From: Chlamydiota bacterium
Lineage (GTDB): Bacteria > Chlamydiota > Chlamydiia > Chlamydiales > RGXB01
Assembly (NCBI GenBank): GCA_947494155.1
Contig: CANLTW010000006.1
Coordinates: 1,998-65,997, forward strand
DNA: 64,000 nt
Direction: 5' to 3'
The notes beneath the pieces were generated by a model, which was given only the letters and a program-made list of their open reading frames with translations, was not told the DNA's origin and did no database searches. The translations under genes were made by a program, and so were the position numbers. Below are positions 1 to 64,000 of the stretch, one piece after another; within the stretch, counting starts at the first letter, position 1, and every line of letters begins with the position of its first letter.

Positions 1-7795: not shown

Positions 7796-9679
7796 ATGAA
7801 CAAACTCCAGATGGTCGATTCTTTAATACAAGAGCTAATTGATAAAACTCTCTCTTCACAGAAGAGTGAAGGGTACCTTGTCTATCCCCTTGAGTGTGAT
7901 TCCACAATCACCAGCGAAGCGATTCTTTTGATGCATGCGATCGATTTAAGAGATCTCGAACTGGAAAAAAGGCTGGCGCAGTATCTTAAAAACACTCTGG
8001 TAGAAAATGGATGGAATCGCTATCCCGAGGGACCTTACGATCTGAGCGCCTCAATCAAGGCCTACTATGCGCTTAAATGTGCTCAAGAATCCCCTCAATC
8101 CCCCTATATGCAAGCGATAGCAAATAAGATTCGACTTCATGGAGGATTAAGGGCGGCTAATGTTTTCACAAGATACACTCTAGTACAATTCGGGCAGCTG
8201 GATAAAACAGAAGCTCCATGGATGCCTGTAGAGATGATTCTTCAACCCCGCTGGTCCCCCTTTAGTGTGGAGAAATTCGCCTATTGGGCTAAAGCGGTAG
8301 TAATCCCGTTGTGCGTGACAGTGACAAGAAACTTCCGGGCAAAAAACCCCCTTCAGATTGGTGTTGAGGAGCTTCTTGTGACTAAAGACACCCCCTTTCC
8401 AAGGGGGTTAAAAGGTCTTTTTTTTCTTCTAGACAAAGCTGGCCGCTCAATAGATACCTGGATTCCACAAAAGTTGCGCCGCTTTGCAGAAAAAAAGGCC
8501 CTGGAATGGATCTTGAGACATGACAATAAAGAGGATGGATTGGGGGGAATCTATACGGCTATGGAATATGAGGTCAAAGCTCTTTTGAGTTTAGGCTACT
8601 CTCTTGAGGACCCCCTGGTTCAAAAAGCTCTAGAGGCTATTCGCAGATTGGAGGTAAGGGTGGATACCATGAGCTTTATGCAGCCCTGCGTATCGCCTGT
8701 GTGGGATACATCGATTGCCATGCATGCGCTCCGCTACCTGGTTGAACCAAACTCTACTCCCCTTCAAAAAGGGCTGGATTGGTTAAGTAAAAAACAGCTT
8801 ATAGGAATCAAGGGGGATTGGAGCCTATCGAGGCCAGATCTAAAAGGGGGAGGTTGGGCTTTTCAATACAACAACCCATTCTATCCCGATTTGGATGACA
8901 CAGCTATGTGCGCTTGGGCTATGATTGTTGTAGATGAGATGCGCTACCGAAAAAATATAGATGCTGCTCTGGAATGGCTTCTAGGAATGCAATCCAAAGA
9001 GGGGGGATTTGCCGCCTTTTCGATCGATCAAAACTTCGATTACCTAAATCTTATCCCTTTCGCAGATCATGGGGCACTTTTAGATCCCCCAACAGAGGAT
9101 GTCACAGGACGTGTCCTCTCCTTTTTTGGAGAGGTGCGTAGACGCTCCTTTTGTGCCGAGAAAAAGAATCAAGAGAAAGCAAAAAAGCAGCTAGATAAAT
9201 CGATAGAAAAAGCGATTGATTACCTCAAAAAAACCCAAAAAAAAGATGGATCCTGGTGGGGTCGATGGGGGACAAATTTTTTATACGGGACCTTTTCCGC
9301 TTTAACTGGGCTAGCACATGTGGACCAGGATATGAGCGAGGACTGGATTCAAAAAGGGTTAGCCGCACTTTTAAATCGTCAAAATCCAGATGGGGGGTGG
9401 GGAGAAACTTGCGATTCTTATAACAGCGGGGAGTATCTTTCTGCAAAAAGCTCTCTATTTCATACCAGCATCGTTTTGATTGCGCTTATTTATTGTGGGA
9501 AAGTGACCTCAAAAGAGGTGGAAAGGGGTATAGAGTTTTTATTGAGTAGAAAAGAGAATTGGAAAGATACTCATTTTAATGCTCCCGGTTTTCCCCGTGT
9601 CTTTTACCTGAAATACCACGGGTATGAAACCCTATTCCCCCTCTGGGCTCTTGGCCTGTATAGGGAAAAAAAAGGTTAA
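7796..9679 (+). CDS. shc: Squalene-hopene cyclase
   Basis: 627 aa. Catalytic DxDD motif in YPDLDDTAMCAW. Several QW-type repeats (KKDGSWWGRWGTNFLYGT, QNPDGGWGE, QSKEGGFA). Confidence 0.9.
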   Translation: MNKLQMVDSLIQELIDKTLSSQKSEGYLVYPLECDSTITSEAILLMHAIDLRDLELEKRLAQYLKNTLVENGWNRYPEGPYDLSASIKAYYALKCAQESPQSPYMQAIANKIRLHGGLRAANVFTRYTLVQFGQLDKTEAPWMPVEMILQPRWSPFSVEKFAYWAKAVVIPLCVTVTRNFRAKNPLQIGVEELLVTKDTPFPRGLKGLFFLLDKAGRSIDTWIPQKLRRFAEKKALEWILRHDNKEDGLGGIYTAMEYEVKALLSLGYSLEDPLVQKALEAIRRLEVRVDTMSFMQPCVSPVWDTSIAMHALRYLVEPNSTPLQKGLDWLSKKQLIGIKGDWSLSRPDLKGGGWAFQYNNPFYPDLDDTAMCAWAMIVVDEMRYRKNIDAALEWLLGMQSKEGGFAAFSIDQNFDYLNLIPFADHGALLDPPTEDVTGRVLSFFGEVRRRSFCAEKKNQEKAKKQLDKSIEKAIDYLKKTQKKDGSWWGRWGTNFLYGTFSALTGLAHVDQDMSEDWIQKGLAALLNRQNPDGGWGETCDSYNSGEYLSAKSSLFHTSIVLIALIYCGKVTSKEVERGIEFLLSRKENWKDTHFNAPGFPRVFYLKYHGYETLFPLWALGLYREKKG

Positions 9680-9686
9680 AATCGGT

Positions 9687-10709
9687 TTAGCGAGAAATTT
9701 TTATAGGGGCGACATCCCCCTTAAATGGTTCATAAAGTTGCACAAGCTTTAAAAAAAGATGCTCAGTGATCTCTTTATGCATGCAATCTTTGTCCTCAAT
9801 CGAAAGAAAAGGGGTAAAGTCAAAACGTTCCCCAATCGCTACTTGTAGTTTACCTCCTTGAGTCCAACGCCTTTCCCCGAGCTCTTTTTGTATCGAAAGT
9901 GGGGGAGGGAGGATATTGAAGCTTGAAATGGCGAGTGGGAAAATATGGGTCGGTTTTTTTGCAGTTTGACTTAAGAGGGTAAATAGACCCACGCTGCTAG
10001 GGTCAAACGGGGTGAGTTGTACATAGCCATTTTGATCGAGGCGATCTCTGCCTCCACCCAAAGCTACATAAAAACAGGCGCCACCACCATTGAGGATCTC
10101 TTTCATCTGTTTGATTGCTTTCAGATTGTGCATCCTGCGTTCAGTTTCGATCTCCTTGTTTTCGCTAACATATCTTTTTGCATAAATACAAAAGAGCCTT
10201 CGTCCTCGAGAAAAAGGGGCTGCCATAGGATCGGTTGTCACCCGTTCTCCCGCAACAAAAAAGGTGTTTTTGAATAGATCCTTAACCACGCTATCGCATG
10301 CGATGCTGAGAATTTGGGGCTCAAGCTCCGTTTGGTGGTTGGCAGCAAAAATCACATTCTCCCCTTTATCTAGAAGAGCTTTGACTGCTACAAGATTTTC
10401 AGGATTTAAAATTTTTGGCTCACCATGAATCAATGGGGTCGCTATCTTCAGACCCATGTCGTATAGGTGGGTATCCTCCTCTTTAGGAATGTGCACAGAT
10501 TGAAAAGGGTAGGGGGAATGGAACTGCTTTTGAACAGCCTCATAAAGGGTGAGCATAATCTGTGTTGTGTGTTCAATCGGAATCTTTTTTTCCTGGCTTA
10601 TCTTAAAAAAACATTCGATAAACTCGAGGAAATTCTCCTTAAACGGTTCCCCGAGATCGGAATGTAAAAGCATCGGGTACAAACGATTATTTTTTAGAGG
10701 CACTCGCAC
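9687..10709 (-). CDS. Glycerol-3-phosphate acyltransferase, plant ATS1-like soluble type
   Basis: Acyltransferase block I variant FAANHQTELEP (compare NHQSEADP) and block GGGRDR. An alternative ATG at 10673 would remove the overlap with the upstream gene. Confidence 0.75.
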   Translation of the reverse strand: MRVPLKNNRLYPMLLHSDLGEPFKENFLEFIECFFKISQEKKIPIEHTTQIMLTLYEAVQKQFHSPYPFQSVHIPKEEDTHLYDMGLKIATPLIHGEPKILNPENLVAVKALLDKGENVIFAANHQTELEPQILSIACDSVVKDLFKNTFFVAGERVTTDPMAAPFSRGRRLFCIYAKRYVSENKEIETERRMHNLKAIKQMKEILNGGGACFYVALGGGRDRLDQNGYVQLTPFDPSSVGLFTLLSQTAKKPTHIFPLAISSFNILPPPLSIQKELGERRWTQGGKLQVAIGERFDFTPFLSIEDKDCMHKEITEHLFLKLVQLYEPFKGDVAPIKISR

Positions 10710-12225
10710 TCCCTTTTGGTGTTGCTAAATGAAAATCATTCAGGTGCAGTTCGTTGTTGGTTTTAAAAGTAAGCTTAATAGACTCTTTTTTAGCGAATTT
10801 GTCCAAAAAGTCTTTGTCTTCACCATCAAGATAACGGTCCAAATCGGGGTGGGTTGTCACCTCAACACTCCCTTTGACCCCATCCATAACAAGCTTTTTG
10901 ATCGCCCTCTCTAATTCAATAGAGGCGGTTTCATGGCTTTGGATGGTTCCTTGTCCATTACAGTAGGGGCAGGGGCACATCAAGGTTTGGATGAGCGATT
11001 CTTTGTTGCGCTGACGAGTCATCTCCACCAGACCAAATTCAGACATGCCTAAAACGGTGCATTTCGCAGAGTCTTCTAAAAGAGCATCCTTAAGGGTCTC
11101 AAGTACCCTTTTTTGATTCTTTCTCGAGCGCATATCAATAAAGTCGATCACGATAAGACCCCCGACATTGCGGATGCGGAGTTGGCGCGCGATTTCTAGG
11201 GCTGCATCTTTGTTGATTTGGACAAGTGCCTCTTCGACATCTTTAGTCTCGATGTCACTTGTGCTGCGACCCGAATTGACGTCAACGGTTTGCATCGCCT
11301 CGGTGCGATCAAAATAGAGGTAGGCACCGCTCTGCAACCAAATCTTTCTTTTTAGAGCCTTTTCGATCTCCTTATCGACTCCAAACCGCTCAAACATTGA
11401 GAGCTTATCCCGGTAGTACTCGATCTTCAATACCTGGTGATCCGAGTGGCGCGAATAGAGTTTTTTTAACTCATTGTAGGTGGGATAATGATCGACCAAG
11501 ATCCTCTCATAGCCCTTATCCATCGCCGTAAGTAGCACTTTTTTGGTGATGTCCGACTCGCGATAAAGGCAAGTGGAGCTTTTTGCCTTGTGGTAGTTTT
11601 CGATAATTTCATCAAAGGTATTGATCAGCTCTCTCACCTCGTCAATTAGCTGATCGGTGGTCGCTTTGGTGCTTGCTGTTCGGCAGATAAGACCCATTTT
11701 GGAGGGGAGCTCAAATTTTTCGATGATCTCTTTGAGTCGATTGCGAACCGGCTGTTCTTTGATTTTTCTCGATACGCCCCTAAGCGGAGAGTTAGGTAAT
11801 AAAACAAGATAACGACCCGCAATCGATATGTTCGATGTTAAGCGCGCTCCCTTCGAGCCGATAGGGTCTTTAACGACCTGGACAAGGATATACTGGTCTA
11901 ATTTGAAGTGGGAGGAGATGTCCCCGTCCTCGACAGCTTTTTCGCCTTTGAAGTCGAAATCGATTTCAAACATCTCTTGCAGCTTTTGGGAGTTTTCAAT
12001 GACGTCGGAGATGTGGATGAAACCGTTTTCGTTTTCATTGATGTCCACAAAGGCGGATTGGATGTTTTTGAGGATGTTGGTGACTTTACCCTTGTAGATA
12101 TTACCAGAGATGAGTCTATTCTTTTTTCGCTCGATGTTGAGCTCGATAAGCTTTTTTTGATTCATGCGCGCAATACGCGTCTCTTTTGAATCTACGCTTA
12201 CCATAATCTCTTTGGAATCTTTCAT
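10687..12225 (-). CDS. rng: Ribonuclease G/E family endoribonuclease
   Basis: 512 aa. S1 domain GNIYKGKVTNILKNIQSAFVDI. Catalytic-core motifs VDVNSGR and IVIDFIDM. Zn-link-like CPCPYCNGQG. Confidence 0.85.
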   Translation of the reverse strand: MKDSKEIMVSVDSKETRIARMNQKKLIELNIERKKNRLISGNIYKGKVTNILKNIQSAFVDINENENGFIHISDVIENSQKLQEMFEIDFDFKGEKAVEDGDISSHFKLDQYILVQVVKDPIGSKGARLTSNISIAGRYLVLLPNSPLRGVSRKIKEQPVRNRLKEIIEKFELPSKMGLICRTASTKATTDQLIDEVRELINTFDEIIENYHKAKSSTCLYRESDITKKVLLTAMDKGYERILVDHYPTYNELKKLYSRHSDHQVLKIEYYRDKLSMFERFGVDKEIEKALKRKIWLQSGAYLYFDRTEAMQTVDVNSGRSTSDIETKDVEEALVQINKDAALEIARQLRIRNVGGLIVIDFIDMRSRKNQKRVLETLKDALLEDSAKCTVLGMSEFGLVEMTRQRNKESLIQTLMCPCPYCNGQGTIQSHETASIELERAIKKLVMDGVKGSVEVTTHPDLDRYLDGEDKDFLDKFAKKESIKLTFKTNNELHLNDFHLATPKGSASASKK

Positions 12226-12465
12226 TGCAACGCCTGAAAAGAAATTTCTTTAGGAGGATTCCATTCAAGAATTGCAAACCTCTAAAAGGTCAAAAGTTCA
12301 AGAAGGGAGATCCTCTTTTATAAGGCTTTGGGAAAAAGCGACCGAATTTTAAAAGGGGAGTACTTTTTCGAAAATACTCTATCAAGGGGATTGTGTGGAG
12401 GAATAAAGGGTATTTATCGAAAAAACTTCTAAAAAAACGTGGGCGCTTCTCCCATACAAAAAAGA

Positions 12466-12651
12466 CTAAGCGGTTTTAGCTTCTTTAAAAACGCTCTTTC
12501 CGTTGTAATGGCCACAGGAAAGACACATTCTGTGGGATTTTTTGTGTGCTTTGCAGTTGGGGCACTCAACTAATTGGACGGGCTTGAAAGCATGCTCGGT
12601 TCTTCTTTTGAGTGTTCTAGATTTAGACATTCGATTGCGTGGTACTGCCAT
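12466..12651 (-). CDS. rpmF: 50S ribosomal protein L32
   Basis: MAVPRNRMSKSRTLKRR... with zinc-ribbon cysteines CPNC...CLSCG. The internal ATG at 12651 gives the canonical MAVP N-terminus. Confidence 0.9.
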   Translation of the reverse strand: MAVPRNRMSKSRTLKRRTEHAFKPVQLVECPNCKAHKKSHRMCLSCGHYNGKSVFKEAKTA

Positions 12652-12667
12652 GGTATACTCCAAAACT

Positions 12668-13117
12668 TTAAGTTAGACTATCGAAAGGGGATGAGGATAG
12701 TCTTTTACGCTTTAAAAAATTTTCTACTTCGTTGCGCTCAATACAAGATCCGCTGTTGCATTCGACAATATCGAAAGCTTCCACCAGGAAAAGGTTTCTT
12801 ATTAGAGTGGTAAGGTCTACCTTATATCCCTTGATGTCATCGAGCGGCATCACCTCGCTTGCTTGAAAAACTTCAATCAAGGAGACAAGCATTTTATTGC
12901 AAATTCTGCAGGGGTTTTTTTGTTCACCCCGAATGTCCGCTCGGACAAGAAGAGATTCACCTACTTTTTGAACCTCAAGCTTGTAATCGATTACGCTAAA
13001 TTGTTTTGTCTCAGAGGGATCCAATGCGAGACTTGCGGGTGGCAGTACCCCTTTTAAAGTACACTGCTCTCCACCTTCAAGATTTCTTAAATCGATTAGT
13101 ACCTGTTCTGAGGACAT
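12668..13117 (-). CDS. yceD: YceD/DUF177 family protein (usual upstream partner of rpmF)
   Basis: 149 aa located directly upstream of rpmF. It has the central CRICNK motif and a C-terminal Cys cluster. Confidence 0.65.
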   Translation of the reverse strand: MSSEQVLIDLRNLEGGEQCTLKGVLPPASLALDPSETKQFSVIDYKLEVQKVGESLLVRADIRGEQKNPCRICNKMLVSLIEVFQASEVMPLDDIKGYKVDLTTLIRNLFLVEAFDIVECNSGSCIERNEVENFLKRKRLSSSPFDSLT

Positions 13118-13193
13118 AAAAACCTGTTCCCAGAGTATACCGACTTTCTAGATAAAATGAAAGATAAGATCTTATGATGGGGGAATCTCTTTT

Positions 13194-14318
13194 TTAGCTC
13201 TCGTTGAAGGCTCTGGAAAAAGGGGTGTTTTCAACAATTTTTTTCACAATTTCATGGTTGGTGTGGGAGGTGAGTATCTCGTGATGCAAAAGAGAAAAAG
13301 GGATAGGCTGAGGGTTGTTAAGAGTTTTTTTCATCGCCGCGACAACCTCTTTAACCGAAGTGAAAGGGTGGATTAGCTCTATAAAAATCTCTTTATTCGC
13401 GAGGAGATTCGGTAGGGCAAAAAACGGGACCTGCATTTTAGCTAGTTTTGCAGCTATTGCATCTATAAGGGGGATTTTATACGTCACAACTGTGGGGATA
13501 CTTAACAAAGCCAGCTCTAAGGTGATCGTACCCGAAGTGGCTAGCGCCAGCACCGTTTTGGCTAAGATTTTTTGTTCGGGCATTTTATCGACGGTATCGA
13601 TGCCAGGTGCTAACGTCTCAATCTCTTTTTTTAGCGTTGAGCAGGCAACACTTACAACGATTTTATAGGGGAATTTTTTAGCCGCTGCAAGCTGTAGGGG
13701 GAGATTTCGTTTGATTACTCTTTTCCTTGAACCAGGAAAAATAAGGAGAATATTTTGCTCGATGGGATCTTTTTTTACGGGTTGATAGGACTGAAAGGGG
13801 TGGCCAATCCATAAAGAGGGGAGTCTTGTGTCTGAAAATAGGGGGCTTTCAAATCGAAATAAAGGCAATAAAAGATCAAACGTATTAGCTATGCGCGGCT
13901 TTCTATTTGGCCTGTAGGCCCATATCGGGGGGCAAACGGCGTGCACAAACTTAGCTTTGCATCCCCTTTTTTTTAAATCCTCAACAAGAGGTAGGTGGAA
14001 AGAGGAGGAGTCGATGGTTAAAACAAGAGAAAAATCATTTTCAAGAATCCTTTTTTTGATCCTTTTTTGCATATTCAGAATACGCCCAATAGAAAAGACC
14101 ACGTCAATAAGGCCCATAATCTTCAGTTTGTCAGAGGTTTCGAAGAGATGGATCCCCTCTTTAGGGTAAGTGCTAGATACAACCCCCTCAACATACATAT
14201 CGGGAAAAGCAGACCTTAGGGGAGTTAAAAGGCGCTGCAAAATTGCTTCCGCGCTCTGCTCTGTAGTCAAGACAAAAACCCTTAAAGGTTTTAACTCTTG
14301 AGGTGTTCGCTCATCCAT
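13194..14318 (-). CDS. lpxB: Lipid-A-disaccharide synthase
   Basis: 374 aa with GT-B architecture. Motifs LLIFPGSRKR and ATSGTITLELALL match LpxB conserved blocks. Confidence 0.8.
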   Translation of the reverse strand: MDERTPQELKPLRVFVLTTEQSAEAILQRLLTPLRSAFPDMYVEGVVSSTYPKEGIHLFETSDKLKIMGLIDVVFSIGRILNMQKRIKKRILENDFSLVLTIDSSSFHLPLVEDLKKRGCKAKFVHAVCPPIWAYRPNRKPRIANTFDLLLPLFRFESPLFSDTRLPSLWIGHPFQSYQPVKKDPIEQNILLIFPGSRKRVIKRNLPLQLAAAKKFPYKIVVSVACSTLKKEIETLAPGIDTVDKMPEQKILAKTVLALATSGTITLELALLSIPTVVTYKIPLIDAIAAKLAKMQVPFFALPNLLANKEIFIELIHPFTSVKEVVAAMKKTLNNPQPIPFSLLHHEILTSHTNHEIVKKIVENTPFSRAFNES

Positions 14319-15016
14319 TTAGCGCCCTCTAAAAATATGTGATCCGGCGTTCCATGTCCGTACATGCCGATCGAAGGGAAAACGTGGAGCTCGATGGGGA
14401 TGTTTCTTTTTTGTTCTTTTACTTTAAAGTAGAGTAATTCCTGGTAGAGATGGAGTGTTTTTGATGTCGATACCCTCTCATCGTTATTGCCGATGGAAAA
14501 GTAAAGTGGGCAATCTTTCAAAAACGCAGCATGACAAGATAGTTTATAGAAATCGAGAAAAGGGTCTGAAAACTGTTGATTTTGCCAAAGCCAGGAGTAG
14601 TCTAAATCATGCATCGTAGAGAAGAGGGCGATAGGGGAGGGCAAACCACGTTGAATAGCTAAAAAAGCGGCAATAAAAGCTCCACGAGAGATACCCATGA
14701 ACCCTAATGGGGCTTTTGGATCCAGGTGTTGATCAATCCAAAAACTCACCTGTTGCAAAAAGGGGGCTAAAGGATCGGTGTGCGTTTCAAACATTTGTTG
14801 GGTCCATCGCTGAACTCCATCAAAAGAGGGGATCTCGTCATTGTGTAGGGGCAAATCAAATGAGATAACTCGGATATTGTACTGGTTTAAAAAAACGGCA
14901 GGATGGCACAGGGGAGGGCTTTGTAAAGCCTCCTTAGCTGTTGTGGTAAAAAAAATTACAGTGGGTTGGAGCTGTTGAGGATGAGAAGGCTCTAAAATAC
15001 GATGGTTAAGGATCAT
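14291..15016 (-). CDS. Alpha/beta-hydrolase fold protein (esterase/dienelactone-hydrolase-like)
   Basis: Nucleophile elbow GISRGA (G-x-S-x-G) and C-terminal His in YGHGTPDH. The ATG at 15016 lies 2 nt after the pcnB stop. The 3' end overlaps the lpxB start. Confidence 0.5.
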   Translation of the reverse strand: MILNHRILEPSHPQQLQPTVIFFTTTAKEALQSPPLCHPAVFLNQYNIRVISFDLPLHNDEIPSFDGVQRWTQQMFETHTDPLAPFLQQVSFWIDQHLDPKAPLGFMGISRGAFIAAFLAIQRGLPSPIALFSTMHDLDYSWLWQNQQFSDPFLDFYKLSCHAAFLKDCPLYFSIGNNDERVSTSKTLHLYQELLYFKVKEQKRNIPIELHVFPSIGMYGHGTPDHIFLEGAKWMSEHLKS

Positions 15017-15017
15017 T

Positions 15018-16187
15018 TTAGTACTTTTTAAGCGCCTTTTTCCAAGGTTCATGAATCGACTTTAAAAGAGGATTGTAAAGGCTTTCCAAGTATAAAAAAT
15101 CCACTGCCAGATGAAAATCGGAGATGCGTGGTATTTTTACCCGCACAGGTTTTTGAGGCTGAGGACGGAGGCGAAATTGGCTCGTGAGTACCATAGCAAG
15201 AGTCCCCACAATTCTTTTTGGGATCTCAAGAAAAGGGGAAAAAAATTCCTCAATGATGAAATAGGCCTCATTTTCGATACGGCCTAAATGGAAAGGGGAG
15301 CCCTCTTTTTGCAAAATCTGGATATGTCGTTCAAAAATCGGAAATACAAGAGCAGCAAGTAAAACTATCCTATCAAATTTTTGAGTCGATTTTTTGTGGA
15401 CTTTATCGGCAATTTCCAAAAGGTTGAACACGATATTTTTTTCGGCGAGCTCACAGTAGGCGGAAAGGGTAGGGATAAGGTGCTGCAAAAGGCCTGCGTC
15501 TGTGAGTTTATGGAAAAAGGGGTGGGAAAATCCCGATTCGAGCATGCGCAGTAGTTCTTCCAGTACTCGAGCAGGGGCACTTTTTAAAATTTCGGCTCGG
15601 CAGTCGAGAAGCGCTAGGTGCGCCTGAGGGCAAACGTCCAAATTAAAGCGGGCCTGAAACTTGACAAGGCGAATCATGCGCACCGGATCTTGTTTGAAGC
15701 GTACATGTGGTGTTCCGATCACGCGTAAAAATTTTTTCTTGGCATCATCAAAACCATGGACATAATCGATCACGGTCTCATTCGAGGGGTCAAAAAAGAG
15801 GCCGTTGATGGTAAAATCGCGACGTAGGGCATCCTCTTCGGGTGAGCCAAACTCGTTATCCCTGACGATAAGATCTTCGGTTTGTGGATCACCGCTGCGA
15901 AAAGTCGACACCTCGATGATTTTCTCGTCAAAACGGACATGCGCTAACCGAAAACGGCGCCCAATAATATAGCAATTTTTGAAAATTCCTCGGATCTCCT
16001 CCGGTCTTGCCGAAGTTGAGACATCGAAGTCCTTTGGGGTTACGCCCATAAGGAGGTCTCGTACCGAGCCCCCCACAAGGTAGGCGGTATGTCCTGCCTG
16101 CTGTAATTTTCTAATCACATACAGGGCATCCTTATCTACGCCCTCTATGGGGATGCTGTGATTTTCTTTTGTGTAGACCTGTTTCAC
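15018..16187 (-). CDS. pcnB: Poly(A) polymerase I / tRNA nucleotidyltransferase family
   Basis: Motifs YLVGGSVRDLL, DFDV and GRRFRLAHV are typical of PcnB-type enzymes. Confidence 0.8.
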   Translation of the reverse strand: MKQVYTKENHSIPIEGVDKDALYVIRKLQQAGHTAYLVGGSVRDLLMGVTPKDFDVSTSARPEEIRGIFKNCYIIGRRFRLAHVRFDEKIIEVSTFRSGDPQTEDLIVRDNEFGSPEEDALRRDFTINGLFFDPSNETVIDYVHGFDDAKKKFLRVIGTPHVRFKQDPVRMIRLVKFQARFNLDVCPQAHLALLDCRAEILKSAPARVLEELLRMLESGFSHPFFHKLTDAGLLQHLIPTLSAYCELAEKNIVFNLLEIADKVHKKSTQKFDRIVLLAALVFPIFERHIQILQKEGSPFHLGRIENEAYFIIEEFFSPFLEIPKRIVGTLAMVLTSQFRLRPQPQKPVRVKIPRISDFHLAVDFLYLESLYNPLLKSIHEPWKKALKKY

Positions 16188-16273
16188 GTTCCGCCGGGTT
16201 TAAGCCCTAAAAATAGATAAAAAATCTTTAACCCCACTTGCAAGGGATTTGTTCATCGATTAGGATAACTTGA

Positions 16274-17494
16274 ATGAAGAATTTAGTAAAGACGATGCAA
16301 AATGGGATAGATATAATTCATTCCATTTTTTTAATAACCGGCACGGCTGTGGGGGCCGGAATGATAGCTCTTCCTGTTGCAACATCCGAAGCCGGTGTTT
16401 TAGGTTCCATTTTTTTGTATGTAATCTGCTGGTTTTTTTCTGTTTGTTCTGGCCTTTTTTTTGTAGAGGGGCTTGCTTGGATGCAAAAAAAGGGGAATCT
16501 TTTATCTCTATCTAAGGAATTTTTGGGTTGGACCGGCTATTTTGTGGTGGGCTTTTTCTACGTTTTATTCTTTTATTCCCTTCTGATTGTGTATATTTCG
16601 GGCTCAAGCTCTATCATCCAGAGCGCTCTTCCCTCCATTTTTCCCGCTTGGCTTGCCCCGGCTGTGATTTCGATTATCATCGCACATGTCGTTTATTTGG
16701 GGATGAGGGGGGTAAGTCGTGTGAATCTTCATTTAATGCTGGGTCTTATCACAACTTTTATAGGTTTTTTATGGGTGGGTTCGGAAGAGTTTAAATTTGA
16801 ATTTCTCTATAAGGGGAGTATAGTCCAGTCTTTAAGCGCTATTCCCCTGGTGTTTACCGCCTTCACCTACCAGGGAATAATACCAAGCATCTATTATTTT
16901 CTTGAGAGAGATAAGAAACGAACCAAAATCTGTATTTGGATTGGTGCCACTATTCCTCTTGTTGGATATATCCTTTGGGATATCCTTATTAAGGGAGTGA
17001 TCCCTTTGCATGGACCTGATAGCCTCGGGGAAGCAAAACTTTTAGGTCAATCTTTAATGGAACCTCTAAGCTACCTACTACCCGGATCTTCTATAGAGAT
17101 ATTAGGTATATGGTTCGCCTTTTTCGCTCTTGTCACCTCTTTTTTGGGGGTCACTCTCTCTTTGGTAGATTTTCTTTACGATGCCCTGGAGTGGGATGAT
17201 ACGACATCGAACAGAACTTTGATTATTCTCTTGGTCACGATCCCGCCGACTTTGGTCGCGATCATAAATCCGAATATGTTCCTGTTCCTTATTGGGGCTA
17301 TTGGGGCCCTATTTTGTGCGGTCTTATTTTCTTTAGTCCCTGCTTTAATAGTTGCAAAGGGAAAGTACGTGCATGGATATGAATTGGGATCGAGGCTTTT
17401 AACCCACTGGGCCCCTTTAATATTATTTTTTATTTTATGCTTTTTGGTTATTTTTTTCGAACTTAATGATCTAGCTACAAGTTTCTTTTTGTAA
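16274..17494 (+). CDS. tyrP: Aromatic amino acid permease (HAAAP family, TyrP/Mtr-like)
   Basis: 406 aa, polytopic. N-terminal motif ITGTAVGAGMIALPVA is characteristic of the Tyr/Trp-specific transport family. Confidence 0.75.
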   Translation: MKNLVKTMQNGIDIIHSIFLITGTAVGAGMIALPVATSEAGVLGSIFLYVICWFFSVCSGLFFVEGLAWMQKKGNLLSLSKEFLGWTGYFVVGFFYVLFFYSLLIVYISGSSSIIQSALPSIFPAWLAPAVISIIIAHVVYLGMRGVSRVNLHLMLGLITTFIGFLWVGSEEFKFEFLYKGSIVQSLSAIPLVFTAFTYQGIIPSIYYFLERDKKRTKICIWIGATIPLVGYILWDILIKGVIPLHGPDSLGEAKLLGQSLMEPLSYLLPGSSIEILGIWFAFFALVTSFLGVTLSLVDFLYDALEWDDTTSNRTLIILLVTIPPTLVAIINPNMFLFLIGAIGALFCAVLFSLVPALIVAKGKYVHGYELGSRLLTHWAPLILFFILCFLVIFFELNDLATSFFL

Positions 17495-17568
17495 GAAACT
17501 ACCTTTATTAAAAAAGAGAATGTTCTTAATTGCGATATAAATACCAAAACTGGCAAGAAGAGAATCAT

Positions 17569-17600
17569 CCACCCTTTTAGTTTATAAAAGGGGTGTTTTT
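17569..17600 (+). terminator. Rho-independent terminator downstream of tyrP
   Basis: CCACCCTTTTA-gttta-TAAAAGGGGTG stem (one bulged G) followed by TTTTT. Confidence 0.6.
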
Positions 17601-17630
17601 GCCATTGGATGGCCCAATTGTAAGGAAAGT

Positions 17631-27500: not shown

Positions 27501-30446
27501 TTACAAAAGGCCTAATAAAGGTGTGGGATTCAACCTTTTTTCAAAAAGTTGGGAGGAGGTCCAAAGCATTTGCTGCCTGTTTTCTTTAAGTGCTTTATCT
27601 GGATCATTGATATGCACATTGTCAAAAAGGGCATCGATCTTGGGTTTTAAATCCAATAACGCTACGAGTAGGGGTTCGTGAGGGAGAGTCTTGAGAAGGG
27701 AGAAGAGCTCTTTTTCCTGTAAAGTGACGAAGTGGTTTGGCTCCACTAGACGTTTATGATCTACTGCTTGCCCTTTGACTCTTCGGTAGACCTCAAGCCA
27801 ATCTTTAAAAGCTAGGGGATCTTGACGAAGCTTTTTAAGCTCTTCTGCTGTTTTAAAGATTTTCACAATGTTCAGCTCCGAGGCAGAAATTAGGGCCTCT
27901 ACCTCCTCTTTAGCATAACCTGTCTCTAAAAGAAGAGTCTTAAGCCTGCTGCGGATGAGATGAGCGGGTTCGTGCCGATTTTTTTCCCTGTGGGGAGTTT
28001 CCTTATACGATAACAGTAGGTGGTTGATCGCCTCATCAATATTGAGATCCCAACCCAGCTCTTTTAAAAGTTTTACAATCGACAAAGCCTGGCGCCGTTG
28101 GGCGTAAGGGTCTTTTGAAGAGGTAGCAAGTAAATTGACCGTTGAAAAAGCAATGATATTATCGAGCTTGTCAATAAGCGATACAATTTTTCCCGTTTCA
28201 CAAGAGGGGAGTGGGTCACTCTCCATTTGGGGTTGATAATGTTCGCAAATAGCAGAGCTTGTTGCGGGGGATACCATAAGGAGTTTGGAATAAAGGGATC
28301 CCATCAATCCTTGAAGCTCAGGAAATTCCCCCACTACATTAGAGTTGAGATCCCCTTTGCAGTACCCTATCGCCTCAATAACGTTAGAAAATTCTTTTCC
28401 TATATGCGCACGAAAGCTCTCAGCGATTTTCAACATGCGGTCTATTTTATTTTTATAGGTACCCAACTCCTTTTGAAACACCACCTTGTCCAGTTTTTCG
28501 GTCATTTTTTTTAGGCCAAGTTTTTTGTCCTCTTCAAAGAAAAAGGCTCCATCGGAGAGTCTAGCTCTAAGAACTCGACCGTTATTTTCAAGGATATGCT
28601 CTTTTGTTGGTGCGTCTAAAATCACACAAGCTTCGTTGGTGATCTTATTGTGTTTGTAGATCGGAAGGTAACGCTGATGGACAATCATCTCCAATTCGAT
28701 CAGTTGCGGAGGCAAGGTTAAGAAATTGGGGTCAAATTTTACAAATCCCACCTCAGGATACTCGCTCAAATAGATCAACTCCTCTATAAGCCGTTCGATA
28801 CCGGTGGTCCCTTGTGGCAAAGCGCCTAAAATGCGCTCTTTTCTTTTTGAGGGATCTAGAATCACGTAGTGGTCTTCAAGCTTTTGTAGGTATTCTTTGA
28901 CGTGCCCAATCGCAATTGGCTTGTGCATCCGTTGCCTATGCCCCCAGGTGATTTTTTGGCTGTGCACCTCAGCGAATTCGATGGGGATGTTTTTATCACC
29001 ATAAAGGCAAATCAGCCCCCTTACAGGACGGGCGAAGGCGATATTCGAACTGTTCCAACGCATCGACTTAGGTGTTTTCAACTTCAGCAAAATTTTAGGG
29101 ATCTCTTGCTGCAGCAGGGAAGCGATATCTTGCGCTGGCAGTGTTTTTTTATGAAAAACATAACCTGAATCAATCCAAAGGCTGGGATCCTCACCACTTT
29201 GCAGGGTCTCGATGGAGGGGATATTTTTGCCGATAGAGGCAAAGAAGGCTTGGGCCACAGGGGTAGGGGTATTAGAAGGGGTAAAAAGGGCGACGATACT
29301 AGGCCCTTTTTTTACCGTTTCAATCTCTTCTGTGGAGGTTTTCAACTCGCGGGCAATGAGAGCTAAACGTCTGTGAGTACTGTAGCTTTCTAAGCCCGCA
29401 TGGGTCGCTTTAACCGATGTAAAAAATTCTCCCATCAGCTTTTCGAGCTCTTTAGAAAGAGAAGGGACATAGTGTGCGGGGAGATCTTCGGTGAAGACCT
29501 CTAGCAGGAAATCCTCGTGAGTGGCTGTTGAGTGATGCACCACATCGCTAAAACGGTGGGAGGGAGGCGTTTGTTTTTGATACTTTAAAAGGGGGAAACC
29601 CATTTTTTTTCGGAGTTCGAGATACTCTTTTGCCGTCATTGCTGCGAGCTCTCGGACTTTGAGAATATAGGATTGTCTTTCGGTGACAGAGATAAATCCG
29701 CGCGCATCCAGCATATTGAACGCATGCGAGGCTTTGTTTACGAAATCATACGCGGGGATGGGGAGATTTTTCTCGATTAAGCGTACAACCTCTTTGGAGT
29801 AGACCTCAAAAAGATTAAACCAAAGGTCGCTGGAGGCCTCTTCCAGATTGTAGCGGCTCGCCTGCACCTCGCGTAAATGGTAAAGATCTTTGTAGGAATA
29901 GACACCTCCAAAAGGGACATCATAGATCGAAGACTTGTGGTTGATAAACATGGAAAGGCGCTCAAGGCCGTAGGCAATTTCAACAGGGATCGATTCCATC
30001 TCAATTCCAGCGACCGACTGAAAATAGGTGAATTGTGTGATCTCCATGCCGTCACACCACACCTCCCAGCCTAGTCCCCAAGCTCCTAAAGTGGGAGATT
30101 CCCAGTCGTCTTGCACGAACCTAATGTCATGATCTTTTTGGCTTAAACCAATCGCCTCTAAAGAGTCTAGATAGAGTTGGATAATCGCTTCCGGTGCGGG
30201 CTTCAATAGAACCTGGTACTGGTGGAAAAGTTGAAGACGGTTTGGGTTTTCTCCGTACCGGCCATCTTTGGGCCGTCGTGACGGATCAATGTGGGCAATC
30301 TGGCAAGGCTCCGGTCCTAAGGAACGCAAAAAGGTGTGGTGGGAGAATGTCCCTGCCCCTTTCTCGGTATCGTCGGCTGCAACAATACAGCAGCCCTGTT
30401 TGCTCCAGAATTCATTGAGTTGCATAACGATATTTTGAAAGTCCAT
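27501..30446 (-). CDS. glyQS: Glycine--tRNA ligase, fused alpha and beta subunits
   Basis: 981 aa. GlyQ-like N-terminus MDFQNIVMQLNEFWSKQGC...YQPSRRPKDGRYGENPNRLQ is followed by a GlyS-like region. The fusion is the chlamydial arrangement. Confidence 0.9.
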   Translation of the reverse strand: MDFQNIVMQLNEFWSKQGCCIVAADDTEKGAGTFSHHTFLRSLGPEPCQIAHIDPSRRPKDGRYGENPNRLQLFHQYQVLLKPAPEAIIQLYLDSLEAIGLSQKDHDIRFVQDDWESPTLGAWGLGWEVWCDGMEITQFTYFQSVAGIEMESIPVEIAYGLERLSMFINHKSSIYDVPFGGVYSYKDLYHLREVQASRYNLEEASSDLWFNLFEVYSKEVVRLIEKNLPIPAYDFVNKASHAFNMLDARGFISVTERQSYILKVRELAAMTAKEYLELRKKMGFPLLKYQKQTPPSHRFSDVVHHSTATHEDFLLEVFTEDLPAHYVPSLSKELEKLMGEFFTSVKATHAGLESYSTHRRLALIARELKTSTEEIETVKKGPSIVALFTPSNTPTPVAQAFFASIGKNIPSIETLQSGEDPSLWIDSGYVFHKKTLPAQDIASLLQQEIPKILLKLKTPKSMRWNSSNIAFARPVRGLICLYGDKNIPIEFAEVHSQKITWGHRQRMHKPIAIGHVKEYLQKLEDHYVILDPSKRKERILGALPQGTTGIERLIEELIYLSEYPEVGFVKFDPNFLTLPPQLIELEMIVHQRYLPIYKHNKITNEACVILDAPTKEHILENNGRVLRARLSDGAFFFEEDKKLGLKKMTEKLDKVVFQKELGTYKNKIDRMLKIAESFRAHIGKEFSNVIEAIGYCKGDLNSNVVGEFPELQGLMGSLYSKLLMVSPATSSAICEHYQPQMESDPLPSCETGKIVSLIDKLDNIIAFSTVNLLATSSKDPYAQRRQALSIVKLLKELGWDLNIDEAINHLLLSYKETPHREKNRHEPAHLIRSRLKTLLLETGYAKEEVEALISASELNIVKIFKTAEELKKLRQDPLAFKDWLEVYRRVKGQAVDHKRLVEPNHFVTLQEKELFSLLKTLPHEPLLVALLDLKPKIDALFDNVHINDPDKALKENRQQMLWTSSQLFEKRLNPTPLLGLL

Positions 30447-30720
30447 ATAAGATACGTGGTGGTTAGAGTGTTTTTGCCCAAGAATTTTTTGTTTTTTAAA
30501 AAAGAAAAACTTCTCTTGGTGTTATTCTAGTTTAGGTCTTAGTTTATCCGTTTGTCCCAATTTTTCTCTACGTGAAATATAGACCAAACAGGCGTTGGTA
30601 AATTTTGTTTTACGGTGTTTGAAGCGCAGGATAGGAAAATAAAGGGGAGATTGCTATTCTTGGAAAAACCCTTTTTTTAGATATTCTAAAGAAGAAAAAC
30701 ATAAATACATGGAGTAGACC

Positions 30721-31326
30721 TTGAATCTCCCAACAGCCCTTACTGTCTCCAGAATCCTCCTTTGCCCCTTTTTTTTAGCTGTATACCTTTATCCACAGCA
30801 ATTGGGGGTAAAAAATATTCTACAGCCTATAGCACTCATCGTTCTCACGGTATTTATAGTTGCTACCGATGCTCTGGATGGGTATTTAGCCCGTAAATGG
30901 AGGATTGTTACAAAAATTGGTAAACTTTTAGACCCGATGTCTGATTGTATTGTGTTTCTGTCGATCTTTTTTTGCTTTACTAGAGCTCCAATCGAGATCC
31001 CTCTGTGGATACCAATCATCATGATGTGCAGAGAAATAGCGGTTGCTTATCTTCGCTCTTTGATCGCTTTAGAGCAGCAGGCTATGGGTGCAAGATGGAC
31101 AGGGAAAGCCAAAACTATCGTGCAATTTTTTGCCTTGGGATCGACCCTTGTGGGGCTCCTTTTTTTCTCCTTAAAGCTGATCGATTTAAAGACTCTGCAA
31201 CAGATTTCCCTATGGGTCTTTTGTTTCACAGCCTCAATCTCCCTCTTTTCTTTGATAGAGTATGGTGTACATTGTAAAGAGGTAATCAAAAAAAGTTTTC
31301 AATCTTCAGCTCGTGAGGAGTCGTAA
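30721..31326 (+). CDS. pgsA: CDP-diacylglycerol--glycerol-3-phosphate 3-phosphatidyltransferase
   Basis: TTG start. CDP-alcohol phosphatidyltransferase motif DALDGYLARKWRIVTKIGKLLDPMSD. Polytopic, 201 aa. Confidence 0.8.
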   Translation: MNLPTALTVSRILLCPFFLAVYLYPQQLGVKNILQPIALIVLTVFIVATDALDGYLARKWRIVTKIGKLLDPMSDCIVFLSIFFCFTRAPIEIPLWIPIIMMCREIAVAYLRSLIALEQQAMGARWTGKAKTIVQFFALGSTLVGLLFFSLKLIDLKTLQQISLWVFCFTASISLFSLIEYGVHCKEVIKKSFQSSAREES

Positions 31327-31334
31327 ACTAGAGC

Positions 31335-32792
31335 TCAGCTTTTAAAAGAGGCTATTTTTTCATACACTTCTAAGTAGGCCTTCGCCGAATTCTTCCAAGA
31401 AATGTCCACTTTGCAGGCGTTTTTTTGGCGCTCTTTGTAACTTTGAGTCCCAAACTCTTGCAAGGCTCTCCCTACAATCCATGTGACCCCTTCAATATCT
31501 GCGTCAAGGAATGTGTACCCGTTGACCGGGTTAGAGGGTTTAGCATCATTTAGGTCAAACACGGTATCGCTAAGGCCGCCGGTTTTGCGAACAATAGGGA
31601 TCGTGGCAAAGTAAAGGCTATAGAGCTGAGTAAGCCCGCAGGGCTCAAAATGGGAAGGGATTATAGTGAAGTCTGCCGCAGCGAAAAGTTGCTCTGCAAG
31701 TTTGGGGTTATACCCAAGCACAATCCGTACCCTATTTGTATGCTGCCACTCCTCTTCAAGATCTTTAAACAGTTTTTGTACATGGTGATCTCCGTCCAAA
31801 CCAACAAGGATAAACACCCCCCCCTTGGACAAAACCTGTTTTGCTGCCTCGTAGATTAAGTGGGGTGCTTTCTGCTCCACAAGTCGGGTCACAGAGATAA
31901 GCCAAAAAGGGGTTTTGGGATCCACCCCTAATTCTGAGGTAAGTTTTTTTTTCACCTCGGTTTTGAGGTCTAAAATTTTGGCTAGATTGCGGTTTTTTAC
32001 CTCGTCAGATATCTCGATATATCGCTCAATTTCTACCGGGTCGAGGCCATTTAGAATGCCAGTGAATTGTTTGGACCTTTTTAGGAAGATCTCATGGAGT
32101 CCTCTGCCGAGCTCGACCGTTTCGATCTCCTTGGCGTAGGTAGGGGACACAGTGGTAATGTGATCAGAGGTTCTTAATCCCCCCAGTAGGAGATTGAATC
32201 GATAAGGGATATAAAGATCTTCAAGTTGTTTGCAAGCAGCCGGGGAAAATAGACCCGCATCTTGTAACGCTTCATAGGGGGTGATTCCCTGGTAACTAAG
32301 GTTATGTACAGTAAGGAGAAAAGCGGGGCGCTTGAGGTCCCTTTTTACCTCATCAAACAAGACAGGGGCTATGGCTGTTGGCCAATCATGAAGATGGATT
32401 AGAGGTGGGTTTTTTTTCAAAACAACAAGAGTCTCTAACGCCCCCTTAAGGAAGGCTAGAAAACGGCTCACGTCATCATCATAACCGTAAATCCGATCCC
32501 TTTGAAAAAATTGAGCTTTTGAATGGAGCTCTAAAAGATAGATGTGGATCCCCTCATAGATCGATTTGTAAATGGTCACTGCAACTGTTTCGTTACCGAA
32601 CGGGAATTGTGCTGTCTCCTCCATACGGGTAATGGGGGGGAGGTGGTGTTTGGCAAATGGGTAAGAGGGGATAAAAATATCGACTGAATGACCCTGTTTG
32701 ACCAATTCTTTGGAAAGACCAAGAACAACATCTGCAAGGCCGCCCACTTTAGCAAAAGGGGCACACTCTGGGGTGAAGTGGGTAATATGCAT
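31335..32792 (-). CDS. glgA: Glycogen synthase (ADP-glucose type)
   Basis: N-terminus ECAPFAKVGGLADVV (KxGGL motif). 485 aa, GT5 architecture. Confidence 0.9.
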   Translation of the reverse strand: MHITHFTPECAPFAKVGGLADVVLGLSKELVKQGHSVDIFIPSYPFAKHHLPPITRMEETAQFPFGNETVAVTIYKSIYEGIHIYLLELHSKAQFFQRDRIYGYDDDVSRFLAFLKGALETLVVLKKNPPLIHLHDWPTAIAPVLFDEVKRDLKRPAFLLTVHNLSYQGITPYEALQDAGLFSPAACKQLEDLYIPYRFNLLLGGLRTSDHITTVSPTYAKEIETVELGRGLHEIFLKRSKQFTGILNGLDPVEIERYIEISDEVKNRNLAKILDLKTEVKKKLTSELGVDPKTPFWLISVTRLVEQKAPHLIYEAAKQVLSKGGVFILVGLDGDHHVQKLFKDLEEEWQHTNRVRIVLGYNPKLAEQLFAAADFTIIPSHFEPCGLTQLYSLYFATIPIVRKTGGLSDTVFDLNDAKPSNPVNGYTFLDADIEGVTWIVGRALQEFGTQSYKERQKNACKVDISWKNSAKAYLEVYEKIASFKS

Positions 32793-32866
32793 ACACTGTT
32801 GAATAATCTAATCAAAAATTATTGTCTAAGTATATGCATATGGATTTAAAGTTGAGTCGAAAAAAA

Positions 32867-33103
32867 TCAAACGAAAGCGATCTTCAGCTCAGCGCTCTTC
32901 TCTTCGTGTTGGGCTTTTACACCGATATGGACTGCCGGGTAGTCGGGGACAGCCTCTTTAAGAATGTTGTAAGTGGTTCGTCCTGTTTCTTTCCACTCTT
33001 GGATCAAGTCGCGTACGAGCTCTCCGAAGGAAACTTTTCCTACGCAGAATTCACCCTCTTTTGCCATAGCTTTCTTATCAGCATCACAACAACTTAGGCA
33101 CAT
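32867..33103 (-). CDS. Hypothetical small protein with Cys-rich N-terminus (78 aa)
   Basis: ORF only: MCLSCCDADKKAMAKEGEFC... Located 74 nt upstream of glgA on the same strand. Confidence 0.4.
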   Translation of the reverse strand: MCLSCCDADKKAMAKEGEFCVGKVSFGELVRDLIQEWKETGRTTYNILKEAVPDYPAVHIGVKAQHEEKSAELKIAFV

Positions 33104-33385
33104 ACGATCACTCCTTAAGATTGAATAGGTTATAATGGAGATACTTCCACAAAGAGAGATTTATAGCCATAAAAATTTGACAAAGGTTTTAAGTGCGCTT
33201 GACAGAGCGTTTGCTAAAAACAAAAAAAATCATTACCAGAAAACAAATAAAAATTTTAACTTAGCGTATCCTGAATTCGCTTCAAGCTAGTATTTAACGC
33301 AACTCTTTAAGGATGTTTATCTTTTAAAAACAGGAGTCAAAAAAAGGCAAAGGGGGCGCCAGGCCCAAATAAAGACAAAAAAGCT

Positions 33386-33414
33386 TTGCCAAAAATCGTC
33401 GGCAAATGTATATT
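33386..33414 (+). promoter_or_regulatory. Candidate sigma70-type promoter for tRNA-Gln
   Basis: TTGCCA, 17-nt spacer, TATATT. The -10 ends about 20 nt before the tRNA 5' end. Sequence match only. Confidence 0.4.
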
Positions 33415-33433
33415 TTAGCGTATTAAAACTTGA

Positions 33434-33505
33434 TGGACTGTCGCCAAGTGGTAAGGCACCGGGTTTTGGCTCCGGCACGCGCAGGTTCGAATCCTGCCAG
33501 TCCAA
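33434..33505 (+). tRNA. tRNA-Gln (anticodon UUG)
   Basis: TGGACTGTCGCCAAGTGGTAAGGCACCGGGTTTTGGCTCCGGCACGCGCAGGTTCGAATCCTGCCAGTCCAA. Acceptor stem TGGACTG/CAGTCCA pairs. Anticodon loop is TTTTGGC and a GGTTCGAATCC T-arm is present. No encoded CCA. Confidence 0.9.
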
Positions 33506-33652
33506 ATTTATAAACAAAAAAGATAGACCTCTCGTGAATAACGAGTTGACCACGACCTTAGTGTCTCTATCAACAAATGTTTTTCTAGGATCGCATTCTA
33601 GTTCTTCACAAGTTGTCTCTCTTTTTATTTCAATCAAACCATCAGGAGAACT

Positions 33653-34204
33653 ATGAAGCTCAACGCGTCCACTTGTTCACGCGAGTCTAAGCGAGATATC
33701 AAGCTGATGAAGCTAGACGGATTCATCCCTGCAATCATCTATAAAAAAGGTGAGGCTTCTCATAAAATTCGTATTCTTAAAAAAGAGTTCGAAGCCCATT
33801 TGAGACACATCGAAAAAGGCCATTTGGCGACTACTGTTTTTACCGTCCACATGAACGGCAAAGACGAAAAAATGATTGTTAAAGGGATCGAGTACACAAA
33901 AACCACTTACGAAGTTTTGCATATCGATTTCCAACCGCTCACGGAAGGGCACATCAAAGTGCGCGTACCTGTTGTTCTCTTAGGCGAAAAAGACTGTGAG
34001 GCTGTGAAAGCGGGATTTAGCCTTAAACAAGCTAAACGTTTCATCCGCGTTGAAGCGCCTGTAAAACACATTCCAGCAAAATTCGAGATCAACGTGCGCA
34101 GCTTGCAACCAAGAGAAAAGGTGCGTGTTGCCGATTTGCAAAAAGAGGCACATGTACGCATTCTTGCTGCTGATAACGAACTTATCGTAACTGCTAGCAA
34201 GTAA
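33653..34204 (+). CDS. rplY: 50S ribosomal protein L25/general stress protein Ctc
   Basis: 183 aa. N-terminal KLDGFIPAIIYKKGE. AGGAGA SD upstream. Confidence 0.85.
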   Translation: MKLNASTCSRESKRDIKLMKLDGFIPAIIYKKGEASHKIRILKKEFEAHLRHIEKGHLATTVFTVHMNGKDEKMIVKGIEYTKTTYEVLHIDFQPLTEGHIKVRVPVVLLGEKDCEAVKAGFSLKQAKRFIRVEAPVKHIPAKFEINVRSLQPREKVRVADLQKEAHVRILAADNELIVTASK

Positions 34205-34212
34205 ATAAAATT

Positions 34213-34740
34213 GTGAAGCTCGTTGTCGGCTTAGGAAATCCAGGTGCGAAATACGCCAAAACTCGTCATAACGCAGGATTTATTGTCCTGGACAGTTATG
34301 CGGCAAAAAAAGGGTTAGTATTTACGTACTCTAAGTATTGCAAAGGGGAAGTAGCAGCAATTGCTGATACTGTTTTTTTGAAGCCTGCAAACTACATGAA
34401 TCTTTCAGGTCAGGCAGTAAAAGCCGCTAAAGATTTTTTCCACGTTGAGTTGCAAGATATTCTTGTTTTAACTGACGACGTGGAAAGCCCTCTGGGAATC
34501 TTTCGTTTTAAGAGAGAAGGGGGGGCTAAAGGCCACAACGGGCTGAGAAGTATTGAGTCCTCGTTAGGAACGAAATCCTACGCCAGAATTTGGGTCGGGA
34601 TCTCCAGAGACAACACCATCCCCCTGGATCAGTATGTTTTGGAGCCGTTTCGAAAAGAGGAATTAGAAAAGCTAAATGAAGAAGAAGACAAGATTCATCA
34701 ATTGATTGATGAGTGGATTTTAGGAGTCACGAATGTCTAA
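34213..34740 (+). CDS. pth: Peptidyl-tRNA hydrolase
   Basis: GTG start. MKLVVGLGNPGAKYAKTRHNAGF and GHNGLRSI motifs. Confidence 0.95.
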   Translation: MKLVVGLGNPGAKYAKTRHNAGFIVLDSYAAKKGLVFTYSKYCKGEVAAIADTVFLKPANYMNLSGQAVKAAKDFFHVELQDILVLTDDVESPLGIFRFKREGGAKGHNGLRSIESSLGTKSYARIWVGISRDNTIPLDQYVLEPFRKEELEKLNEEEDKIHQLIDEWILGVTNV

Positions 34741-35077
34741 ACAACAAAGAGTCCGTCTCTACGAGGGAATGTACATCTTAAAGAGTACGCTCGGAGAAGA
34801 GGCACACCAAAAAGCTCTTGAGCGTATCTTCGGTATTATCACAGCTCAAGGTGGTGAAGTTAAAAAATTATTCGATATGGGGCGTAGACGTCTTGCATAC
34901 GAAATCAAAGAGAACAGAGAAGGTCACTATATTTTGATTTTCTTTGAAGCTCCCTCAACAGGTTTGGTGGAAATCAACCGTGAAAACGGCTTCCATGAGG
35001 ATCTATTACGCTCGATGATCATCGTAGCTGAGACGGTACCTGAGGAAATTTCGTTCAAACAATTGGTTCAAGTATAG
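34733..35077 (+). CDS. rpsF: 30S ribosomal protein S6
   Basis: RLYEGMYILKSTLGEE... and WGRRRLAYEI-type motif (MGRRRLAYEIKENREGHY). Confidence 0.9.
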   Translation: MSKQQRVRLYEGMYILKSTLGEEAHQKALERIFGIITAQGGEVKKLFDMGRRRLAYEIKENREGHYILIFFEAPSTGLVEINRENGFHEDLLRSMIIVAETVPEEISFKQLVQV

Positions 35078-35085
35078 GGTGAATT

Positions 35086-35322
35086 ATGAGAAAATCTTCT
35101 ACAGATAAAAAGTCGGCGAAGAAAAAGTGCTTGTTCACCCAGTCGGGTTTCAAAGCCATCGATTATAAAGACGTTGAGACCTTGAGCCAGTTTATTACTG
35201 AGCGGGGTAAAATCCTTCCACGCCGTATCAGCGGAACTTCTACACACTATCAACGCATTTTGACTGCTGCGATTAAGCGTGCTCGTTTCGTTGCGTTACT
35301 ACCGTTTGTTGCTAAAGATTAA
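35086..35322 (+). CDS. rpsR: 30S ribosomal protein S18
   Basis: [50 protein letters not shown]. Confidence 0.95.
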
Positions 35323-35339
35323 TCGAGGAGAAAACAACT

Positions 35340-35876
35340 ATGAAACAGAATCGCGTTCTTCTGATTAAAGATGTTAGAAACCTTGGACGCAGTGGCGATA
35401 TCGTCAATGTGAAGCCAGGTTTTAGCCGTAATTTTTTGATCCCTTACGGCCATGGCATCCGTGCAACAGCTCATACTGAAAAGCTCCAGACAAAACTCCG
35501 CGAGGAGCGGTTGTTGAAAGCCGCTGAGGACAGAAAAGTCTCAGATCGTATCAAATCGCAACTCGAGCAATTAACATTTGTTGTTGATGTACGAGTCGAT
35601 GAGACAGGGCATCTTTACGGGTCGGTCAACGTCCAAGATATCTTGAATCTTTTACACCAAGAAAATTTCCAAGAGATCGAAAAAGGGCAAATCAAATTAG
35701 CCCATCCGATCAAGCAATTGGGAAATCACGTCGTAAAAATTCGTCTTAAAGAGGATGTTGAGGCAGAAATGCACATCCGTGTTAAAAATGACGAGTTTGA
35801 GGCTAGCTTGCACAAAAAGCAAGAAGAGGCTGAGCACGCCGTGGTAGAGCCTGCTTCCACAGACTACAGCGAATAG
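35340..35876 (+). CDS. rplI: 50S ribosomal protein L9
   Basis: VLLIKDVRNLGRSGDIVNVKPGFSRNFLIP N-terminal domain. 178 aa. Confidence 0.95.
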   Translation: MKQNRVLLIKDVRNLGRSGDIVNVKPGFSRNFLIPYGHGIRATAHTEKLQTKLREERLLKAAEDRKVSDRIKSQLEQLTFVVDVRVDETGHLYGSVNVQDILNLLHQENFQEIEKGQIKLAHPIKQLGNHVVKIRLKEDVEAEMHIRVKNDEFEASLHKKQEEAEHAVVEPASTDYSE

Positions 35877-35883
35877 TTCAGGT

Positions 35884-36675
35884 TTGACAGTGTCTTATCC
35901 ATTCCTCTCTCCTGCAAAAATCAATCTAGATTTTAAAATTTTAGGCAGAAGAGAGGATGGATATCATTTGATTCGATCCGAAATGGTTGCAATCAACCTT
36001 TTTGATGAGTTAGAGGTAGCCCTTTCTCCAACAAATTGCCTTCTTTCTCTTCAACCTCTCCCTTTCGACTTCAACACCTCAATTTTTTTTAAAGCCTATA
36101 CCCAGGTGAAGAGGAAAATTCCCGATCTTCCCTGTTTCCAAATCAAGATAAAAAAATCTATACCTATTGGAGCTGGACTTGGTGGTGGATCGTCTAATGC
36201 TGCCACTTTTATTTTCGCGATTCGGCAACTTCTTAACCTCGATTGGACCGATAATGAGATGATAGAGATCGCAAAAGGTATCGGAGCCGACGTCCCTTTT
36301 TTCTTTTCTTACGGGCGTGCACTAGCTGAGGGGATCGGTACTGAAATCACCCCTCTGCCCTTATTAGGAAAAAAAAACTTCACCCTACTATTTGATGCAA
36401 TTTCGATTGCAACTCCTTTGGTGTATCGACTTGTGGACCTTGAGCAATTAGATGAAACCGCACGAAACCAGTTGGAAAAATTTGCTGCAATTGCCTACCC
36501 AGCCTATGCACAGACCTTGAAAGAATGGAAACATCTTTTTGGGGAGGTTACTATGACCGGGTCGGGATCTGCCGCTTTTGTCGAGGGGATCATTCCTTTT
36601 AAGCTTTATGGGATAAGAGGGTTTCACTCCCACACGATCGAACGCAGGCCAAATGAGTGGTATCATCCCTGTTAA
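35884..36675 (+). CDS. ispE: 4-diphosphocytidyl-2-C-methyl-D-erythritol kinase
   Basis: TTG start. PAKINLDFKILGRREDGYHLI and GHMP-kinase motif PIGAGLGGGSSNAA. Confidence 0.9.
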   Translation: MTVSYPFLSPAKINLDFKILGRREDGYHLIRSEMVAINLFDELEVALSPTNCLLSLQPLPFDFNTSIFFKAYTQVKRKIPDLPCFQIKIKKSIPIGAGLGGGSSNAATFIFAIRQLLNLDWTDNEMIEIAKGIGADVPFFFSYGRALAEGIGTEITPLPLLGKKNFTLLFDAISIATPLVYRLVDLEQLDETARNQLEKFAAIAYPAYAQTLKEWKHLFGEVTMTGSGSAAFVEGIIPFKLYGIRGFHSHTIERRPNEWYHPC

Positions 36676-36753
36676 GCGAGGAATACTATTTGAAACCAAC
36701 TGTAAGACCTTGCTATACTCCGCCAAACTAATCGAAAAGAGTTGTGAAGTTTC

Positions 36754-37716
36754 ATGGGTTGCGAGGATTTGATTGTAGTTACTGGTGGTGCAGGTTTTAT
36801 CGCAAGGTGTGTTGTAAGAGAATTGAACCTGAAAAACATCACACGTATCGTTTTGTTCGATAAGTATGACGCATTAACTCTACAAAACCTGGAAAACCTT
36901 AGAGGGCTCTCTTTCAGCTCCTTGGAATCTAGTGAAACTCTCGAGGCATTTTTAGAGACCGAAAAGGATCAAATCAAATGTGTGATCCATTTGGGGGCGA
37001 ACTCCTCAACAACCGGTACAGATGCACGTGACTATTTGGAAAATAACTACGAGCTATCCAAACTACTAGTAGATTTTTGTTTAGAGGAAAAAATTCGGTT
37101 TATCTATGCCTCCTCAGCCTCTATCTATGGGGATTCCGCTCAAGAATTTGATGATGATCCTAAAAAATTTGCAGAAAATAGACCTCTTAATCTCTATGCT
37201 TGGTCGAAATATCTTTTCGACCAATATATCTATGAGAATGGGCTGGAAAACAGCGTTCTGGGGCTACGTCTGTTTAACGTATTTGGGCAAGATCGATCAA
37301 AAGGTGATATGCAGTGTATTGTAACAAAAGCCTTTGACAAGATTTTGCTCAAAAAGAAAATGGAGATATTTGACGTCGAATCTTCGAGAGATTTTGTCTT
37401 TGTCAAAGATGTAGCACGTTTTATTGTGGAGTCGATCCATAAGCCCAGCTATGGTATTGTCAATTTCGGAAGTGGCAAGGCAACTACTTTTAAAGAGGTT
37501 TGTGAAATGGTCTATGAGGCTATGGAGCAATCGCCCCATTTTGAAGAGATTTCTATCCCGGCACAACTCATGGGAAAATACCAGTACTACACACGCAGTA
37601 ACAACAACCGCTTGACAGAGATGTTAAAAAAACATCGATACAACTTTTCTTTTACCCCCCTACGTGATGCGATAAAAGATACTGTAGTCGAGCTCAAAGG
37701 GCTTTTATGTATTTAG
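36754..37716 (+). CDS. hldD: ADP-L-glycero-D-manno-heptose 6-epimerase
   Basis: VVTGGAGFIARCV Rossmann motif. Blocks HLGANSSTT, PLNLYAWSKYLFDQYI and GKYQYYTRSNNNRL are collinear with E. coli HldD (HEGACSSTT, PLNVYGYSKFLFDEYV, GRYQAFTQADLTNL). Confidence 0.85.
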   Translation: MGCEDLIVVTGGAGFIARCVVRELNLKNITRIVLFDKYDALTLQNLENLRGLSFSSLESSETLEAFLETEKDQIKCVIHLGANSSTTGTDARDYLENNYELSKLLVDFCLEEKIRFIYASSASIYGDSAQEFDDDPKKFAENRPLNLYAWSKYLFDQYIYENGLENSVLGLRLFNVFGQDRSKGDMQCIVTKAFDKILLKKKMEIFDVESSRDFVFVKDVARFIVESIHKPSYGIVNFGSGKATTFKEVCEMVYEAMEQSPHFEEISIPAQLMGKYQYYTRSNNNRLTEMLKKHRYNFSFTPLRDAIKDTVVELKGLLCI

Positions 37717-38693
37717 ATAAAAACCGATTAAAAAACTCCTCCATTTTAGTTTGCGGCGACCTGATCATAGACCACTATGTGGAGGGTGTGGTAGAACGAA
37801 TTTCACCAGAGGCTCCAGTTCCGGTTTTAAAAAAAAACCAATCCACCTTTAAGCTCGGAGGAGCTGCAAACGTTGCTGCAAATTGCGCTGCTTTAGGGGT
37901 CGAAACGTTTTTACTGGCAGTATCAGGAGTTTCATCGAAAGACTACTCACTGAAAGATCTTCTAGAGAGTGCAAATCTTAAAGAGGAGAATATTCTCATC
38001 GATGAGTCTATTCGACCTGTAATTAAAACCCGTTTTATGGCGGATGGGCACCATATCTTAAGAGTGGATGAAGAGGAGCTGCCGCAATTTTCCCCAGCTC
38101 TTATAGCTCAACTAGTCAGCCGATTTGAGGAGTTGGTACAAACGGTAGACGTGGTTGTTTTTTCCGATTATGCGAAGGGCTTTTTTGCACCTCAAGTCCT
38201 TTTTCACTTTCTTGATATTGCCCGTAGGCTTAAGAAAAAAGTTTTGGTAGATCCTAAGGGGATCCATTATCAAAAATATCGGGGCTGCTTTTGTATTAAG
38301 CCTAATAAGAAAGAGGCTTATAAAGCGGCTAACTGCGATATAACAACCCCAATCGAAGTGGTTTCCCGGATTCTTTTAGATATTACGGATGCGGACCATC
38401 TGTTGATCACCCGTTCCGCAGAGGGGATGACCCTTTTTTCAGCTGAAAATAGACCTAAACATGTCGATGCCTTCAAACAAGATGTTGTGGATGTGGTGGG
38501 AGCAGGAGATACAGCGCTAGCTCTTTTGGCTGTCGCAATTTCTGTCGGGTTATCTATAGAAGATGGAATGGTATTAGCGAATGTAGGGTCATCTATAGCC
38601 GTGAGTCGGCAGGGTTGTGTAAGCGTTACTTTTGACGAATTGCAAGAGCGCCTATTGGACTGCCAAAAAAAACTTCTTATTGCGAAAAATTAG
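37707..38693 (+). CDS. hldA: D-glycero-beta-D-manno-heptose-7-phosphate kinase (RfaE/HldE domain I only)
   Basis: VCGDLIIDHYVEGVVERISPEAPVPVL, GGAANVAANCAALG and VVGAGDTALA are collinear with the kinase half of E. coli HldE. At 328 aa it has no adenylyltransferase domain. Confidence 0.85.
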   Translation: MYLDKNRLKNSSILVCGDLIIDHYVEGVVERISPEAPVPVLKKNQSTFKLGGAANVAANCAALGVETFLLAVSGVSSKDYSLKDLLESANLKEENILIDESIRPVIKTRFMADGHHILRVDEEELPQFSPALIAQLVSRFEELVQTVDVVVFSDYAKGFFAPQVLFHFLDIARRLKKKVLVDPKGIHYQKYRGCFCIKPNKKEAYKAANCDITTPIEVVSRILLDITDADHLLITRSAEGMTLFSAENRPKHVDAFKQDVVDVVGAGDTALALLAVAISVGLSIEDGMVLANVGSSIAVSRQGCVSVTFDELQERLLDCQKKLLIAKN

Positions 38694-38793
38694 ATAAAAA
38701 ATCTTTTTCCAAAAGCTTTGCACAAATTTGAAATACAAACTTGTTAAATAAATTTTGTCTGTTTATGACTCGGTTTTTAAAACAAGTTAGATA

Positions 38794-41700
38794 ATGGCGC
38801 ATTATCCCCAAGATAAAAGAGAACAAACCAAAAGTACAGATAACAAGAAAAATCTGTCTCTGCCATCTATTGGGGTGTATTCTAACCTCAATCAATCCAG
38901 CCCCACTAAACACCAAAAACAATGGAAAAAGACACCGGTTAAATATGATAACTTGGCTGAAACCTACGACCAAGATACCAGTAAATATGGATGTGCCTCT
39001 TTAGACCACATCATTAGATCCTTGATCGAACATGCACCCCCTAAATGCTATGAGCGGATTCTTGATGTAGGGGTTGGCACAGGTCAAACTTCGAAGATTT
39101 TCCTGGATATTGGTGCTCAGGTTGTGGGTCTTGATATTTCAAAAAATATGCTCAAACTTGACTCTGAAAGATCCCCTTTATTTCATCATCTTATCGACCA
39201 TGCTATTGATGATCCTCTTTCTACAGCAGGGATTGATCCTGAAAGTTTTGACACAATAGTGGCAAGTGGTGTGCTTCACTTTGCAAAGGATTTACCATTT
39301 ACTTTAAAAGAGTTGGCAGTAGCCCTTGTCCCCGGGGGTGTGCTTTCATTTACGTTTATTCCCAACCAAAAACGCAAAGTTAGTGACCTTACCCATTTAC
39401 ATGAACCTTCGATTGTTCTAAAGATTTTACAAAACCAAGAGATGATCATACTGGATAGTAAACAATTTTTTGCTTACCCGGATGAAGGGAATTCTGGGGA
39501 TCCTCTAGAGTATGTATTAGTTACGGCACAAAAGAAAGGGCAAAGACGAGAAATTCCGGAGGGACTTAAAGTTCTGACTCGTTCAGCCTGTGTAGATCGT
39601 CAGCGTATTTTTAGCTTGATACAAACGCCTCTTGCATGTGGTCCAATGATGACTCGATGGTGCGGTTTTGATGACGTACAGCTGAGACAAGAAGTTGACC
39701 AAATGACAAAGCTTTTTTTTGAAAAGTTTAGGGCCAATCATACTATCTTGCTTTCCGACATTCTTTTGCCCACTCATACGGCGAAAGTAGCAGGGTTAGG
39801 TCAACCAGGTTGTGATGTACTAGCAATTTTTGCTCACCCTGATGACGAAGCTATTATAGGGGGTACCCTTAGTTCTCTCAGTATCGCCAAAAGAAGTATC
39901 CAACTTTTAGTGGCCACAGATGGAGGTGGTGGTAAAAATTTAACTAACGCAGAAAATCTTGCAAGTGTCCGTTTAAAAGAGTTGGAGGAATCGGTCAAAA
40001 TACTAGGGATTGAGGGATGTACCGTCCTTGGTTTTCCTGACCTAGGAAAATTTAACGATAAAAACCATTCTCTTCCGGTAACAGCACTAGATACCTTGAA
40101 ATTATGGGGTATAGAAACCCTGCTGGAGTCGCTTGTTTACCAGATTCGAAAGTATAAGCCACGGTTGATTCTTGGATTTGAATCATCACGAGATTTTTTC
40201 TATTCCCTTCATGGTCACCACCTAGCTTTAGGTTTAGCTTCAGCAATTGCGTTCCACCTTGCTGCAGATCCGCTGGCATTTCCTGAGCAAAATTTAGCCC
40301 CTTGGGCTGTAGATGCTATGTATGGGGTCGTCCCTTTCGACACTCTTTCAGAGCGCCTTACAATTGTTAAAGGGGATCTGGCCAAAAAAAAAGCCGCTAT
40401 TTTAGCACACCGTAGCCAGTTCTCTAGTGTAGGGCTTAGTCTTAAGCTGGATTTACCAGAATTTTGGCACCTGGTTCAAGCGCGCAAAGGTGGGGGATTG
40501 CTTGAAGAATTATTGAAACCCTCAAATGTGGAACGTACTGCCAAGCTGAAGCACACAATTCCAAAAGTTGCAAGCGCCATATTACATCCAAACGATCCCG
40601 TAGGAATTCTCTTCGGACAAAGAAGCATCTCTAAAGTGATTAGTGATATTCAAAGTCGTCCTTATCCACGTAAAGAAATAGTCTCTATCCTTAAAGCTCA
40701 GCAAATGGCGCGCGGATGTAAAGACGGTAAAGTATACAACAACATCTATAAAATTTTAGATCCTAAAACAACTTTGATTGTCACTGGGCAACAGGTAGGG
40801 ATTCTTGGAGGCCCCTTATATACCCTCTACAAGGCGTTAGAGGTTGTTGTTCAGGCTAAAAAACTGGAACAACTGGGCATGTCTATAGCCCCTTTATTCT
40901 GGCTTGCAAGTTATGATGCCGATCTAAAAGAGGTCATGCAGGCTAACATCGTCGGTAGCACAAAAAAATTTAAAGTTCATTCTTCCGAGGTTAACACGAA
41001 TAAACATCCGGTGGGTGGTCTAAAAATAGGATCAAGAATTGTTGAACTCCTTGATGAATTGGATCAATCAGTAGCCAAAACCCCTAAAAAAGATTCTTTG
41101 ATGGCTGACCTTCGTTCAATCTATAACGAGGAGAGTACATTTACTGAAGCTTTTGTGAGGTTAATGGGGAGACTTACCGATCAGCATGGTCTAATTTTCC
41201 TTGATCCGAGCCATAGAGATTTTGCGGCTCTTACACGCCAAATTATCGAGAAAGAACTTTTCGGCACCTACTCTTCGCAGACGGCAATCGATGCTTCAAA
41301 CACACAGCTTCAGGCACTTGGTCATAAAGTGCTCATTAAGAAAAATGTCCATCGCCTAAATGTTTTTTTTATTGATGACAACGGCATGCGCGTTTTATTA
41401 AGACGTGCCCAAAATGGGTGTTTTGAGACTGGTGGGTCCCCCAATAAACTCAAGGAGGAGGATATAAGACGCATACTCAAAGAGGAGCCTGAGAGATTTG
41501 TTCCAAGTGCCCTTCTTCGACCTATTGTGGAGGACTTTGTATTGCCAACTGCAGCCTATGTGGCAGGCGCATCCGAACTCAGCTATTTTGCCCAAATTGG
41601 CGGAGTTTACGACTGGGCCGCAGTAACCAAACCTTCGCTAGTATTACGCCCCTCTTTAAGTTTGATCTCAAGTTTTGAAGATAAAAGATTTTTTGAGCTT

Positions 41701-42342
41701 ATCGGAAAGCACGTTGAACAGCTGCTTAATGAGGGGCAATTAGCGGAGGAAATCGGTTGGGCGGGCCTTCCCCAATCTTTGGTGAAAGCCTATAAAAATC
41801 TAAGATGTCAGGTCCTTAATACCTCGACATGCTTAAAAAAAATTCGAAAATTCATCCTGCAAAAAAACAGGAAAAAAGCCTGGGATCTTGTTAAAAACCA
41901 AAGCTTAATTATAGCATGCTGTCTGGAGGAAATAGGGCATCAGGCAGAGATTGAGAATTGTAAAGAGTGCCAAAATGAGATAAAAATCCAGCTGCCAAGA
42001 TTGCAAATATGCTATCGAAAGTTTCTTAAAGAGATTGTTAAATCCAAGAGGGTTTCGGGACATATCCCCTCATGCAATTCACTTGGGAAAGGGGCTAATA
42101 TCCTTAAGCGGATGATTGATAAAGCTCTAAAATTAGGCCGAAAGCGTGCTTTCAAAGTATGGGAAGTAATCGACCGTCTTCAACCAGGTGGGATCTTGCA
42201 AGAGAGGGTAATGACTGTCGGTCAGCTTTTCATCGAAATGGGGCCAAGGGTTACGGACACTTTGTTGCAATTAATTGAATTACGACGTTCCGATCACGTA
42301 CTTGTGGTATTAAAAGATGAAATTAGCAGGCAAAAAGGGTGA
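38794..42342 (+). CDS. Tri-domain fusion: class I SAM methyltransferase + PIG-L/LmbE deacetylase (BshB-like) + bacillithiol cysteine-adding enzyme BshC-like
   Basis: Uninterrupted 1182-aa ORF. MTase motif I RILDVGVGTGQTS plus VVGLDIS (aa ~50-245). PIG-L motif VLAIFAHPDDEAIIGG (aa ~338-565). BshC signatures IVTGQQVGILGGPLYTLYKALEVV...APLFWLASYDADLKEV and ERFVPSALLRPIVEDFVLPTAAYVAGASELSYFAQ (aa ~590-1182) are collinear with B. subtilis BshC (YllA). Confidence 0.85.
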   Translation: MAHYPQDKREQTKSTDNKKNLSLPSIGVYSNLNQSSPTKHQKQWKKTPVKYDNLAETYDQDTSKYGCASLDHIIRSLIEHAPPKCYERILDVGVGTGQTSKIFLDIGAQVVGLDISKNMLKLDSERSPLFHHLIDHAIDDPLSTAGIDPESFDTIVASGVLHFAKDLPFTLKELAVALVPGGVLSFTFIPNQKRKVSDLTHLHEPSIVLKILQNQEMIILDSKQFFAYPDEGNSGDPLEYVLVTAQKKGQRREIPEGLKVLTRSACVDRQRIFSLIQTPLACGPMMTRWCGFDDVQLRQEVDQMTKLFFEKFRANHTILLSDILLPTHTAKVAGLGQPGCDVLAIFAHPDDEAIIGGTLSSLSIAKRSIQLLVATDGGGGKNLTNAENLASVRLKELEESVKILGIEGCTVLGFPDLGKFNDKNHSLPVTALDTLKLWGIETLLESLVYQIRKYKPRLILGFESSRDFFYSLHGHHLALGLASAIAFHLAADPLAFPEQNLAPWAVDAMYGVVPFDTLSERLTIVKGDLAKKKAAILAHRSQFSSVGLSLKLDLPEFWHLVQARKGGGLLEELLKPSNVERTAKLKHTIPKVASAILHPNDPVGILFGQRSISKVISDIQSRPYPRKEIVSILKAQQMARGCKDGKVYNNIYKILDPKTTLIVTGQQVGILGGPLYTLYKALEVVVQAKKLEQLGMSIAPLFWLASYDADLKEVMQANIVGSTKKFKVHSSEVNTNKHPVGGLKIGSRIVELLDELDQSVAKTPKKDSLMADLRSIYNEESTFTEAFVRLMGRLTDQHGLIFLDPSHRDFAALTRQIIEKELFGTYSSQTAIDASNTQLQALGHKVLIKKNVHRLNVFFIDDNGMRVLLRRAQNGCFETGGSPNKLKEEDIRRILKEEPERFVPSALLRPIVEDFVLPTAAYVAGASELSYFAQIGGVYDWAAVTKPSLVLRPSLSLISSFEDKRFFELIGKHVEQLLNEGQLAEEIGWAGLPQSLVKAYKNLRCQVLNTSTCLKKIRKFILQKNRKKAWDLVKNQSLIIACCLEEIGHQAEIENCKECQNEIKIQLPRLQICYRKFLKEIVKSKRVSGHIPSCNSLGKGANILKRMIDKALKLGRKRAFKVWEVIDRLQPGGILQERVMTVGQLFIEMGPRVTDTLLQLIELRRSDHVLVVLKDEISRQKG

Positions 42343-43735
42343 TAGATTGACTGATAAACCTTTCAATGCTGTGAAAAAAAACGGGATTCCTGGCCAAACA
42401 GCCGAAGATTTTTCTTCAATTTTATTTTCCCAATTCTCAAACTCGAGCAGCCCTTTTTTTCTGCAACCCTCTCTAAGCCTTTCAGCCGACATAGGAGAGA
42501 ATCATAAAATAAGAATATCTTCGTACAGCGCATTGAATATTCCAAAAAAACAACAAGAAATCAGAATTTCGCGCCCATTAAATATTGCCTCAATATGTTT
42601 AGGCAGCATGGGAGGAAGTGCTTTAGTTGCCAAAGTCGTAGCAGAAGGCTTAGCAATAGCCGGTCACAAAGTTTCGCTACTCACATCACAAAATTCTTTT
42701 TTCAGTAGGAATTTAGAAAAGATTCCGACCATAAACGTCAGATCGCCTCTTTTTCCTATCAAGCCCGAGGATGATTGGGTAGAGCCTCTCAAAACAGATA
42801 TAGTGGAGTATTTACGCCTCCACAAGACAGATGTGGTTCATGTGCATTACATTGCGGGTCTTTTAGAAGCTGCGATTAGCGCTCGAGATGTTCTTAGGAG
42901 CGAGGGCCAAAAGGTATCTGTTATAGGGACTATGCATGGCACGGATGTTTCCTTATGGGGTCAAAATAATCAAACATTTAAACGTATCAAAGATTCGCTA
43001 CTAAAGAGTGACGGGGTTTCGGCTGTATCTCATGTGCTTGCAAATCATGCACACAAAATTTTTGATCTGTCTCACCCCCCTAAAGTCATCTCAAATGCAA
43101 TCGAATCAACCACTTGGAACCCTTTAAGCTCGTCTAATCTTCGAGAAAATTTAGGTTTGAATGGGGAAATCCTAATCGCTCATTCCTCTAATTTGCGGGA
43201 GGTAAAAAGACCTCTAGATCTTATTTTGACTTTTTTTAAGATACGTCAACAAGGGTTTGATGCAAAGCTTATGATTATCGGAACAGGTCCGATGCTTGGG
43301 GAAATGAAACAAAAGGCATCTGAACTACACCTAGTGGATCAGATTCTTTTTCTCGGTGCAATCAGTCATGATAAACTACCCGAATTAATATCCATAGCCG
43401 ATTTATACCTAATTACGAGCAAAAGCGAAGGCTTCTGCCTTGGAGCTTTAGAAGCCATGGCTTGCGGTGTACCGGTAGTGGGAACACGATGCGGTGGGCT
43501 TGAGGAAATCCTGGCCGATGTTGATCGAAATTCGAAAGGTCAATCAAATCTACTTAGTGAGGTAGGCGATACTCTTGGTCTAGCTCAAACCTCAGTATCC
43601 CTATTAAAAGATCCGCAGCGATACAGACGCGTCCAACAGGAATGCTTAAAAATCGCACACTGTAGCTTTAGTCGCCAAACTCAAATACAAGAATACATAA
43701 ACCTAATTGAAGGGGTTTGTATTGGAGGTGATTGA
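42317..43735 (+). CDS. bshA: GT4 glycosyltransferase, BshA-like (N-acetyl-alpha-D-glucosaminyl L-malate synthase); start uncertain
   Basis: [52 protein letters not shown] and [29 protein letters not shown] are collinear with B. subtilis BshA ([49 protein letters not shown]). The ATG at 42317 overlaps the upstream gene by 26 nt and adds a ~90-aa non-homologous leader. The alternative is a TTG at 42533. Confidence 0.75.
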   Translation: [472 protein letters not shown]

Positions 43736-43777
43736 GCGTGCAGGAAAATGCATCTAAGAGCTTTTTAATCTGGTTTT

Positions 43778-43822
43778 GAAAGGGGGTTAGTGGGGCTATA
43801 TCCCGCCATTTAACCCCTTTTT
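43778..43822 (+). terminator. Candidate terminator after the bsh cassette
   Basis: GAAAGGGGGTTA ... TTAACCCCTTTTT inverted repeat (one bulge, ~20-nt loop) ending in a T-run, 43 nt after the bshA stop. Confidence 0.4.
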
Positions 43823-43856
43823 ACCCTATAAAGATCCCCTAGGCACCTTAAATCAA

Positions 43857-44774
43857 TTAGGGGATTTGAGCGATTTGTAGAGCTCTAACCCTTTTTTCTA
43901 TTGGGGGATGGGTGCTGAAAAGCTCCATAAAGCCCTTTTTACCGTTACACATAAGAGCAGCTACGGATTGCGGTGTCTCCTCTTTTTCGATACTCGCGGA
44001 GGTCTGTTCGAGGCGTCTAAGAGCACGGATCATCTGTTCTTTGCTACTTAAAATAGCGCCTCCCAGATCTGCTTTATACTCCCGATGCCTGCTGAAGGTG
44101 CAAAGAATGATCGATCCAACCGCCATAAAAATAATGTCCAGTACAATTCTTGAGATCAGATAAACGCCAAAATTCTGGTCTTGTCGTCCCTTACGCGTAT
44201 GCATAGAGATCAGCTGGGAGAGGATGTAGGATAAAAAGATGACAAAAGTATTCACAACCCCTTGTAAAAGGGTCATAGTGACCATGTCACCATTTTTTAT
44301 GTGTGCAATCTCGTGCCCAATTACAGCTTCGAGTTCCTCTTCATTGAGTTTTTGCAAAAGTCCTGTTGAGACCGCTACTAGAGAATTTTTTGTTGTAGGC
44401 CCGGTGGCAAATGCGTTGGGAGTTACTGAGGAAAAAATACCGATTTCAGGTGTTTTGCTGAGTCCTGCTTTAAGGGATAATTGAGAGACAATTTTTTTGA
44501 GCAGTAAACCCTCATTTGAGCAGTCGTAAGGGGTGATGATTTTAATCTTCATCGCCCATTTTGCGATAGTTTTAGACAAAGCAAGGGAGATAAAGGCTCC
44601 AGTCATTCCATAGACAAAAAAAACAAAGAAAAGGGCTAGAGGTTGTATTTGATGATGCTGCAAATATTTGTTGAGCCCCGTCAGCGAGAGAATAAAAGAG
44701 GCTGTAAAACAAATAATTAAATTTAATGCGATAAAAAGGAAAAAGCGTCGGAAAGCTTGCATAATTACCCCCAC
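43857..44774 (-). CDS. htpX: Zinc metalloprotease HtpX (M48 family)
   Basis: HEIAHIKNGD (HExxH) between TM segments. C-terminal STHPPIEKRV motif. 305 aa. Confidence 0.85.
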   Translation of the reverse strand: MGVIMQAFRRFFLFIALNLIICFTASFILSLTGLNKYLQHHQIQPLALFFVFFVYGMTGAFISLALSKTIAKWAMKIKIITPYDCSNEGLLLKKIVSQLSLKAGLSKTPEIGIFSSVTPNAFATGPTTKNSLVAVSTGLLQKLNEEELEAVIGHEIAHIKNGDMVTMTLLQGVVNTFVIFLSYILSQLISMHTRKGRQDQNFGVYLISRIVLDIIFMAVGSIILCTFSRHREYKADLGGAILSSKEQMIRALRRLEQTSASIEKEETPQSVAALMCNGKKGFMELFSTHPPIEKRVRALQIAQIP

Positions 44775-45057
44775 CAGGAAGTTTTCTTTAAAATACCGGC
44801 GTTTAAAGTGGCTTAAACGGTTTTAATTTTTCTAAATTTTAACAGAAAAATTGACTTAATTATAGAAAAATCGGATTGGTAGCGTTTTTTTTAATAAAAA
44901 AAATGTAAAAAGATGGTGGTAAAATCGAAAAAATGTGTATAAATATGAACCTTAAAGATGCAGTAGGTAAGGGACACTAACCCCGCCTAAGGGGGTTTTC
45001 TAAGGATCTTATGTATCCATTAACCCCCGAAGATTCAAGAGAAAAACAGCCTTTATT

Positions 45058-45282
45058 ATGACAAAAAATCTGAAAAATTTGACTAGTCTGCCCCCCCTCA
45101 ATAAGGCCAAGGCTCTGGCTAATATCTCAAAAAATATCGGGGACAACACGATTTGCTACGTTTTGATCACTTGCGAAAAGCCCCAAGGTAGCGGGTCTAT
45201 GCATGTTGACCTTGTCTTTGAAGGGGATAAAAATTTAGCGCAACATCTTCTTAAAACAGCCCAATCTGCCTTCCCATCCTAA
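45058..45282 (+). CDS. Hypothetical protein (74 aa)
   Basis: ORF only. No motif recognised. Confidence 0.3.
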   Translation: MTKNLKNLTSLPPLNKAKALANISKNIGDNTICYVLITCEKPQGSGSMHVDLVFEGDKNLAQHLLKTAQSAFPS

Positions 45283-45382
45283 ACTTTTTTTATTTAAAGA
45301 ACCCGCTTTTATTTAAAAAGTTTGAGCTCTTTTTTTAAATTTGGCATGATCCTTTTTTAAACTTTTTTTTGGAGTACTTGTT

Positions 45383-46681
45383 ATGGAACGGGCTTTACGC
45401 TATTTGACTGAACTGGTGGAGATTCCTACGGTTTCTGGAAAGCCTGAGCATCATCAAGATTTAAAAAAGGGGGCTGAAGCTGTTGAGAAGATTCTTCAAG
45501 AGATAGGTTTCTCGCATACACAGCGATGGAGTACAAAAACCGATGTCGATGCTGTTTTTGCTGAGCACAAAGGGAAGAATGCGAAAAAGACGCTTCTTTT
45601 TTATGGACACTATGATGTGCAACCCGTAGAGCCTCTTGAGGAGTGGTCAACACCGCCGTTTCAATTAACAAAAGTAGGAGATTGGTACCACGGAAGGGGA
45701 GCTGAGGATAATAAAGGTCAGCTTAGTTGTATTTTTTCAGCTTTGTATAAAAATCTTCCTGACCACCTCAACATTAAATTTCTTATTGAGGGTGAGGAGG
45801 AGTCCTCCAGTCGTGGTCTTTACGCACTTATCGATGAGAAAAAAGAGGCTCTTAAGGCCGATTATCTTCTGGTGTTTGATGTGGATATGATCTCGATAAA
45901 CAAGGGTGCTGTGACATGCGGGACAAGGGGGGTCTTTGCGTTTGATATCAAAGTCCAGACAGGGGATAGTGATATGCATTCCGGTTCGTATGGGGGGATA
46001 GCCCGGTCCGCTACAAGCGAACTGAATTTCCTTTTATCTAAAATGTTAGGTCCTGATGGGGAGATCCTTGTTCCCGGCTTTTACGATACAATGATCACCA
46101 AGCCGAAAGAGGATAAAGAGATGTTCCATTACCACGAACCAACTGGTACATTTGCCCGTTATGCCACAGACCGAGTATCAGCTAAAGAGAGGAACTACTT
46201 CTTGCCTACTTTAGAGATCAACGGAATGTTTGGGGGCCACTTAGGTTCTGGTTCAAAAACAATCATCCCTGTTAAAGCGACCGCCAAAATGTCGATAAGA
46301 ACAGTTGACGGTCTAGACGGATTTGATTTGATCGATAAAATTGATCGTTATTTGCAATCTATCAAACACGAAAACGTGGAGGTAGTGGTTCATAAATATT
46401 CTGGAGGGACCTACTCGTATACAGATCCAAAAGAGCCGTTCATTGAACACCTGCGAAAAGCCTATAAAAAAATAACCACCGAGCCTTGTGAAACAGTTTT
46501 GTCGGGAGCTAGCATCCCTGTGGCATCCCATTTACAAACAGCCAGCGGTGCTGTTTTGGCTTTTGCAGGGGTAGGATTAAAAGAAGATTTCATCCATTCT
46601 CCAAAAGAGAGATTTAGTGCAAAGCAGTTGGAAAAGGGTGTGATATTTATACGAGAACTAATAGATCTTTTTGCTGAATAG
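45383..46681 (+). CDS. M20-family metallopeptidase (M20A dipeptidase-like)
   Basis: LFYGHYDVQPVEPLEEWSTPPF...GRGAEDNKGQ and IEGEEES metal-ligand blocks. 432 aa. Confidence 0.8.
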   Translation: MERALRYLTELVEIPTVSGKPEHHQDLKKGAEAVEKILQEIGFSHTQRWSTKTDVDAVFAEHKGKNAKKTLLFYGHYDVQPVEPLEEWSTPPFQLTKVGDWYHGRGAEDNKGQLSCIFSALYKNLPDHLNIKFLIEGEEESSSRGLYALIDEKKEALKADYLLVFDVDMISINKGAVTCGTRGVFAFDIKVQTGDSDMHSGSYGGIARSATSELNFLLSKMLGPDGEILVPGFYDTMITKPKEDKEMFHYHEPTGTFARYATDRVSAKERNYFLPTLEINGMFGGHLGSGSKTIIPVKATAKMSIRTVDGLDGFDLIDKIDRYLQSIKHENVEVVVHKYSGGTYSYTDPKEPFIEHLRKAYKKITTEPCETVLSGASIPVASHLQTASGAVLAFAGVGLKEDFIHSPKERFSAKQLEKGVIFIRELIDLFAE

Positions 46682-46752
46682 TTTTTTTGCTAAATTTCTC
46701 TTGAAAGACATCCTCGAGATTAGGCAAGATAAAAGTCTTTAAGGAAACAAAA

Positions 46753-47388
46753 TTGAATGCGCTTATGAGAAGGGCCTGGAACCGATTAAGACAGTTTGCT
46801 TTTTACCCTGAAGAGGAGCGCATTTACGTCTGGATCCTTATGGGCCCCTTTTTTTTAACGCTTCTCGTTTTGCCACACCTGTCTAAATTTGCCCCTTTAC
46901 AACTTGCTCTAGCTTTAGGGTCTATCTCTTTATCCTGGATGGTCGCGATATTTTTTGGGTTGGAAACACTCCAAATTACCCAGAAAATGCGCTCTTATGA
47001 GGGGCAGATTGGAGCTTTCGAGGCTGTAAAAGCAAAGCTGGAAGAGAGTCATCAGCATGAGCTTGAGAATGTAAAAAGTTCCCTAAGTGGATTGTATGTC
47101 GAGCTTGATGAGAGCTCGAAAAAACTTCTTATGGAAAAAAATCAGATCGAAAATTTGGAGCTTGCATTAGAGAAAGAAAAATTTTTAGCAGACTCTATGC
47201 AGCAGGCGACTGTGAACCTCGAACAAGAGCTGTTGGAAATTAGGGAAAAATTTAGGGTGGTAAACAGCGAGTTGAAGGTCTACAAATCCTCCTCCTACAG
47301 CCGATACGAGGTAAAACACATGGTAGATGAATTAAATCGCTACCGTGTAAGAGAAAAACAAGCGCTTCTCCTATCTTCGCAACAATAG
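46753..47388 (+). CDS. Inc-like protein: N-terminal bilobed hydrophobic domain plus C-terminal coiled coil
   Basis: Two adjacent TM segments IYVWILMGPFFLTLLVLPHL and LQLALALGSISLSWMVAIFFGL are separated by SKFAP. A heptad-rich Glu/Lys/Leu region follows. TTG at 46753 or ATG at 46765. Confidence 0.55.
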   Translation: MNALMRRAWNRLRQFAFYPEEERIYVWILMGPFFLTLLVLPHLSKFAPLQLALALGSISLSWMVAIFFGLETLQITQKMRSYEGQIGAFEAVKAKLEESHQHELENVKSSLSGLYVELDESSKKLLMEKNQIENLELALEKEKFLADSMQQATVNLEQELLEIREKFRVVNSELKVYKSSSYSRYEVKHMVDELNRYRVREKQALLLSSQQ

Positions 47389-47393
47389 GCTTT

Positions 47394-48248
47394 TTACCTC
47401 GATTTAGGATCTATGAAAAGATCGGGAACTCCATCATAGGCCTCTTTTGCATCAATCAAAGTGAGTATTTCGTGCCCTGTGGGGGTAATAAGGATGGTGT
47501 GTTCAAATTGGGCGCTTAAAGAACCGTCGATTGTGCGCGCAGTCCAGTGATCTTTTTTATCCACTACAGCATCGCTTAGTCCCAAATTGATCATGGGTTC
47601 GATGGTAAATGTCATGCCGGGTTGCATAAGAATGTCTACTTTGGGTTTATTCGCGTAATGGAAAATAGCCGGCTCCTCATGAAACTGACAGCCGATTCCG
47701 TGACCCACAAATTGGTGCACAACCGAACAACCAAGTGAATCTGCAACTTGTTGAATAGCACCCCCAATCTGCGATAGTTTCGCCCCCGGACGACATACGG
47801 AAATCGCCGCTTTTAAAGAATTATAGGAGGCTTCAATAACTCTGTAGGCATCACTAGACGTTTGTTTAACAACAACTGTTCGACTTAAATCGCCATAGTA
47901 GCCATTCACAATAGAGGTCACGTCTATGTTTACGATATCGCCCTCTTGTAGAGGTCGGTTGTCAGGAATTCCGTGGCATATTACATCATTGATGGATGTG
48001 CAGATCGAAGCAGGGAAAGGGGGGTGACCGTACCCAAGCGGAGCAGGTATGGCTAAAAATTGTTTGTGTAGCTCTCTTGACAGAAGGTCTAGCTCTTTTG
48101 TGGTGATTCCAGGTCTAACCTCTTTGCATAAAAGATTTAAAATTTTTGCTGCGATCCTCGAGGCATGGCGTATCCCCTCGATCTGTTTTTGAGTTTTTAA
48201 CAGGATATTGTGCTTTTTTTTATACAATGAATGCAGGGTTTCGATCAT
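47394..48248 (-). CDS. map: Methionine aminopeptidase, type I
   Basis: VICHGIPD, DVTSIVNGYYGD, HGIGCQFHE and FTIEPMIN metal-ligand blocks. Confidence 0.95.
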   Translation of the reverse strand: MIETLHSLYKKKHNILLKTQKQIEGIRHASRIAAKILNLLCKEVRPGITTKELDLLSRELHKQFLAIPAPLGYGHPPFPASICTSINDVICHGIPDNRPLQEGDIVNIDVTSIVNGYYGDLSRTVVVKQTSSDAYRVIEASYNSLKAAISVCRPGAKLSQIGGAIQQVADSLGCSVVHQFVGHGIGCQFHEEPAIFHYANKPKVDILMQPGMTFTIEPMINLGLSDAVVDKKDHWTARTIDGSLSAQFEHTILITPTGHEILTLIDAKEAYDGVPDLFIDPKSR

Positions 48249-48978
48249 AGTGAATTTTTTTTAGTAAAAGTCCTTTTGGCGATAGAGTAGGGCCTACTTC
48301 CTTCAGGCACAACTCCTCCAGCCCCTTTTTTAGGGGGGTTAGCGAAAGCTTACCATAACCATAATAAAGGAGGGTACCTGCAATTTTTCTGCACATAAGG
48401 TAGAGAAATCGGTTTCCCCGAATGGTGAACAGATAACGATCAGTTGCGATTTGTTCAAAAAGGATTTCTTCAATTGTACAGAAAGGATCTTGGCGCTGAT
48501 GATGAGATCCTTCAAACGCTTTGAAGTTATTTCGCCCCAAAAAAAAGGGGAGAGCCATGTGAATTTTTTCGATGTCGATGGGCTTGATCGAGAGGCTATA
48601 GCGCTCGAAATGGGGATGTTTTTCCCCAACATGAAAATGGTAACGGTACTCTTTAGATTTAGCCTCTAAAGAGGGGTGAAAATCTAAGCGGCAATTTTCA
48701 AGGGATAAAACCCGTAAATCCTCTGGGAGTCTTGAGTTGATAGTCAAAAGATCGGGGAGGAGATGGGAGAACTTTAATTCGAATTGCAAAACCACTTTTT
48801 GGTCCTCGGCGTGGACACCCTTGTCCGTTCTGGAGGCGATAAGAATCTGATAGAGTGGTAAATCAAGTGCTTTTTCTAGTGTGTTTTTTAGGTTGCGATT
48901 GTTTGGGCAGTACCAGCCAAAAAAATCGGTTCCATCGTAGGAAATGGTCATTAGCAGGGATTGAAGCATCGAATTCAT
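48220..48978 (-). CDS. TruA-family pseudouridine synthase (second paralog)
   Basis: MTISYDGTDFFGW and ASRTDKGVHAEDQ motifs. Possible start at the ATG at 48951. The 3' end overlaps the map start by 29 nt. Confidence 0.75.
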   Translation of the reverse strand: MNSMLQSLLMTISYDGTDFFGWYCPNNRNLKNTLEKALDLPLYQILIASRTDKGVHAEDQKVVLQFELKFSHLLPDLLTINSRLPEDLRVLSLENCRLDFHPSLEAKSKEYRYHFHVGEKHPHFERYSLSIKPIDIEKIHMALPFFLGRNNFKAFEGSHHQRQDPFCTIEEILFEQIATDRYLFTIRGNRFLYLMCRKIAGTLLYYGYGKLSLTPLKKGLEELCLKEVGPTLSPKGLLLKKIHYDRNPAFIV

Positions 48979-49028
48979 CCAAATTGAGCTCTATTATACC
49001 CCAATAACAGCTCAGAATCGAGAGGTTA

Positions 49029-49631
49029 TTAGTTTTTGAAGAAGGAATAAAATCCGTCCAAAAAGAGCTGTACAGCTAGGAGGGTAAGAACCAAACCCAT
49101 AATTTTTTCCACTGCTAAAATACCCCTTTCTCCAAGAAGTTGGCTAATCGGACAGGCGAGTAAAAGGATCAATGTAGTAAAAACCCAGGCTATAAAAATA
49201 GAGATCAAGAGAACCCCGTTGAGCTCGGGATCCTTTGAAAAAACCATAGTCGCTGCTAAAACGGCAGGGCCTGCAATCATGGGAACAGCTAAAGGGACAA
49301 TAAAGGGTTCCCCTTTTAAGTTAGGACTCTCCATATCTCCAGACGAAAAGATCATTCGGTATGCGATGATAAAAAGAAGGATACCACCGGCAATTTGAAT
49401 AGAGGGATTTTGGATTCCCAGGTGACCGAGTACGTAGCTGCCGCACAAAGCGAACAAAAACATGATAATTAGGGCGATCACAAGTTCACGGAATATAATC
49501 ATCAGCTGCTTCTTCGGAGGATACTGTTTTAAAACAGACAAAAAAATGGGGATATTTCCGGGGCCATCCATCAAAAGGATAAAAGTAACCGTTACTGAGA
49601 CAAAAGGGATGGACAAGAGTTGATCTAACAT
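49029..49631 (-). CDS. MarC-family (UPF0056) integral membrane protein, paralog 1
   Basis: LLMDGPGNIPIFLSVL N-terminal motif, six predicted TM segments. The ATG at 49631 gives a length (201 aa) like paralog 2. Confidence 0.75.
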   Translation of the reverse strand: MLDQLLSIPFVSVTVTFILLMDGPGNIPIFLSVLKQYPPKKQLMIIFRELVIALIIMFLFALCGSYVLGHLGIQNPSIQIAGGILLFIIAYRMIFSSGDMESPNLKGEPFIVPLAVPMIAGPAVLAATMVFSKDPELNGVLLISIFIAWVFTTLILLLACPISQLLGERGILAVEKIMGLVLTLLAVQLFLDGFYSFFKN

Positions 49632-49674
49632 AAACTTATCTTTAACAAGTATTCGAAAAAGGGGCAATGGGAGT

Positions 49675-50700
49675 TTAGGGTTTTTGAAATTTTTTAGCCT
49701 TTTCAAAAAGCTCTATGAGCTGAGGCTTTAAACTGCCCGATAGGTGATCAAGGCGAACCAGATAGTCCCTGTTTTTTTCAAATGCAGATTTTGTCCAATT
49801 TGCAGAGCCGAAATAAAAAATCTCCTCGTCTATTAGGCACATCTTGTGGTGCATTAACCCCTGATGGTTATTTTCTCTAATTATAGCCCCATTTTTACTC
49901 AAGAGCTCAATCACCTGTTTTGAAGCACCCTTGCGACTTTTTTTATCGATAGTCACCTCAACGCGCACATTCCGCCTAAGGGCACTTACCAGCGCGTCAC
50001 AAAGCTTTAGATGCGTAAAGGTGAAGATGTGGCATTGAATAGACTCCTTGGAATTGTTTATACTGGAGACTAAAGAATCGAGAGCTGCCCGTTTTTGGCC
50101 AGGTAAGGAGAAAAAACAAAATCTACCGGAGGGAAAATCCTCCTCAATCAAAAAAGGATAGGCTGGATCTTCCAGTTGCAAACGGATCTTTTCAGCAAGC
50201 GATGGGGAAAAGAAACCCACTAAAAGGTTATCGTGCATTTTGTAAGATGCCATGGTGAAATTTGTAGACCCCAGGTATACAAAACTCTCATCGACAATCA
50301 GCACTTTCTGGTGCATCAAGCCTGATACTCTATGCCCTTTTGAGGGAAACCCAAGAGTTTTTTCCTCAAGCTTTGGAAAAGATTTCGCATCGTAATGGGC
50401 AAAAACTTTTATTCCCTCTTCAGCCCTTTTTTTTAAAAGAGCCATCAGTTCGGGTTCAAATTCCCCAAAAGTTGAGACAAGGATACTTTTAGTGGCTTTT
50501 TCAATCGGGTAGTAAACAGTTTTTTGGAGGTCGTGAAAAGTCTGGTTGGAGTAGATCTCAACTGCTGAGGAGGGGGAGGGGATTATGGGTGCGACGAAGT
50601 AGGGTCTTAAGCTAAAAAGGAGAAGCGCAGAAAGAACCAGGGGTAGTTTAACCCCTCTTTTCACCCAAGATAGAGGGGTTAATAACCAAGATGGAAGCAA
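49675..50700 (-). CDS. Phospholipase D-superfamily protein with two HKD motifs and N-terminal TM/signal anchor
   Basis: HQKVLIVDESFVYLGSTNFT and HHKMCLIDEEIFYFGSANWT (HxK(x)4D(x)6GSxN twice). N-terminal LPLVLSALLLFSL. Confidence 0.85.
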   Translation of the reverse strand: MLPSWLLTPLSWVKRGVKLPLVLSALLLFSLRPYFVAPIIPSPSSAVEIYSNQTFHDLQKTVYYPIEKATKSILVSTFGEFEPELMALLKKRAEEGIKVFAHYDAKSFPKLEEKTLGFPSKGHRVSGLMHQKVLIVDESFVYLGSTNFTMASYKMHDNLLVGFFSPSLAEKIRLQLEDPAYPFLIEEDFPSGRFCFFSLPGQKRAALDSLVSSINNSKESIQCHIFTFTHLKLCDALVSALRRNVRVEVTIDKKSRKGASKQVIELLSKNGAIIRENNHQGLMHHKMCLIDEEIFYFGSANWTKSAFEKNRDYLVRLDHLSGSLKPQLIELFEKAKKFQKP

Positions 50701-50705
50701 GTCGA

Positions 50706-50969
50706 TTAGGCTCTTCTTGCTTCTCTAAAGGCTTTTTGGAGCCCTTTCTTTTCGATTGTGCGGATCGCAGCTGTGGAAACGCGTAAAGTGATAAAAGTCT
50801 TAGACTCTTCATCCCAGAAACGTTTTTTTTGTAGATTGGGCTCAAAACGAACTTTCGTTTTCCCTGTGATTTTAATACCGATACCCTTTTTCTTCTTTGC
50901 GATACCACGTGTGGTATAGCTTCGACCTTTACAAGGGCGGCGTTGTGTCAATTCACAAACTTTAGACAT
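50706..50969 (-). CDS. rpmB: 50S ribosomal protein L28
   Basis: MSKVCELTQRRPCKGRSYT...RFEPNLQKKRFW. 87 aa. Confidence 0.9.
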   Translation of the reverse strand: MSKVCELTQRRPCKGRSYTTRGIAKKKKGIGIKITGKTKVRFEPNLQKKRFWDEESKTFITLRVSTAAIRTIEKKGLQKAFREARRA

Positions 50970-50981
50970 CGAACGTACCTA

Positions 50982-51593
50982 TCAAATTGTTGGACTTTTA
51001 AGTTGGAGCATAAAGAGGTCGGCGACGATACGGGCAAGACCTGTTGTGAGCATCTGTACCGAGATGAGTACAATGACGAGTCCGCCGAGCTTTTCACAAG
51101 CCACCATCCCTTTGCTTCCAAGGAAATTTTTTAATTGTGAGGACCAAACCAAGAGCAATGCAGTCAAAAACCAAGCGGCGAAAATTACCCCGAGCAACTT
51201 GAGCGCGCTATCCGTGTTGGCTCCAAGAGCCATCACATTTGTCATACTTCCGGCACCCGCCAGTAAAGGGAACGCCATCGGGACAATAAAGGGCTCGGAT
51301 TCTGTTGCCTCTACGGCTTGCGGTTTTGGGAAAAGCATTCCGACAGCGATGATCATGAGGATCAACCCTCCAGAGATCTCAAGAACTCCACGACCTATGC
51401 CGAGAATCCCAAGAATTTCTTTACCCAAGAAAGCGAAACTTAGCAAAATAAAGAACGCGATAAGTAGCTCGCGCGCAATGATTTGTTTTTGGCGTGCTTC
51501 AGGGTAGCGGCTCAATAGACCCGCAAATAAGGGGATATTTCCTAAACCATTCAATATAAAAAATAATGCTATTACTGCTGATTGAAAGTCCAT
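50982..51593 (-). CDS. MarC-family (UPF0056) integral membrane protein, paralog 2
   Basis: FILNGLGNIPLFAGLL motif. Polytopic, 203 aa. Confidence 0.75.
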   Translation of the reverse strand: MDFQSAVIALFFILNGLGNIPLFAGLLSRYPEARQKQIIARELLIAFFILLSFAFLGKEILGILGIGRGVLEISGGLILMIIAVGMLFPKPQAVEATESEPFIVPMAFPLLAGAGSMTNVMALGANTDSALKLLGVIFAAWFLTALLLVWSSQLKNFLGSKGMVACEKLGGLVIVLISVQMLTTGLARIVADLFMLQLKSPTI

Positions 51594-51668
51594 GGCTACA
51601 GAGTTTACTCTATTGGATGTCTAAAATCTAGCACTTTTTTCAACAAAAGGGCTATAATCGCAACCTGT

Positions 51669-52925
51669 ATGGAAAAAAAACGGTTTAAAATAGCGGCTTT
51701 GGGTTGCAGGACTAACCAGTACGAGGCGCAGGCTTTCAGAGACCAACTGCTCTCTTTAGGTTATGAGGAGGCTCGAGAGGGTGAGCTAGCTGAGATCTGC
51801 ATTGTCAATACCTGTACGGTGACTAAGTCTGCCGATGATCGCAGCAAATACCAGATTCGCTCGTTAAACCGGGATAATCCAGATGCTAAAATATTTGTTA
51901 CCGGTTGTATGACCGAAAAGCAGGCCCCAGCCCTTTTGGGTATTGCAGGGGTGGCCGGAGTCGTAAAAAATAAAGAAAAAGAAAATCTTTTAAAATTCGC
52001 GTTCCCCGATCAGGAGATCCCCGAGTTTAAAATCGAGCGGTTCGAGGCACATACAAGAGCTTTTGTAAAAGTACAGGACGGTTGCAACTCCTTTTGCTCC
52101 TACTGCATCATCCCTTATGTGCGGGGTCGTTCCCGCTCCAGGCGTTTGGAAACGATCCTGGACGAGGTAAGAGGGGTAGTAAAAAATGGATTTCACGAGA
52201 TTGTACTAACTGGAATTAATATCGGCGATTTCGATGGTGCGCCAAATGAAGGGGAGGAGCCTGTACGCCTTAGCACCTTGACTCAAGCTGTAAGCGCAAT
52301 CGAGGGGGTGCGCCGTTTGAGGATCTCTTCTATAGATCCAGATGAAGTGGATGATGCACTGATTGAGGTGATAAAAAACTCCCCCAACTGCGTCCCATCG
52401 ATGCATATTGTTTTACAGTCGGGATCGAACACCGTTCTAAAAAGGATGCGACGTAAGTATACTGTGCAGCAATTTTTCGATACCGTTGATCGATTGAAAA
52501 AGGCGATCCCCGCTTTTACATTTACCACTGATATCATCGTCGGGTTTCCAGGAGAAACCGAGGAGGAGTTTGCAGAAACTCTGGAAGTGATGAACAAAGT
52601 CGGGTTTTTAAAGGTGCACATGTTCCCCTATTCAAAGCGGGAGGGCACATTGGCGGCGCGCATGCCCAATCACCTGGATCCTTTGGTGCTGCAACGAAGA
52701 AAGGAGGTTTTGCTTGAAGTGGCCGATACATTGGCCGGTCAACAGAGACAGCCTTACGTGGGTAAGATTGTTGAGGTGCTTGTTGAATCTCATAATTTTG
52801 GCCATACAGAAAATTTCCTCCCGGTGCAAATTGAGGGAGCCCTTTTAGAAAAAAATCAATTTGTCAAAGTTCTAGTAGTTGAAAATCAAAAAGAGGCTCT
52901 CATCGGTGTCGTGGTTCCAAATTAA
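51669..52925 (+). CDS. mtaB: Radical-SAM methylthiotransferase, MtaB-like (MiaB family)
   Basis: N-terminal UPF0004 domain FKIAALGCRTNQYEAQ. Radical-SAM CNSFCSYCIIP (CxxxCxxC). C-terminal TRAM-like region. The ATG at 51669 is preferred over the track start at 51582. Confidence 0.75.
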   Translation: MEKKRFKIAALGCRTNQYEAQAFRDQLLSLGYEEAREGELAEICIVNTCTVTKSADDRSKYQIRSLNRDNPDAKIFVTGCMTEKQAPALLGIAGVAGVVKNKEKENLLKFAFPDQEIPEFKIERFEAHTRAFVKVQDGCNSFCSYCIIPYVRGRSRSRRLETILDEVRGVVKNGFHEIVLTGINIGDFDGAPNEGEEPVRLSTLTQAVSAIEGVRRLRISSIDPDEVDDALIEVIKNSPNCVPSMHIVLQSGSNTVLKRMRRKYTVQQFFDTVDRLKKAIPAFTFTTDIIVGFPGETEEEFAETLEVMNKVGFLKVHMFPYSKREGTLAARMPNHLDPLVLQRRKEVLLEVADTLAGQQRQPYVGKIVEVLVESHNFGHTENFLPVQIEGALLEKNQFVKVLVVENQKEALIGVVVPN

Positions 52926-53737
52926 AAAGTTGCAGTACCCCTTTTCTCGTCGGTCCTGTTTGAAGGCTGTAGTCCCCAACACCGATAAAATTTTTTCTAT
53001 TTCCCATCTTTCGATCGAGTCTGAGGATTTTGTCTACCCTTTTGAGGCCCCTCTTGATCGTGCCTCTATGAGTACACAGCTTGAGCTAGAGCGCGGCCAG
53101 ATTCGGATTAATCACAGGGTAGAGGGGAAGCAAAGGCACTATGTGATTTCCAACCAAGGGATTTTCGATGGATTTGGCTCGAAGTGCTCTTTTGGAACCC
53201 CCCCTTTGGTCCAAACCCCGCGAGAGATCCTCGATCTTGGTTCGCACAAAAAAATCGATATTGAGGCCTATGGTAGAAATATTCCTCTTGAGCAACTTCT
53301 CCCCACCTGGTTTTCTTTAGGTCAGTTGCAAGGGGATGGTGAAAAGCTTAAGTTTGCGCTGTTAAAAGAGTACTATTTTGACCATTTTGAAGACCTTTTC
53401 TCCTTCAAAAATGCCAGGGCTTTACAGACAGGATACCAATCGATTCGCAGCTATTTTTTTGCACAAGAGGGGCGAGAGCTGAAATTTCTTCCCTCCCTTC
53501 CAAAGGGGCTGGACTCGGGAAAAATGCGCCTTTTTGCAAATCATTTGACCATTACCCTGGAATGGTCTAAAAGAGAGGTTAAGAGGATCGTGATGCAAGC
53601 CCATCAAGAGGGTGAATGGAAATTGGACTTTGGAAAAAAGTTCCTATCGATGCAAAGACGCAAAGATCATAAACTGCAAAGTACCCAAAAGGTCTCTTGT
53701 GATACGATCTCCTTGAAAAAAGGGGAGTACGCATTTC

Positions 53738-53757
<20 letters not shown>
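52879..53757 (+). CDS. Hypothetical protein (up to 292 aa), overlaps mtaB 3' end and glgB 5' end
   Basis: ORF only, no motif recognised. The start is uncertain (an internal ATG gives MSTQLELERG...). It overlaps the glgB TTG start by 20 nt. Confidence 0.45.
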
Positions 53758-57830
<4,073 letters not shown>

Positions 57831-57837
57831 CGCTTGG

Positions 57838-57871
57838 AGTACAACGCTTCCTGAGATAGAGGCGTTGTACT
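57838..57871. terminator. Hairpin between convergent ligA and miaB, probable bidirectional terminator
   Basis: AGTACAACGC-14 nt loop-GCGTTGTACT (10 bp perfect) followed by TAAAAAA. Confidence 0.6.
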
Positions 57872-57884
57872 TAAAAAAGATTTG

Positions 57885-59213
57885 CTAAACGAGTAAGGGC
57901 TTTTTCACAGTTCCAAGTAGGGTGCTGTGGTTAAATCCGCTTATGTCTACCATTTGGAGAGAGCCGATAAGAGAATCGTCCCCTTCAAGGATCACGTTTT
58001 TCCAACAACGGGTTGTCCCTTTGAGCTGACCGTTTTTGTTTTTACCCTCCACGAGAACCTCGATGGGAGTATTGATAAGCTGCAGCCGTTCTTCTTGCGC
58101 TTTTTTCTCATAAAGTTCCAAAAGGCGGTGGAGGCGTTGCTGCTTCACCTCTTCAGGGACGTCGTCTTCCCAGCGCATCGCCGGTGTCCCTTTTCTTGGG
58201 CTGTAGGCAAAAATAAAGGCGACAGAAAAGCCAATCTCATCAAATAACTGGTACGTCTCTTCAAATTCTGCATCGGTCTCCGAGCAAAAACCCACTATAA
58301 TGTCGGTCCCCAGCTTGGCGTTTGGCACAATCGATCTAAGAAGTGCCACCTTTTCCAGGTATTGCTCTTTTGTGTAGATTCGGTGCATTTTTTTCAAAAT
58401 ACGGTTAGAGCCTGCTTGCAAAGGGAAGTGGACAAACTCGCAAACAGTTCTCAAATCTCTGACCGCCTCCATCAATTCAACGCTGATATCGATAGGGTGT
58501 GAAGTCAAAAAGCGCACCCGCTCTAGGCCCTCGATTTTGTCCAATCTGTAAAGCAGATCATGGAAAAGCACCCCAGTCTCCAGGCGATCTTTTCCGTAAC
58601 TATTCACATTTTGCCCTAAAAGGGTGACCTCTTTGTACCCTTTATCAACAAGATCGCGCACTTCGCGCTCAATTTCCTCATGGGGGCGCGATACCTCTTG
58701 ACCCCTGGTGTAGGGGACAACGCAGTAGGTGCAATACTTGTCGCAACCCCGGATAATGGACACATACCCCTTAACTTTGTGTTCTCTTTCGGCAACGGTG
58801 TAGTCGAGGGCGTCGTATTCTCCCTCGGTGCGGATCTGTTGCCTACCCGAATCGATCACATCGTCAAGAACAGTATTTAACTCGGAGAGATTGTTCGTTC
58901 CAATCACAAAGTCAACATGGGGGAGCTTTTTGAATAGGGTTTCTCTTTTGGCCATGGCCATGCAACCGGTCACACCGATGAGTTTATTGCGCATTTTTGA
59001 GCGGCCTAGTTGCCCCAGTTTTCCCATTACTTTGCGTTCGGCGAGATCTCTAATAGAACAGGTGTTGAAGACCAGGAGATCGGCTAGCTCTTCGTCAAGA
59101 ACTCTTTTTAATCCGCGTCGCTTAAGCTGGCCTACCATAACCTCGCTCTCGAGCTCGTTCATCTGGCAGCCATATGTTCTAATAAAGAAAGTTTTTGGAT
59201 CTTTTATCTTCAT
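57885..59213 (-). CDS. miaB: tRNA-2-methylthio-N6-dimethylallyladenosine synthase
   Basis: FFIRTYGCQMNELESE N-terminus, radical-SAM CDKYCTYCVVP, C-terminal TRAM domain. The internal Met (aa 20 of the track ORF) gives the typical N-terminus. Confidence 0.85.
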   Translation of the reverse strand: MKIKDPKTFFIRTYGCQMNELESEVMVGQLKRRGLKRVLDEELADLLVFNTCSIRDLAERKVMGKLGQLGRSKMRNKLIGVTGCMAMAKRETLFKKLPHVDFVIGTNNLSELNTVLDDVIDSGRQQIRTEGEYDALDYTVAEREHKVKGYVSIIRGCDKYCTYCVVPYTRGQEVSRPHEEIEREVRDLVDKGYKEVTLLGQNVNSYGKDRLETGVLFHDLLYRLDKIEGLERVRFLTSHPIDISVELMEAVRDLRTVCEFVHFPLQAGSNRILKKMHRIYTKEQYLEKVALLRSIVPNAKLGTDIIVGFCSETDAEFEETYQLFDEIGFSVAFIFAYSPRKGTPAMRWEDDVPEEVKQQRLHRLLELYEKKAQEERLQLINTPIEVLVEGKNKNGQLKGTTRCWKNVILEGDDSLIGSLQMVDISGFNHSTLLGTVKKPLLV

Positions 59214-59330
59214 GGCGTTAAAGATTAACTGAGATTCCTTTTCTTCACAAGATCGGTAAGGGAGATTCAAGAAAAGAAGCTTGTATTAAATGGAAAAAAG
59301 GGGTACCATAGCCCAGAAAAAAGGATCGAA

Positions 59331-59765
59331 ATGCAACCCAATTTGAAAATGACAAAAACTTTTCAACGGTCTGAAAGTAAAAAAAATACTTTTTTGATCG
59401 ATGCTAAAGGTAAGACCCTTGGGCGCTTGTCTTCAGAGATCGCTAAAATTTTGACAGGCAAGCACAAACCTGTTTTCACTCCTAATGTGGATCTAGGTGA
59501 TGCTGTTGTTGTCGTGAACGCGAGAGATATCGTTGTTACCGGCACAAAAGAGGTAAATAAAATTTATGGTTACCATACTGGTTGGATGGGAGGACGCCGT
59601 GAGGTTCCTTTCCGTACGATGAAAGAGCGTAACCCAGGCTATATTATTGAGCACGCCGTTAAGGGGATGTTACCTAAGACGACACTTGCTCACGAGCAGA
59701 TCAAAAAACTCCGTGTCTTCAAAGATGAAAACCACGGAATGACTAATGAGATGATCACGCTTTAA
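59331..59765 (+). CDS. rplM: 50S ribosomal protein L13
   Basis: WFLIDAKGKTLGRLSSEIAKILTGKHKPVFTP-type N-terminus. 144 aa. Confidence 0.95.
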   Translation: MQPNLKMTKTFQRSESKKNTFLIDAKGKTLGRLSSEIAKILTGKHKPVFTPNVDLGDAVVVVNARDIVVTGTKEVNKIYGYHTGWMGGRREVPFRTMKERNPGYIIEHAVKGMLPKTTLAHEQIKKLRVFKDENHGMTNEMITL

Positions 59766-59785
59766 GGATAAGGACCGGTTAAAAA

Positions 59786-60184
59786 ATGCAAAAACTCCAA
59801 GAAGTAGTCGCAATCGGAAGAAGAAAAACAGCTGTTGCTAGCGTCCGTCTCCGTCCTGCTACCAAAAACGAGATGCTCGTAAACGAGCGAAAAATGGATG
59901 AGTACTTTCCCATCCCAAGCCAAGTCCAAACTGCTTTAGCACCTTTGAAGGTAGCTGAACTCTTAGACAAGTACGACATCTTTGTTCGTGTTTGCGGTGG
60001 AGGTTTGATGGCACAAGCCGAAGCGATCCGTTTGGGTGTTGCTCGCGCAATTTTGATGGAAAACGAATTCCTCCGTTCACAACTCAAGTCTGAAGGGTTC
60101 CTCCGCAGAGACCCAAGACGTAGAGAGCGTAAGAAGTACGGACAACGTGGTGCACGTCGTCGCTTCCAATTCTCAAAACGTTAG
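59786..60184 (+). CDS. rpsI: 30S ribosomal protein S9
   Basis: GRRKTAVASVRL ... C-terminus RDPRRRERKKYGQRGARRRFQFSKR. Confidence 0.95.
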   Translation: MQKLQEVVAIGRRKTAVASVRLRPATKNEMLVNERKMDEYFPIPSQVQTALAPLKVAELLDKYDIFVRVCGGGLMAQAEAIRLGVARAILMENEFLRSQLKSEGFLRRDPRRRERKKYGQRGARRRFQFSKR

Positions 60185-60213
60185 TCTTATTCGGTATACG
60201 AGAACCAACAACA

Positions 60214-60240
60214 AAAGACCCGCCTTCTTGGCGGGTCTTT
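60214..60240. terminator. Rho-independent terminator after rplM-rpsI (shared with the convergent carboxypeptidase gene)
   Basis: AAAGACCCGCC-ttctt-GGCGGGTCTTT forms an 11-bp perfect stem with T-run on the plus strand and A-run/T-run symmetry. Confidence 0.85.
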
Positions 60241-60247
60241 TGCTTGA

Positions 60248-61678
60248 TTAACCATTTAAAAAGCGCTCCTTCAGGTAAGAAACATATCTTTCTGCACTCA
60301 ACGGTTTTTTGGTCGATTTCTGCAAAAGATCTTGCAGATTTAGGAGGCTACCGTAGCCGTGGATCGCTTTTTTAAGCCAATTGCGTAGAGGTTCTAGCTC
60401 CCCCTTTTGTAAACAATCCGCAAGGGGAATCTCGTTTTTTAAGCAAGCATATTGGTCAGCTGCGTACATGCAGCCTGTGAGGTAGGTGGGAAAGTAGCCA
60501 AAACTGCCTGAAGCCCAGTGGATGTCCTGTAGACATCCTTGCGCATCATCAGGCACATCGAGACCCAATAGATCTTTTTGATATTCTCTGAAGACTTTTG
60601 GTAAATCCTCGACCTGAAGTTGCCCCTCAATCAATTCTTTTTCAATTTTTGTTCTAAAAATAATGTGTAGGGGATAGGTAAATTCATCCGACTCAATGCG
60701 GATGGGTTGTGGAAGTATAGCGTGCCTTGATTTTACCATCTCTTCAAAAGAGAGGTGGATCTGTGGAAGGTTATTTTGAAATACTTTATAGAGCAAATGA
60801 AGAAAATCCCTTGATCCTCCAATACAGGTTTCAAAAAGTTTGGACTGGCTTTCATGGACTGTCAATGAGAGAGATTGATTGAGGGGATAGAGTTGTTCGT
60901 GGGGAAGCTGAGAGTCGTAAAGAGCGTGACCAAGTTCATGTAAAGTCGAGTAAAGGGCTTCAAAAAGATCCTTGGAATTATAGCGTGTTGTCAGGCGGAT
61001 ATCGCCTGGACAGATCATGTCGCAAAAAGGGTGGGTCGATTCTTGAAGTAACGCACTGGGAACGATTTTTTCCACTAGGAAATTGCATATTTTTTTTTGT
61101 TGATCGATTGATGCAGGAAGGGGAAGAGGGGTATTTTTAGGGTAGGCATTTTCCTTAAGGATATTTTTAAGCTCTTTTTCTAATGGGTCAAAAAGCTTTT
61201 GAATCTCTGCATAGGTTAGATCCCTATCATAAAGGGACAAGAGGGCATCGTAGCGTGTTCTCCCTTTTTTTAGATGGTCAGCCACTTGTTGATTTAGGTG
61301 TATCATCTCTTTTAAGTCTTTTTGGAGTAGGGAAAAATCTTTTTTTTCGCGAGCCTCTCGCCAAGACTCGGTAGCTATCACACTGTGTTTTGCCAGTCGC
61401 TCCACAAGGTCTTTCGGAAGGGAGTTTTTTTCAACAAGATCTTTTAGGAGTTGCTGGTGCCTTTTTTCCTGAGAATTGGAGGGGAGAACATTCAAATAAT
61501 TCTTAACTTTATCATCGAGAATCCGATCTTGTAAAAGACTCTCGATAAAAGCAGATTGCTCCGCTCTAAAAGAGGTTGCCATTTTAGGCATAAGAGTCTC
61601 TTGATCCCATGAAAGAAGTTTTTTCGTTGACTCTAGATAGTTAATTTGATCTAAATGAGCCTTGAGAGAATGTGACAT
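60248..61678 (-). CDS. Carboxypeptidase Taq-type metallopeptidase (M32 family)
   Basis: The full M32 motif set is present: HPF, DIRLTTRY, HELGHALY, HESQS, IRIESDE, LQDIHW. Confidence 0.9.
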   Translation of the reverse strand: MSHSLKAHLDQINYLESTKKLLSWDQETLMPKMATSFRAEQSAFIESLLQDRILDDKVKNYLNVLPSNSQEKRHQQLLKDLVEKNSLPKDLVERLAKHSVIATESWREAREKKDFSLLQKDLKEMIHLNQQVADHLKKGRTRYDALLSLYDRDLTYAEIQKLFDPLEKELKNILKENAYPKNTPLPLPASIDQQKKICNFLVEKIVPSALLQESTHPFCDMICPGDIRLTTRYNSKDLFEALYSTLHELGHALYDSQLPHEQLYPLNQSLSLTVHESQSKLFETCIGGSRDFLHLLYKVFQNNLPQIHLSFEEMVKSRHAILPQPIRIESDEFTYPLHIIFRTKIEKELIEGQLQVEDLPKVFREYQKDLLGLDVPDDAQGCLQDIHWASGSFGYFPTYLTGCMYAADQYACLKNEIPLADCLQKGELEPLRNWLKKAIHGYGSLLNLQDLLQKSTKKPLSAERYVSYLKERFLNG

Positions 61679-62496
61679 AAACTTTTCACCAATATATGTG
61701 ATCCAAGGTACAAGATAGAGGTTTGCCCTAATATCATCAAAGGGCGAATTCCTCTTTTGAACTGAAATGTTTGCACTCCCACCAGTATAGGGATCAAAAG
61801 AATTAAAAGAATTTGGAAAGGCTTGGATACATCTTGAAGACTTTGAGGTTTTATGGAGAGGCTTATCTTAAGCGGTTTTTCAAGGGTTTTCCAACCCAAG
61901 GAAGAGCAGTTCTTTTCTAGGATTTTTTTCGCAAAAAAGACCTTTTTATCCGGCTCGAAATGATCGGTAAAATACAAAGATTCATTTTGGCTATAGAAAT
62001 AGGCCTCTTTTTGTCCATTTTGGGAAAAAAGAACCTTTTCGTTGTGATTTAGATCAAGGACTTGGATAGGATTTGACTTGGTTTTGTAAGAGCCTACCAC
62101 AGATGCGCTCTGAATTTTTTCCTCATTGTACTCGTCATAAAAAGTGTAAAATAACCCTTCAGAACCTGCCAGAGCTAAAGCAATATAAAGAAGGGGTTTG
62201 AGTAGTTCTCTACGACTGATCCCTTGTGCTAAAAAAGCGACTATTTCCATACGTAGCTGGAGCATCGTATAGGTCAGGCAGGAGGACATCAATAGAGCAA
62301 GGGGAGCCAGTATATAGGAGTGGGCTAAGGTGATTCTCAAAACATGCTCTAAAAGCTCTAAGATAAAAAAACGATTTTTTTCAGCCATTTCCAAGTGCAT
62401 CGCAATAAAGTTCACCATGAAAATGCAACAAAAAAGGAGGTATGATCCGATAAAATTTTTAAAAAGCTGGCGGAAAAGATAGCGAAATGGGGTCAT
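61651..62496 (-). CDS. LptG-like permease (YjgP/YjgQ family), short form
   Basis: Polytopic membrane protein immediately downstream of, and overlapping, an LptF-like gene. N-terminal TM bundle, periplasmic-loop-like middle, C-terminal TMs. Confidence 0.55.
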   Translation of the reverse strand: MTPFRYLFRQLFKNFIGSYLLFCCIFMVNFIAMHLEMAEKNRFFILELLEHVLRITLAHSYILAPLALLMSSCLTYTMLQLRMEIVAFLAQGISRRELLKPLLYIALALAGSEGLFYTFYDEYNEEKIQSASVVGSYKTKSNPIQVLDLNHNEKVLFSQNGQKEAYFYSQNESLYFTDHFEPDKKVFFAKKILEKNCSSLGWKTLEKPLKISLSIKPQSLQDVSKPFQILLILLIPILVGVQTFQFKRGIRPLMILGQTSILYLGSHILVKSLCHILSRLI

Positions 62497-63497
62497 TTAA
62501 GCTCCCGTTTTAGTCGGTAGAGTATAAATGGGACGGGAAAAAGGGGAATCAAAAGATACCACAAGAAAAAGGGGTAAATTGAAGAGCGGACCGTCAAATA
62601 AAGGAAGTAGGTCGTTACGGCAACGAGGATACTTAGTAGGAGTTGACTATCCTGCGAGCGACGGTTGCGACTTATTCCGTAAATGGTTGCGAGGAAAAAA
62701 AGAGTGGCTGGTAAAAGGGAAACCGATACGCGCCGACAAAATTCAGACAATGAGATAGAGCCTTTTAAGGGGTGGTGCTCCTCGTAACCTGTGGGAAAAT
62801 GAAAAAGGGTGGGGATGTCTTTTCGATCCATGTACCCGTCATTGAGCTGGGTAAAAATATGCCCCTCATCCTGTGAAAATATCTGCAGGATCTCTTTTGA
62901 AAAGAACCCTTTTGCCTCTTCGTTTTCCACGTGCTTTAAAATGCAAATATCTAAATGCTCAGCCCCTTTTTTTTGGCCGGCGATCAAAACGGTTTGGTCT
63001 AACGAGTCGGGACTCTCTTTGATTGTTGTGACAGCGATTGGATAGGATTTAGGCTGAAAATGTTTAAAAATAAGAGTTGGATTTTGGTAAATGGCATCCA
63101 AAACAATCTTCTTCCCTAATAACCGATACTTTGGGCAAATATCGGCATTTAAAATAAAAACGAAAAGGAACAAATGGACCGCAATCAAAAGGGGGGGGGT
63201 CATGATGAAGATACGCTTAAGCCCAAGTGTCGAGTAGGCTGTCCATTCTCCAAATTGAGAGAGGCGGTTGCTGATTAGGTAGCCCGCAATGAAGGCGGCA
63301 AGAGGGCAGGAGAGTGTGAAAAAAAAGGGGGTGTTATAGAGAATAAATTTCCCTAAAAGGGCGATCGGAGCTCCAGAATCAAGGAAAAATACGAGCTCTT
63401 TAAAACGGAATAAAAACGACAAAAGCGTTAAAAAAAAAGTATAAAAAAGGAAGGTGGGGATAAACGCTTTAAAATAGGTGCGCCAAAGTACAGGCAT
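62493..63497 (-). CDS. LptF-like LPS export permease (YjgP/YjgQ family)
   Basis: The N-terminus MPVLWRTYFKAFIPTFLFYTFFLTLLSF resembles the LptF/G consensus (M-x-I-L-x-R-Y). 334 aa with a central soluble loop and C-terminal TMs. Confidence 0.65.
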   Translation of the reverse strand: MPVLWRTYFKAFIPTFLFYTFFLTLLSFLFRFKELVFFLDSGAPIALLGKFILYNTPFFFTLSCPLAAFIAGYLISNRLSQFGEWTAYSTLGLKRIFIMTPPLLIAVHLFLFVFILNADICPKYRLLGKKIVLDAIYQNPTLIFKHFQPKSYPIAVTTIKESPDSLDQTVLIAGQKKGAEHLDICILKHVENEEAKGFFSKEILQIFSQDEGHIFTQLNDGYMDRKDIPTLFHFPTGYEEHHPLKGSISLSEFCRRVSVSLLPATLFFLATIYGISRNRRSQDSQLLLSILVAVTTYFLYLTVRSSIYPFFLWYLLIPLFPVPFILYRLKRELK

Positions 63498-63500
63498 AGG

Positions 63501-63529
63501 TTCACAGTATCGAAGATATCTGGTATAAT
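63501..63529 (+). promoter_or_regulatory. Candidate extended -10 sigma70 promoter directly abutting the tilS start codon
   Basis: TTCACA, 17-nt spacer, TGgTATAAT. The -10 ends 7 nt before the GTG at 63537. Confidence 0.4.
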
Positions 63530-63536
63530 TGACAAG

Positions 63537-64000
63537 GTGCGAACGTTAAATACACTCAAACTTCCTCCAAAGCTCGATAAAAGTGACCCAATCGTAGTGG
63601 GAGTCTCGTTTGGTCCCGATTCGATGGCCCTTTTGGGGAGGTTGTTATTGGCAAAATTCTCGAATATTCATGTAGCTCATGTACACCACGGTATGAGAAA
63701 GGAGTCTGATGATGAGCTATTAGAGCTGAAAAAATTTTGTGAAATACGCAACATCCGATTTCATTGTACCCATTTGCAGCCAGAATGGGAAAGGGGAAAT
63801 CTTGAGGAGAACCTTAGGGAAAAGAGGTTTTGTTTTTTCAGGAAAATCTATTTTGAAGTGGGTGCTAAAGCTCTCTTACTTGGTCAACAAGCAAATGAGC
63901 AGGTGGAGACGGGAATTAAACGCCTCTTTGAAGGGGCCCATTTTACCCAACTTAAAGGGATGGAGGGTGAAAAAGAGCTTTGGGGTATGCAGGTCATCAG
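63537..64000 (+). CDS. tilS: tRNA(Ile)-lysidine synthase, N-terminal part (3' end outside window)
   Basis: GTG start. PP-loop VVGVSFGPDSMALL, then HVHHGMRKESDDE and LLLGQQANEQVETGIKRLFEG. The frame is open to the end of the window. Confidence 0.7.
   Translation, partial: MRTLNTLKLPPKLDKSDPIVVGVSFGPDSMALLGRLLLAKFSNIHVAHVHHGMRKESDDELLELKKFCEIRNIRFHCTHLQPEWERGNLEENLREKRFCFFRKIYFEVGAKALLLGQQANEQVETGIKRLFEGAHFTQLKGMEGEKELWGMQVI

Follow-up and report, generated by a model that had tools for sequence, protein, structure and literature searches.

Two adjacent genes of a chlamydial bacterium raise the question of which thiol they would make together, and why a methyltransferase is part of the same chain as two pathway enzymes. 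Among bacterial thiols, bacillithiol and its N-methyl form are currently regarded as the most widespread. The BshA/BshB/BshC pathway to bacillithiol was reportedly described by Gaballa in 2010 for Bacillus and Staphylococcus, and we know of no established mechanism for its last step, that of BshC. The genes lie in a stretch of 64 kb, which was analysed as a whole and is called the window here. According to our analysis, they would form a self-contained bacillithiol-type pathway whose product is tailored by the methyltransferase, most likely to N-methyl-bacillithiol, a reading to which we give a probability of about 0.65.

Table 1. Positions of the features of the cassette within the window
Feature	Positions	Strand	Description
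Intergenic gap, AT-rich, 100 nt	38694..38793	+	Between the hldE-kinase gene and the fusion gene; possible promoter region
Fusion gene	38794..42342	+	One ORF, 1182 aa; a single chain of methyltransferase, LmbE deacetylase and BshC
N-terminal ~38 aa	38794..38907	+	Predicted disordered; missing from most homologues
Class I SAM-dependent methyltransferase, aa ~39-250	38908..39543	+	Seven-strand core, three-helix N-terminal cap
Conserved connector, aa ~251-339	39544..39810	+	Invariant motif (D)R(T/S)xCVDRxR, aa 262-271
PIG-L/LmbE zinc deacetylase, aa ~340-578	39811..40527	+	AHPDDE 347-352, H473-G-H-H476
BshC module, aa ~583-1182	40540..42342	+	Rossmann-like 610-952, helical/coiled-coil C-terminus 960-1175
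BshA-like GT4 glycosyltransferase	42317..43735	+	472 aa; GT-B core aa 89-465 (nt 42581-43711)

Architecture of the fusion protein

A preliminary description of this DNA held that a BshB-like and a BshC module are covalently joined. This was confirmed: the ORF exists, its domains are matched by Pfam and NCBIfam, and all motifs that had been quoted are present in the translations of both ORFs. Three of the four predicted enzyme activities are thus joined in one 1182-residue protein (Table 1). The AlphaFold2 model of the whole protein has a mean pLDDT of 84.8 and a pTM of 0.73, with a pLDDT of 28-39 for residues 1-38, and the consensus of the homologue alignment begins at about aa 45. In the connector, P255, R263, C266, V267, D268, R269 and R271 are invariant or nearly so in 22 proteins, and the linker from the deacetylase to BshC measures about 5 residues.

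The source is a metagenome-assembled genome (MAG), and one relative truly has a split arrangement, both of which would fit an error of assembly or annotation that fused separate genes. However, the identical product recurs on at least 4 contigs, which come from different samples, its cluster mates have 1182-1186 aa, and homologues of 1159-1186 aa with the same neighbours are found in related MAGs. Relatives at 75-79% identity also share architecture and neighbours with the window. Moreover, the same architecture is present in the finished genome of cultured Scytonema hofmannii, and the domain junctions are folded confidently in the AlphaFold2 model. We consider the chance of such an artefact to be negligible.

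Pathway modules

Profile searches and structure prediction had been proposed as checks in the preliminary description, and both supported the fusion: BshC passes TIGR03998, PIG-L passes PF02585, and the module folds match 4wbd (BshC) and 2ixd (BC1534) by Foldseek. For BshC, the equivalog cut-off of TIGR03998 is exceeded (297.2 bits vs 265.8), and Rossmann-like_BshC (PF10079) covers aa 610-952 with 250.9 bits against 27. The match to CC_BshC is weak (aa 1105-1171, 21.6 bits, under the cut-off of 27). The module is collinear with B. subtilis BshC 4wbd (phmmer, aa 616-968 vs 45-395, E 3e-33), whose fold it matches with a Foldseek E of 9e-26 and a TM of 0.77 on the target. Its predicted function is that of the cysteine-adding enzyme. 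In a neighbour-joining tree without support values, fusion-associated BshC separates from the sampled canonical BshC, which is stand-alone; the BshC of the window groups with high-GC sequences.

For the deacetylase, PF02585 covers aa 343-482 (63 bits vs a gathering score of 28.2). All 22 proteins compared share H348, D350, D351, H473 and H476, and the motifs align to the metal sites of MshB and Dac. The LmbE family profile, searched against the PDB, matched Dac at 4e-18, MshB at 4e-17, BshB1 6p2t at 2e-10 and BC1534 2ixd at 2e-8; Foldseek matched the folds of 2ixd (TM 0.66), 4xm0 and 1q7t. The BshB1/BshB2 equivalog cut-offs were missed (TIGR04001, 38.0 vs 182.5 bits; TIGR04000, 39.3 vs 195.25 bits). 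Judged by these motifs and profiles, the putative deacetylase is of a generic LmbE type, has its zinc site intact and is nearer MshB than BshB.

The second protein carries an N-terminal extension of 70-88 aa before its GT-B core. TIGR03999 (BshA) has a cut-off of 273.7 bits, and the protein reaches 272.4; the next-best family gives 89 bits. Its orthologues score 279 (L088, which passes, at 75% identity), 272.9 (L084) and 244 bits (L081). The only PDB matches under 1e-10, namely 3mbo, 2jjm, 6d9t, 6n1x and 5d00, are all BshA, and the MshA model gives 53 bits vs a cut-off of 462. With these five structures and a lead of more than 180 bits over other families, the protein is BshA-like, in line with the earlier match; malate would be the acceptor. 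The 26-nt overlap that had been reported between the two genes is start-dependent, requiring the ATG at 42317. A TTG at 42347, 4 nt past the fusion stop and with an SD-like AGGGTGA upstream, gives the 462-aa form of the cluster, and a GTG at 42371 agrees with the N-terminus of the L088 orthologue; with either start, the overlap is gone. Taken together, the family, fold and motif matches for BshA, LmbE and BshC support the claim that the two genes would between them supply all steps to bacillithiol.

Methyltransferase domain

The methyltransferase had been left uninterpreted, and it is the most distinctive part of the protein. Five Pfam methyltransferase families score above their cut-offs and span aa 85-190, with Methyltransf_11 at aa 90-185. 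Motif I, LDVGVGTGQ (aa 90-98), together with D114 and D153 is invariant in 19 sequences (the window protein and 18 relatives). The Foldseek matches are generic class I methyltransferases.

The subfamily is tiny: a search of 1.84 billion representatives yields 16 clusters at E<=1e-30, of which ten are of multi-domain length (987-1434 aa), including the protein of the window and a four-domain protein (P0022), and two are proteins of 622 and 645 aa, one of them named LmbE/methyltransferase in its source; the rest are one 523-aa protein of unchecked make-up and three stand-alone proteins. The subfamily is almost always fused to a predicted bacillithiol-type pathway. Of its stand-alone relatives, the closest (P0048, 42% identity) is encoded 14 nt downstream of a true MshC (583 bits vs 485), the cysteine-adding enzyme of mycothiol synthesis, which is unrelated to BshC. 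Four other stand-alone relatives (P0067, P0072, P0075 and P0077) have no thiol genes in their neighbourhood, so the MshC link rests on one locus. In homologues of about 1000 aa, the domain is kept and its SAM loop has decayed, as expected of an optional tailoring step.

The identification of this domain as NmbA (CT1040, PDB 9RI2) was considered and rejected. The entry 9ri2 is absent among the 60 best sequence matches listed, which reach E 0.29, and it is present in the searched library, where P0059 matches it at 9e-6. It is also absent from the top 50 Foldseek matches of the domain. Membership of NmbA in published surveys was set at at least 30-35% identity to CtNmbA. The subfamily of the window has 59 clusters at E<=1e-10; NmbA has been reported in 1765 species. 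NmbA has a four-strand beta cap, with b'1-b'2 N-terminal and b'3-b'4 after b5 (PMC12719100). The AlphaFold2 models instead place three N-terminal helices in the window's domain, which would form a helical cap, and only a 16-residue loop after b5. Judged by these searches and models, the methyltransferase of the window has no more than its fold in common with NmbA.

Distribution and genomic context

The same domain order is present in Nostocales cyanobacteria, cultured Scytonema hofmannii among them, and in high-GC contigs. Variants include a four-domain single chain, a form split into separate chains and forms whose methyltransferase has decayed. In the four-domain protein, the BshA part scores 199 bits and the BshC part 235 bits (under the cut-off of 266). 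The fusion followed by bshA recurs at L081, L001 and L088. In a close relative with the same genes, BshC is split off and the methyltransferase stays on the deacetylase; the point at which the L085 homologue is split corresponds to aa 578-583 of the window protein. In the fusion clade, BshC is always fused to, or encoded directly after, the methyltransferase-LmbE unit. The protein would belong to a rare and distinct BshC clade in which methyltransferase, deacetylase and BshC, sometimes with BshA too, may have been fused ancestrally, and which has scattered members in Chlamydiia MAGs, Nostocales cyanobacteria and high-GC (Myxococcota-like) bacteria.

The chlamydial host that had been proposed was supported by cluster mates named Chlamydiia/Chlamydiae MAGs and by the window itself, which is housekeeping DNA that includes a fused glyQS. 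The organism is uncultured and known from a MAG alone. Synteny with ribosomal-protein, ispE, hldD and hldE genes and htpX is kept in a relative at 75% identity. The region had been described as AT-rich and perhaps horizontally acquired, but no AT-rich island was found (GC 0.419 in the cassette vs 0.430 in the window), and the compositional support comes down to a mild dip in GC3, the two cassette genes having 0.363 and 0.340 vs 0.439 +/- 0.043 for 46 window ORFs, about 2 SD low. A horizontal origin may be supposed, and in the chlamydial lineage the cassette would be an old, stably inherited insertion among housekeeping genes. A promoter scan gave no site in the gap before the fusion gene, and promoter-like sites in the region are no commoner than in shuffled sequence. 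No bacilliredoxin, Bdr or bacillithiol transferase gene was seen within the window.

Proposed pathway and alternatives

In the proposed pathway, BshA would join UDP-GlcNAc to L-malate, the LmbE domain, as a zinc hydrolase, would take off the acetyl group, and the BshC domain, about 5 residues downstream of it, would add cysteine. The N-terminal methyltransferase would then most likely methylate the free cysteine amine to give N-methyl-bacillithiol, which is a real metabolite (PMC6282198, PMC12719100). The product is most likely bacillithiol, which a non-orthologous enzyme would probably methylate. The methylation site and any channelling are inferred, the methylation target purely so.

The cassette might also make plain bacillithiol, with the methyltransferase acting on another molecule or atom (thiol S, malate carboxylate, glucosamine N) or serving mainly as a structural or oligomerisation module. 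In favour of this, the domain is no relative of NmbA, it is retained with a decayed SAM loop, which points to a structural role, in the split form it remains with the deacetylase and not with BshC, and four stand-alone relatives have unrelated neighbours. We nevertheless hold this to be unlikely: strict conservation of the SAM-binding residues extends across the window protein and 18 relatives, and the closest stand-alone relative adjoins MshC. The mycothiol precursor made by MshC shares only its Cys-GlcN part with bacillithiol, which argues against malate as the target, and S-methylation would destroy the thiol.

It is improbable that the product is a different cysteinyl-glycoside thiol, with an aglycone other than L-malate, made by a divergent BshA/LmbE/BshC clade that has drifted in specificity. 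BshA still leads the other models by a very wide margin, the sole close solved relatives are malate-using BshA enzymes, and the BshC of the window is above the equivalog cut-off. These points have to be set against BshA scores that straddle the cut-off in the clade (244-279 bits), the low scores of both parts of the four-domain protein, a deacetylase nearer MshB/Dac than BshB, and the separation of the clade from canonical BshC sampled. A main role of the LmbE domain as a thiol-conjugate amidase, in Bca/Mca-like detoxification and not in biosynthesis, appears improbable as well. The conjugate amidase Mca is its best NCBIfam match (53 bits), and Bacillus BshB2 has both activities (PMC5790435); however, the Mca and BshB scores do not discriminate because all are far under their cut-offs, the domain is placed between other pathway enzymes, and the pathway would be incomplete without it, there being no other deacetylase in the cassette.

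Comparison with known thiol systems

N-methyl-bacillithiol synthesis in chlamydiae has been predicted before. Hiras 2018 (PMC6282198) predicted a complete pathway in Waddlia chondrophila, and Hammerstad 2025 (PMC12719100 supplement) gives four separate accessions for each of Waddlia, Criblamydia and Estrella; the preliminary description was wrong in stating that an own thiol had not been described for Chlamydiae. What appears to be new is the fused organisation. No paper describing a methyltransferase-deacetylase-BshC fusion was found, and the layout is present in databases and appears to be undescribed. Like the NmbA pathway of Chlorobiota and Bacteroidota, predicted also in these three chlamydiae, the cassette combines the bacillithiol pathway with one SAM-dependent class I methyltransferase; the four proteins are separate in the cultured chlamydiae, whereas three of the activities are fused in the window, and its methyltransferase is not NmbA.

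The Bacillus/Staphylococcus pathway (review PMC5790435) has the same three chemistries and the same BshA and BshC families. In contrast to it, the window has an extra methyltransferase joined to deacetylase and BshC in a single protein, a deacetylase that is no BshB1/BshB2 equivalog, an extended BshA and a BshC of a separate clade. The dispersed loci that had been ascribed to Bacillus are only partly true, since bshA and bshB1 are co-transcribed (PMC5790435). In other phyla, bshC-bshA or bshC-bshB-bshA operons are common.

The same architecture is also found in a different phylum. WP_017746942.1 of Scytonema hofmannii PCC 7110 (accession from a cluster look-up; RefSeq "BshC") has the same three-domain order, and the Scytonema/Tolypothrix homologues are 34-36% identical to the window protein over about 94% of its length. 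At the Scytonema locus (L001), bshA directly follows the fusion, as in the window. The annotation of these proteins reads only BshC and passes over the additional domains, and the 2025 species survey (PMC12719100) does not include them. In Listeria and Streptococcus, the fused glutathione synthetase GshF (GshAB) likewise performs consecutive steps of a thiol pathway in one polypeptide (PMC7278568), but its folds and chemistry are unrelated and the likeness is an analogy only. As for mycothiol, MshB ranks with the closest solved relatives of the LmbE domain, and the nearest stand-alone methyltransferase relative is operonic with MshC; the cysteine-adding module, however, is BshC and not the CysRS-like MshC, and the glycosyltransferase is BshA-like, not MshA-like.

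Significance

The physical coupling that had been read from the fusion was upheld in part: functional coupling holds and was already known, and channelling is not proven, BshC being split off in a relative. The fusion is Rosetta-stone evidence that these enzymes work as a unit. Bacillus BshC has never been reconstituted in vitro (PMC5790435), and it is a tentative, rather doubtful idea that BshC needs the deacetylase as a physical partner, a need recorded by nature as a fusion. The natural methyltransferase-deacetylase-BshC protein, which also exists in four-domain and split versions, lends itself directly to reconstitution. If active in vitro, the fused enzyme, taken from cultured Scytonema or synthesised after the MAG, would reveal the missing activated-cysteine chemistry and show a second, convergently evolved thiol methyltransferase.

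Gene-by-gene surveys miss the fused form: the 2025 census does not include cyanobacteria such as Scytonema. The methylated thiol may also arise via an enzyme unrelated to NmbA. For the chlamydiae, the cassette would represent a second, differently organised thiol system beside that predicted in Waddlia, Criblamydia and Estrella. These findings imply, as a prediction, that environmental chlamydiae would make their own redox buffer and not rely on the host.

Domain content of the cassette

Both open reading frames (ORFs) named in the preliminary description are present, and all peptides quoted there were found in their translations. As seen in the table, profile searches resolve three modules in the fusion protein. 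The C-terminal part belongs to the BshC family, as proposed, with 297.2 bits for model TIGR03998 against a curated cut-off of 265.8. The proposed BshB part was retained as an LmbE deacetylase with intact motifs, AHPDDE and H-x-x-H being invariant and aligning with the zinc site, but not as a BshB equivalog: it reached 38-39 bits against BshB1/BshB2 cut-offs of 182-195, and was outscored by the model for the conjugate amidase Mca, at 53 bits. Its profile matched Dac (4e-18) and MshB (4e-17) in the PDB more strongly than BshB1 (2e-10) and the B. cereus deacetylase BC1534 (2e-8).

An AlphaFold2 model of the whole protein, made from an alignment of 22 homologues, was confident, with a pLDDT of 84.8 and a pTM of 0.73, with disorder at aa 1-38 only. 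Its parts matched the B. subtilis BshC structure 4wbd (TM 0.77), LmbE deacetylases including BC1534 and MshB, and generic methyltransferases. A connector motif, (D)R(T/S)xCVDRxR, lies between the methyltransferase and the deacetylase (39577-39606, aa 262-271); it is invariant in 22 of 22 homologues and is kept even where the methyltransferase is dead.

Coordinates of the cassette, its modules and the loci compared with it
Feature	Position	Strand	Description
Fusion ORF	38794-42342	+	Uninterrupted, 1182 aa
Methyltransferase module	aa 85-190		Class I; Pfam Methyltransf_11/12/25/31/23 (profile search)
PIG-L/LmbE deacetylase module	aa 343-482		PF02585, 63 bits (profile search)
BshC module	aa 610-952		PF10079, 251 bits (profile search)
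BshA-like ORF	42317-43735	+	472 aa from ATG 42317
MshC-P0048 locus, Archangiaceae MAG (JADJNS010000008.1)	L082:6587-10152		MshC equivalog, 14 nt, P0048, 477-aa ORF
Single-chain protein, JGI 3300037044 contig	L089:6001-11534		1442 aa; methyltransferase-LmbE-BshC-BshA
Aminicenantes locus	L002:5857-12090		832-aa protein starting with PIG-L domain, then separate bshC, 245-aa ORF, bshA
KSB1 locus	L007:5815-8243		bshC overlapping separate bshB

The second gene had been described as BshA. Its score of 272.4 bits falls 1.3 below the equivalog cut-off of 273.7, but is far ahead of the next family (89 bits), and only five PDB sequences match it below 1e-10, all of them BshA enzymes. The reported 26-nt overlap with the fusion gene depends on ATG 42317 as the start, and is abolished by either TTG 42347 or GTG 42371. 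The former lies 4 nt past the fusion stop, is preceded by an SD-like AGGGTGA and yields the 462-aa form of other annotators; the latter agrees with the N-terminus of the orthologue at 75% identity (L088). An N-terminal extension of 70-88 aa (42317-42580) precedes the GT-B core and is conserved within the chlamydial group. BshA in L081 and L084 also has this extension, whereas canonical BshA lacks it; it could be a docking segment or the remnant of a four-domain fusion.

Authenticity and origin of the locus

An assembly chimera or a mis-binned island might produce such a gene. Both were ruled out, because the product recurs, its neighborhood is shared and its surroundings are ordinary housekeeping DNA. 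At least four contigs from different samples encode the identical 1182-aa product, and its cluster has further members of 1182-1186 aa drawn from NCBI, ENA, JGI and Logan, some of them named as Chlamydiia or Chlamydiae MAGs. The architecture is the same in relatives at 79% and 75% identity, and one of them also conserves the order rpsF-rpsR-rplI-ispE-hldD-hldE, fusion, bshA, convergent htpX. The rest of the window carries fused glyQS, mutS, uvrC, uvrD, ligA, lpxB and lptFG among others. Recent transfer as an AT-rich island was likewise rejected. The supposed AT-richness was not borne out, windowed GC being flat (0.419 in the cassette, 0.430 in the window), and the closest outside relatives have 70-75% GC, so that a recent import would be expected to be GC-rich. 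Only third-position GC is low, at 0.363 and 0.340 against 0.439 +/- 0.043 for 46 ORFs (about 2 SD). The patchy spread of the cassette (Chlamydiia MAGs, Nostocales, high-GC bacteria) and the different, unfused system of cultured chlamydiae nevertheless suggest horizontal acquisition; any transfer must be old, given the host-like composition and the synteny still kept in a relative with 75% identity.

The dip in third-position GC is wider than the cassette, covering 36000-44000 with ispE, hldD, hldE, the fusion and bshA (0.34-0.41 against a mean of 0.44). Scans for promoters, terminators and riboswitches gave nothing above background. Elsewhere in the window, the alpha and beta subunits of glycyl-tRNA synthetase are fused in one 981-aa ORF (27501-30446, minus strand). 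This fusion is typical of Chlamydiae, and the taxonomic assignment therefore fits. Five sizeable ORFs (2499-3887, 14291-15052, 22168-22728, 46753-47388 and 52879-53757) match no Pfam family at E<=1e-6, and ORF 3988-4575, with a very low third-position GC of 0.29, may not be a real gene.

Distribution of the fusion and other gene layouts

The fusion is not a single case but represents a family. The same domain order occurs in Scytonema and Tolypothrix homologues at about 36% identity, including cultured S. hofmannii PCC 7110 (WP_017746942.1, named merely "BshC" in RefSeq), and on 70%-GC contigs (L081), where bshA follows directly. In three proteins of 1360-1442 aa (P0020-P0022), BshA is appended at the C-terminus, placing the entire pathway in a single chain. 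A split form exists as well: P0208, the closest BshC outside the window's own group (49% identity, 73-75% GC), is encoded by a gene of its own (651 aa), which begins 3 nt past the end of a methyltransferase-LmbE gene of 639 aa and has bshA next. Mapped onto the window protein, the split falls at residues 578-583, in a linker of only about 5 residues. Beside the longest single-chain gene (L089), an MFS transporter gene overlaps it by 4 nt and a squalene-hopene cyclase lies just upstream; a squalene-hopene cyclase is also present in the window (7796-9679; both Pfam domains, E about 1e-109 and 1e-82).

In other phyla the bsh genes are merely adjacent, indicating that compact bsh operons are common. 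Candidate BshB-BshC fusions in Aminicenantes and KSB1 proved, on ORF listing, to be separate adjacent genes. The matches listed in a scan of genome contigs were mostly BshC of Acidobacteria. In a neighbor-joining tree without support values, all fusion-associated BshC domains stand apart from the sampled canonical stand-alone BshC, and chlamydial BshC adjoins high-GC (Myxococcota-like) sequences.

The pathway had been presented as undescribed in Chlamydiae. This was wrong, as Hiras 2018 (PMC6282198) had already predicted it and Hammerstad 2025 (PMC12719100) lists it. Hiras 2018 demanded similar query and subject lengths. The Chlamydiota of the 2025 survey are Criblamydia sequanensis, Estrella lausannensis and Waddlia chondrophila, each with four different RefSeq accessions for NmbA, BshA, BshB and BshC; for Waddlia, the analysis drew on such published accession lists. 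Neither survey contains the words "fusion" or "fused" or the fused form, Scytonema is missing from the 2025 table, and literature searches found no described BshB-BshC fusion.

The methyltransferase domain

Following Hiras 2018, the domain was first considered an orthologue of NmbA, the known bacillithiol N-methylase. Searches of the PDB by sequence and by fold, and the smallness of the domain's subfamily, led to rejection of this idea. CtNmbA (PDB 9RI2) was not among the 60 best sequence matches listed, running to E 0.29, although present in that library (another query matched it at 9e-6), nor, for either model, among the 50 best Foldseek hits. The NmbA cap is a four-strand beta structure (PMC12719100), whereas in the models the N-terminus of the window methyltransferase forms three helices, and strand 5 is followed by no more than a short loop. 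When 1.84 billion representatives were scanned exhaustively with HMMER, 16 clusters reached E<=1e-30 and 59 reached E<=1e-10; the strongest hits were mostly multi-domain proteins.

The SAM motifs are invariant. In proteins of about 1000 aa that are LmbE and BshC by Pfam (P0023, P0025, P0026, P0028, P0029 and P0030), the N-terminal domain is retained, but the glycine-rich SAM loop (motif I) is lost and a deletion follows motif IV; judged from sequence, this domain is a predicted pseudo-enzyme.

The nearest stand-alone relative, P0048 (42% identity), follows a genuine MshC gene (583 bits against a cut-off of 485), and the ORF after P0048 has no family match. This myxobacterium may make a methylated mycothiol-like thiol. 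No thiol genes were found near four other stand-alone relatives. The enzymes BshC and MshC are not related, but their products have in common a cysteinyl-glucosamine whose amine is free; the cysteine amine is therefore the most economical, if tentative, guess for the methyl acceptor.

Proposed pathway and significance

From family membership and context, GlcNAc-malate would be formed by BshA and deacetylated by the LmbE domain, and cysteine would be added by the adjacent BshC domain. The methyltransferase would then modify this product, N-methyl-bacillithiol being the probable result. The fusion recurs, a four-domain form exists and the BshA extension is conserved, all of which argues that the enzymes act as one assembly; intermediates may be channeled between the fused enzymes. 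The natural split form shows that the covalent BshB-BshC link is not obligatory. The original observation is confirmed, and its interpretation supported in part only. The cassette is a new variant of an already known pathway; its value lies not in a first thiol pathway in Chlamydiae, but in the lead it offers on BshC biochemistry and in its evidence that a second thiol methyltransferase exists.
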